Shown: one piece after another, positions 1-48,773 of the stretch
Position numbering within the stretch: the first letter of the stretch is position 1
Layout of the letters: each line of letters opens with the position of its first letter
From: Promethearchaeota archaeon
GTDB taxonomy: Archaea; Asgardarchaeota; Lokiarchaeia; Sigyniarchaeales; SOKP01
Direction: 5' to 3'
Length of the DNA: 48,773 nt
NCBI GenBank assembly: GCA_016839745.1
Contig: JAEOTS010000026.1
Span: 1 to 48,773 of the forward strand
The notes under the pieces: model-generated
Databases searched by the model: none
What the model saw: the letters and a program-made list of their open reading frames with translations, nothing else
Told to the model about the DNA's origin: nothing
Position numbers and translations under genes: made by a program

Positions 1-219
1 GAAGGAATAGCAGCATCAACAGGATCTGCTTGCTCCTCAAAGTCATTAGATCCATCTCATGTATTATTGGCTATAGGTTTAAAACCACAAGAAGCTCATG
101 GTTCCCTAAGAGTGACTGTTGGAAGATTTACCTCCGAAGAGGACATTGATTACTTTTTAGAAAAATTACCTCCTATAGTCGAAAGACTTAGAAAAATGTC
201 ACCTCTCAAAAGAGAGTAA
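1..219 (+). CDS. iscS: Cysteine desulfurase (IscS/NifS group I), C-terminal part, truncated by window edge
   Basis: Frame 1 reads [51 protein letters not shown]...KRE*; STGSAC is the catalytic Cys loop; iscU lies downstream. Not in the ORF track. Confidence 0.95.
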
Positions 220-312
220 AGTAGGATTAATGCGATTTTTTTTATAGAAGATTTTTCTAAAGGATATTCAAAAATCGAAATTGTTTTTTTTGTTGTAAAA
301 TTGTTTAATTTA

Positions 313-2688
313 ATGGATAAAGCGGAATATAAATATCTAGAGAAAGCGATAGAACTGGAAAATCGGGAAGAAATAAGCTCTTCTTACAAGATAAAGTCAT
401 ATGAAGATAAATTAAAATTAATGAAGAGTAAGGAGATTCCTCAGAAATCTATAGAAGATGTATTAAATCACTTTTTTTTAGAAAACGATGATATACCAAA
501 AAAAACTAAGGATTCTATATCTAAAGTTGTATACTCTCAAAAAGATAGAATCATCATTATAATTACTAACTTTGGACAAGACATCATTTGGAAAAGAGAT
601 AAATTGATCTACGCTTACGGTTGGTTTTTCTTTGTTTCCAAACCTAAACAAAAGTCTAAAAAACTAAAAAAGGATAAAAAGAGAAAGGAACCTAAGAAAG
701 AAGAAAGAACCTTAAGTAAAGAAAATTTTCAGTTTGGAGATCATACTATTCCATTAAAAGAAAAAGAAAACATGCGTTCATTATATCACACTAAAGAATA
801 TTTTCAATATTTAAAGCTTATAAACTCAAGTAAGATACCTCAACAACCTATTAAAGATGTTTTAAAAGATTTGTTATTTGAAAATGAAGATATTCCCTTG
901 AAAGAAAAGAACTCTATAGGAAAAATCATTTACTACCAAAAAGAACGAGTAATAGTTGTTAAATCATTAATAGGAGACATGATGTATGAACAATTAAAAA
1001 GATTAGTTAAGAAATACGGTTGGTATTTCTATATTACTGGCGTCCCTGTCGGTGAAAGTAATATTTCAGAAGCTATTGATAAAATCGATAAAAAGTTCGA
1101 TTCTAATTTTTTTAAAGAGATATCAGTTTCAAATGATGATAGAAAGGAAAAGATAAGAGTAACAATTTATCCTATTGTTCTTAAACCAAATCATAATTGT
1201 CATATTTTAGGCATAGGAAATCTTAATATTCTATTAGATTGTGGAATTTCTGAGCCAGAAGATACAGGAAAATCAGAAGAAAAAGAATCTACAGCAGATG
1301 TAGAACAAATAGAGAACAGAGAAGTTACTGAAAATAACGAAGATTCTATAAAAGAGAGAGAATATAAAAGACCTGATGATTTTAAGCATATTGAAGAATA
1401 TCTTCAAAATCTCCCTCAGTTAATATTAGAAGCGGAGCAAAATGAATCAACATCTGAAAACGGGCTACAGATACAGACTTTTATACCAAGAATTGACGCT
1501 GTGTTTATCTCGCATAGTCATTTCGATCATGTGTCAGGTCTTAAGAAGTTAATTTCACAAAATCCTGATGTTCCTGTTTTCTGTTCGCGAATTACTTTAG
1601 ATTTATTTCTCTTAAGGGATTCAAACTATTTAAAACAGGAAAATAACGATGAGATTGAAGAAGAAGAATATCGTAATATCGTAAAGAATGTAATTTATGT
1701 GGAAAATGGTGATAAAATAGAATTTAGAGACAAAGAGTGCTTCCTATCCTTTTTTCATGCGGGTCACATGCCGGGGGCATTAATGATATTAGCAAAGGTT
1801 AACGATTTTCGGTTCCTATATACGGGTGATTATACCTACTACGACATTACGCCGTTTGCTGGCACAAAAAGGTTTTTGGAACAAATATCGCGCCCTATTG
1901 ACTATCTTTTAATTGATGGAACTGCTGCGCAAGAAGAATACGGAAATATCTCTGATCAATTTCACAGTTTAATACTCTTCTTGGAACAAAAAGCGGAATA
2001 TGAAGATAACGTTCTAATAGGAGCTGATCCTTCAAGTTTAGCTATAAGTTTTATGCTTATCTTTTGGCGTTATTTTCGAAAACTGCAATTAAGAAAAGGA
2101 TACACAAAACGCCCCAATATTTATGTAGACATGATGGTACGAAAAAACATTCAAGTCATAAATCATCGTTATGAGTACATCTATGGACCTATATCAAGAT
2201 TGATAAAAGGCAAAGCTAATCCGTTTAATAGTATCAAATTTAGATGGTTCGATCGCAGCGATTTGGAATTTTTACGTAAGAAAAACAATATTATAATCAG
2301 CCACCCACCAGATCTATCTTATGGTTTAATTAGAAATATTATTAATGTAGTTGGTCGTAACCCTCACAATTTAGTATTCCTTGCAGGAGCTATTCACGAA
2401 CAACCAGGTATGGATTTAATATCCGGAGGAAATGAGATCGAATTCTCAGAAACGTGGAAAGCTCCATTTAGGGCATTTTTGATAAATACTTTTATGCCTC
2501 AACTTAAAATTAAATTGCACGCTGATAAAATTCAGCTTGCAGAAATGATAAAAGTTCTTGAACCAAAAGAAGTTTGTTTTTTTCATCAATCAGCAAAAAA
2601 ACTTATTGATGTAGTGGAATATGTAAAAGAGATGGGTGTTGAGAAAGTCTCACTTCCGAAAAAGAGAAAACTCTTGATATTAAATTAA
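313..2688 (+). CDS. Metallo-beta-lactamase/beta-CASP family nuclease (CPSF73/aCPSF-like) with duplicated ~80-aa N-terminal domain
   Basis: Motifs LLDCG, SHSHFDH, HAGHMPG, YTGDY, LHAD and FFH; first ATG at 313 (ORF track starts at TTG 301). Confidence 0.8.
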   Translation: MDKAEYKYLEKAIELENREEISSSYKIKSYEDKLKLMKSKEIPQKSIEDVLNHFFLENDDIPKKTKDSISKVVYSQKDRIIIIITNFGQDIIWKRDKLIYAYGWFFFVSKPKQKSKKLKKDKKRKEPKKEERTLSKENFQFGDHTIPLKEKENMRSLYHTKEYFQYLKLINSSKIPQQPIKDVLKDLLFENEDIPLKEKNSIGKIIYYQKERVIVVKSLIGDMMYEQLKRLVKKYGWYFYITGVPVGESNISEAIDKIDKKFDSNFFKEISVSNDDRKEKIRVTIYPIVLKPNHNCHILGIGNLNILLDCGISEPEDTGKSEEKESTADVEQIENREVTENNEDSIKEREYKRPDDFKHIEEYLQNLPQLILEAEQNESTSENGLQIQTFIPRIDAVFISHSHFDHVSGLKKLISQNPDVPVFCSRITLDLFLLRDSNYLKQENNDEIEEEEYRNIVKNVIYVENGDKIEFRDKECFLSFFHAGHMPGALMILAKVNDFRFLYTGDYTYYDITPFAGTKRFLEQISRPIDYLLIDGTAAQEEYGNISDQFHSLILFLEQKAEYEDNVLIGADPSSLAISFMLIFWRYFRKLQLRKGYTKRPNIYVDMMVRKNIQVINHRYEYIYGPISRLIKGKANPFNSIKFRWFDRSDLEFLRKKNNIIISHPPDLSYGLIRNIINVVGRNPHNLVFLAGAIHEQPGMDLISGGNEIEFSETWKAPFRAFLINTFMPQLKIKLHADKIQLAEMIKVLEPKEVCFFHQSAKKLIDVVEYVKEMGVEKVSLPKKRKLLILN

Positions 2689-2802
2689 ATAGTTTTTAAT
2701 TCTAAAAGGTAAACTATTACTAATACTAAGAAAAATGGTAAAAACTATATTTAAAAAATCTTTTTCTTGCATATTAAACACAATTAAGAGCGTTGATGTA
2801 AT

Positions 2803-3183
2803 ATTTATTCTGAAAAAGTAATGGATCACTTTCGAAATCCTCGTAATATGGGAGAGATGAAAGGTGCAGATGCAATTGGAGAAGAAGGAAATCCAATATG
2901 CGGAGATCTCATGTATATTTATATAAAAGTGGAAGAAGAAAATGGTAAGGAAATATTAAGAGATATCTCTTTTCAGACTTTTGGGTGTGCAGCGGCTATC
3001 GCAACTTCTTCTATGATAACAGAATTAGCTAAGGGTAAAACGCTAGATGAGGCTTTGAACATTACTAGAAACGATATTGTTATATCTTTAGATGGTTTAC
3101 CTCCAATTAAGATGCATTGCAGCAATTTAGCCGCTGATGCTTTGCAAGATGCTATTAAAAAATATCGTGAAAAGAAAAAATAA
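2803..3183 (+). CDS. iscU: Fe-S cluster scaffold protein IscU/NifU-N
   Basis: DHFRNPRNMG, GNPICGD, FQTFGCAAAIATSS, LPPIKMHCS. Conserved YSEKV lies in frame upstream of ATG 2821, so start is placed at ATT 2803 (start uncertain). Confidence 0.95.
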   Translation: MYSEKVMDHFRNPRNMGEMKGADAIGEEGNPICGDLMYIYIKVEEENGKEILRDISFQTFGCAAAIATSSMITELAKGKTLDEALNITRNDIVISLDGLPPIKMHCSNLAADALQDAIKKYREKKK

Positions 3184-3305
3184 AACACCTTAATTTTACT
3201 TCCCATGCTTCTTTTTTATAATGATTAGGTTTAATTATTCCAACAAATTTTGTTGATTAATATAACAAGAATCGCCATTAAAAATTAATTAATTGAGATG
3301 ATAAA

Positions 3306-3551
3306 ATGAGTCTTTTACAATGTCCTATTTATTCTGGAGCATTTGGTCCATTTGGTTGGGTTTTTATGCTTATTGGAGGAATAGCTGCTTTGGTTATAGG
3401 TATCTTGATCGCTAATTATATGCATAAAGACGCAATAAAAAGAGGTATAAACGCTGAATTCTGGTTAGTTTTCGGTTTATTTCTAAGTGTTTTTGGACTG
3501 ATCATATATCTAATCGTGAGAAGTAATTATAACCAAGAAAGAAAGGAATAG
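3306..3551 (+). CDS. Small membrane protein, 2-3 TM helices
   Basis: 81 aa; hydrophobic segments with the DA.KRG...W...GLIIYL pattern typical of PLDc_N-like small membrane modules; upstream of copA. Confidence 0.6.
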   Translation: MSLLQCPIYSGAFGPFGWVFMLIGGIAALVIGILIANYMHKDAIKRGINAEFWLVFGLFLSVFGLIIYLIVRSNYNQERKE

Positions 3552-3787
3552 AAGATCAAACTTTTAATACAATACTTTTTTTTTAATTTCCAGATTATTA
3601 AAATTTCACTTTTTATCTTAAATTCAACTATTTGAAGAGAACTAGATAATAAAATTTCTAAAATAGAATTCAAGAGAGAGATTTCATTAAGAACATTAAA
3701 GAAAAGATCAATTATGTTTTCAAATTATAATCAAAATCTATATTTAATTATATCACTAGTAATGAATTAAGAAAGGAGTAATGCAAA

Positions 3788-6682
3788 ATGGAAGAAAAAA
3801 CAGAAGAAAAGATCAAAATAATCCTCAGCGGTATGACTTGTGCCTCCTGTGCTCTAAAGATAGAAACAAAATTGAAGAGTTTAGATGGTGTAAGTAGCTC
3901 AGTCGTAAATTTCGCTAATGAAGAAGCCACCGTTGAATATAATTCAAGCAAAATTAGTTATGACGATTTTAATAAGGCAGTCAAAGATTTAGGATATAAA
4001 GCAAGCTTAGCTAAAATTGACTATAAATTAACAGATTCTATTTCAGAGTCAGAGTTCAATAATCTAGTAGATGATTTTAAAAATATTGAAGGTATTTATG
4101 AAGTAAGAGGGAATTTTAAAGCTAGTAAATTATTTATTGAATTTAATGAGTTAAAACTTGATGAAAGTAAGCTATATTCGATAGTCAAGAAATTAGGGTA
4201 TAAAATTGAAAAAGCTGCAGGAGCTCTTGATAAAGAAATTGAAAGACATAAAAAAGAGATGAGATATCGATTAAAGATCCTGCTCATTTCACTAGCATTT
4301 ATGGTTATTATCACACCAATAAGTTGGTTCGTAGCTGAATCTTACATTAGGAATGTATTTTTATTCTTTTTAGCGTTGATTGATTTTAGTATCGCAGGTT
4401 CCTTCTTTCTTATTGGTGCTTATAAATCGTTAAGAAATAAATCAACTAACATGGATGTTTTAGTTGCTTTGGGAACTACAACGGCTTTAGTATATTCTAT
4501 TTTGACTACATTTTTAATTGATGGCAAGACATTTTATGAAGCAATGAGTATGATACTTGCTTTCCTTTTAATTGGCAAGTATTTTGAGCATAAAACTAAA
4601 GGACAAACTTCAGAAGCGATTAAAAAGCTTATTGGGCTACAACCCAAGACAGCAACTCTTTTAAAAGATGGAATAGAAATCGAAATCCCAATAGAAGAGA
4701 TCGAGGTTGGAGACATTTTAGTTGTTCGACCTGGGGAAAAAATTCCGATTGATGGGAAAGTAGTTAAAGGAAAAACAAAAGTCGATGAATCAATGATTAC
4801 TGGAGAAAGTAAATATGTGAAAAAAGAAATTGAAAGTGAAGTAATTGGTGCCACATTGAATCAAACTGGGTTAATTAATATCACAGCGGAAAAAATAGGG
4901 AAGGATACATTTTTATTTCAAATAATTAACTTTGTAAAGGAAGCCCAAAGTAAAAAAGCGGCGAAACAACTATTAGCAGATAAAGTTAGCAATTATTTTG
5001 TTCCTGCGGTTATTGTTATTGCTACTGGAGCGTTCTTATTTTGGTATTTTATAGCAGGTATAGGATTAGAATTATCTCTATTAGTTTTCACATCAGTTGT
5101 TGTAATCTCATGTCCATGTGCTCTCGGTCTAGCGATCCCTACTGCTGTCATGGTAGGTACTGGTAAAGGTGCTCAAAATGGAATTTTATTAAAAGGTGGG
5201 GATTCTTTAGAAGCAATTAGTAAAATTAATACAATTGTTTTTGATAAAACTGGGACCTTAACTATAGGGAAACCAAGAGTTTCTGCAATTTTTACTGAAA
5301 AAGATTTGAATGGCAACGGTTATGACGAAGAACAGTTATTATTCTATGCTGGAAGTGCTGAAATGGGTTCTGAACACCCTCTTGGACAAGCAATCATTGA
5401 AGAAGCAAACCAAAGAGGTTTAAATCTTGAAATTCCTACTGAATTTGATGCCATACCTGGGAAAGGGATTAAGACTAATATTAAAAATAATACTGTTCTC
5501 ATAGGAAACGAGCAGTTAATGGTAGATTATAACATTCCAATTGATTCTTATAATGTAAAATTTAATGAATTTCAAAGACAAGGAAAAACAACAATTTTAA
5601 TTAGCGTTGAAAATGAGATTAAGGGAATTATTGGAATTTCGGATAAAATGAAAGAACAAGCTCCGTATGCTTTAAAGAAGTTGCGTGAGAAGGGTTTGGA
5701 AATTTTTATGATAACAGGGGATAATAAGCAAACTGCCATAAATATTGGTAAAGAGCTAGGATTTGACGAGCAACATATATTAGCAGAGGTTTTACCGAAC
5801 GAAAAAGCTGAAACTATTAAACAATTACAAAATTCCCCAGAAATTAACATTGTTGGTATGGTTGGGGATGGGATAAATGATGCTCCTGCTCTAGCTCAAG
5901 CCGATGTTGGAATTGCAATCGGGTCTGGAACGGATATTGCGATTGAAACCGCAGATATTGTATTAATGAGAGGAGATCTCCGCAATGTTGTTTCTGCAAT
6001 TAATTTATCTAAAAAAACTTACAAAAAAATGCTCACGAATTTGTTTTGGGCTTTTATCTACAACATTATTGGAATTCCGATTGCTGCGGGAGTTCTTTAT
6101 TATGGAACTGGATTCTTTTTACCTCCCTTTTTAGCTGCTATTTTTATGGCGTCAAGCTCCGTTTCTGTTGTCACTAATGCGCTTTTCTTGAAAAGATATG
6201 AACCAAAAACGCCTCAACAAATAGAAGAAGAAAAACTCTTAATCTCTCAAGAAAAGGTTGTCGATCCTGTGTGCGGTATGAAAATCGATCCGAGACGCGC
6301 ATTAGAATATGAATATCAAGATAAAATTTATCACTTTTGCAGTGCTAACTGCGAAACTCATTTCAAACGAGATCCAGAAAGGTTTAAAAACTACGATAAA
6401 ATGGATCCTAAGTTAATGCAAATGAAGATTAGTGAAGAAGAATTAAAAAATGCTGAAGATCAGGAAATTATTCAAGAAATCAATACAATTAAAGAAGAAA
6501 AAGAGGTAGAAAAAAAAATGGGGAAATTAAAATGTGTTGAATGTGGATTGGAGCAAGATTTACCTATGCATTGTGGACAAGCAATGCATCAAGAAGGAGA
6601 CCAATTAGTTTGCTGGATGGGAGCCTCTTGTGGAGCTCAATCAATCCCAGAACATCACGGTAAAACCATGGAAATTGTTTAG
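3788..6682 (+). CDS. copA: Copper-translocating P1B-type ATPase with N-terminal HMA, C-terminal YHS/TRASH and extra Cys/His-rich tail
   Basis: GMTCASC, TGES, CPCALG, DKTGTLT, SEHPLG, GDGINDAPAL, YN and MASSS Cu(I) signatures; DPVCGM...FCS..C YHS domain. Confidence 0.95.
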   Translation: MEEKTEEKIKIILSGMTCASCALKIETKLKSLDGVSSSVVNFANEEATVEYNSSKISYDDFNKAVKDLGYKASLAKIDYKLTDSISESEFNNLVDDFKNIEGIYEVRGNFKASKLFIEFNELKLDESKLYSIVKKLGYKIEKAAGALDKEIERHKKEMRYRLKILLISLAFMVIITPISWFVAESYIRNVFLFFLALIDFSIAGSFFLIGAYKSLRNKSTNMDVLVALGTTTALVYSILTTFLIDGKTFYEAMSMILAFLLIGKYFEHKTKGQTSEAIKKLIGLQPKTATLLKDGIEIEIPIEEIEVGDILVVRPGEKIPIDGKVVKGKTKVDESMITGESKYVKKEIESEVIGATLNQTGLINITAEKIGKDTFLFQIINFVKEAQSKKAAKQLLADKVSNYFVPAVIVIATGAFLFWYFIAGIGLELSLLVFTSVVVISCPCALGLAIPTAVMVGTGKGAQNGILLKGGDSLEAISKINTIVFDKTGTLTIGKPRVSAIFTEKDLNGNGYDEEQLLFYAGSAEMGSEHPLGQAIIEEANQRGLNLEIPTEFDAIPGKGIKTNIKNNTVLIGNEQLMVDYNIPIDSYNVKFNEFQRQGKTTILISVENEIKGIIGISDKMKEQAPYALKKLREKGLEIFMITGDNKQTAINIGKELGFDEQHILAEVLPNEKAETIKQLQNSPEINIVGMVGDGINDAPALAQADVGIAIGSGTDIAIETADIVLMRGDLRNVVSAINLSKKTYKKMLTNLFWAFIYNIIGIPIAAGVLYYGTGFFLPPFLAAIFMASSSVSVVTNALFLKRYEPKTPQQIEEEKLLISQEKVVDPVCGMKIDPRRALEYEYQDKIYHFCSANCETHFKRDPERFKNYDKMDPKLMQMKISEEELKNAEDQEIIQEINTIKEEKEVEKKMGKLKCVECGLEQDLPMHCGQAMHQEGDQLVCWMGASCGAQSIPEHHGKTMEIV

Positions 6683-6714
6683 TAAGTTAAACTTAAATAA
6701 GGTGATTTTAAGAA

Positions 6715-6897
6715 ATGGAAACCTATAGATGTACTGGTTGTGGAAAAATAATGGAAACTATTCCACAATGTTGTGCCCAAGATATGGTTTATAATGAAGA
6801 TAAAAATCAACTTGAGTGCTATATGGGCGACAACTGTGGATACTTAAGCTTATCTGAACTAAAATGCGAAGAATGTTGCAAAAAACTAAAACAATAA
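6715..6897 (+). CDS. Small Cys-rich metal-binding protein, paralogous to the CopA C-terminal tail
   Basis: 60 aa with 9 Cys; SD-like AAGGTGAT upstream; aligns with the last ~54 aa of CopA. Confidence 0.75.
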   Translation: METYRCTGCGKIMETIPQCCAQDMVYNEDKNQLECYMGDNCGYLSLSELKCEECCKKLKQ

Positions 6898-6928
6898 TTT
6901 TTTTTCTCTTTAATTAATACAAAATTTA

Positions 6929-8212
6929 TCACGTTTTATCAGTAAGACTTCTTGGCTTAAGCCAAATTTCTAACACTAAAAAAATAAATAATCCTATTCC
7001 TGTTATCAAGGCTCCTACAATAAAAGCGGTTTGATATGATAAAACTTCCTCTAGACCACTGTTGAGTAAAATGTCTATTATAGGACCCGATATGATCGTA
7101 CAAGCTAATCCCCAGGAAAGAAAAAATGTCATATTATATACTCCAAATAATTTTGCCCTAACTTTGGAAGGAATCAAGTTAGATGCAATAACATAAGAAG
7201 CTGCATAAATAATAACTTCACCCATACCAATAAAAAAACTTCCAACAAATATCAATATTAAATTATCAGTTAATCCTGTAATAATTAACGCGAAGATAGC
7301 TAAATTCACACCTAATACTAGAGTTCGAGAATGACCAAACTTTTTGCTTAAAGTACCTGCTAAAAAACCAATAGTTAGAACTGCTAACGACCGAGTGTTG
7401 GCAATATAACTCAATAATATGCTATCCACCGAAAATCCAGTCTCTAAAGTCAAAAATTGGCTATAAATCGTCGCGATCGAATTACGTCCAAAATTAATAA
7501 ATGTTAAAGAAATAATGAAAACAATGAAAATAGTTTTAAAATTGAAGTTTTGTGGTGTATTATTGTTAATTACCACTTCTTTTTCTTTTTCAGATTCAAT
7601 CCCTCCCTCTGGGGCGAAAATCATAGGAATAGAAGAAATAAACATAACCAGTGCTGCTACAAAAAATAATGGTCCATCACGAAAACCATAACCGTAGTTG
7701 TAAAGTATTCCTCCTATGGATATACCTATGATCCTTCCAAAACCCCCTACGCTAGTTAATTGCCCCATAACTTTGCTTCTATCTTTAGAAGGATATATAT
7801 CGCTAATGAGAGCACTCCAACTAATGTTGGACATTGACCAAAAAGCTTCAATACATATTAATCCGATAATAATAACGTATCCCGCAAGTAATAAACTAGA
7901 AAAAATTGAGTGAACAAACCAAACTGTAATTGTTCCAATCCCGGCTAAGACTTCACCCAAGATAATCAATGTTCTCCTTCTTTGAAATTTGTCGCTTAAA
8001 GGCCCCCAAACAAAGTTTTGAAAAACCACGCTCATAATCATAGGAAGTGTTGCGTACAGTGTTGTTTCAGTGACGGATAAAAGCAAGAAATCTCTCATGT
8101 AAATAGATAAGTAGGTGTAAAACATACCCCGTCTAAACATCGCAAGAAGTTGGAACGAGGATAAGCCTATAAAAGTGCTCCTCAAGGAGTACTTTGCTTT
8201 TTTAACTGCCAT
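6929..8212 (-). CDS. MFS transporter
   Basis: About 12 TM helices; motif A GPLSDKFQRRR and GTLSKKFGHSR. Confidence 0.9.
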   Translation of the reverse strand: MAVKKAKYSLRSTFIGLSSFQLLAMFRRGMFYTYLSIYMRDFLLLSVTETTLYATLPMIMSVVFQNFVWGPLSDKFQRRRTLIILGEVLAGIGTITVWFVHSIFSSLLLAGYVIIIGLICIEAFWSMSNISWSALISDIYPSKDRSKVMGQLTSVGGFGRIIGISIGGILYNYGYGFRDGPLFFVAALVMFISSIPMIFAPEGGIESEKEKEVVINNNTPQNFNFKTIFIVFIISLTFINFGRNSIATIYSQFLTLETGFSVDSILLSYIANTRSLAVLTIGFLAGTLSKKFGHSRTLVLGVNLAIFALIITGLTDNLILIFVGSFFIGMGEVIIYAASYVIASNLIPSKVRAKLFGVYNMTFFLSWGLACTIISGPIIDILLNSGLEEVLSYQTAFIVGALITGIGLFIFLVLEIWLKPRSLTDKT

Positions 8213-8221
8213 GATTCTAGG

Positions 8222-10543
8222 TTAGAGATAAACATCGACATCTTTTTTAGGGAATGAATTAATAATCTTCAATAGCCCTGTTCCAGTCTTTAATTTTTCA
8301 ACTTCCTCAGCATATATAGGGTAGTAATTGTTAAAAATCTTGTATACACTATTCCATGACTTTTGCTCTTCAGTTTTCTCTCCTATCTCTTTCCTAAGTT
8401 TAGAAAAAATGGCTTTAGCTTTTTTACGATTTAAAAATTTGACAAAAATCTTGATTACTTTAATCTTAATTTTCTTGTAAACTTCCGGTCTAAAATTAGC
8501 AAGTGCATAACTTAAATCGTCATCTGCAATCGGAAAAAAGTTTATTCTTCTGTCTTCAGGTTCGTCGGGATTTTTAATTAAATCTAGTTCTATATCTCCT
8601 TCACTGATGTTTTCTAATATTGGATAGAGTTGACCTGGAGTAATTCTTGTTTCCATTTGAATTTCAGAAGCAATTTCTGAAATCGAATAATTGAAGTCAG
8701 GGTATTTTTCTGGATTTTCAATTCGGTAAGTGTATTCGTTTTTTAGTATTTCCAGAATTGCATTTTTTAACGAGCTCGGGATTTCTTTTTGAATAAAAGA
8801 GATTGAAATATCTTTCTGTTTTTGTTCAAACGATAACTCGTCCTTTTGTTTCTTTGTATAATCAGTAGCAAGAGAGGATATAAATTTATCTGAAGCTTTA
8901 TCATTATCAGCACTGACTTTCAAATCAAGTTTCTTAGGCTTCTTCGAAGTCATCGTGCTGTAAAGTCTATCTGATAGATATTTTTTCGCTTTTTTCTGAG
9001 CGATGGCTTTTTTATCAAATTTTTCAAGAACCGAAGAAAAATCTACAATCTTTTGTAACCTTCCGTTTTGATCTCTTTCTTCTGTTAGGCTAATATTCAT
9101 GTCTATATTCGCTAAATCCTCGATTAAAGAGTAGATGTTGTTTTTCGAGAGTCGCGTTGCTCTTATTAACTCACGCTCTAAAATCTCAAGTGGATAACCT
9201 GCTCCTCTGCGTAAATATTCGCTTCTTATTAACTTATAAATTATATCCATACTTTTTTCTTCTTGATTAATCGTTTCTTTTTGTAAACGTATAAACATCG
9301 AGGTTTCGTGTGGTTTTAAATAATAAAATAGCAGAGTACTCCCAAGGAATATAATCATTATTATAGAAACAATATACTTATCTGCCATGAAGAACTGGCC
9401 TAGTAAAGTAACTTCTTGATTTGGTAACTGAGATTGTAACGCAAAACGAGTGAGTGTTTGAGCAAGGACACACCCTAGTATTAGCAATATTAAACCATCT
9501 CTTTTAAAAATAATAAATCTCCATTCTAAAGAACGACCTAATTTTTTTATAATTCTATATAAGAAATACATTGAAAAAGCAAATTCAATAATAAAGATAA
9601 ACCATACTGTCGAACTACTTGCTCCAACTGTAGCTTTTAATGCTGTGACAGTAGCAGGATTTAATATTAAAAACAAGGTTAATTGAAATACCTGAAAGAA
9701 AAAAATGAATAAAACTATCAATGAAAAAGTATAATTGTCAAACAGTCCTGCCCGTTTTGTCTCAGCTCTCCGTCTCGTAAAAACAAACTCAAAAATAATA
9801 AATAACAATGTTAATATTAAGCTAAAATAGATCAATGGCATAATCAAACGCATTTCTAATACATAAACTCCTACTGCTTCACTAGGGGCAGAAGGTCCTA
9901 GAAAATCTAGTGATATATAAACTAATAAACTTCTGTAAAACAGTGCTATTACAATCAATACTCCTAATATAAAATATGGAGAGATAAAAGCAATATATCT
10001 ACGCACTGACGAATATTTAGTTATGAAGCGTGCTTCAATTTTTGTCGCAAACTTTCTTGAATACATAAAAAACCTAGTACTCAATAAAATAAGCCATATT
10101 GTTGATAAACCTAAGAGATAACTTATGAAATTGATACTAAGGTTATTAATGAATATAAAGAGCAAGTAGAACCCGGAGATAATACTTAAATATAATACAA
10201 CTTGTTTTATTATTGAATTTTTCTCAAAAATGAAAACTCTGATCTTATCATTGCTGTATAGTATGGATAATGCAAGAAAAAAAGCTACTAATGCGTTTCC
10301 AAATGCAAAAGGATTTCCAAAAGTTAGAATATTTAGGTAAGTACCGGGAAAATTAATCCCTATTAAAATCAAAAATGAATAGATTAAAAATATAACATAT
10401 AATCCAATGAACTTCCTTTCTCCAAAATACGATTTTGATGGTTGTTGTCCCTCTACATATAAATCATGTACGAATATTTTTCGAATATTCTGCTGAAGAG
10501 ATTTCTTGATTTTTACGATATTTTCTTTAGCTTTCATTTTCAT
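8222..10543 (-). CDS. Polytopic membrane protein with soluble C-terminus containing two winged-helix-like repeats
   Basis: About 410 aa hydrophobic N-terminal half (~10-11 TM); repeats IIYKLIRSEY...YPLEILERELIRATRLSKNNIYSLIEDL and AILEILKNEY...YSISEIASEIQMETRITPGQLYPILENI. Confidence 0.6.
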   Translation of the reverse strand: MKMKAKENIVKIKKSLQQNIRKIFVHDLYVEGQQPSKSYFGERKFIGLYVIFLIYSFLILIGINFPGTYLNILTFGNPFAFGNALVAFFLALSILYSNDKIRVFIFEKNSIIKQVVLYLSIISGFYLLFIFINNLSINFISYLLGLSTIWLILLSTRFFMYSRKFATKIEARFITKYSSVRRYIAFISPYFILGVLIVIALFYRSLLVYISLDFLGPSAPSEAVGVYVLEMRLIMPLIYFSLILTLLFIIFEFVFTRRRAETKRAGLFDNYTFSLIVLFIFFFQVFQLTLFLILNPATVTALKATVGASSSTVWFIFIIEFAFSMYFLYRIIKKLGRSLEWRFIIFKRDGLILLILGCVLAQTLTRFALQSQLPNQEVTLLGQFFMADKYIVSIIMIIFLGSTLLFYYLKPHETSMFIRLQKETINQEEKSMDIIYKLIRSEYLRRGAGYPLEILERELIRATRLSKNNIYSLIEDLANIDMNISLTEERDQNGRLQKIVDFSSVLEKFDKKAIAQKKAKKYLSDRLYSTMTSKKPKKLDLKVSADNDKASDKFISSLATDYTKKQKDELSFEQKQKDISISFIQKEIPSSLKNAILEILKNEYTYRIENPEKYPDFNYSISEIASEIQMETRITPGQLYPILENISEGDIELDLIKNPDEPEDRRINFFPIADDDLSYALANFRPEVYKKIKIKVIKIFVKFLNRKKAKAIFSKLRKEIGEKTEEQKSWNSVYKIFNNYYPIYAEEVEKLKTGTGLLKIINSFPKKDVDVYL

Positions 10544-10703
10544 CGTATAAGTAAGTTTCTTGAGGGGAAATGTTTTGTTAAAAAAAAAATTATTATTTTT
10601 CGTATATGTTTAGAGAGAAAAATAGTTATTTATTCTTAATACTTTTCTAGATTAAATCGATTTTGTTGCTTAAAATTTAAAAGGACTCGATAATAATATT
10701 ATA

Positions 10704-10991
10704 ATGCACATGGAAAATCAGCCAGAAAAACCAGACAAAGAAACCTTGATAAACCTTGTCAAGCAAGGAATTGAAATGTTAGCTGAAAAGAACATTTCAA
10801 ATGTAATAATTTTATCCTCTTACAAAATTAATTCAGTTTTAAAAGATAACTACGGAGTAGACATTAAAGTCGATAGAATTGGGAGAATTTTAAGTACAGT
10901 AGCTAAAAATAATCAATTAAAACGTCTTGGTACTAACATCCCCAAATACAAGTTACAGATATCGAAAGTTTCGGGACTTCAATATTATTAA
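10704..10991 (+). CDS. Small hypothetical protein, probable winged-helix fold
   Basis: Helix-strand-helix-turn-helix-hairpin pattern (LSSYKINSVLKDNYGVDIKVDRIGRILSTV...KRL...KYKL). Confidence 0.55.
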   Translation: MHMENQPEKPDKETLINLVKQGIEMLAEKNISNVIILSSYKINSVLKDNYGVDIKVDRIGRILSTVAKNNQLKRLGTNIPKYKLQISKVSGLQYY

Positions 10992-11083
10992 TAACCAATT
11001 TGACTAAATACATATCTAAATTCTTATATTAACTCGGTATGATAAACCATATTTAGCTAATAAACATATAAAAATATTTTTGA

Positions 11084-12466
11084 TTATTTCTTAACATTCC
11101 TGAAATCTGGAATTATAGATTGAAGTCTTTCTATTAATTCTTCAAGCTCGACGAAGTCATTATTAAATTGTTCGAGTTCTGAAATTATTTTATCATAATT
11201 AGTACTTAAATTTAATTCAAAGGGGTGATTTATAGCACTAATTCCTTTTAACATGTCAATCGAGAGATTTTCGATTAGATATGTCAAATTGGAGATTTGA
11301 TTGGTTGAGTTCTCTATTCTTTCTTTTATCTTTTTATCTTGCATTGAAAGTTCATACAATTTATTAATGGTTTCATTAAGATCTTTCTTTATAGATTGAG
11401 AGATAGATTCGATGCTCTGCTCTAAGTTTTTATTAATTTCACTTGCTAAACTTTCTTTAATCTTGTCTGTATTAGTTTTTAATTCTTCTTGGCCTTCAAT
11501 ACGCTTCTTTATGTATCCCTCTATTTTCCCTTTATATTCGTCAATCCTTTCTTTAAAATTGATATCTATCCATTTTTCTACTTTTTCAAAACCATGATTT
11601 ATTGCCAAGTTCATATGTGCAAGAGAATCGCTAATTCTATTTAGACCTATTAGTGCTCCATCGTTAAATTCCATAGACCATGCTTCTAACTCCGTTTTGT
11701 AATTATTCAAGACTAAGTTAGAAAAATTTTGAAGTCCTTTCTTTACTCCTTCTACAACCGGTTCAATATTAGGATATTTTAATTCGATATCAGAATCCAA
11801 TTGCTCCACAGACAAAGGAATTTCTTGAAGATCGGGAGGAGTTTGATCGTTCATCTCTAGTTTCTCTCGAATTATTATTGGGTTTTTTGTTTGACCATAT
11901 TCGACGAGTTTTTGGACCCACCTATAAAAATCTAAAGATTTGGGTGCTTCTATTTCATATTTAACTTTAATAGTGTTACTTTTTTCTCCCTTTTTGGGAT
12001 CTTCTAGTCGAAAGACTTCCAAACCGAAATTACTCCCTTTTTGAAGTTTGGAATGATCAAAAACAATTCCAAAAGCACTGGGAATTTGTTCATTCTGAAA
12101 ATAAAGATGATTTTTTTTGTCAACATCAGAAAAGAAAATCGATTTGCTGTCAGGATGACTGTGGTACCACCCTAATAACTCAAAATTCTCATTTTCAGCC
12201 TCTTCTTTAGTTTGTACTAGAACCTTATGAACTTTTTCGGAAAATCCTAATTCAACAGTGTCACCATGAGTTACAGGAATAGCTCGGCTTACATTAATAT
12301 TGTTATTATTAGGATCTCTACTGCCTAGGCAAAATCCCAAAACTTGATCATTATAATCTAGTGAAATATTGGCAAACCTTAAGACATGTGAAAGCATGTC
12401 TTTGAACGCGCTCATCTTTATGAAAATATTTCCGTTTTCACTCGCTACTTTTTTGTTGTCAGTCAT
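11084..12466 (-). CDS. MPN/JAB1 domain protein with long C-terminal coiled-coil; catalytic Glu replaced by Gln
   Basis: DQVLGFCLG (Q at the Glu position), AIPV, GWYHSHPDSKSIFFSDVD, GIVFD; heptad-rich helical tail of ~230 aa. Confidence 0.85.
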   Translation of the reverse strand: MTDNKKVASENGNIFIKMSAFKDMLSHVLRFANISLDYNDQVLGFCLGSRDPNNNNINVSRAIPVTHGDTVELGFSEKVHKVLVQTKEEAENENFELLGWYHSHPDSKSIFFSDVDKKNHLYFQNEQIPSAFGIVFDHSKLQKGSNFGLEVFRLEDPKKGEKSNTIKVKYEIEAPKSLDFYRWVQKLVEYGQTKNPIIIREKLEMNDQTPPDLQEIPLSVEQLDSDIELKYPNIEPVVEGVKKGLQNFSNLVLNNYKTELEAWSMEFNDGALIGLNRISDSLAHMNLAINHGFEKVEKWIDINFKERIDEYKGKIEGYIKKRIEGQEELKTNTDKIKESLASEINKNLEQSIESISQSIKKDLNETINKLYELSMQDKKIKERIENSTNQISNLTYLIENLSIDMLKGISAINHPFELNLSTNYDKIISELEQFNNDFVELEELIERLQSIIPDFRNVKK

Positions 12467-12468
12467 TT

Positions 12469-13923
12469 TTAATCAGTACCTCCTTTTTCAAGTTCTTTAA
12501 TTTTCGATAAGAGTAGTTTTTTTTCTGATTCTAATTTATCAATCTTATCAAAAATAGGAGTTTTTGTGCCTTCCAAAATTAACACTGCTGCTTTCAAGTT
12601 AGTTAAGAATTTCTGCGACTTTTTATTTAGATCAGTAAGAAAATTTAATGCCTTACTCTGCTTCTTTGACGTAACATCGGATGTTTCTTTTTGCATCTTT
12701 TTTATTTTTTCAAGAGTTGTTTCCTTTATAGAGTTGATTTTTTCTGATAAGGAGTTTAAGGAGGTTTCAAGTTTTTCCAAATTATCTAAATTAACTGAGA
12801 TATTACTATTGAAATCTACTATTTTCTTATGACATTCGTTATAATCTCTTGAAAAATCGCTTTTTAATCCATCAAACTTTTCTTTAAATAATCTACTTAC
12901 TTTCTCTTCGACGATTTCTTTTATTTCATTTAAAATAGTATTAATTTCTCCCTGATACACATCGATTTGGTCTAAAAAATCGTCAACAAAGCCTTCTGCA
13001 TTAAATAATTCTGCGTTTAAATCATCCTTATATTTCCTTTGTATTTGGTCTATTCCTGAGTTTATTAGTTCTTTTAGCTGATTTAAATTTGTACTAATTT
13101 CTATATTATGATTTTCAATATCTCCTGAAATATTTGTGCTGATGGAATTAAGGAAATTTATTAAAGGGGTAAGAGACAAATCTAAAAAATTTGCGAGACC
13201 TAATTGAAATGATTCTATAACCTTACGCTGATCGATTGCGGGTTGTTTAAATTGTAATTGGTTTAGTTCAGGAACTTTTACATCCCCGAATATATCAGCG
13301 GTCTCATTTTCTTCCGTTATGGGAGGTTCTTTTGTATGAACACAATTAATTAATTCAACTATTTTAAAATAATAATCAAGGCTATCTGGGGGTTCTACTA
13401 TCGTTGTAACTTGATGAAAACTTGAATCTCTGATGTCTGTAGGGTTGGTTAAACGGATTGCTCTAAATCCTGGATCATTAGGGCTATCCAAATAAGCGTG
13501 ATCAAACACTAAAGCTATTCCACTAGGGTTCAATTCGTTTTGCCATCCAAATTGATTCTTAACATCGGTCGGTGAAAAGAAAATTTTGTGCTGGAATAAA
13601 TCGGGGTGGCTATGATACCAACCAACCATGAACCAATTTTTTTCTAAATACATGGAATTGGCTTTTTCAAAAAAGATATAATCATTAATTGAAAATTCAA
13701 CTTCTACACTACTTCCGTGCGAAATAGGTACTACATCCTCCACTACGACATTCTTAAATTTTTTATCTTCGCCATCTTCGAGATGTCCAATGAGAACACC
13801 CATAACTTCAATACACTGAGAGTGATTTCTAGCTTTATTTCCAAAACGTAAGACATGTAGAATTATTTTATAATAAGCATCAGGTTTAATCTTTACTACA
13901 CTATTATCTACATCTTTCCCCAT
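12469..13923 (-). CDS. MPN/JAMM (Rpn11/CSN5-like) metalloprotease with long C-terminal coiled-coil
   Basis: IEVMGVLIG, GWYHSHPDLFQHKIFFSPTD, ALVFD; ~250-aa helical tail; stop is 2 nt from the next start. Confidence 0.9.
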   Translation of the reverse strand: MGKDVDNSVVKIKPDAYYKIILHVLRFGNKARNHSQCIEVMGVLIGHLEDGEDKKFKNVVVEDVVPISHGSSVEVEFSINDYIFFEKANSMYLEKNWFMVGWYHSHPDLFQHKIFFSPTDVKNQFGWQNELNPSGIALVFDHAYLDSPNDPGFRAIRLTNPTDIRDSSFHQVTTIVEPPDSLDYYFKIVELINCVHTKEPPITEENETADIFGDVKVPELNQLQFKQPAIDQRKVIESFQLGLANFLDLSLTPLINFLNSISTNISGDIENHNIEISTNLNQLKELINSGIDQIQRKYKDDLNAELFNAEGFVDDFLDQIDVYQGEINTILNEIKEIVEEKVSRLFKEKFDGLKSDFSRDYNECHKKIVDFNSNISVNLDNLEKLETSLNSLSEKINSIKETTLEKIKKMQKETSDVTSKKQSKALNFLTDLNKKSQKFLTNLKAAVLILEGTKTPIFDKIDKLESEKKLLLSKIKELEKGGTD

Positions 13924-14172
13924 TTTTAGTCACTTTATCATTTAGAAATTGAACAAATATTATTATTAGATTTATATTTTTAACAATTATAATTTTAAGC
14001 ACTTAATATAAATGTATAGTAAATGATAATTTATTCTTCTTTTTCATTTATATCTTTTTTTTCTTCTTTAAATTCTATTAAAAATGTCGTGATCCCAAAG
14101 TTTCAAAAAATGTTTAAAGATCTATATTTGCATACAATTTTAAAAAGGAATTATAAAATAAAATTTATTTAA

Positions 14173-14817
14173 TTAATGCGGCAGAGGTTTTCCGCAGTAT
14201 GGACAGAATTTCCATCCTATATCTTTTCCACAATGAGGACAGAATGTCGAGGTTTCGACTCCCTCTCCTTTTGGAATTTGTGGTAACTCTCTTGTTGTTT
14301 TTATTGTAGATGGAGACGGTTGTTCCACACGCACTCTCTCTTCTTCCTTTTTGAATTTCATTCTTTCTTGGAACGCTTGACGTTTTTCATCATCCATCTC
14401 TTGAACCGATTTCATTCCCTCTTCCTTAACCCATCCTTTTACCACAGGTCTTTTTAGTTCGCTAACAGGAACCTTCTCTAACTCCACTTTTTTAGCTTCG
14501 GAAATGGGAGCTACAACTTTCTTTTCTTCCCTCTTGGTAATAGCTTGTTTAGTTAAGGCTTGAGTAGTTTTCATAATTTGGTGAGGATTAATATTTGGAA
14601 TTGCTACTGTCCTTAATACCCAACCCACGATGAGATTTTGATTAGGGAAACCAGAAGCACTCAAATCTTCATCCTTATAAACATATGACTCTATTAAAGA
14701 GTTTCCTTTTAGCAAACGAGAAGCCCACTTGCCGTTTATAAGCCCTAGCTGAATTCTATATGATGTCCCGGGGATTCCTAATTGGCTACTAAGGGGTTCA
14801 AATCCTTTTTCAGAAAT
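14173..14817 (-). CDS. Hypothetical protein with charged linker and C-terminal double zinc ribbon
   Basis: Ends FCPHCGKDIGWKFCPYCGKPLPH. The frame is open upstream of TTG 14715 (SEKGFEPLSSQLGIPGTSYRIQLGLINGKWASR); start placed at ATT 14817 behind GAGTTGAT. Confidence 0.7.
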   Translation of the reverse strand: MSEKGFEPLSSQLGIPGTSYRIQLGLINGKWASRLLKGNSLIESYVYKDEDLSASGFPNQNLIVGWVLRTVAIPNINPHQIMKTTQALTKQAITKREEKKVVAPISEAKKVELEKVPVSELKRPVVKGWVKEEGMKSVQEMDDEKRQAFQERMKFKKEEERVRVEQPSPSTIKTTRELPQIPKGEGVETSTFCPHCGKDIGWKFCPYCGKPLPH

Positions 14818-15073
14818 AATTATATCAACTCTAATTAGTATATATTCTATTTGCTCGGATTCAGATTTAATTTAATGAAATAATAATATAATCATAAGTT
14901 TTGACTTTAAATAATTTTATGTTTAACCAAGCAAAATCAATTTTTTCATAGTTATAATATTTATGGTTTAATACTCCTTCGCCTACAGAATCGCGTATTA
15001 TAAGTAAAAATAAAGACATAAATATGGGCATTTGTATACACTTATCAAATCAATAAGCTATTAAATTTTAGAA

Positions 15074-16024
15074 ATGACGGTTTTTATTCCGAAGGAAGTT
15101 TACTTAACTACCGTTGCTGCCTGTGTTAGATTTGCCAATCAACGTATCGATAAAGACGATTGGCTTGAGGTTTCAGGTATCTTCATTGGAAAAAATGAAG
15201 GAGAAGATGTATATATAACAAAATCATACCCAATAATGCATCAAGAATTAGATAGAGACGCTGTAATTGATCAATATAAATGGAGTGACGAAGATTATGA
15301 AGCATTATATATTATTGATGAAGAGGCATTTTCAAAGGGAGAATTCACCGTTGGTTGGTGGCACAGTCATCCAGGTTTCAAGATTATGATGTCACATATT
15401 GATATTAAAACAACTTTAAGTTACCAAACTAATAATACTCTTGCTATCTCATTGGTTTTTAATCCTGAAAGGTTAGTGAGACAAATTGAACTTCCTATTA
15501 AAAAAGGAGATCCCGTTAAACAATTAGATGGCGATCCCGGGTTTAAGATCTTTAGATTAGATGATGTATCTAAAGGAATTCAAGCTTCATACCATACTGT
15601 AGAATATGTTATTAAAGGCTATGAAAACCAAGAACAAATAGTCCCATTAACACAGAAATTCATTATCGACATCACGAATATGTTCCCAAAAGAAAATATA
15701 TTTGAAACCTACGAAAAATTCATAACTGATCGAATCAGCGAGCTAAATTCGTTATTACAAGGAACTGATGAATATTTAAACACATTAATAAGAAAAGGAG
15801 AATCTGGTAGGATTCATGAAGTCCTAGAAAATCAAACTCGAGACATTCGAAAATATGTTGCTGAAACTTTTATAAGAATAGAAAATATTAAACAATTCAT
15901 GAATTACTTAGAATTTAAAGAGAGAAATATGATTATACCTAAAATTGAAGAGATATTATCTCAATGGGATGAAACTGTAGCAAATTTAAACGCAAAACTA
16001 ACTGAAATAGCTAAAAAATTTTAA
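15074..16024 (+). CDS. MPN/JAMM metalloprotease with C-terminal helical bundle
   Basis: LEVSGIFIG and canonical H-x-H-x7-S-x2-D (GWWHSHPGFKIMMSHID), ISLVFNP. Confidence 0.9.
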   Translation: MTVFIPKEVYLTTVAACVRFANQRIDKDDWLEVSGIFIGKNEGEDVYITKSYPIMHQELDRDAVIDQYKWSDEDYEALYIIDEEAFSKGEFTVGWWHSHPGFKIMMSHIDIKTTLSYQTNNTLAISLVFNPERLVRQIELPIKKGDPVKQLDGDPGFKIFRLDDVSKGIQASYHTVEYVIKGYENQEQIVPLTQKFIIDITNMFPKENIFETYEKFITDRISELNSLLQGTDEYLNTLIRKGESGRIHEVLENQTRDIRKYVAETFIRIENIKQFMNYLEFKERNMIIPKIEEILSQWDETVANLNAKLTEIAKKF

Positions 16025-16154
16025 TTATTGAAAAACTTGAATGATTTTTATTTTTTCTGTTATTCCTATTTTTAATCTATTGTTTAAAGGGGAAATCTTT
16101 ATTTTAATGATTGATTTCTCTACTGTATAAATTAATTAGCTAATTTAGATTATT

Positions 16155-18362
16155 ATGCGTAAAGCTCAATTTCCATTTGTTGCTATTTTAGGACAAGATA
16201 GGATGAAACTCGGACTCATATTGAATGTAATTGATCCCCAAATCGGTGGAGTTTTGTTAACTGGTCAACAAGGCACTGGAAAATCAACGGGAGTTCGCTC
16301 TCTCGTAGAAGTTATGCCTGATATTGAAATTGTTAAAAATTGTCAGTTTTCGTGCAATCCAAAATCTCATATTGATGATCTCTGCATAGAATGCCGCGTA
16401 AGAAAAGAAAAGGGGGAATTAGAAATAGAATTTAAGGAAATGCGTCTAATTAATTTACCATTAGGAGTTACAGAAGATATGGTAACAGGATCTCTCTCTA
16501 TTGATAAGGTCTTAACTGAAGGGATCAGGAGTCTTCACCCTGGACTTCTCGCTAAAGCTAATCGTGGTATCCTTTATATCGATGAGATAAATTTACTCCA
16601 AGATCATATAGTCGATACCTTATTAGATGCTTCTGCTTCTGGTGTGAATATTATTGAAAGGGAAGGAATCTCGGTTATGCATCCCTCTCGGTTTATATTA
16701 GTGGGCAGTATGAACCCAGAAGAAGGCGATCTTCGCCCACAAATAGCTGATAGACTAGGTTTAGAGGTAAAAATAAAAGCTCCACGAGATGCAAAACTAC
16801 GAGCTGAAATCACAAGGAGAGTTATAGATTTTGACGATAATCCAAAAGCATTCATTAAAAAATACGAGCAAGAACAAGAAGAGCTAAGAAAAAAAATTGT
16901 AAGGGCGCGTGAATTGATTAAGAGTGTCAAAATTCCTTCCTCAGTTTATGAATTTGTCTCTAGATTAGTTAACGAATTGGATATTTTTTCACAAAGAGCT
17001 GATATAACATTTATCAGATGTGCTCGTGCCCACGCTGCTCTTCATGGAAGAACTGAAGTTGTAGAAGAAGATTTAAACGCAGCAATGGATTTAGTTTTCG
17101 AACACAGAATAAAATCGCTCCATTATGAAATGACCCCACAAGAAGTCAAGGCAAAAATAGTCGAAGTGTATGGAAAGATACAAAAAGCCTACGAAGATCC
17201 AAAAACCTATAGGCCAAATAAAGAAACTGAAGGACCTTTAAAGCACGATGATACTCCCCAAAAGGAATTCAAGCGTCAATCTGTTGATCCTAAAAAAGTC
17301 GATATTCCAGAAACTAAAGAACAAAAGCTACCTCCCCCTAAATATCCCGACAACAAGAAAAGAACTCCCTCACCTGCTGGAGGCTGGAAAGTAAAAGATA
17401 TACCAGAATATGACGAACGAGAATTCAATTTTTTTGAAAATGGAATTGAATCGCTACCATTAATTTACCAAATGGAAACAAAAATGACTTCTGTATTAGA
17501 TACAATTAGAAAAGATAGAAAAGTTTCCGATTATGGCGGTAGGGGAATTGGAAGGCGCATAAAAATCGCTTCTTCTCAAAAAGGTAGGTATGTCTCATAC
17601 AGAAGGCCGCTTAATCGTCCTAAAACTATTGCTCTCGATGCAACAATACGGAGTTATTTAAAAAATACAATTTTCAACCAGACGGATATAGAATTTCCAA
17701 TTAAATTTAATAAATATGATTTAATGGATAAAATTTACGAGTATCGAGCTCCCCTAGTGCTTTTTTTCGTTCTCGATAGCTCAGCTTCAATGTATTATGT
17801 AATCAAACAAATGACAGATGTTATTCTTTCTCTCCAGCGAGAAGGTTACAGAAAAAAAGATAAGCTAAGTTTAATTATTTTTAGGGCAAAAGAGGCAGTT
17901 GTTCTTCAAAAACCTACGGTTTACTTCAAATCTGCCGTTAACAAACTCAAAAAAGTTGAAGGAAAGTCTTATACCCCTATGGCCGCAGCGTTGACAAAAT
18001 GCTTAAAGTTAATTGACGCTGAAAAATTAAAGAATAGAAACATAATTCCGGTTGTTTTCGTCTGTAGCGATATGGGAGCAAATATATCCTATAAATATCC
18101 TGACTTAATCGCTCAAGTCCAAACAGATTACACTTTAATTGTTAACGAATTAAAAGCTTTGACAAAACAATTATCTAAAAAAGGAGCACATATGGTGGTG
18201 TTAGAACCGAAGAAATCATATGCAACTAGGGCTTTAGGAGTAAATACCTTTGCTGCTGACAAGATTAAAAAGAATTTTAAAAAATACGGAAGCGCTGAAA
18301 TATTCCAATTCGATAGGGTTAATCCAAAAAACTTAATTTTAGAACTGAAAAAAATACTTTAA
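16155..18362 (+). CDS. AAA+ ATPase-vWA fusion (Mg/Co-chelatase ChlI/ChlD-like)
   Basis: FPFVAILGQD, Walker A GQQGTGKS, Walker B LYIDEINLL, GSMNPEEG, Pro/charged linker, MIDAS DSSAS, TPMAAAL, SDMGAN. Confidence 0.9.
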   Translation: MRKAQFPFVAILGQDRMKLGLILNVIDPQIGGVLLTGQQGTGKSTGVRSLVEVMPDIEIVKNCQFSCNPKSHIDDLCIECRVRKEKGELEIEFKEMRLINLPLGVTEDMVTGSLSIDKVLTEGIRSLHPGLLAKANRGILYIDEINLLQDHIVDTLLDASASGVNIIEREGISVMHPSRFILVGSMNPEEGDLRPQIADRLGLEVKIKAPRDAKLRAEITRRVIDFDDNPKAFIKKYEQEQEELRKKIVRARELIKSVKIPSSVYEFVSRLVNELDIFSQRADITFIRCARAHAALHGRTEVVEEDLNAAMDLVFEHRIKSLHYEMTPQEVKAKIVEVYGKIQKAYEDPKTYRPNKETEGPLKHDDTPQKEFKRQSVDPKKVDIPETKEQKLPPPKYPDNKKRTPSPAGGWKVKDIPEYDEREFNFFENGIESLPLIYQMETKMTSVLDTIRKDRKVSDYGGRGIGRRIKIASSQKGRYVSYRRPLNRPKTIALDATIRSYLKNTIFNQTDIEFPIKFNKYDLMDKIYEYRAPLVLFFVLDSSASMYYVIKQMTDVILSLQREGYRKKDKLSLIIFRAKEAVVLQKPTVYFKSAVNKLKKVEGKSYTPMAAALTKCLKLIDAEKLKNRNIIPVVFVCSDMGANISYKYPDLIAQVQTDYTLIVNELKALTKQLSKKGAHMVVLEPKKSYATRALGVNTFAADKIKKNFKKYGSAEIFQFDRVNPKNLILELKKIL

Positions 18363-18392
18363 GTTCAAATTTAACTTCTTATTATTTAATTA

Positions 18393-19640
18393 ATGAGCAA
18401 TAAAGAAGAATCTGTTTTAGTTGCTGGTTTCAACACTCGCCCTTTAGTTTATTCTTTAAACAGAGCAGGGTTTGAAGTGTATGCAGTTGATTTCTTTGGC
18501 GACTTAGACCTTTATTCCTATGTTAAAGATTGTTTAATACTTACCAAGAAGTTAAGCGTAGACTATGATGTAATTAAAAATATTTATAGTGAATACCTCC
18601 CCATCTTAATTCTAGAGCTCTTAGACAAATATCCTGAAATCAAATATCTGATTATTGGAAGTGGTTTAGACGACGCTATAGAAGAGAGAGCTCTCATTTT
18701 AAAAGAGATAAATCGAAAGAAATACAGAATTCTTAACCTTAATAACGAATTAGAAGCTATTAAAAAGAGCAGAGATACAGACTTCATTTTAAATATTTTA
18801 ATAAAAGGAGGTTTTGATGTTCCAAGAACAGTTCCCTTCGAAGAAGTTAGGTCTAAAGTTAACGAGTTAGAATACCCATTTATTTTAAAGAAAGGGAGTG
18901 GTTCTGGTGGAACAAATGTATATAAAATACAAAACAAATCCGATCTCTCCTTTACCATCAACCTAATTAATAGAGAAACTTTCGATCCAAAAGATTGGCT
19001 AATGCAAGAATATATAGAAGGAAATCCGGTAAGTTGTACGACAATATCTAACGGAGTAGAAACCAAAGTAATTTCGGTAAATAATCAGGTAGTGGGAGAT
19101 AAATATCTGAATGCTCCAAAAGAATTTATGTATTGTGGGAATATAGTTCCTGCTAATTTATTTGAAGAAGAAAAGAAGTTGATAGTTGATATTTCGTTAA
19201 AGTTATCGACAGAGTTAGGTTTAAAGGGAATTAACGGGTTTGATTTCGTTTTAAGAAACCACTATCCATATTTAATGGAGATCAATCCCCGAATTCCGGG
19301 ATCAATTAGAGCTTCTGAAGAAGCAATGAACATAAATCTATTAGATTTGCATATAAAGAGTTTTACAGACAAGGGGTGGGAATTCGTCAAAAAGACGCTG
19401 AAGGATGCGAAATTCGAAAATTTTTCAACTAAGATTATTTTCTTTGCTCCTAAAGAAATCGATAAAATTTTATTGAAAAAAATTAACGACCTGGAATATG
19501 TTCACGATAAGTCGGAACCAGTCAAGAACATTTACAAAAACGAGCCAGTTTGTACTATCTTATTTAAGGCTAAATCTTTTTCTGATTCTTATTTGGGTAG
19601 TTTAAAAGTAGTAGAAAAGATAAAAAAGATAATCAAATAG
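18393..19640 (+). CDS. ATP-grasp domain ligase (archaeal COG2232-like)
   Basis: AGFNTRP, VDFFGDLD, PFILKKGSGSGG, MQEYIEG, GINGFDF, MEINPR. Confidence 0.85.
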   Translation: MSNKEESVLVAGFNTRPLVYSLNRAGFEVYAVDFFGDLDLYSYVKDCLILTKKLSVDYDVIKNIYSEYLPILILELLDKYPEIKYLIIGSGLDDAIEERALILKEINRKKYRILNLNNELEAIKKSRDTDFILNILIKGGFDVPRTVPFEEVRSKVNELEYPFILKKGSGSGGTNVYKIQNKSDLSFTINLINRETFDPKDWLMQEYIEGNPVSCTTISNGVETKVISVNNQVVGDKYLNAPKEFMYCGNIVPANLFEEEKKLIVDISLKLSTELGLKGINGFDFVLRNHYPYLMEINPRIPGSIRASEEAMNINLLDLHIKSFTDKGWEFVKKTLKDAKFENFSTKIIFFAPKEIDKILLKKINDLEYVHDKSEPVKNIYKNEPVCTILFKAKSFSDSYLGSLKVVEKIKKIIK

Positions 19641-19648
19641 CCTAAGAA

Positions 19649-20386
19649 TTATTGTTTAATAATCGATTTGATTTTAGCTATATGACTTCTTAGGATTTTC
19701 TCATCTCCTTCAGACACAGCAATTGCGAGTATCCTACTCTCGTCTAATTCGTGGATAATAATCGAACCATGATCTCCTCCAATTATCGAGAATTCTAAAC
19801 CTCCATCTAATAATATTCCTGCTAAATTATAAATCGCGGAAGTCATTGCGGATATAATCGGTTCAGGCATAGTAGATTGAACTTTAATGGGTAAACCATC
19901 TTTTGTGATGATGGCGATGACTAACGCATTTGGAATTGCTCTTTTAAGAGCCACAAAGATTTCTTCCTTGATGAGATCGCTCGTTTCTATAATTGCAGAC
20001 ATTCTTATAGCAAATTTTCTCAGTGATCGTATGTAAGAATCTAACCCTTCAAGTTCTGCTAATTCCCTATCTAAATAGGCGATTAGGGCCATATAATCTG
20101 TTAAAATTGATAGGATTATTCTTTTTTGTCCAGTAATTAAGGTATACGAGCTTTTTTGGTTTAAAGAGTCGATTAACATTTTAGACGAAAGGAACACCAA
20201 GCTACTACTCGCAGCAGAGAGTTCAGATTTTGTCATCTTGATATCTTCTTTTAACTCACTCACAATATGTGTTCCTCCGTGCGTTGAGATAGAAATACCG
20301 AGAATGCTTTTCTGGTCTTTAATTTCGTTATTTAATAAATCTGTTAACTCATAATTTAATTGTTTCATATGGTCTTCTTTAGACAT
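19649..20386 (-). CDS. Tandem roadblock/LC7 (LAMTOR/MglB-like) domain protein
   Basis: Two ~120-aa units: ILGISISTHGG...ELSAASSSL and ALVIAIITKDGLPI...IISAMTSAI...IIGGDHGSIII. Confidence 0.85.
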   Translation of the reverse strand: MSKEDHMKQLNYELTDLLNNEIKDQKSILGISISTHGGTHIVSELKEDIKMTKSELSAASSSLVFLSSKMLIDSLNQKSSYTLITGQKRIILSILTDYMALIAYLDRELAELEGLDSYIRSLRKFAIRMSAIIETSDLIKEEIFVALKRAIPNALVIAIITKDGLPIKVQSTMPEPIISAMTSAIYNLAGILLDGGLEFSIIGGDHGSIIIHELDESRILAIAVSEGDEKILRSHIAKIKSIIKQ

Positions 20387-20587
20387 GAGAATATAATAAT
20401 ACTAATCAAATTTAAAGATATTCTTATAATGGTAAAAATAGATTTTAAAAATAAATCTTCATTTGCATTTCCTTTTTTTCCTAATTTAATCATGTTGGTA
20501 TCTTTTTTTACCTAAAATTATAAAGAAATTCTTTTATTATTATTCATAAAATATATCGGAAATTCTAATTAATCGAGAGAAGTTAAA

Positions 20588-21469
20588 ATGGGAGACGAAG
20601 ATATTATTCGTGAAGCACTGGAAGAATTAAAAAAAGCAAAAATAAAAATTGAGGATTTAGAACATACATTAAAGATCAAGGAAGAAATGATAAACAATTT
20701 AACCACATCTCTAAGTCTGAAAGACGATCAAATAAAGACAATGATAGACTCAATGAACTTAAAAGAGCAGCAAATTGATACGCTAAGTAAATCTTTAGAA
20801 ATCAAAAACCAGAAAATCAAAACTTTAGAGACATCTTTCAGTTTAAAGGAAGAAGAATTGAGAGAATTGAGCTCTTCTACTGTAAAAAAAAACCTTATAG
20901 AAGAGAAGGATGAAGAAATAGAAGAATGTCATAAAAAGCTAACTATTTTAACGGGGGAATTAGAAAAAGCCGATGAAGATTTAGAAGCGTTAGAAGCTGA
21001 AAATGAAAAATTACGGAATAACCTTGCTTCTGAATCTGATGTAAAAATTATCGATTCTACTTTCAGAAAAATTCCGAAAGCAGATATTTTGAAAAAAATT
21101 AGGGAGATACTAGGGAATGCGGTTCACAATGTCACAATTTCAGTTCTTGATATTAACGATCTACAAGATTTACACCTCTATGAGGTTCGTTCTTCTGTTA
21201 ATATGAAAATAATGTGTAACATCGATCCAAGTCGAGAGGACGATGCTGAGCTTTTAGAGGAATTAGAAAGTTTGGATAATATTTCAATTAGATTATATGA
21301 AGATCGCGATAGATTCTTAATTGATCGTGATGGTGAGGAATTATTATTTTCAATTGTTGGTGAGGGGGAAAACAACAATTTAGTGCTCTACACAAAAGAT
21401 GTAAAACACCAGAGATTACTACGAAGTTTGGTTATGGAAGGTTGGTTGCGCGCTCGAAAACTAGATTAA
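20588..21469 (+). CDS. Coiled-coil protein with C-terminal TrmB-effector/PLD-like domain
   Basis: N-terminal ~150-aa coiled-coil; C-terminus IREILGNAVHNVTISV...FLIDRDGEELLF...LVMEGW follows the TrmB/PLD-fold pattern without HKD. Confidence 0.6.
   Translation: MGDEDIIREALEELKKAKIKIEDLEHTLKIKEEMINNLTTSLSLKDDQIKTMIDSMNLKEQQIDTLSKSLEIKNQKIKTLETSFSLKEEELRELSSSTVKKNLIEEKDEEIEECHKKLTILTGELEKADEDLEALEAENEKLRNNLASESDVKIIDSTFRKIPKADILKKIREILGNAVHNVTISVLDINDLQDLHLYEVRSSVNMKIMCNIDPSREDDAELLEELESLDNISIRLYEDRDRFLIDRDGEELLFSIVGEGENNNLVLYTKDVKHQRLLRSLVMEGWLRARKLD
20669..20878 (+). repeat. Five tandem 14-residue (42-nt) coding repeats
   Basis: LKIKEEMINNLTTS/LSLKDDQIKTMIDS/MNLKEQQIDTLSKS/LEIKNQKIKTLETS/FSLKEEELRELSSS. 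Confidence 0.8.
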
Positions 21470-21495
21470 AAGAGTTAAATTACGCGATTTCTAGA

Positions 21496-22356
21496 TTAAA
21501 AATCAACATACGATCTTTTTCTTTTTTCAAAATGGGCGAGTTGATTATAACCAATATTTTTCAATAAATTCGTTGTTTCTTTAAATTTATATGCGATTTC
21601 TTTCGGTTGGTGAGCGTCTGAACCGAGGAGAACAGGAATATCTAAATTATACATTTCCCTAATAATTTCTTCGCTAGGGTATTGTTCTTTAACCTCTTTC
21701 CTCAAACCACTTGTATTAATTTCAATAATAAGATCATGTTTTTTAACCAATTCAAGAGTTTCGATAACTTTTTCCATTACCATATCTTTATCTTCAGCTC
21801 TTTTATCAAATTTTTTCGGTAAATCGAAGTGTGTCACTATATCTAATTCAAATGTAGGTGATTTAATCATATCCTGTAAAGAATTGTAGAATTCTATATA
21901 GATTTCGTCGTTAATAGAATATTCTTTATATTTATTTAAGAAACGCCCATCATCGAAGGCGAATGTGCCTGCTTTTCCGAAAAGAACATGAACAGATCCT
22001 AAAATATAATCTAGTTTATCAATGTATTTTTTTAAATATTTATTGAGTACGTAGTCTTGGTGTTTGAAGTAGTCAATCTCGAAAGCAAACCTAACATGTA
22101 TTTGATCTACATATTTCTCTCTTAACTTTTCTAATTGAAACATATAACTCTCTAAATCATATAAGGGCATTGCATACTCTTCATATGGAATTTGATCAAG
22201 TGTGGGAAGCTCTGAAATTAAATATTCATAAGGAAAGTGATCGCTAATTCCAATAACATTTAAATTGAATTCAATAGCCTTTTTTATGTAATCTTCGATA
22301 GTTCCAACAGCATGTTTACATAGATAGTTATGAGTATGCCAATCTTCGTATCGCAT
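21496..22356 (-). CDS. PHP-family histidinol-phosphatase (HisJ/HisK-like)
   Basis: DWHTH, ISDH, LGSVH, THFDLPK, EINTSG, GSDAH. Confidence 0.9.
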   Translation of the reverse strand: MRYEDWHTHNYLCKHAVGTIEDYIKKAIEFNLNVIGISDHFPYEYLISELPTLDQIPYEEYAMPLYDLESYMFQLEKLREKYVDQIHVRFAFEIDYFKHQDYVLNKYLKKYIDKLDYILGSVHVLFGKAGTFAFDDGRFLNKYKEYSINDEIYIEFYNSLQDMIKSPTFELDIVTHFDLPKKFDKRAEDKDMVMEKVIETLELVKKHDLIIEINTSGLRKEVKEQYPSEEIIREMYNLDIPVLLGSDAHQPKEIAYKFKETTNLLKNIGYNQLAHFEKRKRSYVDF

Positions 22357-22718
22357 TTTAATTAAAGCTCGGCGGGAATAATATTATTCTAATATTTGAT
22401 ACAATTAATTAAATTAGATAAAATTTTTTATTATATTGTTTTAAGGGAAAAACCTAATGGAATTTAAAGAAAAACAATATGATGGATTATACACCATAGT
22501 TTTTTATTCATAAAACTGTAAGTAATATAGACCTCGTGGTTTTTAATAATATGTCTCACGATCCTATTCAAGAGGATTACGCCGTTAAAATGAAAGAGGA
22601 AATAAAATAATTTTTTTTTGAAATTTATTAATATATCTATCTTAAATTATATTTTTAATAAGGCAAAATTTTTTAAGACGATAAAGAAATAATAATCTTA
22701 CTACAGACATTTTTTAAT

Positions 22719-25700
22719 TTGGGTGAGAATAATTTGAGTTCAATTAAAAAATCTAATTTAAATATTAATGAGTTAATATCGGAAGACGAAAAGCTTACGT
22801 TTTTAGTAGGGGCTGGAGCTTCAGTTGAATCTCCTTCACAATTACCTGCAGCGAGTGAAACGATTAAAGCACTCATTAAATTTTCATGTGCCAAGTCAGA
22901 AATAGATAAAATCTTGAAAATACAAGATTTACCATTTGAAATTTTAGCAGGAATTATTCTTGAATCATTGGATGATGTGAAATTTCTGGATTTTTATCAA
23001 GAAAGTGATAAACCCAACCTTGAACATTTTGTTTTAGCTGAAATGATCAAGAAAGGGCACTTCATTATAACTACCAACTTCGATTTTTTACTAGAATATG
23101 CTCTTCTACAATCGGACATTCCTAAAAAGAAAATCATTCCGGTAATAACGGAAAAGGATTATGAGAGATTCAGTGATCCAGAAAAGTTGTATCGGAGCGG
23201 AAAATTTCCTGTTTATAAAATTCATGGTTCTCCTAAAAATATAATCACAGGAGAAGATACAAGAAAATCTTTCATAAATACTTTAAAATTAATCGGATTA
23301 AACCAGACTAAGAACAATATTATCCAACTTGAACCCTATAAAGCTCAATTCTTAGAAAAAACCTCATCAGAACGCACACTTATAATAATGGGATATTCAG
23401 GTAAGAATGATTATGATCTCATTTCGACACTTAAAATCATGGACGATTTGAAAAATCTAATTTGGATAAATCATGTTTCAGATAGTAGAGCTAAAGAAGA
23501 TCTTTATGAATTTGGGAAACCAAAAAGTAGCGAAATAAGCGAAATGGATGATTTAGATCAAAGTCTTTTAGATATTAAGAGATTAAACGAATCTGTTAAT
23601 GTATACAGACTAAATGTCAATACCCCTAAATTTCTTGAGAAACTCTTAAAGACTAAAGAGGAGTTAAGCAAAGATAAATTCGATATTGATTTAATGGAAT
23701 GGTTTAAATCTAACGTTAATGAACCAAGCGAAATAATAAAGTTATACATTTCGAATAAAATTTATTTCGAAACTAAAAATTATAATGATTCGTTAAGATG
23801 TTTAGAAAGAATTTTTCGAATAGGCGAAGACTCAGGAGATAATCAGTGGAAAGCAATTTCCCTTATGGAAATGGGCATTATCAATTACGCACAAATGAAT
23901 CATAAGGATGCGTTAGAATGGTTGCGGAAAGCTTTACAAGTTCAGCTCAAAATTAAGATATTTCCTCAAAGAGTAACTATTTTCAAGTACTTAGGTCTTT
24001 CTTACCAAGCTCAACAAAATTATACTGAAGCAATTAGAAATTTTGAATTTGCCTTAAAAGAGAATGAAAAAATCAAGGATTTTAACGAAAAATCTAAAAT
24101 ATTAAAGCATCTTGGCATAGTATACCAAAACCAGGAAAATTACGAGGAAGCTTTGAAATATTTTGAATCTGCCATTAAATTTAATGAGAGATCCGAAAAT
24201 CTCACTGAAAAAGCTATGAATTATAAACTCAAGGGTAAAATTTACTATTCAAAAAAGAATTACGAAGAAGCCCTTAACCAATTTAAGCAAGCTCTGGAGC
24301 TTAGTGAAACTTTAGAAAATCTCGAAGATAAAGCAGAAATTCTAAATATTCTAGGCCGAATATCTCATGAGATGGGAGATTCGCTCACTGGCCTGGAAAA
24401 ATGCAATGAAGCGTTAAGACTCTATGATTTATTGCAAAAGAAAGAAGGAATTCTATTCGCTCTAAATTCTATTGGTATTATTTATAGTGATCAATGGAAT
24501 TATCCAAAAGCGTTCGAGAACTTTGAAGAAGGGTTTCAAATTGCGGAAAAAATGGGGAACAATCTACTACAAGCCAAATTTTCAAACCAGATAGGCTCAA
24601 TATTTCAAAAACAAGATAAGCATTTAGAAGCCTTAAAATGGTTCGAAGATTCCTTACAATTCTATGACCAAGCAGGAGAAGTTAAGGGTAAAGTTGATGT
24701 CTTAAGAAATATGGGATTAATATACAAGGAACAGAAATCTTACATAAAGGCTTTAAAGCGATTTGAAAACGCATTCGAAATATTTGAACAACTAGAAGAC
24801 TTAAACAATCAAGCATCTACTCTTACTATTATTGGACAAATCTATCTAGATCAAAGAAATTTCGCAGCGTCGTTAAGTAATTTTGAAGAAGCTTTCCGAA
24901 TTTATGGAGAAACGGAAAATCTTGAAGGAAATGCAGAAATTCTGAAAAATATTGGAAATTACTACGCTGAACAAGCTAATTTTAAAGATGCTTTGAGTAG
25001 GTATAAAGATGCTCTTGAGATTATCAAAAAAATTGGGAAAGTTGATAAAAAAGCCGAACTTCTAAATATGACTGGGATAATTTTCCAAGATCAAGGAGAC
25101 TATTCACAAGCTCAGCAAAAATTTGAGGAAGCATTTGAGATATTCAGTAAAGATAATAATATGGAAGGTAAAATTGAGAGTCTTCATTTAATCGGTAAAA
25201 ATTATCATTATATAGGAAAGGACAGTTTAGCATTAGATAAATTTGAGGAAGCGATTAGAATTGCTGAGCAGATTGGAAATTTACATAAAAAAGCAGTCTG
25301 TTTGAACATCACAGGTAAGATTTTTCGAGAACAATGGGATTTTGTTGAAGCTTTAAAACGCTACGAAGAAGCTTTGCTTATCGCAGATCAATTAGGTCAT
25401 TTGGAAGAGCAAGTTGAAATCCTTAATATCATTGGTGAGATTTATCAAGCTCAAAAGCATTATCCCGAAGCCGTAAGGAGATTTAACGAGGCAATATATG
25501 TTGCAGAAAGCTTAGGAAATCTTGAAATTAAAGCGGATATTTTTGCGAGTATAGGTGATATTTATTATGACGAGGATAATTATCTTGAAGCGTTAAAGTT
25601 ATACGAAGAAGCATTAAGCATTGATGAACAACTCGGAAACATGAAAGGAAAAGCTAATAGACTTCTTTGTATCGGTAATATATTCCTTGTCCGTAAAAAG

Positions 25701-26786
25701 TACCCCGAAGTTTTAAATAGATATAAAGAAGCTCTAGTAATTGAAGAACAACTAGGTAATCTTACAAACCAAGCAACAATTGTACGTAAGATTGGAGATA
25801 TCTTTAGGGATCAAGAACATTATCAAGAGTCTTTAAAATGGTATCAAGAAGCATATAAACTCTTCGACGAAATTGAAAACCTTGAAGGCAATGCGGATTG
25901 TTTTGAAAGCATCGGGTTAATTTATCAAGAATTAGACAATCATCCTGAAGCTCTCAAGTGGAACAATGAAGCATTTAAAATTTCAGAACAAATCTATGAT
26001 GAGGAAAGAAAAGCGCGAATTCTTTGTAGAATCGGTGTGCTCTTTCACAAACAGGGTGTGTATAAAGATGCGTTTAAGCGTTATAATTTAGCACTTGAGA
26101 TATTTGATCAAATTGGTGACTTAAATGGTAAATCATACTGTTTGAATAAAATAGGGTTAGTGTATCAAGACCGTGGCGATTATAACCAAGCACTTAAGTG
26201 GTACGATCGTGGAACAAAACTATTTAAAGTTTTAGGTCCATCAGATGAGAGAGCTGAAAATCTATTTAATACTGCTATGATCTATAGAGATCAGGGATTA
26301 TACCTTGACGCATTGAAGACATTCGAAGAATCTCTGAACATAGATGAGGAGTTAAAAAATTATTCCCGAAAAGCAGAAAGCCTTAATAACATAGGTTTAA
26401 TATATTTAGATGAAGGTAATTATCCCGTTGCGTTAAAACGCTTTGAAGAAGCAGCAAAAATAGCAGATCGGAACGAAGACAGGAAAAATAACGCTAAATA
26501 TTTAAATAATGTAGGTTTAGCTTTTCTAAACGATGGGAAATATACCGAAGCATGGAAAAAATGTAATCAGGCTCTAAAAATATACGAGGAGCTTGAAGAA
26601 AGTGAAGGAATCGCTGAAAGTCAATATAGATTAGGATTAACTTACCTAGAACAGAAGTCTTATGCTGAAGCTTTAAAAAACCATCAAGACGCACTTAATA
26701 CGCTTATTCAAGCAGGTTCGGAAAAATCTCCTGTTGTAAAGGTTCTTAAAAGCAATATAAAGTTAATTAAAAGCAAAACGAAATAA
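22719..26786 (+). CDS. SIR2-like domain fused to ~25 TPR repeats
   Basis: FLVGAGAS, PNLEH, ITTNFD, KIHGS, MGYSG; then ~1000 aa of 40-residue TPR-like repeats (KA..L..IG.IY..Q..Y.EAL..FEEAL.I). Confidence 0.9.
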   Translation: MGENNLSSIKKSNLNINELISEDEKLTFLVGAGASVESPSQLPAASETIKALIKFSCAKSEIDKILKIQDLPFEILAGIILESLDDVKFLDFYQESDKPNLEHFVLAEMIKKGHFIITTNFDFLLEYALLQSDIPKKKIIPVITEKDYERFSDPEKLYRSGKFPVYKIHGSPKNIITGEDTRKSFINTLKLIGLNQTKNNIIQLEPYKAQFLEKTSSERTLIIMGYSGKNDYDLISTLKIMDDLKNLIWINHVSDSRAKEDLYEFGKPKSSEISEMDDLDQSLLDIKRLNESVNVYRLNVNTPKFLEKLLKTKEELSKDKFDIDLMEWFKSNVNEPSEIIKLYISNKIYFETKNYNDSLRCLERIFRIGEDSGDNQWKAISLMEMGIINYAQMNHKDALEWLRKALQVQLKIKIFPQRVTIFKYLGLSYQAQQNYTEAIRNFEFALKENEKIKDFNEKSKILKHLGIVYQNQENYEEALKYFESAIKFNERSENLTEKAMNYKLKGKIYYSKKNYEEALNQFKQALELSETLENLEDKAEILNILGRISHEMGDSLTGLEKCNEALRLYDLLQKKEGILFALNSIGIIYSDQWNYPKAFENFEEGFQIAEKMGNNLLQAKFSNQIGSIFQKQDKHLEALKWFEDSLQFYDQAGEVKGKVDVLRNMGLIYKEQKSYIKALKRFENAFEIFEQLEDLNNQASTLTIIGQIYLDQRNFAASLSNFEEAFRIYGETENLEGNAEILKNIGNYYAEQANFKDALSRYKDALEIIKKIGKVDKKAELLNMTGIIFQDQGDYSQAQQKFEEAFEIFSKDNNMEGKIESLHLIGKNYHYIGKDSLALDKFEEAIRIAEQIGNLHKKAVCLNITGKIFREQWDFVEALKRYEEALLIADQLGHLEEQVEILNIIGEIYQAQKHYPEAVRRFNEAIYVAESLGNLEIKADIFASIGDIYYDEDNYLEALKLYEEALSIDEQLGNMKGKANRLLCIGNIFLVRKKYPEVLNRYKEALVIEEQLGNLTNQATIVRKIGDIFRDQEHYQESLKWYQEAYKLFDEIENLEGNADCFESIGLIYQELDNHPEALKWNNEAFKISEQIYDEERKARILCRIGVLFHKQGVYKDAFKRYNLALEIFDQIGDLNGKSYCLNKIGLVYQDRGDYNQALKWYDRGTKLFKVLGPSDERAENLFNTAMIYRDQGLYLDALKTFEESLNIDEELKNYSRKAESLNNIGLIYLDEGNYPVALKRFEEAAKIADRNEDRKNNAKYLNNVGLAFLNDGKYTEAWKKCNQALKIYEELEESEGIAESQYRLGLTYLEQKSYAEALKNHQDALNTLIQAGSEKSPVVKVLKSNIKLIKSKTK

Positions 26787-26990
26787 AATTTTACTTCCTA
26801 TTTTTAAATTTAATTCATTTTTATTTCTGAATTGTTATTTCTATTTTCTTTGGTGTTCCATTTTTAATTTTCTCGAAAAACAAGGGCAATACTTTATCAT
26901 ATCTATAAAGTTAAAAAGGTTTTTAAAGATGTGAGATCATTAATATATTTAATATTAGGAGATTACGCTTAGATTATAATTCTACTGCTT

Positions 26991-27653
26991 TTAAGGGCGA
27001 TTCATATTCATATGTCTCTGAATGAAACTAGTCACTTCACTAGCAGGTTTTATAATTCCAAAATGACCTTCGCAGAGAATATCCGCATTCAAATCTAAGA
27101 GTCGTTGCATTGATTTTTGATAATCCTCAAGGTTCGATCCGAACGATTTATAAAAAGGACCATGAATATCTTGACCAAAAAGGATCTTGGTACTCTCAAC
27201 TTCAACCAAAACGGAAATAGATCCTGGAGTGTGCCCTGGAGTGTGAATGCACTGGAACTCGTATATTCCTAATTGAAGGTTTTCTAAGTCTCCTTTTAAT
27301 CTTTTTTCTAATTTAATTGGTTTATAATCAACTCCATACCAGGAAGCGGCCGTTTTGCTATCGTGACCTTTTTCTTCTATAGCATCAGCGTCTAAATCGT
27401 GAGCATAAAATTTAACTTGTTTACTCAGATTTTTCAAATCAGAACAAGCTGCAGTATGGTCTATGTGAAAATGAGTTAATATACAGTGTTTAATATTATT
27501 TGCATTTAATCCTAACTTACTAATTCTTTTTATTAAGTCAATACTCATTCCACTGTCTATTAAAACAAGACCATCCTCGCTCTGGGAGTTTACTAAGTAA
27601 ACAGAACACCCTGAATCGCCAAGGTGATAAACATTTTTAATAATTTCTTTCAT
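26991..27653 (-). CDS. MBL-fold metallo-hydrolase (glyoxalase II-like)
   Basis: LIDSG, THFHIDH, TPGHTPG, FGQD, EGH. Confidence 0.9.
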   Translation of the reverse strand: MKEIIKNVYHLGDSGCSVYLVNSQSEDGLVLIDSGMSIDLIKRISKLGLNANNIKHCILTHFHIDHTAACSDLKNLSKQVKFYAHDLDADAIEEKGHDSKTAASWYGVDYKPIKLEKRLKGDLENLQLGIYEFQCIHTPGHTPGSISVLVEVESTKILFGQDIHGPFYKSFGSNLEDYQKSMQRLLDLNADILCEGHFGIIKPASEVTSFIQRHMNMNRP

Positions 27654-27722
27654 TCTAACTGTATCTCTCTGAATATCTATCTAATTAAACATATTTGGAA
27701 AATAAAAAAAAACTTTATTGAA

Positions 27723-28541
27723 TTAGTTCTGCTTTTTGTAAAATCTAGTATATAGGAATATCGTGACAATCGTAGCCGCTCCAGTTGAAAAAAGAACATC
27801 AGAAGCATAATGAGCACCAACCGCAATCCGAGAGAATCCTACAAATAAACCCCAACCAATAACTAGGATAATAGTCATTATTCTCAATGGATCAGAATTT
27901 TTGCGATCTTTCACTGCTATTAACATAGGTAGGAACATCCAACCCATTGCTGTGTGCCCTGAGGGAAATGATTGGTCCTCTAAACTTAACCCTGGTGGTA
28001 AAAACCACGGAGTAAACTCTGTATAACCCGGATGGGTTAAATCTCTAAACCTAATTCTTCCACATAATATTTTAGTGATTTGAACAAATAAGAGGGGGTT
28101 AATGACTGCTAATAGTGCTATAATACCAGATATCCTTCTGTAATTCTTCCAGTCTTTTTTCCAAGTTATTATTATGTATATTGTCAATGATATAATTAAA
28201 CTCCAGCCAATGTTTGTATAACTTTCATCTCCTATTAATAAGATAAACAAAATTCCAACAATTATTCCCACATAAGCTGGTATTTTTTGTAGATTCAAAT
28301 TTGTGAAAAGACTTCCAAGTAGCGTTGCTAAAGCTAATGCGATTAGAGCATACCCAGGTATTTCACCATATTCAGCTCCAAAATTTCCCCAGAAATTTGG
28401 ATCCGCTACAGCGATTTCATCCACAACAGCTATTGAAATTGCTAAATCAGTAAAACCAAAAATTATCGCTAGAATCAACCAAGTGATAAGTGCAATGAAA
28501 GCTATTTTCTTAATTCCTGACCATGTTTTTATTTTAGACAT
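27723..28541 (-). CDS. PAP2-family membrane phosphatase
   Basis: KILCGRIRF, SFPSGH, SRIAVGAHYASDV; multiple TM helices. Confidence 0.9.
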   Translation of the reverse strand: MSKIKTWSGIKKIAFIALITWLILAIIFGFTDLAISIAVVDEIAVADPNFWGNFGAEYGEIPGYALIALALATLLGSLFTNLNLQKIPAYVGIIVGILFILLIGDESYTNIGWSLIISLTIYIIITWKKDWKNYRRISGIIALLAVINPLLFVQITKILCGRIRFRDLTHPGYTEFTPWFLPPGLSLEDQSFPSGHTAMGWMFLPMLIAVKDRKNSDPLRIMTIILVIGWGLFVGFSRIAVGAHYASDVLFSTGAATIVTIFLYTRFYKKQN

Positions 28542-28600
28542 CTTTTTCTAAACTGTATTTTTTTCATTTTAATTATTAATAATTTGTTTGTTAGAATTTA

Positions 28601-28616
28601 AAAAGACTTATATATA
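28601..28616 (+). promoter_or_regulatory. Putative archaeal BRE-TATA promoter
   Basis: AAAAGACTTATATATA about 37 nt upstream of the GTG at 28653. Confidence 0.5.
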
Positions 28617-28652
28617 AGACCAATAAATACACTGATTAATACCTTAAAATTT

Positions 28653-30317
28653 GTGGTGAGAAATATAAAAACTAAAATTACTACGCGTTCTATCTTATTA
28701 CTCATACCATTGGTATTCTTAGCTATCACAGCGTCACTATTTTATTTTAATCGCGTCCAAAGTTATCCTTTTTACGAGAGGGTGCAATTCAATTCAGCAG
28801 GATCGACTCTTTACGCAAACTTATATTACCCTTCTAAAGATTTAGATTTTCAGGATCAGCATCCTCTGGTAATATATGCGCACGGATCTGGATGGCAGAA
28901 AGATGTAGATATTAGAGTAGCTTTAGAGCTGACAAAACGGGGATTTTTTGTTGCTGGAATAGATTATCACCAACATGGAGAGAGTGGAGGTGGACTGTTG
29001 GACGTCGATCCTAATACTGGCGTTTTGGGAATTGCTCAGGATTGTTCGAAATTACTCGATGCGATTGAAATACTAGATGTCTATCCTAGAATTAACTCCT
29101 CTCAAATTGGATTAGTAGGGCACTCTTTAGGAGGTATGGTGGTTCTAATGAATGGCGCATTGGACGATCGATTCACGGCGACGATTTCTTGGGCTGGAGT
29201 GGTTAACGCTTCATTTATAGGTTGGGAATTGGATGCTTATAATCCCGCAAATCTGATAAACAATACTGCTCCACAAAATTTGCTCCTCATTCATGGTTAT
29301 GATGATCGAACGGTAAACTATGAAGCCCATGCGTTATTAGCCCAAAGCTTAACAGGATGTACTATTATTAATATTACAGATTCATTCTTTTCAGATCATT
29401 ATCTAATATCAGATACGGTATTAATCGAGACAATAAAATGGTACGAACTGGTGTTTTTTGGCTCTGAAAGCATAAATGGTCCTATAGAACTTATTTCGAT
29501 TCCACTACTCATCATCATGATTGTATTCCTGCTAATCGCTATGTGTCTAACAGTTCTTAGTATAATCATTTACTATTCGAAATACCTATTGAAAGAAAAA
29601 AGAGAGCCACTTACTGAAGCGATGGACAAGAAATCAAATAATAAAATAATTGCACTCAAATTCTCAATTGCCTTAATTTCTTATATTGCATTATGGGTAT
29701 TAACAATAACAATTTTTGGACTCTCCGCCATTTATATAGCTCCATTTATAATAATCGGTACCTACATCTTGTATAAATTAGTTATAGCATTGAAGGTTAA
29801 AAATGTAGAAATTAGTAAGGAATCTATTAAAAATGAAATAAAATTACAGTTTAATAGAGGAACTGTGGTTTATTCCGTTTTTGCGGGAGTCGTTTTTATG
29901 GGTTTTTACTATTTAATTGCTTTTACTATTCCTTGGACATTGCTGTATCCTCCAGATTTTGCCTCGTTTATTGGGTCATTCTTGATTTTTCCCTTGTACT
30001 TGTCGTCAGAGATTATCTACAGAAAGGTTCTTTTACCACATACTAAGTTCATCAAATCCCAGAAAAAGAGGACTTTGTTCTTGACTATTTTAATATTAAT
30101 TATCCATATGTACTTTGTATTCATGTCATTTTGGTATGATGGATACCCTGCAACAATGGCAGCATTTTTCGCTTATCTAATGGCTTCTGTGATGAATAGC
30201 ATCTTATATCACAAAACTAAGAGATTCAGTTCTGTAATAATTAATTCTGTGATCATCAATGGCATGTTTTTTGGATCTGCAGTTCCAGTTTTAATAGGAT
30301 TATTAGTTTTTCTATAA
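28653..30317 (+). CDS. Membrane-anchored alpha/beta hydrolase with C-terminal multi-TM domain
   Basis: N-terminal TM, HGSG oxyanion motif, GHSLGG nucleophile elbow, HGYDDRTV, DH; ~8 C-terminal TM helices. Confidence 0.85.
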   Translation: MVRNIKTKITTRSILLLIPLVFLAITASLFYFNRVQSYPFYERVQFNSAGSTLYANLYYPSKDLDFQDQHPLVIYAHGSGWQKDVDIRVALELTKRGFFVAGIDYHQHGESGGGLLDVDPNTGVLGIAQDCSKLLDAIEILDVYPRINSSQIGLVGHSLGGMVVLMNGALDDRFTATISWAGVVNASFIGWELDAYNPANLINNTAPQNLLLIHGYDDRTVNYEAHALLAQSLTGCTIINITDSFFSDHYLISDTVLIETIKWYELVFFGSESINGPIELISIPLLIIMIVFLLIAMCLTVLSIIIYYSKYLLKEKREPLTEAMDKKSNNKIIALKFSIALISYIALWVLTITIFGLSAIYIAPFIIIGTYILYKLVIALKVKNVEISKESIKNEIKLQFNRGTVVYSVFAGVVFMGFYYLIAFTIPWTLLYPPDFASFIGSFLIFPLYLSSEIIYRKVLLPHTKFIKSQKKRTLFLTILILIIHMYFVFMSFWYDGYPATMAAFFAYLMASVMNSILYHKTKRFSSVIINSVIINGMFFGSAVPVLIGLLVFL

Positions 30318-30468
30318 TCATAATTCTTTTTTTTTTCTTCTCTGAGTAGGATCATCCATTAACTTAAAAGTATTTTAAGGGGGAAGATCAAACAACACTT
30401 GCAATTGAAATAAAAATTTTTATAGAAATTTAAATTACTTATTTTACCTAAATTGTTAGTAAAAGTTG

Positions 30469-31296
30469 ATGGAAATGAGCGATACTCAAGATAATACCAT
30501 AGAGAAGAAATCATCTTCAAGTAAGATAAAAAACTATATCAAAAACCTATTTGATTTCTCTCAGTACAGCGTTAAGACGATGTTATACATTATTTTATTT
30601 GTTGTATTAGTTGTGCTTTCCTTATTCATACTATACTATAATTATTTTATCGATACAACATTCGTTTATACAATTGTTGCAGAATGGTTTGTTAATCCAA
30701 TTTATGCTCTACAATTTTTAGGAATATTCCTTTTTATTGGTATTATGGCGATACAAGGATTAATAGTCCCAATCCCATCCGAGGTAGTTCTCTTAGCTAC
30801 GGGGATGATCTGGGGGTGGTTATTTGGCGGTATTATGGGGATAATTGGTTCAATGGCTGCGAGTTTATTGTGTTTCTATATAAGTAGGAGAGGAGGAAGA
30901 CCTTTAGCAAAAAAGTTTGTTGGAGAAAGTGGACTTGCTATGGCAGATAAATTGATTAATAAATATGGAACTAAAGCAATAATAATATCGAGATTTATCC
31001 CCTTCATATCTTTTGATGTAATTTCATACGCATCTGGTTTAGTTGATATAGATGTTAAGAAATATTCCGTTGGTACATTAATAGGTTCAATTTTTCGAGC
31101 TTTCTTTTATTCCACTTGGGGTGCCTTGCTGGGATTCACACCCCCCATTGATACTACAGATGTTGAGTTAATTAAAGCTCAATCAGAAGTGTTTAATATA
31201 ATTTTATTAGTAGTTTTGGCAATTCTTGTTCTAATGTTTGTACTGTACTACCTGATAAGCAAGCATTACGCAAAAAAAATCGATAAAACTGAATAA
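30469..31296 (+). CDS. TVP38/TMEM64/DedA (VTT domain) membrane protein
   Basis: PIPSEVVLLATGMIWG, SRRGGR, SRFIPFISFDVISYASG. Confidence 0.9.
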   Translation: MEMSDTQDNTIEKKSSSSKIKNYIKNLFDFSQYSVKTMLYIILFVVLVVLSLFILYYNYFIDTTFVYTIVAEWFVNPIYALQFLGIFLFIGIMAIQGLIVPIPSEVVLLATGMIWGWLFGGIMGIIGSMAASLLCFYISRRGGRPLAKKFVGESGLAMADKLINKYGTKAIIISRFIPFISFDVISYASGLVDIDVKKYSVGTLIGSIFRAFFYSTWGALLGFTPPIDTTDVELIKAQSEVFNIILLVVLAILVLMFVLYYLISKHYAKKIDKTE

Positions 31297-31360
31297 GTCC
31301 ATTACATATATGATTGAGATATTATTCATTTTTTTAATTTTAGTTATTTGATTTTTGGGT

Positions 31361-31534
31361 ATGGATAATAATGAAAATTCAATAAAGAGAAAGGAACTAC
31401 TGAAAGAGGACCACACCTCCTTATCAAAATTATACAACGATCTTAATAAGGCGATAAATTCTAATAATGTTCAATCGATATGGGAACTTTCTAAAACCAT
31501 AACAAGATATCACTTCAGACACAGCGAAATTTAA
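31361..31534 (+). CDS. Small helical hypothetical protein (57 aa), not in ORF track
   Basis: ATG-TAA ORF MDNNENSIKRKELLKEDHTSLSKLYNDLNKAINSNNVQSIWELSKTITRYHFRHSEI, co-oriented with neighbours. Confidence 0.45.
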   Translation: MDNNENSIKRKELLKEDHTSLSKLYNDLNKAINSNNVQSIWELSKTITRYHFRHSEI

Positions 31535-31742
31535 TAAAATTCTTTGATAATATAAACTAAATCTTAACTATCTACAGTTTCTTATAACCTTTAATCTCTA
31601 TATTGTGGAACCTATAAAACATACAATAGAAAGTCTTCTTAAAGACTAATTCATTTTCTATTTGCAAAAATATATAAAGCTAAAACCTACTAGAGTGTTA
31701 GTTGAAATATATTTAATATTAAAAAAGGGGTTTTTTAATATA

Positions 31743-31997
31743 ATGATTTTAGCAGCGGGGGACTTTGAGAATATGTTGAGGGACGGTTTAATACAGAAAT
31801 TAAACTGGTTAGAAGAAGAATTCAGCTTTCTATTTAACTCAAAGAAGCGTAATTATTCTCAGAAAGATAGAGCTCTTGCCCAAGAGATTATTAAAGACAT
31901 CACCGAAAGTATTAAATGTTTTGAAGATGTCAGAATGAACGATTTATTTATCGATACTTTGAAATCAATGAAAAATTCTTATCCAGAATTATTTTAA
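31743..31997 (+). CDS. Small helical hypothetical protein
   Basis: ATG 31743 (MILAAGDFENMLRDGL...) preferred over TTG 31662. Confidence 0.6.
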   Translation: MILAAGDFENMLRDGLIQKLNWLEEEFSFLFNSKKRNYSQKDRALAQEIIKDITESIKCFEDVRMNDLFIDTLKSMKNSYPELF

Positions 31998-32119
31998 TTT
32001 TTAAAACTTTTTTTGGCAATAGAATTTATTATTGAATTTCCTTATTTTATTATATATTTAACAAATTTCTGAAAGATAAACCCTATTATATTATTATTGT
32101 TGTTTAAGGACCCACTATA

Positions 32120-33202
32120 ATGGAACGATTAATTATTGTACATTGGAATAAGAGTACAGGACCAATACCAATAATTCAATATCCTCCGGAAGGAAAATAT
32201 CCTTCAAAAGATGTATTTCTAAAAATATGGGCTCAACACGAATTAAACAAAGAGAACTCGTTAATAGAACTTAAATCAGTATTAGGAGAAAAAGATCGAA
32301 GTATTGTTTCTGTTATACAAGAGTATGAGAATGAAATTTATTTCCTCGTGCTAATAATCGCATCGAAAAGTAAATGGAATGAGATAATTTCTTCAGATAT
32401 ATTAGCGGTTATAACAAAAAACCTATTAGAGCTTATAAACACAAACAAAATAACTAGAGCCATCTCTGAAGCGTTTAATACGATAAAAAATTATAGTAAA
32501 TTTGACGGAGAAGATTTAATCACCTTTTTTCAAGAAAAGATAAAAGCTACAATTTTACAGATTCTTCGGAATGGAGTGATTTCTAAAACCGAGTTAAGCG
32601 AAATTCTCCGGCGAGAATACGGCTTCTCTACCGTTAATATAGATCTATTGTTAATCTCTTTTCTTCGAGAAAAATTAATTCTGAAAAAGTCACTTCCAGG
32701 GAGCAAAGAATGTTATTTCTTAATTAAAGATCTATCGTATATGCGAATACCTCCTGAAAAAATACCTGGTGAAGAAATAGATGAGAAAATAGCGAAAAAA
32801 TTCAAAAAAGAATTTATCAAATTTTATTCCAGTTATAATTGTAGCCAAGAAATTGAAAGTAAGGTAATTGTTAATTTCTTAAGTGATAATGATGTATATA
32901 AACTAATTAGAACTCTAAGGAAAAAGGAGTTAACTGTAAACGATTGTCTTAACTGTTTGAATAATAGAGAGGAACTATTTGAAGAATTACTGGAAAGAAA
33001 TATTATCTTTGAAGCAAAAGGGATCGTATATCTCCTTACTGATATTCGGTTTATTAAATATACTCCATACTACATAATCAAATCGCTACCCAATCGTTAT
33101 AAGAATCAAGAAATATCGTTAGATCAATACTTGTGTCATTTAGAACTGTTGATTAGTCAACTTAAAGATAAATCCTCCATCTTAAACTATACCATTATTT
33201 AA
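32120..33202 (+). CDS. Longin/uDENN-like domain plus tandem winged-helix protein (NPRL2-like architecture)
   Basis: N-terminus LIIVHWNKSTGPIPIIQYP; WH-like units ILQILRNGVISKTELSEIL...FLREKLI...YFLIKD and LIRTLRKKELTVNDC...LLERNII...YLLTD. Confidence 0.65.
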   Translation: MERLIIVHWNKSTGPIPIIQYPPEGKYPSKDVFLKIWAQHELNKENSLIELKSVLGEKDRSIVSVIQEYENEIYFLVLIIASKSKWNEIISSDILAVITKNLLELINTNKITRAISEAFNTIKNYSKFDGEDLITFFQEKIKATILQILRNGVISKTELSEILRREYGFSTVNIDLLLISFLREKLILKKSLPGSKECYFLIKDLSYMRIPPEKIPGEEIDEKIAKKFKKEFIKFYSSYNCSQEIESKVIVNFLSDNDVYKLIRTLRKKELTVNDCLNCLNNREELFEELLERNIIFEAKGIVYLLTDIRFIKYTPYYIIKSLPNRYKNQEISLDQYLCHLELLISQLKDKSSILNYTII

Positions 33203-33333
33203 CTCCTTAAGACGCGTTGATTAATATTAGAACTTCGCTTTTAATTTGGTCAGTTCTAAGACAATTTATAAATATCTAATATTATAATATAATTAAAACT
33301 AATTTTGCATTACAGAATACCTAGGAGATAATT

Positions 33334-34089
33334 TTGGCATTAGAATTAGTAGATTTCTTACAAGGTAGTTTTAGTTTAATTTTTGTTCTAATTTCAGTCT
33401 ATATCGGATTATCGATACTGCTTAAATATTTTAAGTATAAATCAAGGTTATATATTCTGGTTGGCATTTCATGGATAGGGGTTGCAAATCCGTGGTTTCC
33501 TGATTCAATCAGCTTCGTTATGAACATATTATTTCAGGAATCCCTTGCAATTGAGTGGTATTTTATTATTGGAAATGCATTTATCCCTTTCGCTTTATTA
33601 ACTTGGTTAATAGCCTATACAGATATGAGAAAAAAAAAAGGACAAAAATTAGTAATAATTTTAACCGTCGCTTTAAGTGTAATTTTTGAGATTGCATTCT
33701 TTATTTTGCTAAATACTGACATAAACCAAATAGGCTATATAAATCCATTACGCCCCTTTACTGTAGAATTTGGTTTGTTTATTACCATTTATTTATTATT
33801 GGTAATTCTGGTTATGGCTATAACGGGATTACTATTCGCTCAACAATCGGTAAAATCGGAAGACCGGGGTGTGAAATTAAAAGGTAAATTATTGCGTGCC
33901 GCTTTTATTACTTTTACTGTAGCCGCCATTTTAGATTCTTTACTTGGGACTATTTTTGAAGATCCTACAGACCCGTTATTAGCCGTCATGGTAGTTATAA
34001 CTCGAATATTGTTAATCATTAGTGCTATTGAATTTTATGGCGGATTTATTCTTCCTAAGTGGATGCACGCTATATTCTCTAAGAATTAA
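33334..34089 (+). CDS. Seven-TM membrane protein of unknown function
   Basis: Seven hydrophobic segments; TTG start preceded by AGGAGA. Confidence 0.7.
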   Translation: MALELVDFLQGSFSLIFVLISVYIGLSILLKYFKYKSRLYILVGISWIGVANPWFPDSISFVMNILFQESLAIEWYFIIGNAFIPFALLTWLIAYTDMRKKKGQKLVIILTVALSVIFEIAFFILLNTDINQIGYINPLRPFTVEFGLFITIYLLLVILVMAITGLLFAQQSVKSEDRGVKLKGKLLRAAFITFTVAAILDSLLGTIFEDPTDPLLAVMVVITRILLIISAIEFYGGFILPKWMHAIFSKN

Positions 34090-34174
34090 TCTTTTTTTTT
34101 ATTTTTAATATATTAATTCAAAAATCGATATATGAAAAATAATTCCAAGTTAATTTGAAACAATAATAAGCATA

Positions 34175-34867
34175 TTAAATATTTACAATGGAATTATCGA
34201 GTATATCTTCGTTTGACGGTGCTTTACCATCTCCGTAAATGTGATAGAGTACTGTTCTGCGAGCACACTCGTGAAAACTACGGTAAATCTCCTTTTCTTG
34301 CTCATATAGCGCACATGAGGTGTATATTAAAGGATTCCAAATGTATAATTTATTATCTGGTTCGTACCATAATTTTTCATCTTTTAATACGATCTTGAAA
34401 TCCTCCACAGCTATAACATCATCAAGATCTTGTTTATTTAACATGACAATCAAAGGAATTTCGTTGATTAATCGATTTCTTGCCATGTTCTTTAATTCTA
34501 ACAAAGATTCAACATTATCCTCTAGAAAGAAAGTTTGCGAATCTATAACTAAAATAACTGCGTCAGTTTGATCATCAGTCTTATCAAAAATCTTTCTTCT
34601 TAAAGGAGAGAATCCCTTTTGGCCCGCAACAGTATAAACGCGGTAATAAACTTTTTTTTGCTTGGTAGATTGAAAAAGACCACGATCGAAATATAATGTG
34701 GCACCGCTATCCTTTTCGATTATTTGTAGTTCACCAATCGGAATAATATCTTTTTTATTTTCCTTGGTTATTCTATATAAAGTTTTTAAAATGGTAGTTT
34801 TTCCAGAACCACCCATACCCCAATACACTATCTTCAAATAGACTTTCCCATCTTTATATAATACCAT
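34175..34867 (-). CDS. MglA-like small GTPase
   Basis: KIVYWGMGGSGKTT (G1), TLYFD (G2), YTVAGQ (G3), NKQD (G4), SCA (G5). Confidence 0.9.
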   Translation of the reverse strand: MVLYKDGKVYLKIVYWGMGGSGKTTILKTLYRITKENKKDIIPIGELQIIEKDSGATLYFDRGLFQSTKQKKVYYRVYTVAGQKGFSPLRRKIFDKTDDQTDAVILVIDSQTFFLEDNVESLLELKNMARNRLINEIPLIVMLNKQDLDDVIAVEDFKIVLKDEKLWYEPDNKLYIWNPLIYTSCALYEQEKEIYRSFHECARRTVLYHIYGDGKAPSNEDILDNSIVNI

Positions 34868-35165
34868 TCAAAAATACTCCAAAAAAAATATTCTATACTG
34901 TTGATTTTTGCTTATATGCGTTTTCTTATAATATTTACTAGTGTAATTCATAAATTAATTTTATTCTTAATAAATATTAGTTCTAATCACCTTTAATCAA
35001 AAAAATTTACTTCAAAAGGTAATGTTGAAGGCTCTTTGGAAAAATTAATTGTGGTATTCTAATTTATTTTTATAATCAATAAATCTTATAATCACTAATA
35101 ATTATAATCAATTAATCTCTCTAAGAAACTGAAATATCCAATTAAAAACAATTAACATTTAAAAA

Positions 35166-35699
35166 ATGGACGAACATACCGAACTAGATTGGAATTGGGA
35201 ATTTTACGAGGAACTCGTAGAAGATGTAGATGAAAATAAAAATATTATACAGTGTATTGCGTGTGGAAAGTGTGTTGGGGATTGTCCTGCAGCAAAAGTT
35301 TCTACTTTTAATAGCAGAAAAATAATCAAAAAGGTTCTTCGTGGAGATAAAAGCGTTTTAAAAGATTCAGATATTTGGCATTGCTACTTATGCGAACGAT
35401 GTAAGCGAGTATGTCCTAAAGAGAATATCAATATACCCATGCTTATTATAAATCTAAGGAACGAGTCTTTTAAAAGAGGTTATGGACCTCGTTATAATGA
35501 CTTAAGAAAATACGTTGAGATGTCAGAAAGATATCTAACGAGAGGGACAGTTTTAGAAGAACCGTTAGGAGAAGGTTTACCACAAGAACGAATCGACGAA
35601 TTAAACACTATATGCGACTTTGCACGTATAAAATATGTATTTAAAGCAAGTAAAGAGAAGCAGAAATCAAAAAGAAAGAAATCTGAAAGAAAATTATGA
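35166..35699 (+). CDS. hdrC: Heterodisulfide reductase subunit C-like 2x[4Fe-4S] protein
   Basis: CIACGKCVGDCP and IWHCYLCERCKRVCP; ATGA overlap with the hdrB-like gene. Confidence 0.8.
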   Translation: MDEHTELDWNWEFYEELVEDVDENKNIIQCIACGKCVGDCPAAKVSTFNSRKIIKKVLRGDKSVLKDSDIWHCYLCERCKRVCPKENINIPMLIINLRNESFKRGYGPRYNDLRKYVEMSERYLTRGTVLEEPLGEGLPQERIDELNTICDFARIKYVFKASKEKQKSKRKKSERKL

Positions 35700-36709
35700 A
35701 TTTCAATAGCTTGGCTTTAGATTTACATGAAATAGAAAAGGATTACCCAGAAAATCCTTTAGATTATTTCAAAGACAAAAAATTATGCTTATTCAAAGCA
35801 TGTTTAGAAAAGTATTTCCCCGGCGTGAGATGGGGATTTCAAGATCTATTAGAAGAACTTCAGTTAGAATCAATTACATGCCTTAATCAATCATGTTGCA
35901 GTGGAACTTTTTTCCAGAGAAATCTCATCACTCGAGCTCAATTTTCTGCGATTAATGAAAGAAACCTTAGCGAAATGAATCAACAGGCAGATATCGCTTT
36001 TTTTAGTTGTAATGGATGCTATAATTCCCTTCTTAGAGGAAGAGATTTTCTAAAAAACCCTGAAGTAAGAGTAAAAACTCAGGATATATTAAATTCAATT
36101 AGTAAAAAAGTTGATGGGGAAAGATACCCCGGAATATACAATATTTTAGAAAATCCTAAGCTAAAACTGGTTCACGATTTGGATTTTTTGTATCTTATAC
36201 GGAACGAAGTTCTTAACACTTTAAAGTTCGACTTAAGGAACCTTAAAGTTGCTGTTCATTATGGCTGTCATTACTTAAATCTTTCCAGAGATAAAAAAAC
36301 GCTAGATAGCTACTTAGGAAGTAAGACCAAGCTTGAGGAGCTTATCGAGCTTTTTGGAGGGAATGCTGTAGATTACCAGGAAAGAGAAAACTGTTGTGGA
36401 TGGGGTGCTAGTCAACTATTAATTAATCCTCGAGAAGCTCTTAAAATAACTTACAACAAATTAAAAAGTGCAGAAAATGTGGGAGCGGATTTTCTTTTGA
36501 TGCCTTGCCCAACTTGTCTCTATACCTTAAGTAAACCAGAATATAGAGATAATATCGAAAAATGGTTCGGCGAAAAGCTAGAGATTCCAACAATTCATCT
36601 GAACGAATTAATCGCTATTCTTAGAGGGTGTGAAGAAGAACGCTGTATTTCTTTAACTAGAAAAACTCCTCGCCTTGAGGAAATTTTTGAGATTATAACT
36701 CAACAGTAG
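35696..36709 (+). CDS. hdrB: Heterodisulfide reductase subunit B-like (two CCG domains)
   Basis: QSCCSG...CNGC and HYGCH...NCCGWG...CPTC. Confidence 0.85.
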   Translation: MNFNSLALDLHEIEKDYPENPLDYFKDKKLCLFKACLEKYFPGVRWGFQDLLEELQLESITCLNQSCCSGTFFQRNLITRAQFSAINERNLSEMNQQADIAFFSCNGCYNSLLRGRDFLKNPEVRVKTQDILNSISKKVDGERYPGIYNILENPKLKLVHDLDFLYLIRNEVLNTLKFDLRNLKVAVHYGCHYLNLSRDKKTLDSYLGSKTKLEELIELFGGNAVDYQERENCCGWGASQLLINPREALKITYNKLKSAENVGADFLLMPCPTCLYTLSKPEYRDNIEKWFGEKLEIPTIHLNELIAILRGCEEERCISLTRKTPRLEEIFEIITQQ

Positions 36710-36735
36710 TTAGAGAGAAAAAATAATAGCTTAAC

Positions 36736-37128
36736 TCACATTTCTTCAATTGCATACCGTGGACACGAATCTAAACATAACAAACATCCAATACACTTCT
36801 CATAGGAGAATTCTAATTTAAAATCGCCGTTGAAGTATAACGCTTCGGTAGGGCATAATGAAATGCAAGCTCCGCAATCTATACAGTTATCTAATACTAT
36901 CACACGCCCTTTCTTGTTAACAATTACATTATTTTCTTTCAATGATTCTGTTATCGTTTTGATTTTATCTTCAGGAACATCTAGCAATAAGTTTACTCCA
37001 TTTGATCCCGTCGAAAATTTTAGGATGTTGAATGTAATGTCATATTTTAAAATTTCATTAATAATCTTAGAATAGCTATTAATATCCCGAATGATGCCAA
37101 ATGGTAAAGTGCAATTTATTATAGTAAT
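36736..37128 (-). CDS. NIL-domain ferredoxin (partner of DUF39 homocysteine-synthesis protein)
   Basis: CIDCGACISLCP and CIGCLLCLDSCP. The frame extends upstream of TTG 36987 through YDITFNILKF (NIL signature) to ATT 37128. Confidence 0.85.
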   Translation of the reverse strand: MTIINCTLPFGIIRDINSYSKIINEILKYDITFNILKFSTGSNGVNLLLDVPEDKIKTITESLKENNVIVNKKGRVIVLDNCIDCGACISLCPTEALYFNGDFKLEFSYEKCIGCLLCLDSCPRYAIEEM

Positions 37129-37129
37129 T

Positions 37130-38602
37130 TCACATCAACTCCTCCGAAGTAATAATTCCTACTACTTTTTTTTGCTCGTCTACTACAGGCAAGGCGGATA
37201 TCTCGTTGGTTTTCATTCGTCTTGCTGCAACATCGAGTGGATCGTTATCTGAGGCTGTAATGACTCGAGTTGTAATAATTTCATCTAATCTATGCTTATC
37301 GTCAGCGATAGCTTTAGTAATATCAAAACTTGTCACAATTCCCCTTAACTTGCTTTCTCGGTCAATAATTACAATGTGATTTACATTATTCCTTACTATC
37401 TTTTCGGCTACAACCTTAATATGGCAGTCATCGTAGCATGTTTCAGCTTTTTTCTTTAAATCTTTTACGAATTTCAATTCTGATGTTATTTTCATTGGTT
37501 TGAACACTGTATCAGTGGGTAATGTTTCAGCTGGCGGATTTAGGAAAAATTTTCCCCCTTGAATCCATTCCTTTAGGGTCTCAGCAATCTTTTTCGCATG
37601 ATGAAATGACGACATAGGGGAACACTTTACTTTTTTACCGTTCAATTCAATGTTTCCACTTTTCATCTCTTCATAACTTACTTGCTTTAGTTTGGGGCGA
37701 TCTCGTCTCGGAACGCCGTAATCAACAACATCCGTCAGAAGATCCGCGTCAGATATAGCAGTTTTTCTCGCTAATCCCTCGTTTAATATTGGAATAGCTA
37801 TTCCTAACCCCACAAAAAGAGAGGTACCATATTTCTCGTAAGTTACACCTCTTAAATATTCTGGCGTCATTTGTTTCAAATCCCCTTTAACGAACAAAGT
37901 TCCAAATCTACTTCCAGGGCTATGTTGAGTACCTTCTCCAATGATGTATCCAATACCGCCTCCAAGGAAAATTCTGGTTCCAATACCAATAGTCTCATAA
38001 TCCGGATCATTGCTCAAAGGACTTAGCGCACCCGCGCCAGCAAAATGAGCATTGCCAAATTTTGGTAATAATTTGCCCATGTAAGTATACAGTGTTTTAT
38101 CTGAGCTATTCACTGCACATACATATCGTTGATATGCATTCCTTGGATTTAATAAAATTGCCTGATTTATCTCGTTAATAGTAAATTTTGTGTCCACTTC
38201 TGCCAAGGGATAGCAATCGGTCGTGTATGAATTTCCTCTTAATCTAATCTCCTTTCCTGAAACAAGATCTTCTATTACATGACCTCCACCGTATTCAAAT
38301 GGTCGTATATCTGCCATCCTGGTGCAGCCAATATAACAATCTACTGCTGCGTTCCCATGATATGCGTGAACATCGTTTAACCATAGATGCTCGAACTTAA
38401 TCGGAGGATCAGAGTGCCCAAAATTTAAAAATGCACCACTGGAACACATAGGTCCAAAAGTACCTGTAGTCACTACATCAATCTCTTCAGCAGCTATTTT
38501 TATCCCTCTTTCTTCCACAATTTTTATCATTTCTTCAGCAGTTACTATAACCGCACTACCCTTCTTAATTTTTTCGTTAATTTCACTATACGATTTAGTC
38601 AA
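37130..38602 (-). CDS. DUF39-CBS homocysteine biosynthesis protein (L-aspartate semialdehyde sulfurtransferase)
   Basis: EINEKIKKG, DVVTTGTFGPMCSSGAFLNFGH, TDCYP, NPRNAYQ, TYMG, two C-terminal CBS domains; start likely TTG 38602 after GGTGAT. Confidence 0.92.
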   Translation of the reverse strand: MTKSYSEINEKIKKGSAVIVTAEEMIKIVEERGIKIAAEEIDVVTTGTFGPMCSSGAFLNFGHSDPPIKFEHLWLNDVHAYHGNAAVDCYIGCTRMADIRPFEYGGGHVIEDLVSGKEIRLRGNSYTTDCYPLAEVDTKFTINEINQAILLNPRNAYQRYVCAVNSSDKTLYTYMGKLLPKFGNAHFAGAGALSPLSNDPDYETIGIGTRIFLGGGIGYIIGEGTQHSPGSRFGTLFVKGDLKQMTPEYLRGVTYEKYGTSLFVGLGIAIPILNEGLARKTAISDADLLTDVVDYGVPRRDRPKLKQVSYEEMKSGNIELNGKKVKCSPMSSFHHAKKIAETLKEWIQGGKFFLNPPAETLPTDTVFKPMKITSELKFVKDLKKKAETCYDDCHIKVVAEKIVRNNVNHIVIIDRESKLRGIVTSFDITKAIADDKHRLDEIITTRVITASDNDPLDVAARRMKTNEISALPVVDEQKKVVGIITSEELM

Positions 38603-38779
38603 ATCATCACCAGTTTTCTTATTTCTCAACCAAAAGAATAAATTTGATTATATGGATTAATTATATGCTACTTATAAATATTGATGTCTAAAATATGCAT
38701 TTATAACATTTTTAATGCAAGAGAATAATAAAAGGTGTTTTAAACCCAATTTAATTTAGTTCAGAAGGATTATATAGAA

Positions 38780-38804
38780 TGTTGATTGCATAATGCAATC
38801 AACA
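38780..38804. promoter_or_regulatory. Perfect 11-bp inverted repeat, candidate operator
   Basis: TGTTGATTGCA-TAA-TGCAATCAACA in the divergent intergenic region. Confidence 0.55.
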
Positions 38805-39245
38805 AAGTTGAAATAACAATCAAAAAAAACAAATTGTCTTATCTGTAATAGTCCCCATATATTTAAATATGAGGTGTTGTGCAAAATTTTTATAACTAAA
38901 TTTCATAAATTTATATGAAAATTTTTATTAACTCACAAAAAACTATTCACTAAATCTTTTTGAACACAGAAATCATTTGCTTTATTTCAATTACATCTAT
39001 GTCTAAATTTTTTTACACAGTAAGATCACACTAAATGGGAAGGTTGCTCCACTCCTCTTTCCTACTTTTCATGTGAAATAGAAAATTTTAAATATTAGTA
39101 AATAGCCATTATAAAATATTCCCGAATAAAGTCTATTTGACTTTTTGGAAATACGCGAACCATTCTCAAATGTTGTAAAACACTGAGAATTTCGCGAATT
39201 ATACAAAAACTAACTTTATATTATAAATCAACAAAGTTGAAATAA
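38797..39245. repeat. Exact 20-nt direct repeat (38797-38816 and 39226-39245) with internal palindrome
   Basis: AATCAACAAAGTTGAAATAA occurs twice, each followed shortly by AAAAAACAAATTG; contains TCAAC-AAA-GTTGA. Confidence 0.8.
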
Positions 39246-39277
39246 AAAAATAAAAAACAAATTGGAGAAAAATAAAA

Positions 39278-41413
39278 ATGAAAAATAAAACAATAGCGAT
39301 TACTATAATAGCGTTGTTATCTCTAAGTTCTTTTGGGCTACTATTCACTTCACTTTTAACTCCAGCAACAGCTGCACCCTATAATTTTTTTGCTGATGGA
39401 CCATTAGCAATGGATGCCTCTCCTGAAATGTTGGGTGAAAAAGAAGTAGCGATTCGTGAATATGCCGCAGAAGTAGGAGCCGCAATAGCAACCCAAGCTT
39501 CACCAATGGGTGACCCTGCTACTATCGGTGAGGAGTTAGTTATTACTGTTTCTGATAGTGGGTTGAATATTGATTATGATGAGACTTTTGTAGTTGTCTT
39601 GGATGGTCTTCACGGCATTATTTGTATAGAAAAAGCAGCTTACGACAGCTTTGATGGTACAACTTATTATTTTCCAAATCCTAATGGCGATGATAGTGAA
39701 CCTTGGCTACGAACACAAGACTTAATTACCCATGACCAGTTAGTCTATATGTTAAACGAATTCGACACTAATATCTACCCAACTGATACTGCTATCTATG
39801 GTGAACCCTTACCTCGTGGTGATGAGGGTCAGAAATGTTGGGTTCTTATCCATAACATTCGTGATGTGGCATATTATGATCCTACAGCAGAAATGTATAT
39901 AGCAGGTTATTTCTCAGCAAGTGAGGATGCGGAGAACAACAAAAATATGTTTCATATGGACTCTTATGATTGGATAAACAGAGCTGGCCCAGATGGAGGG
40001 CGTCCTTATTTGTATGAAGGTACTTTTGCTCACGAGTTCGAGCACTTAATCCATTTTGACCAAGATCCTGACGAACCTTCATGGGTTGACGAAGGATTAG
40101 CTGATTTAGCTGCCTTTTTATGTGGTTATGGTCATCCAGACGGTCATCTTATGTATTACATGGCATTTCACCCATTTACATCTCTTACCTTCTGGGGTAA
40201 TTCATTAGAAGATTACGGTTGTGCTCATCTCTTTGCACTCTATCTATATGAAAAGTTTGGCGGAGCAGATTTTATTACGGATTTAGTTCAGGAGCAGGCT
40301 AATGGTATCGAGGGTATTGTAAAAACTCTAAGGAAACATGGCATTTGGTATCCTTTTGATTGGATTTTTGATTGGTGGACCGTTGCTAACTATTTAGATG
40401 ACACATCTATATATGGAGGTATATATGGCTACGATCTCATAGATATAGGAAGCGCTGATACAAGGGGTTGGACAATTGACTATGCGTTATGGGGATATTG
40501 GGGTGAACCTATTTTTGGTGGAAATTGGGAGATAGATGTAAGCTGGTGGTGGGGTAATCCACAACCTTATACTCCACATTATTACCGATTTACCACGGAT
40601 GCAAGATCTGAGATGTATATTGATGGCACGGATTTTGCTGGAACAACTGCTTATAGTGGAACTTATGAATGGTATTCCGACGCTCTGGCTTGGTCGTGGC
40701 GTAGCTTCTACCAAACTTTCGCTATCCCTGCCGGTGGCGCAACTCTCGATTTCATGACATATTATGAGATAGAAGGTGATTGGGATTATGGTTACGTAGA
40801 AGTGTATGACCAGGATACTGATGAATGGTATACGTTAGACGCTGCAGGTACCGTAGATTATGTGGCTCATGCTCAAGACAATCCTAATACACCTGATGGA
40901 CGTGAACCTTCAGCTTACGAAACTGCTGGACGTTGGCACGCTTTTACTGGAGAAAGTGGTGGATGGATTCCTGTTTCTATGGATCTCACTCCTTTTGCTG
41001 GACACGATATTGATATTTACTTTACTCTGTGGCAAGATGGTGCCTTTACCCTTCAAAATATGTATGTAGACGATATCTCAATTCCAGAAATAGCATTTTC
41101 TGACGATGTAGAAGCTGGTGAAGATGGTTGGACTACTACGGGATGGTATGTGACCGATGGCATTCAAGATAATGATTTTGAAGTCACAATATTAGGCCTT
41201 AATTATCCAATTACAGATCCAGAAGTACCCATAGGATTTAGATGGGCCAGGAAAATATATGTTTCGCCTGGTACTCAAAGTGGAAGTTACACGCTAAGTA
41301 CTTCCTACCCAGATCAGGTCTATTTAGGTATCGTTACTAACCGTGCTAATCACATCTTACCATCTGGTTATGTTGTAGGAGTTATGCCTAAGTCCTTTGT
41401 ATGGTATATGTAA
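39278..41413 (+). CDS. Secreted zinc metalloprotease (immune inhibitor A/M6- or M30-like)
   Basis: Signal peptide, AHEFEHLIH (HExxH), WVDEGLAD, C-terminal YEIEGDWDYGYVEV...DLTPFAG...YVDDI InhA-type beta domain. Confidence 0.85.
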   Translation: MKNKTIAITIIALLSLSSFGLLFTSLLTPATAAPYNFFADGPLAMDASPEMLGEKEVAIREYAAEVGAAIATQASPMGDPATIGEELVITVSDSGLNIDYDETFVVVLDGLHGIICIEKAAYDSFDGTTYYFPNPNGDDSEPWLRTQDLITHDQLVYMLNEFDTNIYPTDTAIYGEPLPRGDEGQKCWVLIHNIRDVAYYDPTAEMYIAGYFSASEDAENNKNMFHMDSYDWINRAGPDGGRPYLYEGTFAHEFEHLIHFDQDPDEPSWVDEGLADLAAFLCGYGHPDGHLMYYMAFHPFTSLTFWGNSLEDYGCAHLFALYLYEKFGGADFITDLVQEQANGIEGIVKTLRKHGIWYPFDWIFDWWTVANYLDDTSIYGGIYGYDLIDIGSADTRGWTIDYALWGYWGEPIFGGNWEIDVSWWWGNPQPYTPHYYRFTTDARSEMYIDGTDFAGTTAYSGTYEWYSDALAWSWRSFYQTFAIPAGGATLDFMTYYEIEGDWDYGYVEVYDQDTDEWYTLDAAGTVDYVAHAQDNPNTPDGREPSAYETAGRWHAFTGESGGWIPVSMDLTPFAGHDIDIYFTLWQDGAFTLQNMYVDDISIPEIAFSDDVEAGEDGWTTTGWYVTDGIQDNDFEVTILGLNYPITDPEVPIGFRWARKIYVSPGTQSGSYTLSTSYPDQVYLGIVTNRANHILPSGYVVGVMPKSFVWYM

Positions 41414-41630
41414 TAATAAAAATTTTTAAATTCCTTTTTTTTTTAATGTTCTTTATTTCCAGTAAATATTAAAGGAATAAATCTAATCCTTCTCAGTATT
41501 AGATACTATAAAATTGTTCAAAATATATCTAATTTGAACTATTAAACTTTTTTAAGTATAAGACTTTTGAATAATAATAATTTTAATAAAACAATTTTCT
41601 TCTCAAGAATTTCAATATATCGCGTTTTCT

Positions 41631-42575
41631 ATGGAGACTAAAACCAAAAAAAATTATAGAATCAACCCCAAAACAATTGCAAATATTCTATTGGTGTTAA
41701 CTACACTTTTGTGGGGCACGTCGTTCATAATAACTAAAAATCTCACTCAAGAAGTTCCCATTTTCTTATACCTCGGGATAAGGTTTTCAATAGCGATTAT
41801 TGGATTTATTCCGTATTTTATACATATAAAAAGAATAAATAAAAAAATTCTCTTATTTGGAACCTTGACGGGATTAATGTACTACAGTGCGATCGTTTTT
41901 CAAACTCTCGGTATTCAAACAACTACGGCGGGTAAAGCGGCGTTTATTACGGGGTTAAGTACTATTATGGTACCTTTTATCACTTGGTTAGGTTTTAGAA
42001 AAGTCATCAAGAAGAGAGTATGGCTCGCTGTAATCATTTCTATAAGTGGAATGGTGTTTCTGTCGTTAGAAGGAGAGTCAAATATCATAATAGGAGATTT
42101 TCTAGTCCTTCTTTGTGCTGTGTTATACGCCTTTTTTATCGTATTAAACGATAGATATGTTCGAATAGTAGATGTATATCTTTATTCCGCGGTTCAATTA
42201 ATTACAATTAGCGTTCTTAGTTTTGGGGGCGCATTTTTGCTTAATGAAACGTATGATCTGATGAATGTTAGTTTACCCTTTTGGTTAATATTTATTTATA
42301 TGGGTTTAGTAGTTACTACTGGAACCTTTATTTTTCAAAATTGGAGCCAACAACATCAGGGGTCAACTCAAACGGCTATTATTTTTACTTTAGAACCTGT
42401 ATTTGCTGTAATCTTTGCGTCCTTCATCATTGGTGATGAAACTATGACATGGTTAGGTTGGTTAGGCTGTGCGTTAATTTTTATTGCAATCTTAATTACA
42501 GTACTGAAAAATAGTGAGAATAACAATAGTAAAAACAATAACTCTGGGATTCAACTAGATGGACTTCAAGAGTAA
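41631..42575 (+). CDS. DMT/EamA family transporter
   Basis: LWGTSF, AGKAAFITGL, IGDFLVL, IFTLEPVFA; ~10 TM. Confidence 0.92.
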   Translation: METKTKKNYRINPKTIANILLVLTTLLWGTSFIITKNLTQEVPIFLYLGIRFSIAIIGFIPYFIHIKRINKKILLFGTLTGLMYYSAIVFQTLGIQTTTAGKAAFITGLSTIMVPFITWLGFRKVIKKRVWLAVIISISGMVFLSLEGESNIIIGDFLVLLCAVLYAFFIVLNDRYVRIVDVYLYSAVQLITISVLSFGGAFLLNETYDLMNVSLPFWLIFIYMGLVVTTGTFIFQNWSQQHQGSTQTAIIFTLEPVFAVIFASFIIGDETMTWLGWLGCALIFIAILITVLKNSENNNSKNNNSGIQLDGLQE

Positions 42576-42752
42576 TCCCTCAGGGCGATTTTAAGTTAAA
42601 ATAATTTGCTACTTTGTTTTAAAATAAATTTATTAACCCTTACCCTATTATTTTAACAAAATTACAGTTTGTAATTTTTTTGTGTAAGAATATATTACTT
42701 AGAAGATTGAAGTTCTTTCAAAATTCTATTGTGGAGACGAGAGTGAATAATA

Positions 42753-42905
42753 GTGAAACTAGTAACTGAAAATTTAAGAGTTTGCGAAAAATGCGGAAAT
42801 GTTATGGTAAATAGAATCCTTAAGAGAGGCTCACATGGTAACTCTGGCAAACTAGAAAGAATCCTTCAGTGTATAGTATGTAGACATTGGAAATCAATTG
42901 ACTAA
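42753..42905 (+). CDS. Small zinc-ribbon protein (50 aa), not in ORF track
   Basis: GTG start after GAGTGA; MKLVTENLRVCEKCGNVMVNRILKRGSHGNSGKLERILQCIVCRHWKSID has two CxxC pairs. Confidence 0.75.
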   Translation: MKLVTENLRVCEKCGNVMVNRILKRGSHGNSGKLERILQCIVCRHWKSID

Positions 42906-43015
42906 TCCTGCTTTTATTCTAATATCTAAAATCTAAGACAAATCTAATTTCCATTAACTCTTTTACTTGTTGTGATAAATAGAAACTTTAAATATCAATT
43001 AAACGAACATTGATT

Positions 43016-44431
43016 ATGAAGGAAAATTTCGAACTCCCCGAAGAATCAGTTTCAGTAAAAACAAAATTAAGCTATAGCATAGGGGGCTTAGCAAATGGGT
43101 TGTTAAATGGATTTGTATTTGCTAATCTAACCTTTTTTTACAATGTAAAACTAGGTGCTGATGAAGGTTTACTAATAATTGGTTGGTTAATATTCATAAT
43201 CTGGAATACTATTAACGATCCTATAGCTTCTTACATTGTCGATAACACCAGAACAAAGATTGGGAGGAGGGTACCATATATTCGTTATGGTTCGATTTTC
43301 TACGGATTAGCTTTCATTTTCTGTTGGTTCCCAATTTCTCCTTTAGATAACCAAGTTGGTTTATTCATAAATTTTACGGTGGCACTTTTCCTCTTAGATA
43401 CGATGTTTACTATAGTAGGGGTCTGTTTTTTTTCGCTACCCAATGAGATTGCTATAACTGCCAAGGGTCGAGCTAGCATAGGAGTATATAATTATACATT
43501 AGGTTTAATTAATTTAATTCTTGGATTTATCTTACCTGTAGTTTTTCTTACTGGTCAAGAAGGCATCCATCCTTTGTTCGGACCAGTGATTGTAACTATT
43601 GGTATTGGCAGTTCTGTGTTATTATTCGTAACTTCATTTGGAATAAAAGAAAACATGTTTACTCAGCTTCAAGAACATGAAGGTTTCATTGAAGGATTAA
43701 AATTAACTTTAAAGAATAAACCATTTTGGATTCTTATGATTCCAGCTTTTCTAATTGCGACACTCTATCCTATTTTTTTTACAGGAATTCTATATTACAT
43801 AGATTATATCATACCAGGTCAATCTCCGATCTATGTTTTACTAGGTACTATCATAGGAATTATCCTTGGATTGATTATAACTTTAAGAAAAATTGCAAAA
43901 TGGCAACCAAAAAAAACAATGATAATAAACGCATATACGATTGTTATTGGATTAATCCTACTTTTTGTAGTTGGTTACAATTCGATTTTAGCTACAATTC
44001 CATTTTTACTCGTAGGAATTGGGTATGGTGGTGCTGCAATTGGTAATTTTGCGATAATGGGAGATGTAATTGATAACGATGAATTGATTACAGGAAAAAG
44101 GAGAGAAGCAGTTTATGGTGGAGTGAATGCAATCGTTACGAAACCTTCAGTTTCAATAGCTAACGCAATTTTCCTCGCAATAATTAGCGGATTTGGATTT
44201 CGTTCTGAGCAGCAACCTCAAGAATTTATAGCGATAGTTGGGATTATGATTGCATTTTCTATCGTCCCCGCTATCCTCTTATTCTTTACTGCTTTTAGCC
44301 TAAGATGGTATCCTTTGGATGGTCCTGAATGGCTACAAAAAAAGGAGCAAATTATGAAAATTCATGAAGACAAAGAAAGAGAATACTTAGAATTTCTTTC
44401 AAAAAAGTCAAAATCTCTTGATAACGAGTGA
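43016..44431 (+). CDS. MFS GPH-family (MelB-like) sugar:cation symporter
   Basis: KLSYSIG, WNTINDP, DNTRTKIGRRVPYI, DVIDNDELITGKRREAVYGG. Confidence 0.9.
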   Translation: MKENFELPEESVSVKTKLSYSIGGLANGLLNGFVFANLTFFYNVKLGADEGLLIIGWLIFIIWNTINDPIASYIVDNTRTKIGRRVPYIRYGSIFYGLAFIFCWFPISPLDNQVGLFINFTVALFLLDTMFTIVGVCFFSLPNEIAITAKGRASIGVYNYTLGLINLILGFILPVVFLTGQEGIHPLFGPVIVTIGIGSSVLLFVTSFGIKENMFTQLQEHEGFIEGLKLTLKNKPFWILMIPAFLIATLYPIFFTGILYYIDYIIPGQSPIYVLLGTIIGIILGLIITLRKIAKWQPKKTMIINAYTIVIGLILLFVVGYNSILATIPFLLVGIGYGGAAIGNFAIMGDVIDNDELITGKRREAVYGGVNAIVTKPSVSIANAIFLAIISGFGFRSEQQPQEFIAIVGIMIAFSIVPAILLFFTAFSLRWYPLDGPEWLQKKEQIMKIHEDKEREYLEFLSKKSKSLDNE

Positions 44432-44476
44432 TATAGAAAAGATTCAGCTTCAAAATCTAAAAATATTAAAGAGAAA

Positions 44477-44595
44477 AGAAGGGAAAGACATATTTGAGCA
44501 AAATATTAATAAACAGGGAGAGAATTAAACTCAACGAGTTTAATAGAGGGCGAAATCCAATGTTAGCTCAAATTATCTCGTTAAATTTCCCTTCT
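44477..44595. other. Nested inverted-repeat element between convergent genes (possible sRNA or MITE)
   Basis: AGAAGGGAAA/TTTCCCTTCT, ATTTGAGC/GCTCAAAT and ATTAAACTC-AAC-GAGTTTAAT pair in nested order. Confidence 0.5.
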
Positions 44596-44670
44596 AGATA
44601 ATAATTATATTTATGTCTTTTAAAATAATCGTATTATAAATTAAAGGTGTACTAATATCAGTAACGAATT

Positions 44671-45471
44671 TCATAAAAAATCCGAAATTTTAATTTTAGA
44701 ACCGTCTTCTGCGGCAATTATCGTTTTTATATTAGTTTCTTTTCGTAATTTTGTGATTTGGCTTGGAATATAATTTTTGGGGGAAAAGTTACTGTCCATA
44801 TAGCTCCCAAAATGAGTAATTAGCAGACCTTTTAGAGGAGGAGTAATTTTATTTAAATATGGGATAACCTCGTCTGTACAAACATGCCTACGACAAGTTA
44901 TAGAGTCTGGTCTGAGTAAGTTTAAAACCATTATATCTATTCCTGAAAATTGTTCAGAAAATCCCTCAAATACCTTTGTATCGCTGGTAAAGGCTATTGA
45001 ATAATTTTCTAAGTTAAAAATTAAACCAAAACCTTCAACTTGAGCGTGTATAACTTTAGTGCCAACTATTTCTACTCCATTATAGTTAAATTTATCGCCT
45101 CCCTTGAATGGAACAATCGTTTCAAGCATATCCTGGTGGTATTTTGGAACAAATTTGAGTGTTTCTTCAGTCGTTATTAAAGTACCCTTTTTAAAATAGT
45201 TATAATTCCTGTCGTGAAGTCGTTCTCTGGAAGCTTCGATAATCGCACATAAGTCATTAAAATGGTCAATGTGCAGGTGTGTCACTATAAATAAATTTGT
45301 CCTTGTAGGATCTTCATTGTATTGGTTGATTCTCACAATGGCGCCTGGTCCTGGATCTATATGAGCTTGATTTCCGTTGAATTTGAATAGGATACCCCCA
45401 GTAGCTCTATATTGCGTTCTAATGTGATGACGTCCGCCTCCAGAACCTAAAATTACTAATTCATCATCCAT
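44671..45471 (-). CDS. MBL-fold hydrolase (PhnP/RNase Z-like archaeal family)
   Basis: ILGSGGG, IDPGPG, THLHIDH, FTSDT, ITHFG. Confidence 0.88.
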   Translation of the reverse strand: MDDELVILGSGGGRHHIRTQYRATGGILFKFNGNQAHIDPGPGAIVRINQYNEDPTRTNLFIVTHLHIDHFNDLCAIIEASRERLHDRNYNYFKKGTLITTEETLKFVPKYHQDMLETIVPFKGGDKFNYNGVEIVGTKVIHAQVEGFGLIFNLENYSIAFTSDTKVFEGFSEQFSGIDIMVLNLLRPDSITCRRHVCTDEVIPYLNKITPPLKGLLITHFGSYMDSNFSPKNYIPSQITKLRKETNIKTIIAAEDGSKIKISDFL

Positions 45472-45513
45472 AATTCAATACCATAAAAAAGAGTAAATAA
45501 CCAAAAATAAAGT

Positions 45514-46035
45514 TTAGTACTTACTTTTTTTCATTAATTCTTTTGCTATAAGATCGAATACGAGCTCAACATTAGTTCCAGTTTTTGACGAGGTCTTTAC
45601 GTATTTGATCATATTAAACGCATCTTTTATGCTTTTTGCTGATTCATCATCAACAGCAATAAATTCTTCCAAATCTAGCTTGGTTCCGACAAGTATTATT
45701 GGAAGATCGAAATCGTGCATTCTAACAATATTTACCCAATTTAAAATATTATCAATTTTTGGCATTCTGGTGAGATCAAAAAGCAATAGCGCTCCTTTAG
45801 CACCCATAATAAAGCTTTCTAGCAAGTGTCTAAAGCGCACTTGGCCCCCTAAATCCCAGATCTGGAGCGTGCAACTCCCTACATTCTCGTAAATGATTTG
45901 TTTAATGAAAAAATCGACCCCTACTGTTGCTATGCTAGATTCGTCGAATGTACCATCTACATATTTTCGGAGTAGCGTGGTTTTACCAACAGCACCATCA
46001 CCGCCAACAAGTATTTTGAAAACGAAGTTTCTCAT
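45514..46035 (-). CDS. Rab-like small GTPase
   Basis: FKILVGGDGAVGKTT, TVGVDF, QIWDLGGQVRF, GTKLD, TSSKTG. Confidence 0.93.
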   Translation of the reverse strand: MRNFVFKILVGGDGAVGKTTLLRKYVDGTFDESSIATVGVDFFIKQIIYENVGSCTLQIWDLGGQVRFRHLLESFIMGAKGALLLFDLTRMPKIDNILNWVNIVRMHDFDLPIILVGTKLDLEEFIAVDDESAKSIKDAFNMIKYVKTSSKTGTNVELVFDLIAKELMKKSKY

Positions 46036-46130
46036 TTTGCATCGGGTATAAACAATATTAAAACATAACCTTAATATAATAAATAATAAGAATTAGCCCT
46101 TTTATTTTATTATGAAATATCGATTATTAA

Positions 46131-48338
46131 TCAAGATTTCAATTCATAAATTAAAATTTCATCAATTTGATTCAAAATTTGAGCTAAATTTTTGTTAAGA
46201 AGTGCTTGTATTTTAATTTTAGATACATTATTACTATTTTTTTTAAGTAATTCAAGAGTAAGAGATTCTGATATATAATGAGCTTTTTTAGCCAAATCAG
46301 CCAAGTTCAAATGATTTTTGTTAGTATCATCAAATAATTTTATAGGAATTTCAAAAGGAATTTTAAAGATATGCCGAGAGCTTTTTTTTATTTGAACTTG
46401 AGCAGTTAGTAACGGTGAGTTTAATATTGCTGACAAGTAATATGCTTCTTTAATGTTATCAGTTGAAAAAAAACTTAAATCCCCTGTTATTAGGTAATCC
46501 CCTTGAACCACTGCAGAATTAACCGTTGATCCTGAGTTATTATATACTACTTTTATTTTAGAGATTTGTCTATTGTTTATCAATTTAGACCACCTGTTCA
46601 AGTTATCCATTAAAGAATTGTTTTTAGTTGATTCTTTTTTATAATCTAAGTAGATTTTATTTATTTTATCGTAGAAATTCTTAGCGTTTATTTTTAAAGT
46701 ATGATAATCAAAAAACAAATCTTCGCCTCTTAACGGTAAGAAGACATGATAAAAATCATATACATAAAATTTAACCAATTCTGTGCTTTTGATAACCTTA
46801 AAGAGATACTCTCCTTCAATTATCTCGTTCATAAATAATTTCTCATTCCAAGGTTCTTTAGCTCTCTTAAAAATCCTTATATCAGGGTTAATTTCCACAA
46901 GAGATTTATTAAGTTCTTTGAATTTTACAAATATTAAGTTCCGTGGGTTTAGGTCAGCCCCCTTATGGAATAATTTTTTATATTTACTTGTTTTGATTGG
47001 TATGAGTTTTTCATATTCTTCACTGGTGATTAATTTATTAGTATATGTTTTATCTGCCCTAGTCTCTATGGCATAAGGTAACATAGTTTCAGTTTTTTCC
47101 AAAATCAAATTTACTGGATCAAAATAATTCAGTTTTCTTCCATTTTTATTTATTGAAAAGAGAAAGAGAGGAATTTTTAAATTAGAATTTTGATCATTAT
47201 CAGCAGATTTCTGAGCAAAGATACAAATAAAATCAATGTTGAATATCCCAGTAATTTCCCGCGTGAATGCCCATAGCTTAATGTTATGAAAGCCTTTAAA
47301 ATTGCGAAAACGAGCTGCGTGAGACCCGGTTATTACACCTTGAGTTATTACAAAAAATATTTTTCCATCTTTTTTCATGTGTGTTAAATTAGCCTTATAG
47401 AAAAACAGAGATGCTATTTCTATATTCAACACATTTTTAGGAAGAGGTTTTATCTCCAAGAGTGCAGATAAATTTTTTACTTTTTCTTGGTAATTCAGAG
47501 AGTCTATATCCCGTAAAGTAAACCAAGGCGGATTCCCAATAATCAAATCAAAATCTTCCTTAGAAAAGTTTTCTTCTTGGAATAAAAAATCAGCTCTTTT
47601 GAAATTTGGGTTAATTTCAGTAAATTCCTGCTTTAATAAAAAGAGTAAATTGATTTTTGTTAAGTAGACTGAAATTGGATTTATATCGCAGCCATACACA
47701 TTTTTTACTGCTCCAATTTTGTCTTTATCGGTATTATTAGAGCTTAAGATCTTTTTAATAATTTCAATTAAGAAGTTTCCTGAACCACAGCAAGGATCAA
47801 GAACTTCATCACCGAAACTATAAGCTTCTTCTACCATTTTTTTAACTATAAATGGTGGAGTATAAAACTCTCCAGATTTATGCCTTATATGAGAGGATAG
47901 AAGGTTTTGAACTATTACATCAAAGATGTATTCCGGATTAATATTTAAGGAATTCATGCTGCTAATTGTAATTTCAACTAACTTTTGAAAAATTTTATGC
48001 TCTAATTCTTTTAAAGCGTCGAAAAACGGATTAAAATATGTAAGTTCGGTTGAAATTTCAATATTATACTTTTCCTTGACAATATCGTTCAATTCTGTAA
48101 TAATTTTAAACGAATATTGATCATGATTTAGAATGTATTTCGCGATAAAGAGCTTAGTTATAAAACAAATCAAGGAATTTATTGCAAATAAACGAAGATC
48201 AGTGCGTTTTTTACCATAGATTTTAACGAAATAATCGAACCACTCTTTATAATTATCAGATTGTTGGATACCCTTCTCTATTATAATATTTTCTATAATT
48301 TCTAATTCCTTTTCAAAGTTAGGTAAATCAACAGTCAT
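46131..48338 (-). CDS. N6-adenine (gamma-class) DNA methyltransferase with C-terminal TRD-like region
   Basis: GEFYTP, VLDPCCGSGNFL, YGCDINP, IIGNPPW, YYLSAILNS. Confidence 0.88.
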   Translation of the reverse strand: MTVDLPNFEKELEIIENIIIEKGIQQSDNYKEWFDYFVKIYGKKRTDLRLFAINSLICFITKLFIAKYILNHDQYSFKIITELNDIVKEKYNIEISTELTYFNPFFDALKELEHKIFQKLVEITISSMNSLNINPEYIFDVIVQNLLSSHIRHKSGEFYTPPFIVKKMVEEAYSFGDEVLDPCCGSGNFLIEIIKKILSSNNTDKDKIGAVKNVYGCDINPISVYLTKINLLFLLKQEFTEINPNFKRADFLFQEENFSKEDFDLIIGNPPWFTLRDIDSLNYQEKVKNLSALLEIKPLPKNVLNIEIASLFFYKANLTHMKKDGKIFFVITQGVITGSHAARFRNFKGFHNIKLWAFTREITGIFNIDFICIFAQKSADNDQNSNLKIPLFLFSINKNGRKLNYFDPVNLILEKTETMLPYAIETRADKTYTNKLITSEEYEKLIPIKTSKYKKLFHKGADLNPRNLIFVKFKELNKSLVEINPDIRIFKRAKEPWNEKLFMNEIIEGEYLFKVIKSTELVKFYVYDFYHVFLPLRGEDLFFDYHTLKINAKNFYDKINKIYLDYKKESTKNNSLMDNLNRWSKLINNRQISKIKVVYNNSGSTVNSAVVQGDYLITGDLSFFSTDNIKEAYYLSAILNSPLLTAQVQIKKSSRHIFKIPFEIPIKLFDDTNKNHLNLADLAKKAHYISESLTLELLKKNSNNVSKIKIQALLNKNLAQILNQIDEILIYELKS

Positions 48339-48495
48339 CTTTACAGCTATTAATGGACTAATAATTTAACTACGTTCATTAATCCGAGTTCTATTTTTTC
48401 TAGAATAATCAATGAATTAATATTTAAATATAAATTTACCACACTACCATTATTAAATTATCTGTTAAACGGATCAAAATAGATTAAGCGTTATT

Positions 48496-48773
48496 TTGAC
48501 ATCGACTGAAATAAAAGTATCAAAAGCCTTTGAGAATGGAATTGAGTTCTCTTGTCAGATGTGTGGTTCGTGCTGTCGAGGTTTTAACGACGGGGAAGTA
48601 TATCTATACCAAGATGATATTGTGCGACTGACGAAATCGCTAAACATAACGAAAAAATCGGAATTAAAAACATTCGCGAAAGAGTATCTAAAAGTAATAA
48701 ACGACTCTTTCTTTTGGAAAGAACCTGGAAAGGAACGGGGAAAAACGTATAGGTACAAAAGTCTTGGGTTTAA
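48496..48773 (+). CDS. YkgJ/CxxCxxCC-family Zn/Fe-chelating protein, N-terminal part, truncated by window edge
   Basis: TTG start; MTSTEIKVSKAFENGIEFSCQMCGSCCRGFNDGEVYLYQDDIVRL... open to the window end. Confidence 0.8.
   Translation, partial: MTSTEIKVSKAFENGIEFSCQMCGSCCRGFNDGEVYLYQDDIVRLTKSLNITKKSELKTFAKEYLKVINDSFFWKEPGKERGKTYRYKSLGF

Follow-up and report, generated by a model that had tools for sequence, protein, structure and literature searches.

Three paralogous JAB/MPN proteins with helical tails, a zinc-ribbon protein, a ChlI-type AAA+-vWA protein and an ATP-grasp ligase are encoded side by side at positions 11084-19640 of a 48,773-nt stretch of DNA from a Promethearchaeota archaeon (the window, contig JAEOTS010000026.1), which raises the question of whether these six genes specify one machine. 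A sequence-only reading had proposed a single system of this kind, analogous or even ancestral to eukaryotic assemblies such as the 19S particle and BRISC. This article describes the locus and its counterparts in the Lokiarchaeial order that contains Promethearchaeum syntrophicum MK-D1, mainly in the family of the window organism (f1) and in its sister family (f2), the genera of which include g59 (MK-D1). With a probability of about 0.55, the locus is a composite of separable order-specific gene modules and not one operon-encoded machine. This view is based on domain identities, residue conservation, gene order and phylogeny; heterodimerization, substrates and any cooperation of the second and third modules are inferred. 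No paper describing these families was found in a literature search.

Composition of the locus

JAB/MPN (PF01398) was detected above the Pfam cut-off in the three MPN ORFs of 11084-19640. They carry the motifs HVLRFAN, HVLRFGN and ACVRFAN (MPN_A, MPN_B and MPN_C, respectively) together with GWYHSHP, GWYHSHP and GWWHSHP. The paralogy and helical tails described in the sequence-only reading agree with the Pfam matches, motifs, AlphaFold2 models and heptad scores, and the plus arm runs from MPN_C into AAA+-vWA and ATP-grasp genes as it had stated, the corresponding Pfam domains being found at 16155-18362 and 18393-19640. The genes of the locus and its flanks are as follows.

8222..10543, minus strand: 773-aa protein, loosely linked to the MPN_A/MPN_B pair; taken for a membrane protein in the sequence-only reading
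10704..10991, plus strand: small protein, 95 aa, divergent to MPN_A; possible companion of the MPN_A/MPN_B pair
11084..12466, minus strand: MPN_A, 460 aa; PF01398 41.6 bits; MPN domain and coiled-coil tail of ~260 aa
12469..13923, minus strand: MPN_B, 484 aa; PF01398 51 bits; active-type JAMM, disordered linker and helix of ~230 residues
14173..14817, minus strand: zinc-ribbon protein, 214 aa from an ATT start; Zn_Ribbon_1 26.7 bits
15074..16024, plus strand: MPN_C, 316 aa; PF01398 48.9 bits; canonical JAMM and compact C-terminal helical domain
16155..18362, plus strand: orphan ChlI-type AAA+-vWA protein, 735 aa; Mg_chelatase, AAA_lid_2 and VWA_2
18393..19640, plus strand: ATP-grasp_3 ligase, 415 aa; PF02655 102 bits
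19649..20386, minus strand: Roadblock/LC7-domain protein, 245 aa; PF03259 24.7 bits
20588..21469, plus strand: coiled-coil protein, 293 aa; globular domain at the C terminus; oriented divergently from the Roadblock gene

The MPN_B/MPN_A tandem pair

MPN_B lies 2 nt upstream of MPN_A in the window and the spacing is 1-13 nt wherever gene starts are clear; in genus g6 the two genes are parted by a 6-kb insertion. In the phylogeny the upstream (MPN_B-type) copies form a clade with support of 100/98 and the downstream (MPN_A-type) copies one of 94/91, each extending across families f1, f2 and f28. MPN_B/MPN_A is an ancient tandem pair, and its genes are probably co-translated. The five JAMM residues (E39, H104, H106, S117 and D120) are invariant in the 19 sequence clusters of MPN_B; MPN_A keeps all five in only 5 of 26 clusters and reads QHHSD in the window, with Gln in place of the catalytic Glu. 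The analogy with eukaryotic MPN pairs holds insofar as the pair bears the active/degenerate (MPN+/MPN-) signature, and falls short in that MPN_A, with its fully intact clusters, is not uniformly a pseudo-enzyme. Residues 251-480 of MPN_B are modeled by AlphaFold2 as a single helix, and heptad periodicity reaches 0.40 and 0.42 in the tails of MPN_A and MPN_B vs. 0.25 +/- 0.03 in shuffled tails (>5 SD), the coiled coils spanning ~230-260 residues.

In this first module MPN_B would be an active JAMM isopeptidase and MPN_A its fast-evolving paralog that is shedding catalytic residues. The two proteins may pair through parallel coiled coils of ~230 residues, which would therefore place an active MPN beside a pseudo-active one in the manner of BRCC36-Abraxas, Rpn11-Rpn8 and CSN5-CSN6. 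An active/decaying pair on long coiled coils, mirroring eukaryotic deubiquitinase pairs, is the best-supported part of the locus.

The pair occurs away from other genes of the locus in loci L016-L021. In genus g4 it is this pair, and not MPN_C, that the zinc-ribbon gene accompanies, an indication that the modules may be partly linked. Among the flanking genes, the 95-aa protein is conserved at 57-75% identity in an unchanged position in the f1 loci examined, and in f28 it is encoded on the contig of the pair. The 773-aa protein has no Pfam or NCBIfam match; a 32%-identical homolog is found 2.5 kb off the pair in one genome (G163, locus L017).

MPN_C and the divergent zinc-ribbon gene

The AlphaFold2 model of MPN_C (pLDDT 92, pTM 0.87) places helices at 186-315. 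Its MPN domain superposes on CsRpn11 with Z 18.0 and an rmsd of 1.9 Å over 142 residues, and on Rpn11 and CSN5 with Z 17-18 (VIA-align); BRCC36 chains are also among the top fold matches. The eukaryote-like layout noted before, an MPN domain with a helical extension, was thus borne out as Rpn11/CSN5/BRCC36-type domains with C-terminal helices. Once the tail is included, the rmsd rises to 12-20 Å and it fails to superpose. In this tail G230, Y234, K260, E280, E283 and W298 are invariant.

The zinc-ribbon gene and MPN_C remain divergent neighbors in f1, with the exception of genus g4, and in the f2 genera g55, g58 and g59. The zinc-ribbon gene extends beyond the listed ORF, with an ATT start vs. 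ATG, GTG or TTG in relatives, and its product consists of a ~100-aa conserved N-domain followed by a K/E-rich linker and, at the C terminus, a single four-Cys ribbon (CPHC...CPYC). A zinc ribbon had been correctly recognized, although not a double one, the DZR match being partial and below cut-off. The conserved part is the N-terminal domain and not the ribbon (alignment A4). In this second module MPN_C would act as a compact stand-alone JAMM enzyme with its own helical domain, in partnership with the divergently encoded protein (an Asgard-wide N-domain, here with a zinc ribbon), which is probably an adaptor or substrate receptor.

Relation to ubiquitin and to known MPN enzymes

The absence of ubiquitin-like, E1 and E2 genes reported for the window holds for the whole contig, where no ubiquitin, E1 or E2 match was obtained, but not for the genome, other contigs of which carry ubiquitin, E1 and E2 genes (whole-genome scan). 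On one of these (C104) a 276-aa MPN paralog adjoins an E2 and fits a CsRpn11-like role in this genome. CsRpn11 of Ca. Caldiarchaeum subterraneum (PDB 6FJV/6FNN) is a stand-alone archaeal JAMM that acts on archaeal ubiquitin (PMC6043591). It is the best match to MPN_C both by fold and by sequence profile (3.4e-14 vs. 8e-11 for BRCC36); in contrast to MPN_C, it is encoded in a ubiquitin/E1/E2 operon and is devoid of the ~130-aa helical tail. Deconjugation of the archaeon's own ubiquitin is the most likely activity of the MPN enzymes, as assumed from family membership.

It is quite improbable that the MPN proteins with long tails have a role other than ubiquitin isopeptidase, either as scaffolds or tethers in the manner of the non-catalytic MPN proteins EMC8/9, eIF3f/h and Prp8, or as peptidases of a different tag, for example a peptide synthesized by the ATP-grasp enzyme. 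UPF0172 (the EMC8/9 family) is matched in MPN_A and MPN_B, EMC8/9 chains reach Z 16-17 against the MPN_C model, coiled coils of ~34 nm are typical of tethers, and the window is without a ubiquitin-system gene. Yet the strict conservation of the five JAMM residues in MPN_C, as in the 19 clusters of MPN_B, argues for catalysis, the best sequence and fold matches are true deubiquitinases (CsRpn11, Rpn11 and CSN5), and the ATP-grasp gene is limited to f1 while the MPN genes are order-wide.

Among characterized complexes, BRCC36-Abraxas and BRCC36-KIAA0157, the cores of BRCA1-A and BRISC, resemble the MPN_B/MPN_A pair in being paralogous MPN+/MPN- proteins held together by a C-terminal helix or coiled coil, and they include a vWA subunit, MERIT40; at this locus a vWA domain is also present, fused to an AAA+ module. 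However, the tails of the pair greatly exceed theirs in length, the degeneration of MPN_A is partial, and neither a linked UEV (BRCC45-like) subunit nor a MERIT40-like stand-alone vWA subunit is found here. An origin independent of BRCC36-Abraxas is likely from the sequences, because the clade is order-restricted and shows no specific affinity to BRCC36. Rpn11-Rpn8 of the 19S lid and CSN5-CSN6 likewise are active/inactive MPN heterodimers with C-terminal helices; they differ by their PCI partners, of which none convincing was found here (genome matches are marginal and none lies on the window contig), and by a tail on which that of MPN_C is not superposable, and the AAA+ of the locus is ChlI-type, not Rpt/PAN-type. 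The suggestion that the locus is ancestral to these assemblies is unsupported, since none of the clades extends beyond a single Lokiarchaeial order and the match of the MPN domains to CsRpn11, CSN5 and Rpn11 is equally good.

The AAA+-vWA protein and its neighbors

In the AAA+-vWA protein a K/E/P-rich linker joins a ChlI-type AAA+ module, with intact Walker A (37-45) and Walker B (D143-E144), to a vWA domain with an intact MIDAS (DSSAS, 541-545). This layout (ChlI-type AAA+, charged linker and C-terminal vWA with DxSxS MIDAS) is shared with the ChlI/ChlD motor (TIGR02442), MoxR-vWA chaperones and Midasin/Rea1. ChlD and Midasin grip a client via MIDAS, which is pulled by the ATPase (PMC6604950, PMC8837202), and by analogy the protein studied here would do the same. 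The protein is a CobN-independent paralog, restricted to the order, of the ChlI/ChlD cobaltochelatase fusion: its clade was found only in the MK-D1 order and branches apart from the paralogs that adjoin CobN (support 100/100). In the window the ATP-grasp gene follows 30 nt downstream, and the spacing is 30-60 nt in the four f1 loci extending beyond the AAA+-vWA gene (L001, L003, L007 and L009); of the five f2 genomes searched, four (g7, g58, g59 and g62) yielded no ortholog, and the gene is an f1-specific addition.

The third module would be a ChlI-type AAA+ motor with its own MIDAS "hand" that lost its service to CobN; remodeling or loading of a protein client is its most likely function, shared with the Roadblock and coiled-coil pair that is always found near it, and in f1 the ATP-grasp ligase has joined it. 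It is doubtful that the AAA+-vWA protein, alone or with the ATP-grasp enzyme, is instead a motor for metal insertion or cofactor maturation, chelatase- or MoxR-like with a partner other than CobN, and a mere neighbor of the MPN genes. Such a role is favored by the strong resemblance of the protein to BchI/ChlI (388 bits) and to TIGR02442, the putative cobaltochelatase fusion, by the restriction of the adjacency with MPN_C to one family, and by homologs that adjoin CobN in another Asgard family (locus L013) or SPFH genes in f19 and f8, the latter lacking any homolog of MPN or other window genes up to 10 kb away. However, the TIGR02442 score of 574 bits is below the cut-off of 779; neither CobN nor ChlH was found as a partner, CobN being not found anywhere in the window organism's genome or in 14 of 21 f1 genomes, 100%-complete ones among them; where f1 genomes do have CobN, it adjoins a different ChlI/ChlD paralog; and no cofactor-pathway gene is conserved beside the AAA+-vWA gene, the conserved neighbors being instead the Roadblock/LC7 and coiled-coil genes.

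A single isopeptidase/remodeling particle built from all six genes, as first proposed, is unlikely. Its MPN trio would be the deconjugating core, the zinc-ribbon protein a receptor and the ATP-grasp enzyme a ligase "writer", with the AAA+-vWA protein as motor and vWA receptor, comparable to Rpt plus Rpn10/MERIT40. In its favor, most f1 genomes have the genes in one contiguous run; only the MK-D1 order yielded the orphan AAA+-vWA clade and full-length MPN_C, and 37 of its 41 genomes have the zinc-ribbon gene; that gene accompanies the MPN_A/MPN_B pair in g4 and MPN_C in f2; and in g55 MPN_C is directly followed by a different AAA+ (AAA_5) and DUF58/vWA-like pair. Gene order outside f1 is at odds with one system: searches of g7, g58 and g59, which retain MPN_C and the zinc-ribbon and AAA+-vWA genes, did not find the MPN_A/MPN_B pair, the ATP-grasp ortholog was not found in most f2 genomes searched, as described, and the AAA+-vWA gene abuts MPN_C only in f1, genes such as those for CTP synthase, an MFS transporter, hydrolases and TFIIB being interposed in f2. 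Separate transcripts for MPN_C and AAA+-vWA are suggested by the T-runs and TATA-like box that lie between them, and no PCI-type scaffold was found near the locus, which also weighs against one particle.

What the neighborhood comparison does sustain, within the modular reading, is the proximity of MPN_C, zinc-ribbon and AAA+-vWA genes, which persist mutually within 13-40 kb in f2 and across the order. Among ~27 window genes, only these three and the Roadblock and coiled-coil genes are found again in the corresponding regions of four f2 genomes, the last two being common to all five regions compared. The persistence of MPN_C, AAA+-vWA, Roadblock and coiled-coil genes at such distances exceeds expectation for unrelated genes, and they could belong to one larger system. 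Elsewhere in the genome, on contig C116, a receiver-domain-fused paralog of the coiled-coil protein adjoins a paralog of the zinc-ribbon N-domain.

Gene content of the locus

The locus lies on contig C147 of a 3.5-Mb Asgard MAG (completeness 89%, GC ~31%) that belongs to family f1; Promethearchaeum syntrophicum MK-D1 (NZ_CP042905.2, complete chromosome of 4,324,194 bp, genome G162) represents another family of the same order. Families and genera are designated here by f and g handles, respectively. The sequence-only reading had recognized three MPN paralogs sharing VLRF[AG]N/CVRFAN and GW[YW]HSHP motifs, and all three indeed exceed the JAB cut-off of Pfam and contain these motifs; the gene between them, described there as encoding a double zinc ribbon, contains one four-Cys ribbon. 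Full-text searches of the literature on Asgard archaea found no description of these gene families.

Genes of the locus and its downstream flank (coordinates, strand, description)
11084-12466, -, MPN_A, 460 aa, PF01398 above cut-off
12469-13923, -, MPN_B, 484 aa, PF01398 above cut-off
14173-14817, -, zinc-ribbon gene, single four-Cys ribbon
15074-16024, +, MPN_C, 316 aa, PF01398 above cut-off
16155-18362, +, AAA+-vWA gene, 735 aa, Pfam/NCBIfam assignment
18393-19640, +, ATP-grasp_3 gene, PF02655, 102 bits
19649-20386, -, Roadblock/LC7 gene, profile assignment
20588-21469, +, coiled-coil gene
22719-26786, +, large SIR2-plus-TPR gene downstream of the locus (a counterpart at 42% identity occurs in a related genus, locus L001)

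Gene order and proposed modular organization

The locus is best read as three modules; one particle resembling the proteasome lid or BRISC, as had been suggested from the sequence, is not supported. Within f1 the entire neighbourhood is syntenic, CopA and an MFS transporter included; comparison at this level says little. Separation of the genes was observed in genus g4, where a block containing a small gene, MPN_A, MPN_B and the zinc-ribbon gene is located 10-19 kb from the block that starts with MPN_C, AAA+-vWA and ATP-grasp, and in g6, where a 6-kb insertion separates MPN_A from MPN_B. The MPN_B/MPN_A pair is present in f2 genera g55, g60, g61 and g62 and in family f28, at loci where the other genes were not found nearby except for occasional homologs (coiled-coil, 773-aa and 95-aa proteins), and searches of g7, g58 and g59 yielded no such pair. 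The divergent zinc-ribbon gene/MPN_C pair occurs in f1, g55, g58 and g59 (MK-D1).

When the initial 30 kb of the window were compared with the corresponding regions in four f2 genomes, five families only were common to them, namely MPN_C, AAA+-vWA, Roadblock, coiled-coil and zinc-ribbon (the latter in 3/4). In f2 the AAA+-vWA gene is 13-40 kb away from MPN_C, yet 0.05-8 kb from the Roadblock/coiled-coil pair. In f1, four loci extend beyond AAA+-vWA, and in each of them the ATP-grasp gene follows it by 30-60 nt. Searches for an ortholog gave nothing in g7, g58, g59 and g62 and just a 32% partial match in g55; this gene is a family-specific addition. Neither an NCBIfam equivalog above cut-off nor a close solved relative naming its substrate was found.

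On this basis, the first module would consist of the MPN_B/MPN_A coiled-coil pair, the second of MPN_C and its divergently encoded partner, and the third of the orphan ChlI-vWA motor (that is, one without a CobN partner) together with the Roadblock and coiled-coil proteins and, in f1, the ATP-grasp enzyme.

The MPN_B/MPN_A pair

Catalysis in the proteasome lid, the COP9 signalosome and BRISC centres on pairs of active and inactive MPN proteins, which, to our knowledge, have so far been regarded as a eukaryotic invention. Homologs of MPN_A and MPN_B were searched among 1.84 billion cluster representatives, which rendered 310 related clusters (45 at E <= 1e-30); these were typed by similarity to MPN_A or MPN_B, and the five JAMM residues (E, H, H, S, D) were then counted. 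All five are invariant in the upstream, B-type copies (19/19 clusters), while the downstream, A-type copies conserve the complete set in just 5/26 clusters and show at least one change in the other 21 (clusters retaining each residue: Glu 14, first His 13, second His 22, Ser 18, Asp 24). MPN_A of the window has Gln at the Glu position and lacks the complete catalytic/zinc motif. In the maximum likelihood tree of MPN domains, the A-type copies form one clade (support 94/91) and the B-type copies another (100/98), with longer branches in the former. Since each clade includes f1, f2 and f28, the duplication predates these families.

The two genes are separated by 2 nt in the window and by 1-13 nt wherever gene starts are clear. 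The MPN_B model (pLDDT 73) consists of the MPN domain, a disordered linker (residues 199-250) and a continuous helix (251-480), and heptad periodicity of the MPN_A and MPN_B tails is 0.40-0.42 vs 0.25 +/- 0.03 in shuffled tails. The short gap, the long helix of this monomer model and the heptad periodicity are indirect hints that MPN_B and MPN_A may heterodimerise through their MPN domains and C-terminal helices. A co-variation of tail length between both proteins (r = 0.85) was dropped because a single short pair was responsible for it (r = 0.14 without it).

As in the MPN+/MPN- heterodimers Rpn11-Rpn8, CSN5-CSN6 and BRCC36-Abraxas, one member of a paralogous pair is conserved and the other degenerate, and the residue counts, clades and gene spacing are the signature of an MPN+/MPN- pair. 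The Lokiarchaeial pair probably evolved independently of the eukaryotic ones. If so, partnering with a JAMM pseudo-enzyme would arise readily once a ubiquitin system exists, and MPN_B/MPN_A would offer a simple two-protein model to study it.

MPN_C and its divergent partner

Orthologs of MPN_C that are 60-93% identical occur in numerous MAGs that bear the label Promethearchaeota or Promethearchaeia, and MK-D1 encodes one at 40% identity; the full-length protein was found only in the order of MK-D1. The JAMM motif E...HxH...S-x-x-D is invariant in 18 MPN_C sequences. The AlphaFold2 model (pLDDT 92, pTM 0.87) shows an MPN domain (residues 1-181) followed by four helices (186-315). Superposition of its MPN part gives Z 18.0 against archaeal CsRpn11 (142 residues at rmsd 1.9 A) and Z 17-18 against Rpn11 and CSN5. 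When the model was compared with solved structures, no chain superposed on the tail at low rmsd. Residues G230, Y234, K260, E280, E283 and W298 of the tail are invariant down to 32-40% identity and, unlike the tails of MPN_A and MPN_B, it has no heptad periodicity.

Profile E-values for MPN_C were 3e-14 with CsRpn11, 3e-13 with CSN5, 5e-12 with Rpn11, 8e-11 with BRCC36 and 1e-8 with AMSH. Among CsRpn11, CSN5 and Rpn11, the latter two representing the CSN and the 19S lid, these values show no preference, and profile comparison of the MPN domains favoured no eukaryotic family. The suggestion that the locus may be ancestral to the eukaryotic complexes is not supported, in view of this lack of affinity and of the restriction of all clades to one Lokiarchaeial order.

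Several observations were made on the surroundings of MPN_C. A TFIIB-like gene is located directly downstream of it in f2 genera g7, g58 and g59 (L005:8584-9447, L023:10909-11760, L024:12868-13719), convergent in g58, and a TBP gene is divergent to it in g7. An 81%-identical MPN_C together with another Lokiarchaeial MPN gene was detected in a MAG labelled 'Candidatus Nanopelagicaceae bacterium' (L043 and L099; DATKTW010000008.1 and DATKTW010000100.1), a bin that is probably mislabelled or contaminated.

The zinc-ribbon protein, encoded divergently from MPN_C, was searched against PDB profiles with no meaningful match (best 0.022, a ribosomal protein) and in the Atlas, which returned its own cluster only; its N-domain (~95 aa, 14515-14817, -) matched no Pfam family at E up to 10. 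In MK-D1 the partner of MPN_C has a coiled-coil end in place of the zinc ribbon. The N-domain is present in many further Asgard families (f3, f6, f7, f8, f12, f13, f19, f21), either stand-alone (98-114 aa) or N-terminal in 285-390-aa proteins (loci L128-L139). At 12 loci with N-domain homologs in other Asgard classes, no MPN gene was found up to 10 kb away; linkage with MPN_C is therefore order-specific.

A paralogous mini-locus occurs in the same genome (G000:C116:10666-12815; L031:5661-7815, -), with a 435-aa fusion protein that combines a response-regulator receiver domain and a version of the coiled-coil protein (79% identical to the 293-aa protein), directly followed by a paralog of the zinc-ribbon N-domain (86% identical). 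Because they adjoin here, the coiled-coil and N-domain families are linked independently of the window. The start of the zinc-ribbon gene is an ATT (14815-14817, -) that precedes the listed TTG by ~34 codons; this position is also occupied by ATT in the C116 paralog (L031:6486-6488, -) and by ATG, GTG or TTG in orthologs. GTTGAT is located 5-6 nt upstream of the ATT in both genes, and an in-frame TAA two codons upstream in the C116 paralog implies that ATT (or the preceding ATA) must be the start codon.

The AAA+-vWA motor

Residues 6-692 of the AAA+-vWA protein, almost the full length, match TIGR02442, a fusion named 'putative cobaltochelatase', BchI-ChlI scores 388 bits, and the motifs are intact (Walker A 37-45, Walker B D143-E144, MIDAS DSSAS 541-545). 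The protein shares the ChlI-type AAA+ and vWA/MIDAS domains, the vWA domain at residues 530-735, with the ChlI-ChlD chelatase motor; a CobN/ChlH partner was not found here. Scores are below the curated cut-offs of TIGR02442 (574 vs 779 bits), TIGR02030 (388 vs 467) and TIGR02031 (327 vs 500). A four-Cys cluster (C-x3-C ... C-x2-C; residues 63-81, 16341-16397) is inserted in the AAA+ domain and may be a zinc knuckle. The 131-nt spacer from MPN_C contains T-runs and a TATA-like box, which suggests a transcript separate from that of MPN_C.

CobN (PF02514) was found neither in the window genome (89% complete) nor in 14/21 f1 genomes, among which are several with 100% completeness; in the other seven it is beside a second paralog of 660-680 aa. 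In the tree, the MPN-linked f1 copies and their f2 orthologs form their own clade (100/100, stem 0.66), outside which are all the CobN-adjacent copies and those of other Asgard families adjoining SPFH or CobN genes. The absence of CobN and this separation from CobN-adjacent copies define an order-specific, CobN-independent motor, and a role as true chelatase subunit was rejected for the orphan clade on the same grounds. Its range coincides with that of full-length MPN_C (one order). The orphan ChlI-vWA paralog is a clear example of a chelatase motor freed from the partner that binds the porphyrin.

Facing the AAA+-vWA operon in g7, g58 and g59 of f2 are genes for a MoxR-like AAA_5 ATPase of ~650 aa and a DUF58/vWA-like protein of ~620 aa, and in g55 a guanylate-kinase-like gene and then this pair follow directly after MPN_C. 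These f2 observations come from loci L027 (4615-9190, genome G154), L032, L033 and L034; in the window genome the pair is on another contig (G000:C89:12030-15496). Also in f2, two ORFs of ~226 aa precede AAA+-vWA with an overlapping start (L014:9156-10559; L015:8513-9927), and neither a Pfam family nor a homolog in the window genome was found for them.

Possible cooperation between modules

Modules 2 and 3 share one neighbourhood across the order, thus cooperation between them is possible. Beyond the three-module reading, MPN_C, its zinc-ribbon/N-domain partner, ChlI-vWA, Roadblock/LC7 and the coiled-coil protein could form one signalling/remodelling machine in Promethearchaeales, including MK-D1, a proposal that we consider unlikely. 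In such a machine, the JAMM enzyme would detach the tag from a ubiquitin-like or acidic client gripped by the MIDAS-bearing AAA+ ring, an independent archaeal counterpart of the Rpt/Rpn10/Rpn11 or Midasin-Ubl logic, and the MPN_B/MPN_A pair and the ATP-grasp ligase would have been recruited in f1. The conserved company of the motor (JAMM enzyme, Roadblock/LC7, coiled-coil/receiver protein) could point to a new AAA+/MIDAS client system in the closest cultured relatives of eukaryotes. MK-D1 has MPN_C, the divergent partner gene and AAA+-vWA.

Ubiquitin system and additional MPN genes

The genome encodes ubiquitin, E1 and E2 in a cluster on contig C144, as well as E1 and E2 genes on contig C37, and hence candidate JAMM substrates exist. 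On contig C104 a 276-aa MPN gene adjoins an E2 gene (C104:7681-9019, L039) and its product is likely the canonical Rpn11-like deubiquitinase. The PCI profile (PF01399) gave marginal matches only (<=25 bits), in large proteins on other contigs, and in a control it matched genomes without PCI complexes too. Two additional MPN paralogs were observed: one of 510 aa (C93:62483-64805, L038), with a 228-aa protein that weakly matches zinc-ribbon profiles encoded next, and one of 417 aa (C4:82404-83657, L037) flanked by genes for a P-loop kinase and Alba.

What the first reader, a model, noticed from the sequence alone, without database searches (positions are those of the whole stretch)
11084..13923. 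Coupled active/inactive MPN pair resembling MPN+/MPN- heterodimers
Seen: 12469-13923 keeps the catalytic Glu (IEVMG) and H-x-H...S-x2-D. Its paralog starts 2 nt after the stop, with GGAGGT inside the upstream gene end. It has Gln at that position (DQVLG) but keeps the Zn ligands. Both have a lengthened loop (x10 and x8 versus canonical x7), a shared post-MPN segment (EPPDSLDYYFKIVELIN / EAPKSLDFYRWVQKLVE) and similar-length coiled-coils. Known: Rpn11-Rpn8, CSN5-CSN6 and BRCC36-Abraxas are enzyme/pseudoenzyme dimers joined through C-terminal helices. Inference: this is a prokaryotic enzyme-pseudoenzyme heterodimer from tandem duplication. Caveat: CAA is one base from GAA.
Basis: partly seen in the sequence, partly recalled or inferred. 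Interest (0 to 1): 0.8.

Follow-up and report, generated by a model that had tools for sequence, protein, structure and literature searches.

The report
Asgard active/dead MPN protease pair
Two back-to-back sister genes of a Loki-type Asgard archaeon encode deubiquitinase-like zinc proteases on long helical stalks; the first always keeps its active site and the second has lost it here and many separate times in relatives, an archaeal parallel to the 'enzyme plus dead twin' pairs of eukaryotes.

Summary
Genes A (12469-13923, -) and B (11084-12466, -) are Pfam JAB/MPN paralogs, 27% identical over 378 aa. They are separated by 2 nt, with GGAGGT inside the end of A. A has E39 and H104-x-H106-x10-S117-x2-D120. 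B has Gln41 (CAA) where the Glu should be, but keeps H-x-H-x8-S-x2-D.

Gln41 is not a sequencing error: 92 of 93 close metagenomic orthologs have Gln, encoded by both CAA and CAG.

On a tree of 67 A and 67 B proteins from one Lokiarchaeal family, A never changes any of the five catalytic positions. B changes them 29 times, is degenerate in 50 of 67 sequences in 15 different ways, and switches between intact and degenerate at least 8 times. B is still under purifying selection (dN/dS 0.12-0.26).

The genes lie within -8 to +17 nt of each other in 49 of 53 loci. Both stalks have a fixed, matching length (182 and 181 residues).

So tandem duplication and a pseudoenzyme are well supported. Physical heterodimerisation remains an inference, because no multimer model could be run. 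The duplication is lineage-specific and not orthologous to the eukaryotic pairs. This scan has reported the same system in at least 8 other genomes.

The parts
12469..13923 (-). Gene A: MPN+/JAMM protein, 484 aa. MPN head about residues 9-175, post-MPN helix, about 50 aa of disordered linker, then a helical stalk of about 200 aa.
   Evidence: ORF. Pfam JAB 51 bits. Catalytic residues are intact in 67 of 67 tree rows and 108 of 108 metagenome orthologs. Architecture is taken from the model of an ortholog.
13807..13809 (-). A codon for Glu39, the catalytic Glu of the JAMM motif.
   Evidence: GAA or GAG in all 58 A genes read at DNA level.
13564..13614 (-). A zinc site, H104-S-H106-x10-S117-x2-D120, with a 3-residue insertion relative to the canonical x7.
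12467..12483 (-). Coupling junction: GGAGGT (12478-12483) inside the last codons of A, TAA stop, 2-nt spacer, then the ATG of B.
   Evidence: The gap is 2 nt in all 15 own-clade loci and between -8 and +17 nt in 49 of 53 loci.
11084..12466 (-). Gene B: MPN- (pseudo-JAMM) paralog, 460 aa, with the same architecture as A.
   Evidence: ORF. Pfam JAB 41.6 bits. AF2 model: MPN 9-172 at pLDDT 80-90, helix 179-191, linker 192-234, one helix 235-458. dN/dS 0.12-0.26.
12344..12346 (-). B codon CAA for Gln41, at the position of the catalytic Glu.
   Evidence: Gln in 92 of 93 close orthologs, encoded by CAA 13 times and CAG 8 times in genomes.
12119..12163 (-). B retained zinc-ligand motif, H102-S-H104-x8-S113-x2-D116.
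   Evidence: Kept in all 92 Gln-bearing orthologs.
11093..11764 (-). B stalk: one predicted helix of 224 residues (235-458), hydrophobic period 3.64, ending in the conserved motif ELEELIERLQ.
12559..13161 (-). A stalk (approximate limits): helix of about 200 residues, hydrophobic period 3.64, ending in the conserved motif LKAA..LEG.K.P.
14173..14715 (-). Context: zinc-ribbon protein directly upstream of A on the same strand, kept next to the pair in 8 of the family's 9 genera.
8222..10991 (.). Context: polytopic membrane protein of 773 aa (8222-10543, -) and a small 95-aa protein (10704-10991, +) directly downstream of B. Both are kept next to the pair in most genera of the family.

Best explanation
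A and B descend from one old tandem duplication of a eukaryote-type JAMM/MPN isopeptidase gene inside a Lokiarchaeal (Asgard) order. They are made from one transcript in roughly equal amounts through translational coupling. The inference is that they assemble through their MPN heads, the conserved post-MPN helix and their length-matched stalks of about 27-33 nm into a hetero-oligomer. A is the zinc isopeptidase, most likely removing ubiquitin-like modifiers, which the genome encodes together with an E1. In this genome B is catalytically disabled because the water-activating Glu is Gln41. B is kept as a non-catalytic partner: a scaffold, an activator, or a binder of substrate or of the Ub tail, since it still has the zinc ligands. 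Shown here: paralogy, coupling, conservation, the asymmetric decay of B's active site, purifying selection on B, the MPN fold and the stalk architecture. Inferred: A's activity, its substrate, physical pairing, and what B does.
For: Paralogy and domains. Coupling junction. Gaps lie between -8 and +17 nt in 49 of 53 loci, and A and B are adjacent in 53 of 54 loci. The pair is found in 66 of 68 genomes of the family and all 9 of its genera. A's catalytic residues never change in 67 tree rows (total branch length 16.5) or in 108 metagenome orthologs. B changes them 29 times over a branch length of 21.9, with 50 of 67 degenerate, 15 degenerate patterns and at least 8 intact/degenerate switches. 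Gln41 is conserved in 92 of 93 close orthologs and uses both synonymous codons. B is under purifying selection, and its MPN head has about twice the dN/dS of A's head in 13 of 13 close pairs, while the tails are similar. Only B is degenerate among the genome's six MPN genes. B's modelled head matches EMC8/9 (Z 17-18), Rpn11 (16.9), archaeal CsRpn11 (16.6), BRCC36 (15.7) and CSN6 (14.7). The ortholog fusion model hits BRCC36, Rpn11 and CSN5 first. Stalk length is invariant and matched, 182 against 181 residues, with the same 3.64 periodicity. Ub-like genes and an E1-like gene are present in the genome. MPN- partners are scaffolds or activators of MPN+ enzymes in eukaryotes (PMC9313428), and KIAA0157 is required for BRCC36 activity (PMC4579573).
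Against: There is no direct evidence of A:B contact. The read-through fusion model had pTM 0.44, the same as B alone, and gave no coordinates. Both stalks are net acidic, so charge does not favour hetero- over homo-pairing. No natural A-B fusion was found among longer proteins, which is weak evidence. Of 67 B proteins 17, including the early-branching ones, keep the whole motif, so the pair existed for a long time as two intact enzymes and does not need a dead partner. One lineage nested among the Gln forms has Glu again (GAG). In this clade B keeps all zinc ligands, so residual or altered activity is not excluded. A's x10 spacing is non-canonical and its effect on activity is unknown. In one genome a 6-kb insertion separates A from B.
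Confidence: 0.6

Rival explanations
1. A and B are diverged paralogs that do not bind each other. Each forms its own homo-oligomeric stalk and has its own role. B would be a non-catalytic binder working independently, and adjacency simply persists from the duplication and shared regulation.
For: No pairing evidence could be obtained. A and B have different conserved C-terminal motifs. One genome tolerates a 6-kb insertion between them.
Against: Spacing suited to translational coupling is kept in 49 of 53 loci despite only 27% identity between the copies. Stalk lengths are matched and free of indels. Both genes are almost always present together. Repeated loss of catalysis in one copy only is the pattern expected when the other copy supplies the activity to a shared complex.
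Confidence: 0.22
2. B is still an enzyme in this genome. Gln41, or a neighbouring residue, supports hydrolysis or a different reaction, so the locus encodes two active JAMM proteins with different specificities.
For: B keeps H102, H104, S113 and D116 in all 92 Gln-bearing orthologs. 17 of 67 B proteins have the full motif. A Gln-to-Glu change appears inside the Gln clade.
Against: The Glu is part of the defining JAMM motif ExnHxHx7Sx2D, and MPN proteins lacking the motif are classed as non-catalytic (PMC9313428). Other B lineages have lost zinc ligands outright: second His to Arg, first His to Ile/Leu/Val/Ser/Cys, and Ser to Thr/Ala/Val/Arg/Asn. B's MPN head evolves at about twice the dN/dS of A's.
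Confidence: 0.12
3. The Gln is a sequencing or assembly error, or B is a decaying pseudogene.
For: CAA is one base from GAA.
Against: 92 independent metagenomic orthologs have Gln, encoded by both CAA and CAG. The reading frames of about 440-470 aa are intact in all loci read. dN/dS is 0.12-0.26.
Confidence: 0.01

Closest known systems
BRCC36-KIAA0157 (ABRO1) / BRCC36-Abraxas, the core of BRISC and BRCA1-A (PMC4579573)
   Same: An MPN+ enzyme and an MPN- paralog, each an MPN head followed by C-terminal helices. The dead partner is required for activity in the known system. BRCC36 chains are the first Foldseek hits of the ortholog model, with alignments that run into the helix, and B's head aligns to BRCC36 at Z 15.7.
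   Different: They are not orthologous: A and B are closer to each other (E 2e-37) than to any solved MPN protein (best E 3.5e-6 for A and 2e-3 for B). The archaeal stalks are about 200 residues with 3.64 periodicity, against a short helical bundle in BRCC36. The genes are operonic. B has lost only the Glu here and keeps the zinc ligands. No BRCC45- or MERIT40-like partners were seen.
Rpn11-Rpn8 (proteasome lid) and CSN5-CSN6 (COP9 signalosome)
   Same: Heterodimers of an active and an inactive MPN paralog joined by the MPN domains and C-terminal helices (PMC9313428). The fold matches at Z 16.9 for Rpn11 and 14.7 for CSN6. Rpn11 is also the best sequence match of A in the PDB.
   Different: The duplication is independent and lineage-specific: 66 of 68 genomes of one family, against 2 of 232 elsewhere in the phylum sample. 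No PCI-subunit context was seen. Long stalks replace the lid helical bundle. B's inactivation is recent and recurrent rather than ancient and fixed.
Caldiarchaeum subterraneum Rpn11-like DUB (CsRpn11; PDB 6FJV/6FNN; PMC6043591)
   Same: An archaeal, eukaryote-type JAMM that processes an archaeal ubiquitin. It is the best PDB sequence hit of A (E 3.5e-6), and B's head aligns to it at Z 16.6.
   Different: CsRpn11 is a single small protein in a Ub operon, with no paralogous dead partner and no stalk.
EMC8/EMC9 (MPN-like pseudoenzyme subunits of the ER membrane protein complex)
   Same: The top structural match of B's head (Z 17-18, rmsd 2.6-3.0 over 167-177 residues). Both A and B also hit Pfam UPF0172. 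EMC8/9 are non-catalytic MPN proteins in a membrane-associated complex, and the archaeal pair sits next to a polytopic membrane protein gene.
   Different: The Z values are tied with Rpn11 within about 1, and identity is 13-17%. EMC8/9 have no stalk and no active paralog partner. No relationship beyond the shared fold is shown.

Membership tests
JAMM/MPN+ metalloisopeptidases (gene A) | Pfam JAB (PF01398) above the gathering score | tested here: met
   51 bits against a cut-off of 22.5.
JAMM/MPN+ metalloisopeptidases (gene A) | All five motif residues present in order: Glu, His-x-His, Ser-x2-Asp (PMC9313428) | tested here: met
   E39, H104, H106, S117, D120. They are invariant in 67 of 67 tree rows and 108 of 108 orthologs.
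JAMM/MPN+ metalloisopeptidases (gene A) | Canonical x7 spacing between HxH and Ser | tested here: not met
   The spacing is x10 in this clade (77 orthologs), while 31 more distant A orthologs have x7. A therefore belongs by descent, but with an atypical loop whose effect on activity is unknown.
JAMM/MPN+ metalloisopeptidases (gene A) | Zinc-dependent isopeptidase activity | not testable with these tools
   This needs an enzyme assay.
MPN- pseudoenzyme partners (gene B) | MPN fold | tested here: met
   Model pLDDT is 80-90 over residues 9-172. Z is 15-18 to EMC8/9, Rpn11, BRCC36 and CSN6.
MPN- pseudoenzyme partners (gene B) | JAMM motif incomplete | tested here: met
   Gln41 replaces the Glu and is conserved in 92 of 93 close orthologs. 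Other B lineages have lost His, Ser or Asp.
MPN- pseudoenzyme partners (gene B) | Kept by selection despite loss of catalysis | tested here: met
   dN/dS is 0.12-0.26 in 13 close pairs. The ORFs are intact in all loci read.
MPN- pseudoenzyme partners (gene B) | Forms a heterodimer with an MPN+ paralog and supports its activity | not testable with these tools
   Only single chains can be folded. The fusion model was uninformative (pTM 0.44).
Eukaryotic pairs Rpn11/Rpn8, CSN5/CSN6, BRCC36/Abraxas (orthology) | A orthologous to the MPN+ member and B to the MPN- member of a eukaryotic pair | tested here: not met
   A and B are mutual best paralogs (E 2e-37), against E of 3.5e-6 or worse to any solved MPN protein. 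The two clades are sisters inside one archaeal order. No eukaryotic sequences were put in the tree.
BRCC36-KIAA0157 architecture | MPN domain followed by C-terminal helices that bundle with the partner's helices | tested here: inconclusive
   Both proteins have a conserved post-MPN helix and a long helix. Bundling with the partner could not be examined.

The most novel reading that the evidence does not exclude
The pair is a membrane-proximal deubiquitinase-like machine still turning into an enzyme/pseudoenzyme heteromer. A and B would stand on a rigid, length-conserved hendecad stalk of about 30 nm. The distal, motif-bearing ends of the stalk would dock onto the co-conserved polytopic membrane protein, the small winged-helix-like protein and the zinc-ribbon protein. 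In this clade B would be a zinc-bound, non-cleaving receptor for the Ub-like tail that presents substrate to A. If so, the route from two enzymes to enzyme plus dead partner, which is fixed and ancient in eukaryotes, could be studied step by step across living lineages.
Probability: 0.2. Interest if true: 0.85.

Novelty: new variant of a known kind. Interest (0 to 1): 0.66.

Why it matters
Enzyme/pseudoenzyme MPN pairs form the catalytic core of the proteasome lid, the COP9 signalosome, eIF3 and BRISC/BRCA1-A. In eukaryotes the dead partners are ancient, so how they arose cannot be observed. In this family of Asgard archaea, the closest prokaryotic relatives of eukaryotes, the same design arose independently and is still in progress. 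One copy is frozen as an intact enzyme. The other is intact in some lineages, has lost only the catalytic Glu in others, and has lost zinc ligands in others still. That provides natural intermediates for testing whether the dead partner becomes a scaffold, an activator or a receptor, and whether the loss is neutral or selected. I found no paper describing this pair in four full-text searches.

Tried and rejected
1. Heterodimer modelling. The structure tool takes one chain. In some relatives A and B are in frame, so I read the stop of the G007 pair through (TAA=Q) and folded the 964-aa fusion with 17 such natural read-through rows plus A-only rows. The result was pTM 0.44 with no coordinates or PAE, so it says nothing about pairing. 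The window's own pair is out of frame (2-nt gap) and could not be treated this way. In a first alignment, B-only rows were placed on the A half by MAFFT and were dropped.

2. Charge complementarity of the stalks. Both are net acidic (A -5.5, B -9.7 on average), so there is no signal.

3. Natural A-B fusions. None were found among proteins of 848-2420 aa, which is weak evidence.

The sequencing-error question was settled through orthologs instead.

5. ESM Atlas search with the stalk gave no usable hit.

6. The heptad coiled-coil assumption is rejected: power at period 3.5 is near background, and the peak is at 3.64.

7. Pfam hits of the tails to Apolipoprotein, V-SNARE and similar families are all far below their cut-offs. 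I read them as compositional or periodicity resemblance only.

8. A possible MIM-like reading of B's C-terminal ELEELIERLQ motif was considered by eye. It does not fit the consensus well and was not pursued.
Full report
WHAT IS THERE

The window comes from a 3.5-Mb, 192-contig assembly of about 31% G+C. Public names on near-identical proteins are 'Candidatus Lokiarchaeota' and 'Promethearchaeota archaeon'.

Two minus-strand ORFs fill the finding: A (12469-13923, 484 aa) and B (11084-12466, 460 aa). Both pass Pfam JAB/MPN, and both score much better on this eukaryote-type model than on Prok-JAB. They align at 27% identity over 378 residues (E 2e-37), well beyond the MPN domain.

A ends ...GGAGGT ACT GAT TAA. 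Two bases later B starts with ATG.

A carries E39 and H104-S-H106-x10-S117-x2-D120. B carries Gln41 (CAA, 12344-12346) and H102-S-H104-x8-S113-x2-D116.

IS THE GLU LOSS REAL AND CONSERVED?

Among 106 metagenomic relatives of B, 92 of the 93 close ones with a complete N-terminus have Gln at this position. In genome loci the Gln is written CAA 13 times and CAG 8 times. It is therefore maintained by selection and is not a base-calling error.

Among relatives of A, all 108 with a complete N-terminus have the full E/H/H/S/D set.

FAMILY-WIDE PICTURE

The pair occurs in 38 of 42 genomes of the genus and in 66 of 68 sampled genomes of the family, covering all 9 genera. Elsewhere it was found in 2 of 232 genomes from 29 other families of the phylum sample. 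A few genomes of sister families in the same order also carry it.

I extracted the two genes from 54 loci and built a maximum-likelihood tree, adding metagenome proteins. There are two sister clades, A and B, of 67 rows each (SH-aLRT 98 and 91), with one copy per genome in each. This points to a single old tandem duplication.

At the five catalytic positions A shows 0 changes over a total branch length of 16.5. B shows 29 changes over 21.9: Glu 4, first His 9, second His 3, Ser 9, Asp 4. Fifty of 67 B proteins are degenerate, in 15 different patterns. Examples are:
- Gln for Glu, at least three times independently
- second His to Arg
- first His to Ile, Leu, Val, Ser or Cys
- Ser to Thr, Ala, Val, Arg or Asn
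- one lineage with nothing left

B switches between intact and degenerate at least 8 times. Early-branching B proteins and several crown lineages are fully intact. The ancestral pair was therefore two intact JAMM proteins, and only the downstream copy decays, repeatedly.

One B nested among the Gln forms has Glu again (GAG, one base from CAG), with an intact A two bases upstream.

B IS NOT A DEAD GENE

In 13 close genome pairs dN/dS is 0.08-0.20 for A and 0.12-0.26 for B. The MPN head of B has about twice the dN/dS of A's head in all 13 pairs, while the tails are alike. Constraint on B's head is relaxed but still strong, as expected for a pseudoenzyme that keeps a structural role.

Among the six MPN genes of this genome only B is degenerate.

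ARCHITECTURE

AlphaFold2 of the window's B, with 55 aligned sequences, gives four parts:
- a confident MPN head, residues 9-172, pLDDT 80-90
- a conserved helix, 179-191, which is the 'shared post-MPN segment' of the finding
- a disordered linker, 192-234
- one uninterrupted helix, 235-458, pLDDT up to 93

A read-through fusion of the orthologous pair of another genome shows the same plan for both halves.

B's head aligns to EMC9/EMC8 (Z 17-18), Rpn11 (16.9), CsRpn11 (16.6), BRCC36 (15.7) and CSN6 (14.7), which are ties within about 2 Z units. The fusion model's first Foldseek hits are BRCC36, Rpn11, CSN5 and CsRpn11.

From a W-S anchor at the start of the stalk to the conserved C-terminal motif there are exactly 182 residues in A and 181 in B. 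This holds in every lineage where both anchors could be found, although the sequences are only 35-40% identical between clades. The stalks therefore behave as length-matched rulers about 27 nm long.

Their conserved hydrophobic positions repeat every 3.64 residues in both proteins, not every 3.5. That suggests hendecad-type, nearly straight coiled coils with a narrow seam of about 3 hydrophobic positions per 11.

EVIDENCE FOR PAIRING IS INDIRECT

A and B are adjacent in 53 of 54 loci. The exception has a 6-kb, four-ORF insertion between them. The gap is between -8 and +17 nt in 49 of 53 loci.

On the branch leading to the window's clade, A gained its 3-residue loop insertion and B its Gln. This is a single event, so it is only suggestive.

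Against pairing, or neutral to it:
- the fusion model's pTM (0.44) equals that of B alone, and no coordinates were available
- both stalks are net acidic
- no natural fusion was found

CONTEXT

Across the family's genera, most loci read zinc-ribbon protein, A, B, a small 95-aa protein on the other strand, and then a polytopic membrane protein of about 770 aa. A homolog of that membrane protein also lies two genes from the pair in another family.

Between clades these neighbours are 56-80% identical, while A is about 41% and B about 35% identical, so the pair evolves unusually fast.

The genome encodes ubiquitin-like proteins and E1-like enzymes elsewhere, which gives plausible substrates.

COMPARISON WITH KNOWN SYSTEMS

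The design is that of Rpn11-Rpn8, CSN5-CSN6 and especially BRCC36-KIAA0157/Abraxas: an MPN+ enzyme, an MPN- paralog, and C-terminal helices (PMC9313428, PMC4579573).

It is not orthologous to any of them. A and B are far closer to each other than to any solved MPN protein, and the duplication is confined to one Lokiarchaeal order.

The differences are the operonic arrangement, the very long hendecad stalks, the mild lesion in this genome (Glu to Gln with the zinc ligands kept) and the ongoing, recurrent nature of the decay.

Four literature searches found no description of this pair. This scan's notebook holds follow-up reports of the same system in at least eight other genomes with the same reading. 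My counts were made independently and agree with them.

VERDICT

- Observation: confirmed.
- Tandem duplication and pseudoenzyme status of B: well supported.
- Heteromer: likely but untested, about 0.65 on its own.
- Relation to eukaryotic pairs: an independent parallel.
- Class: new variant of a known kind.

Noticed in passing
window 8222-10991 and 14173-14715; loci L037-L050, L094-L105: A zinc-ribbon protein upstream of A, and a 95-aa protein plus a polytopic membrane protein of about 770 aa downstream of B, accompany the pair across most of the family's genera. The membrane protein's homolog (33% identity) is also near the pair in another family (G039). These are possible partners or an anchor of the complex.
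   Followed up: partly
window 16155-18362; L037 5261-7503, L042 0-1114, L043 3011-5250, L096 405-2642: In this window the AAA+-vWA gene is a single 735-aa ORF. In four related genomes it is split at the same place into ORFs of about 197 aa and about 490-530 aa. The cause could be a frameshift, an insertion or a real gene split; I did not examine it.
   Followed up: no
window 11084-13923 compared with its neighbours: Between clades of the same genus A is about 41% and B about 35% identical, while all flanking genes are 60-80% identical. The pair therefore evolves much faster than its surroundings, with a long shared branch leading to the window's own clade.
   Followed up: partly
L107 (G187:C10:45000-58000) 3820-9865: This is the only locus in which A and B are not adjacent. 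Four ORFs (174, 420, 297 and 336 aa; about 6 kb) are inserted between them, and both genes remain intact.
   Followed up: partly
L106 1426-2808 (protein P0078): A B ortholog nested inside the Gln clade has Glu (GAG) again at the catalytic position, with all other motif residues present. This looks like a one-base reversion.
   Followed up: yes
L045 6098-6838 (G039) and L101 1558-2163 (G318): An extra short MPN-like ORF (246 and 201 aa) lies directly upstream of A in two genomes.
   Followed up: no
G000 contigs C144 (74093-77522) and C93 (6610-6801): Ubiquitin-like ORFs lie here, one directly beside an E1-like (ThiF) gene. No JAB gene was found on C144, so the DUB that serves that cluster is encoded elsewhere.
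   Followed up: no
window 15074-16024: A third MPN gene (316 aa, canonical ExnHxHx7Sx2D) lies divergently 1.1 kb from A, next to the AAA+-vWA and ATP-grasp genes. It stays close to the pair in most but not all genera: it is absent from the g14 loci.
   Followed up: partly
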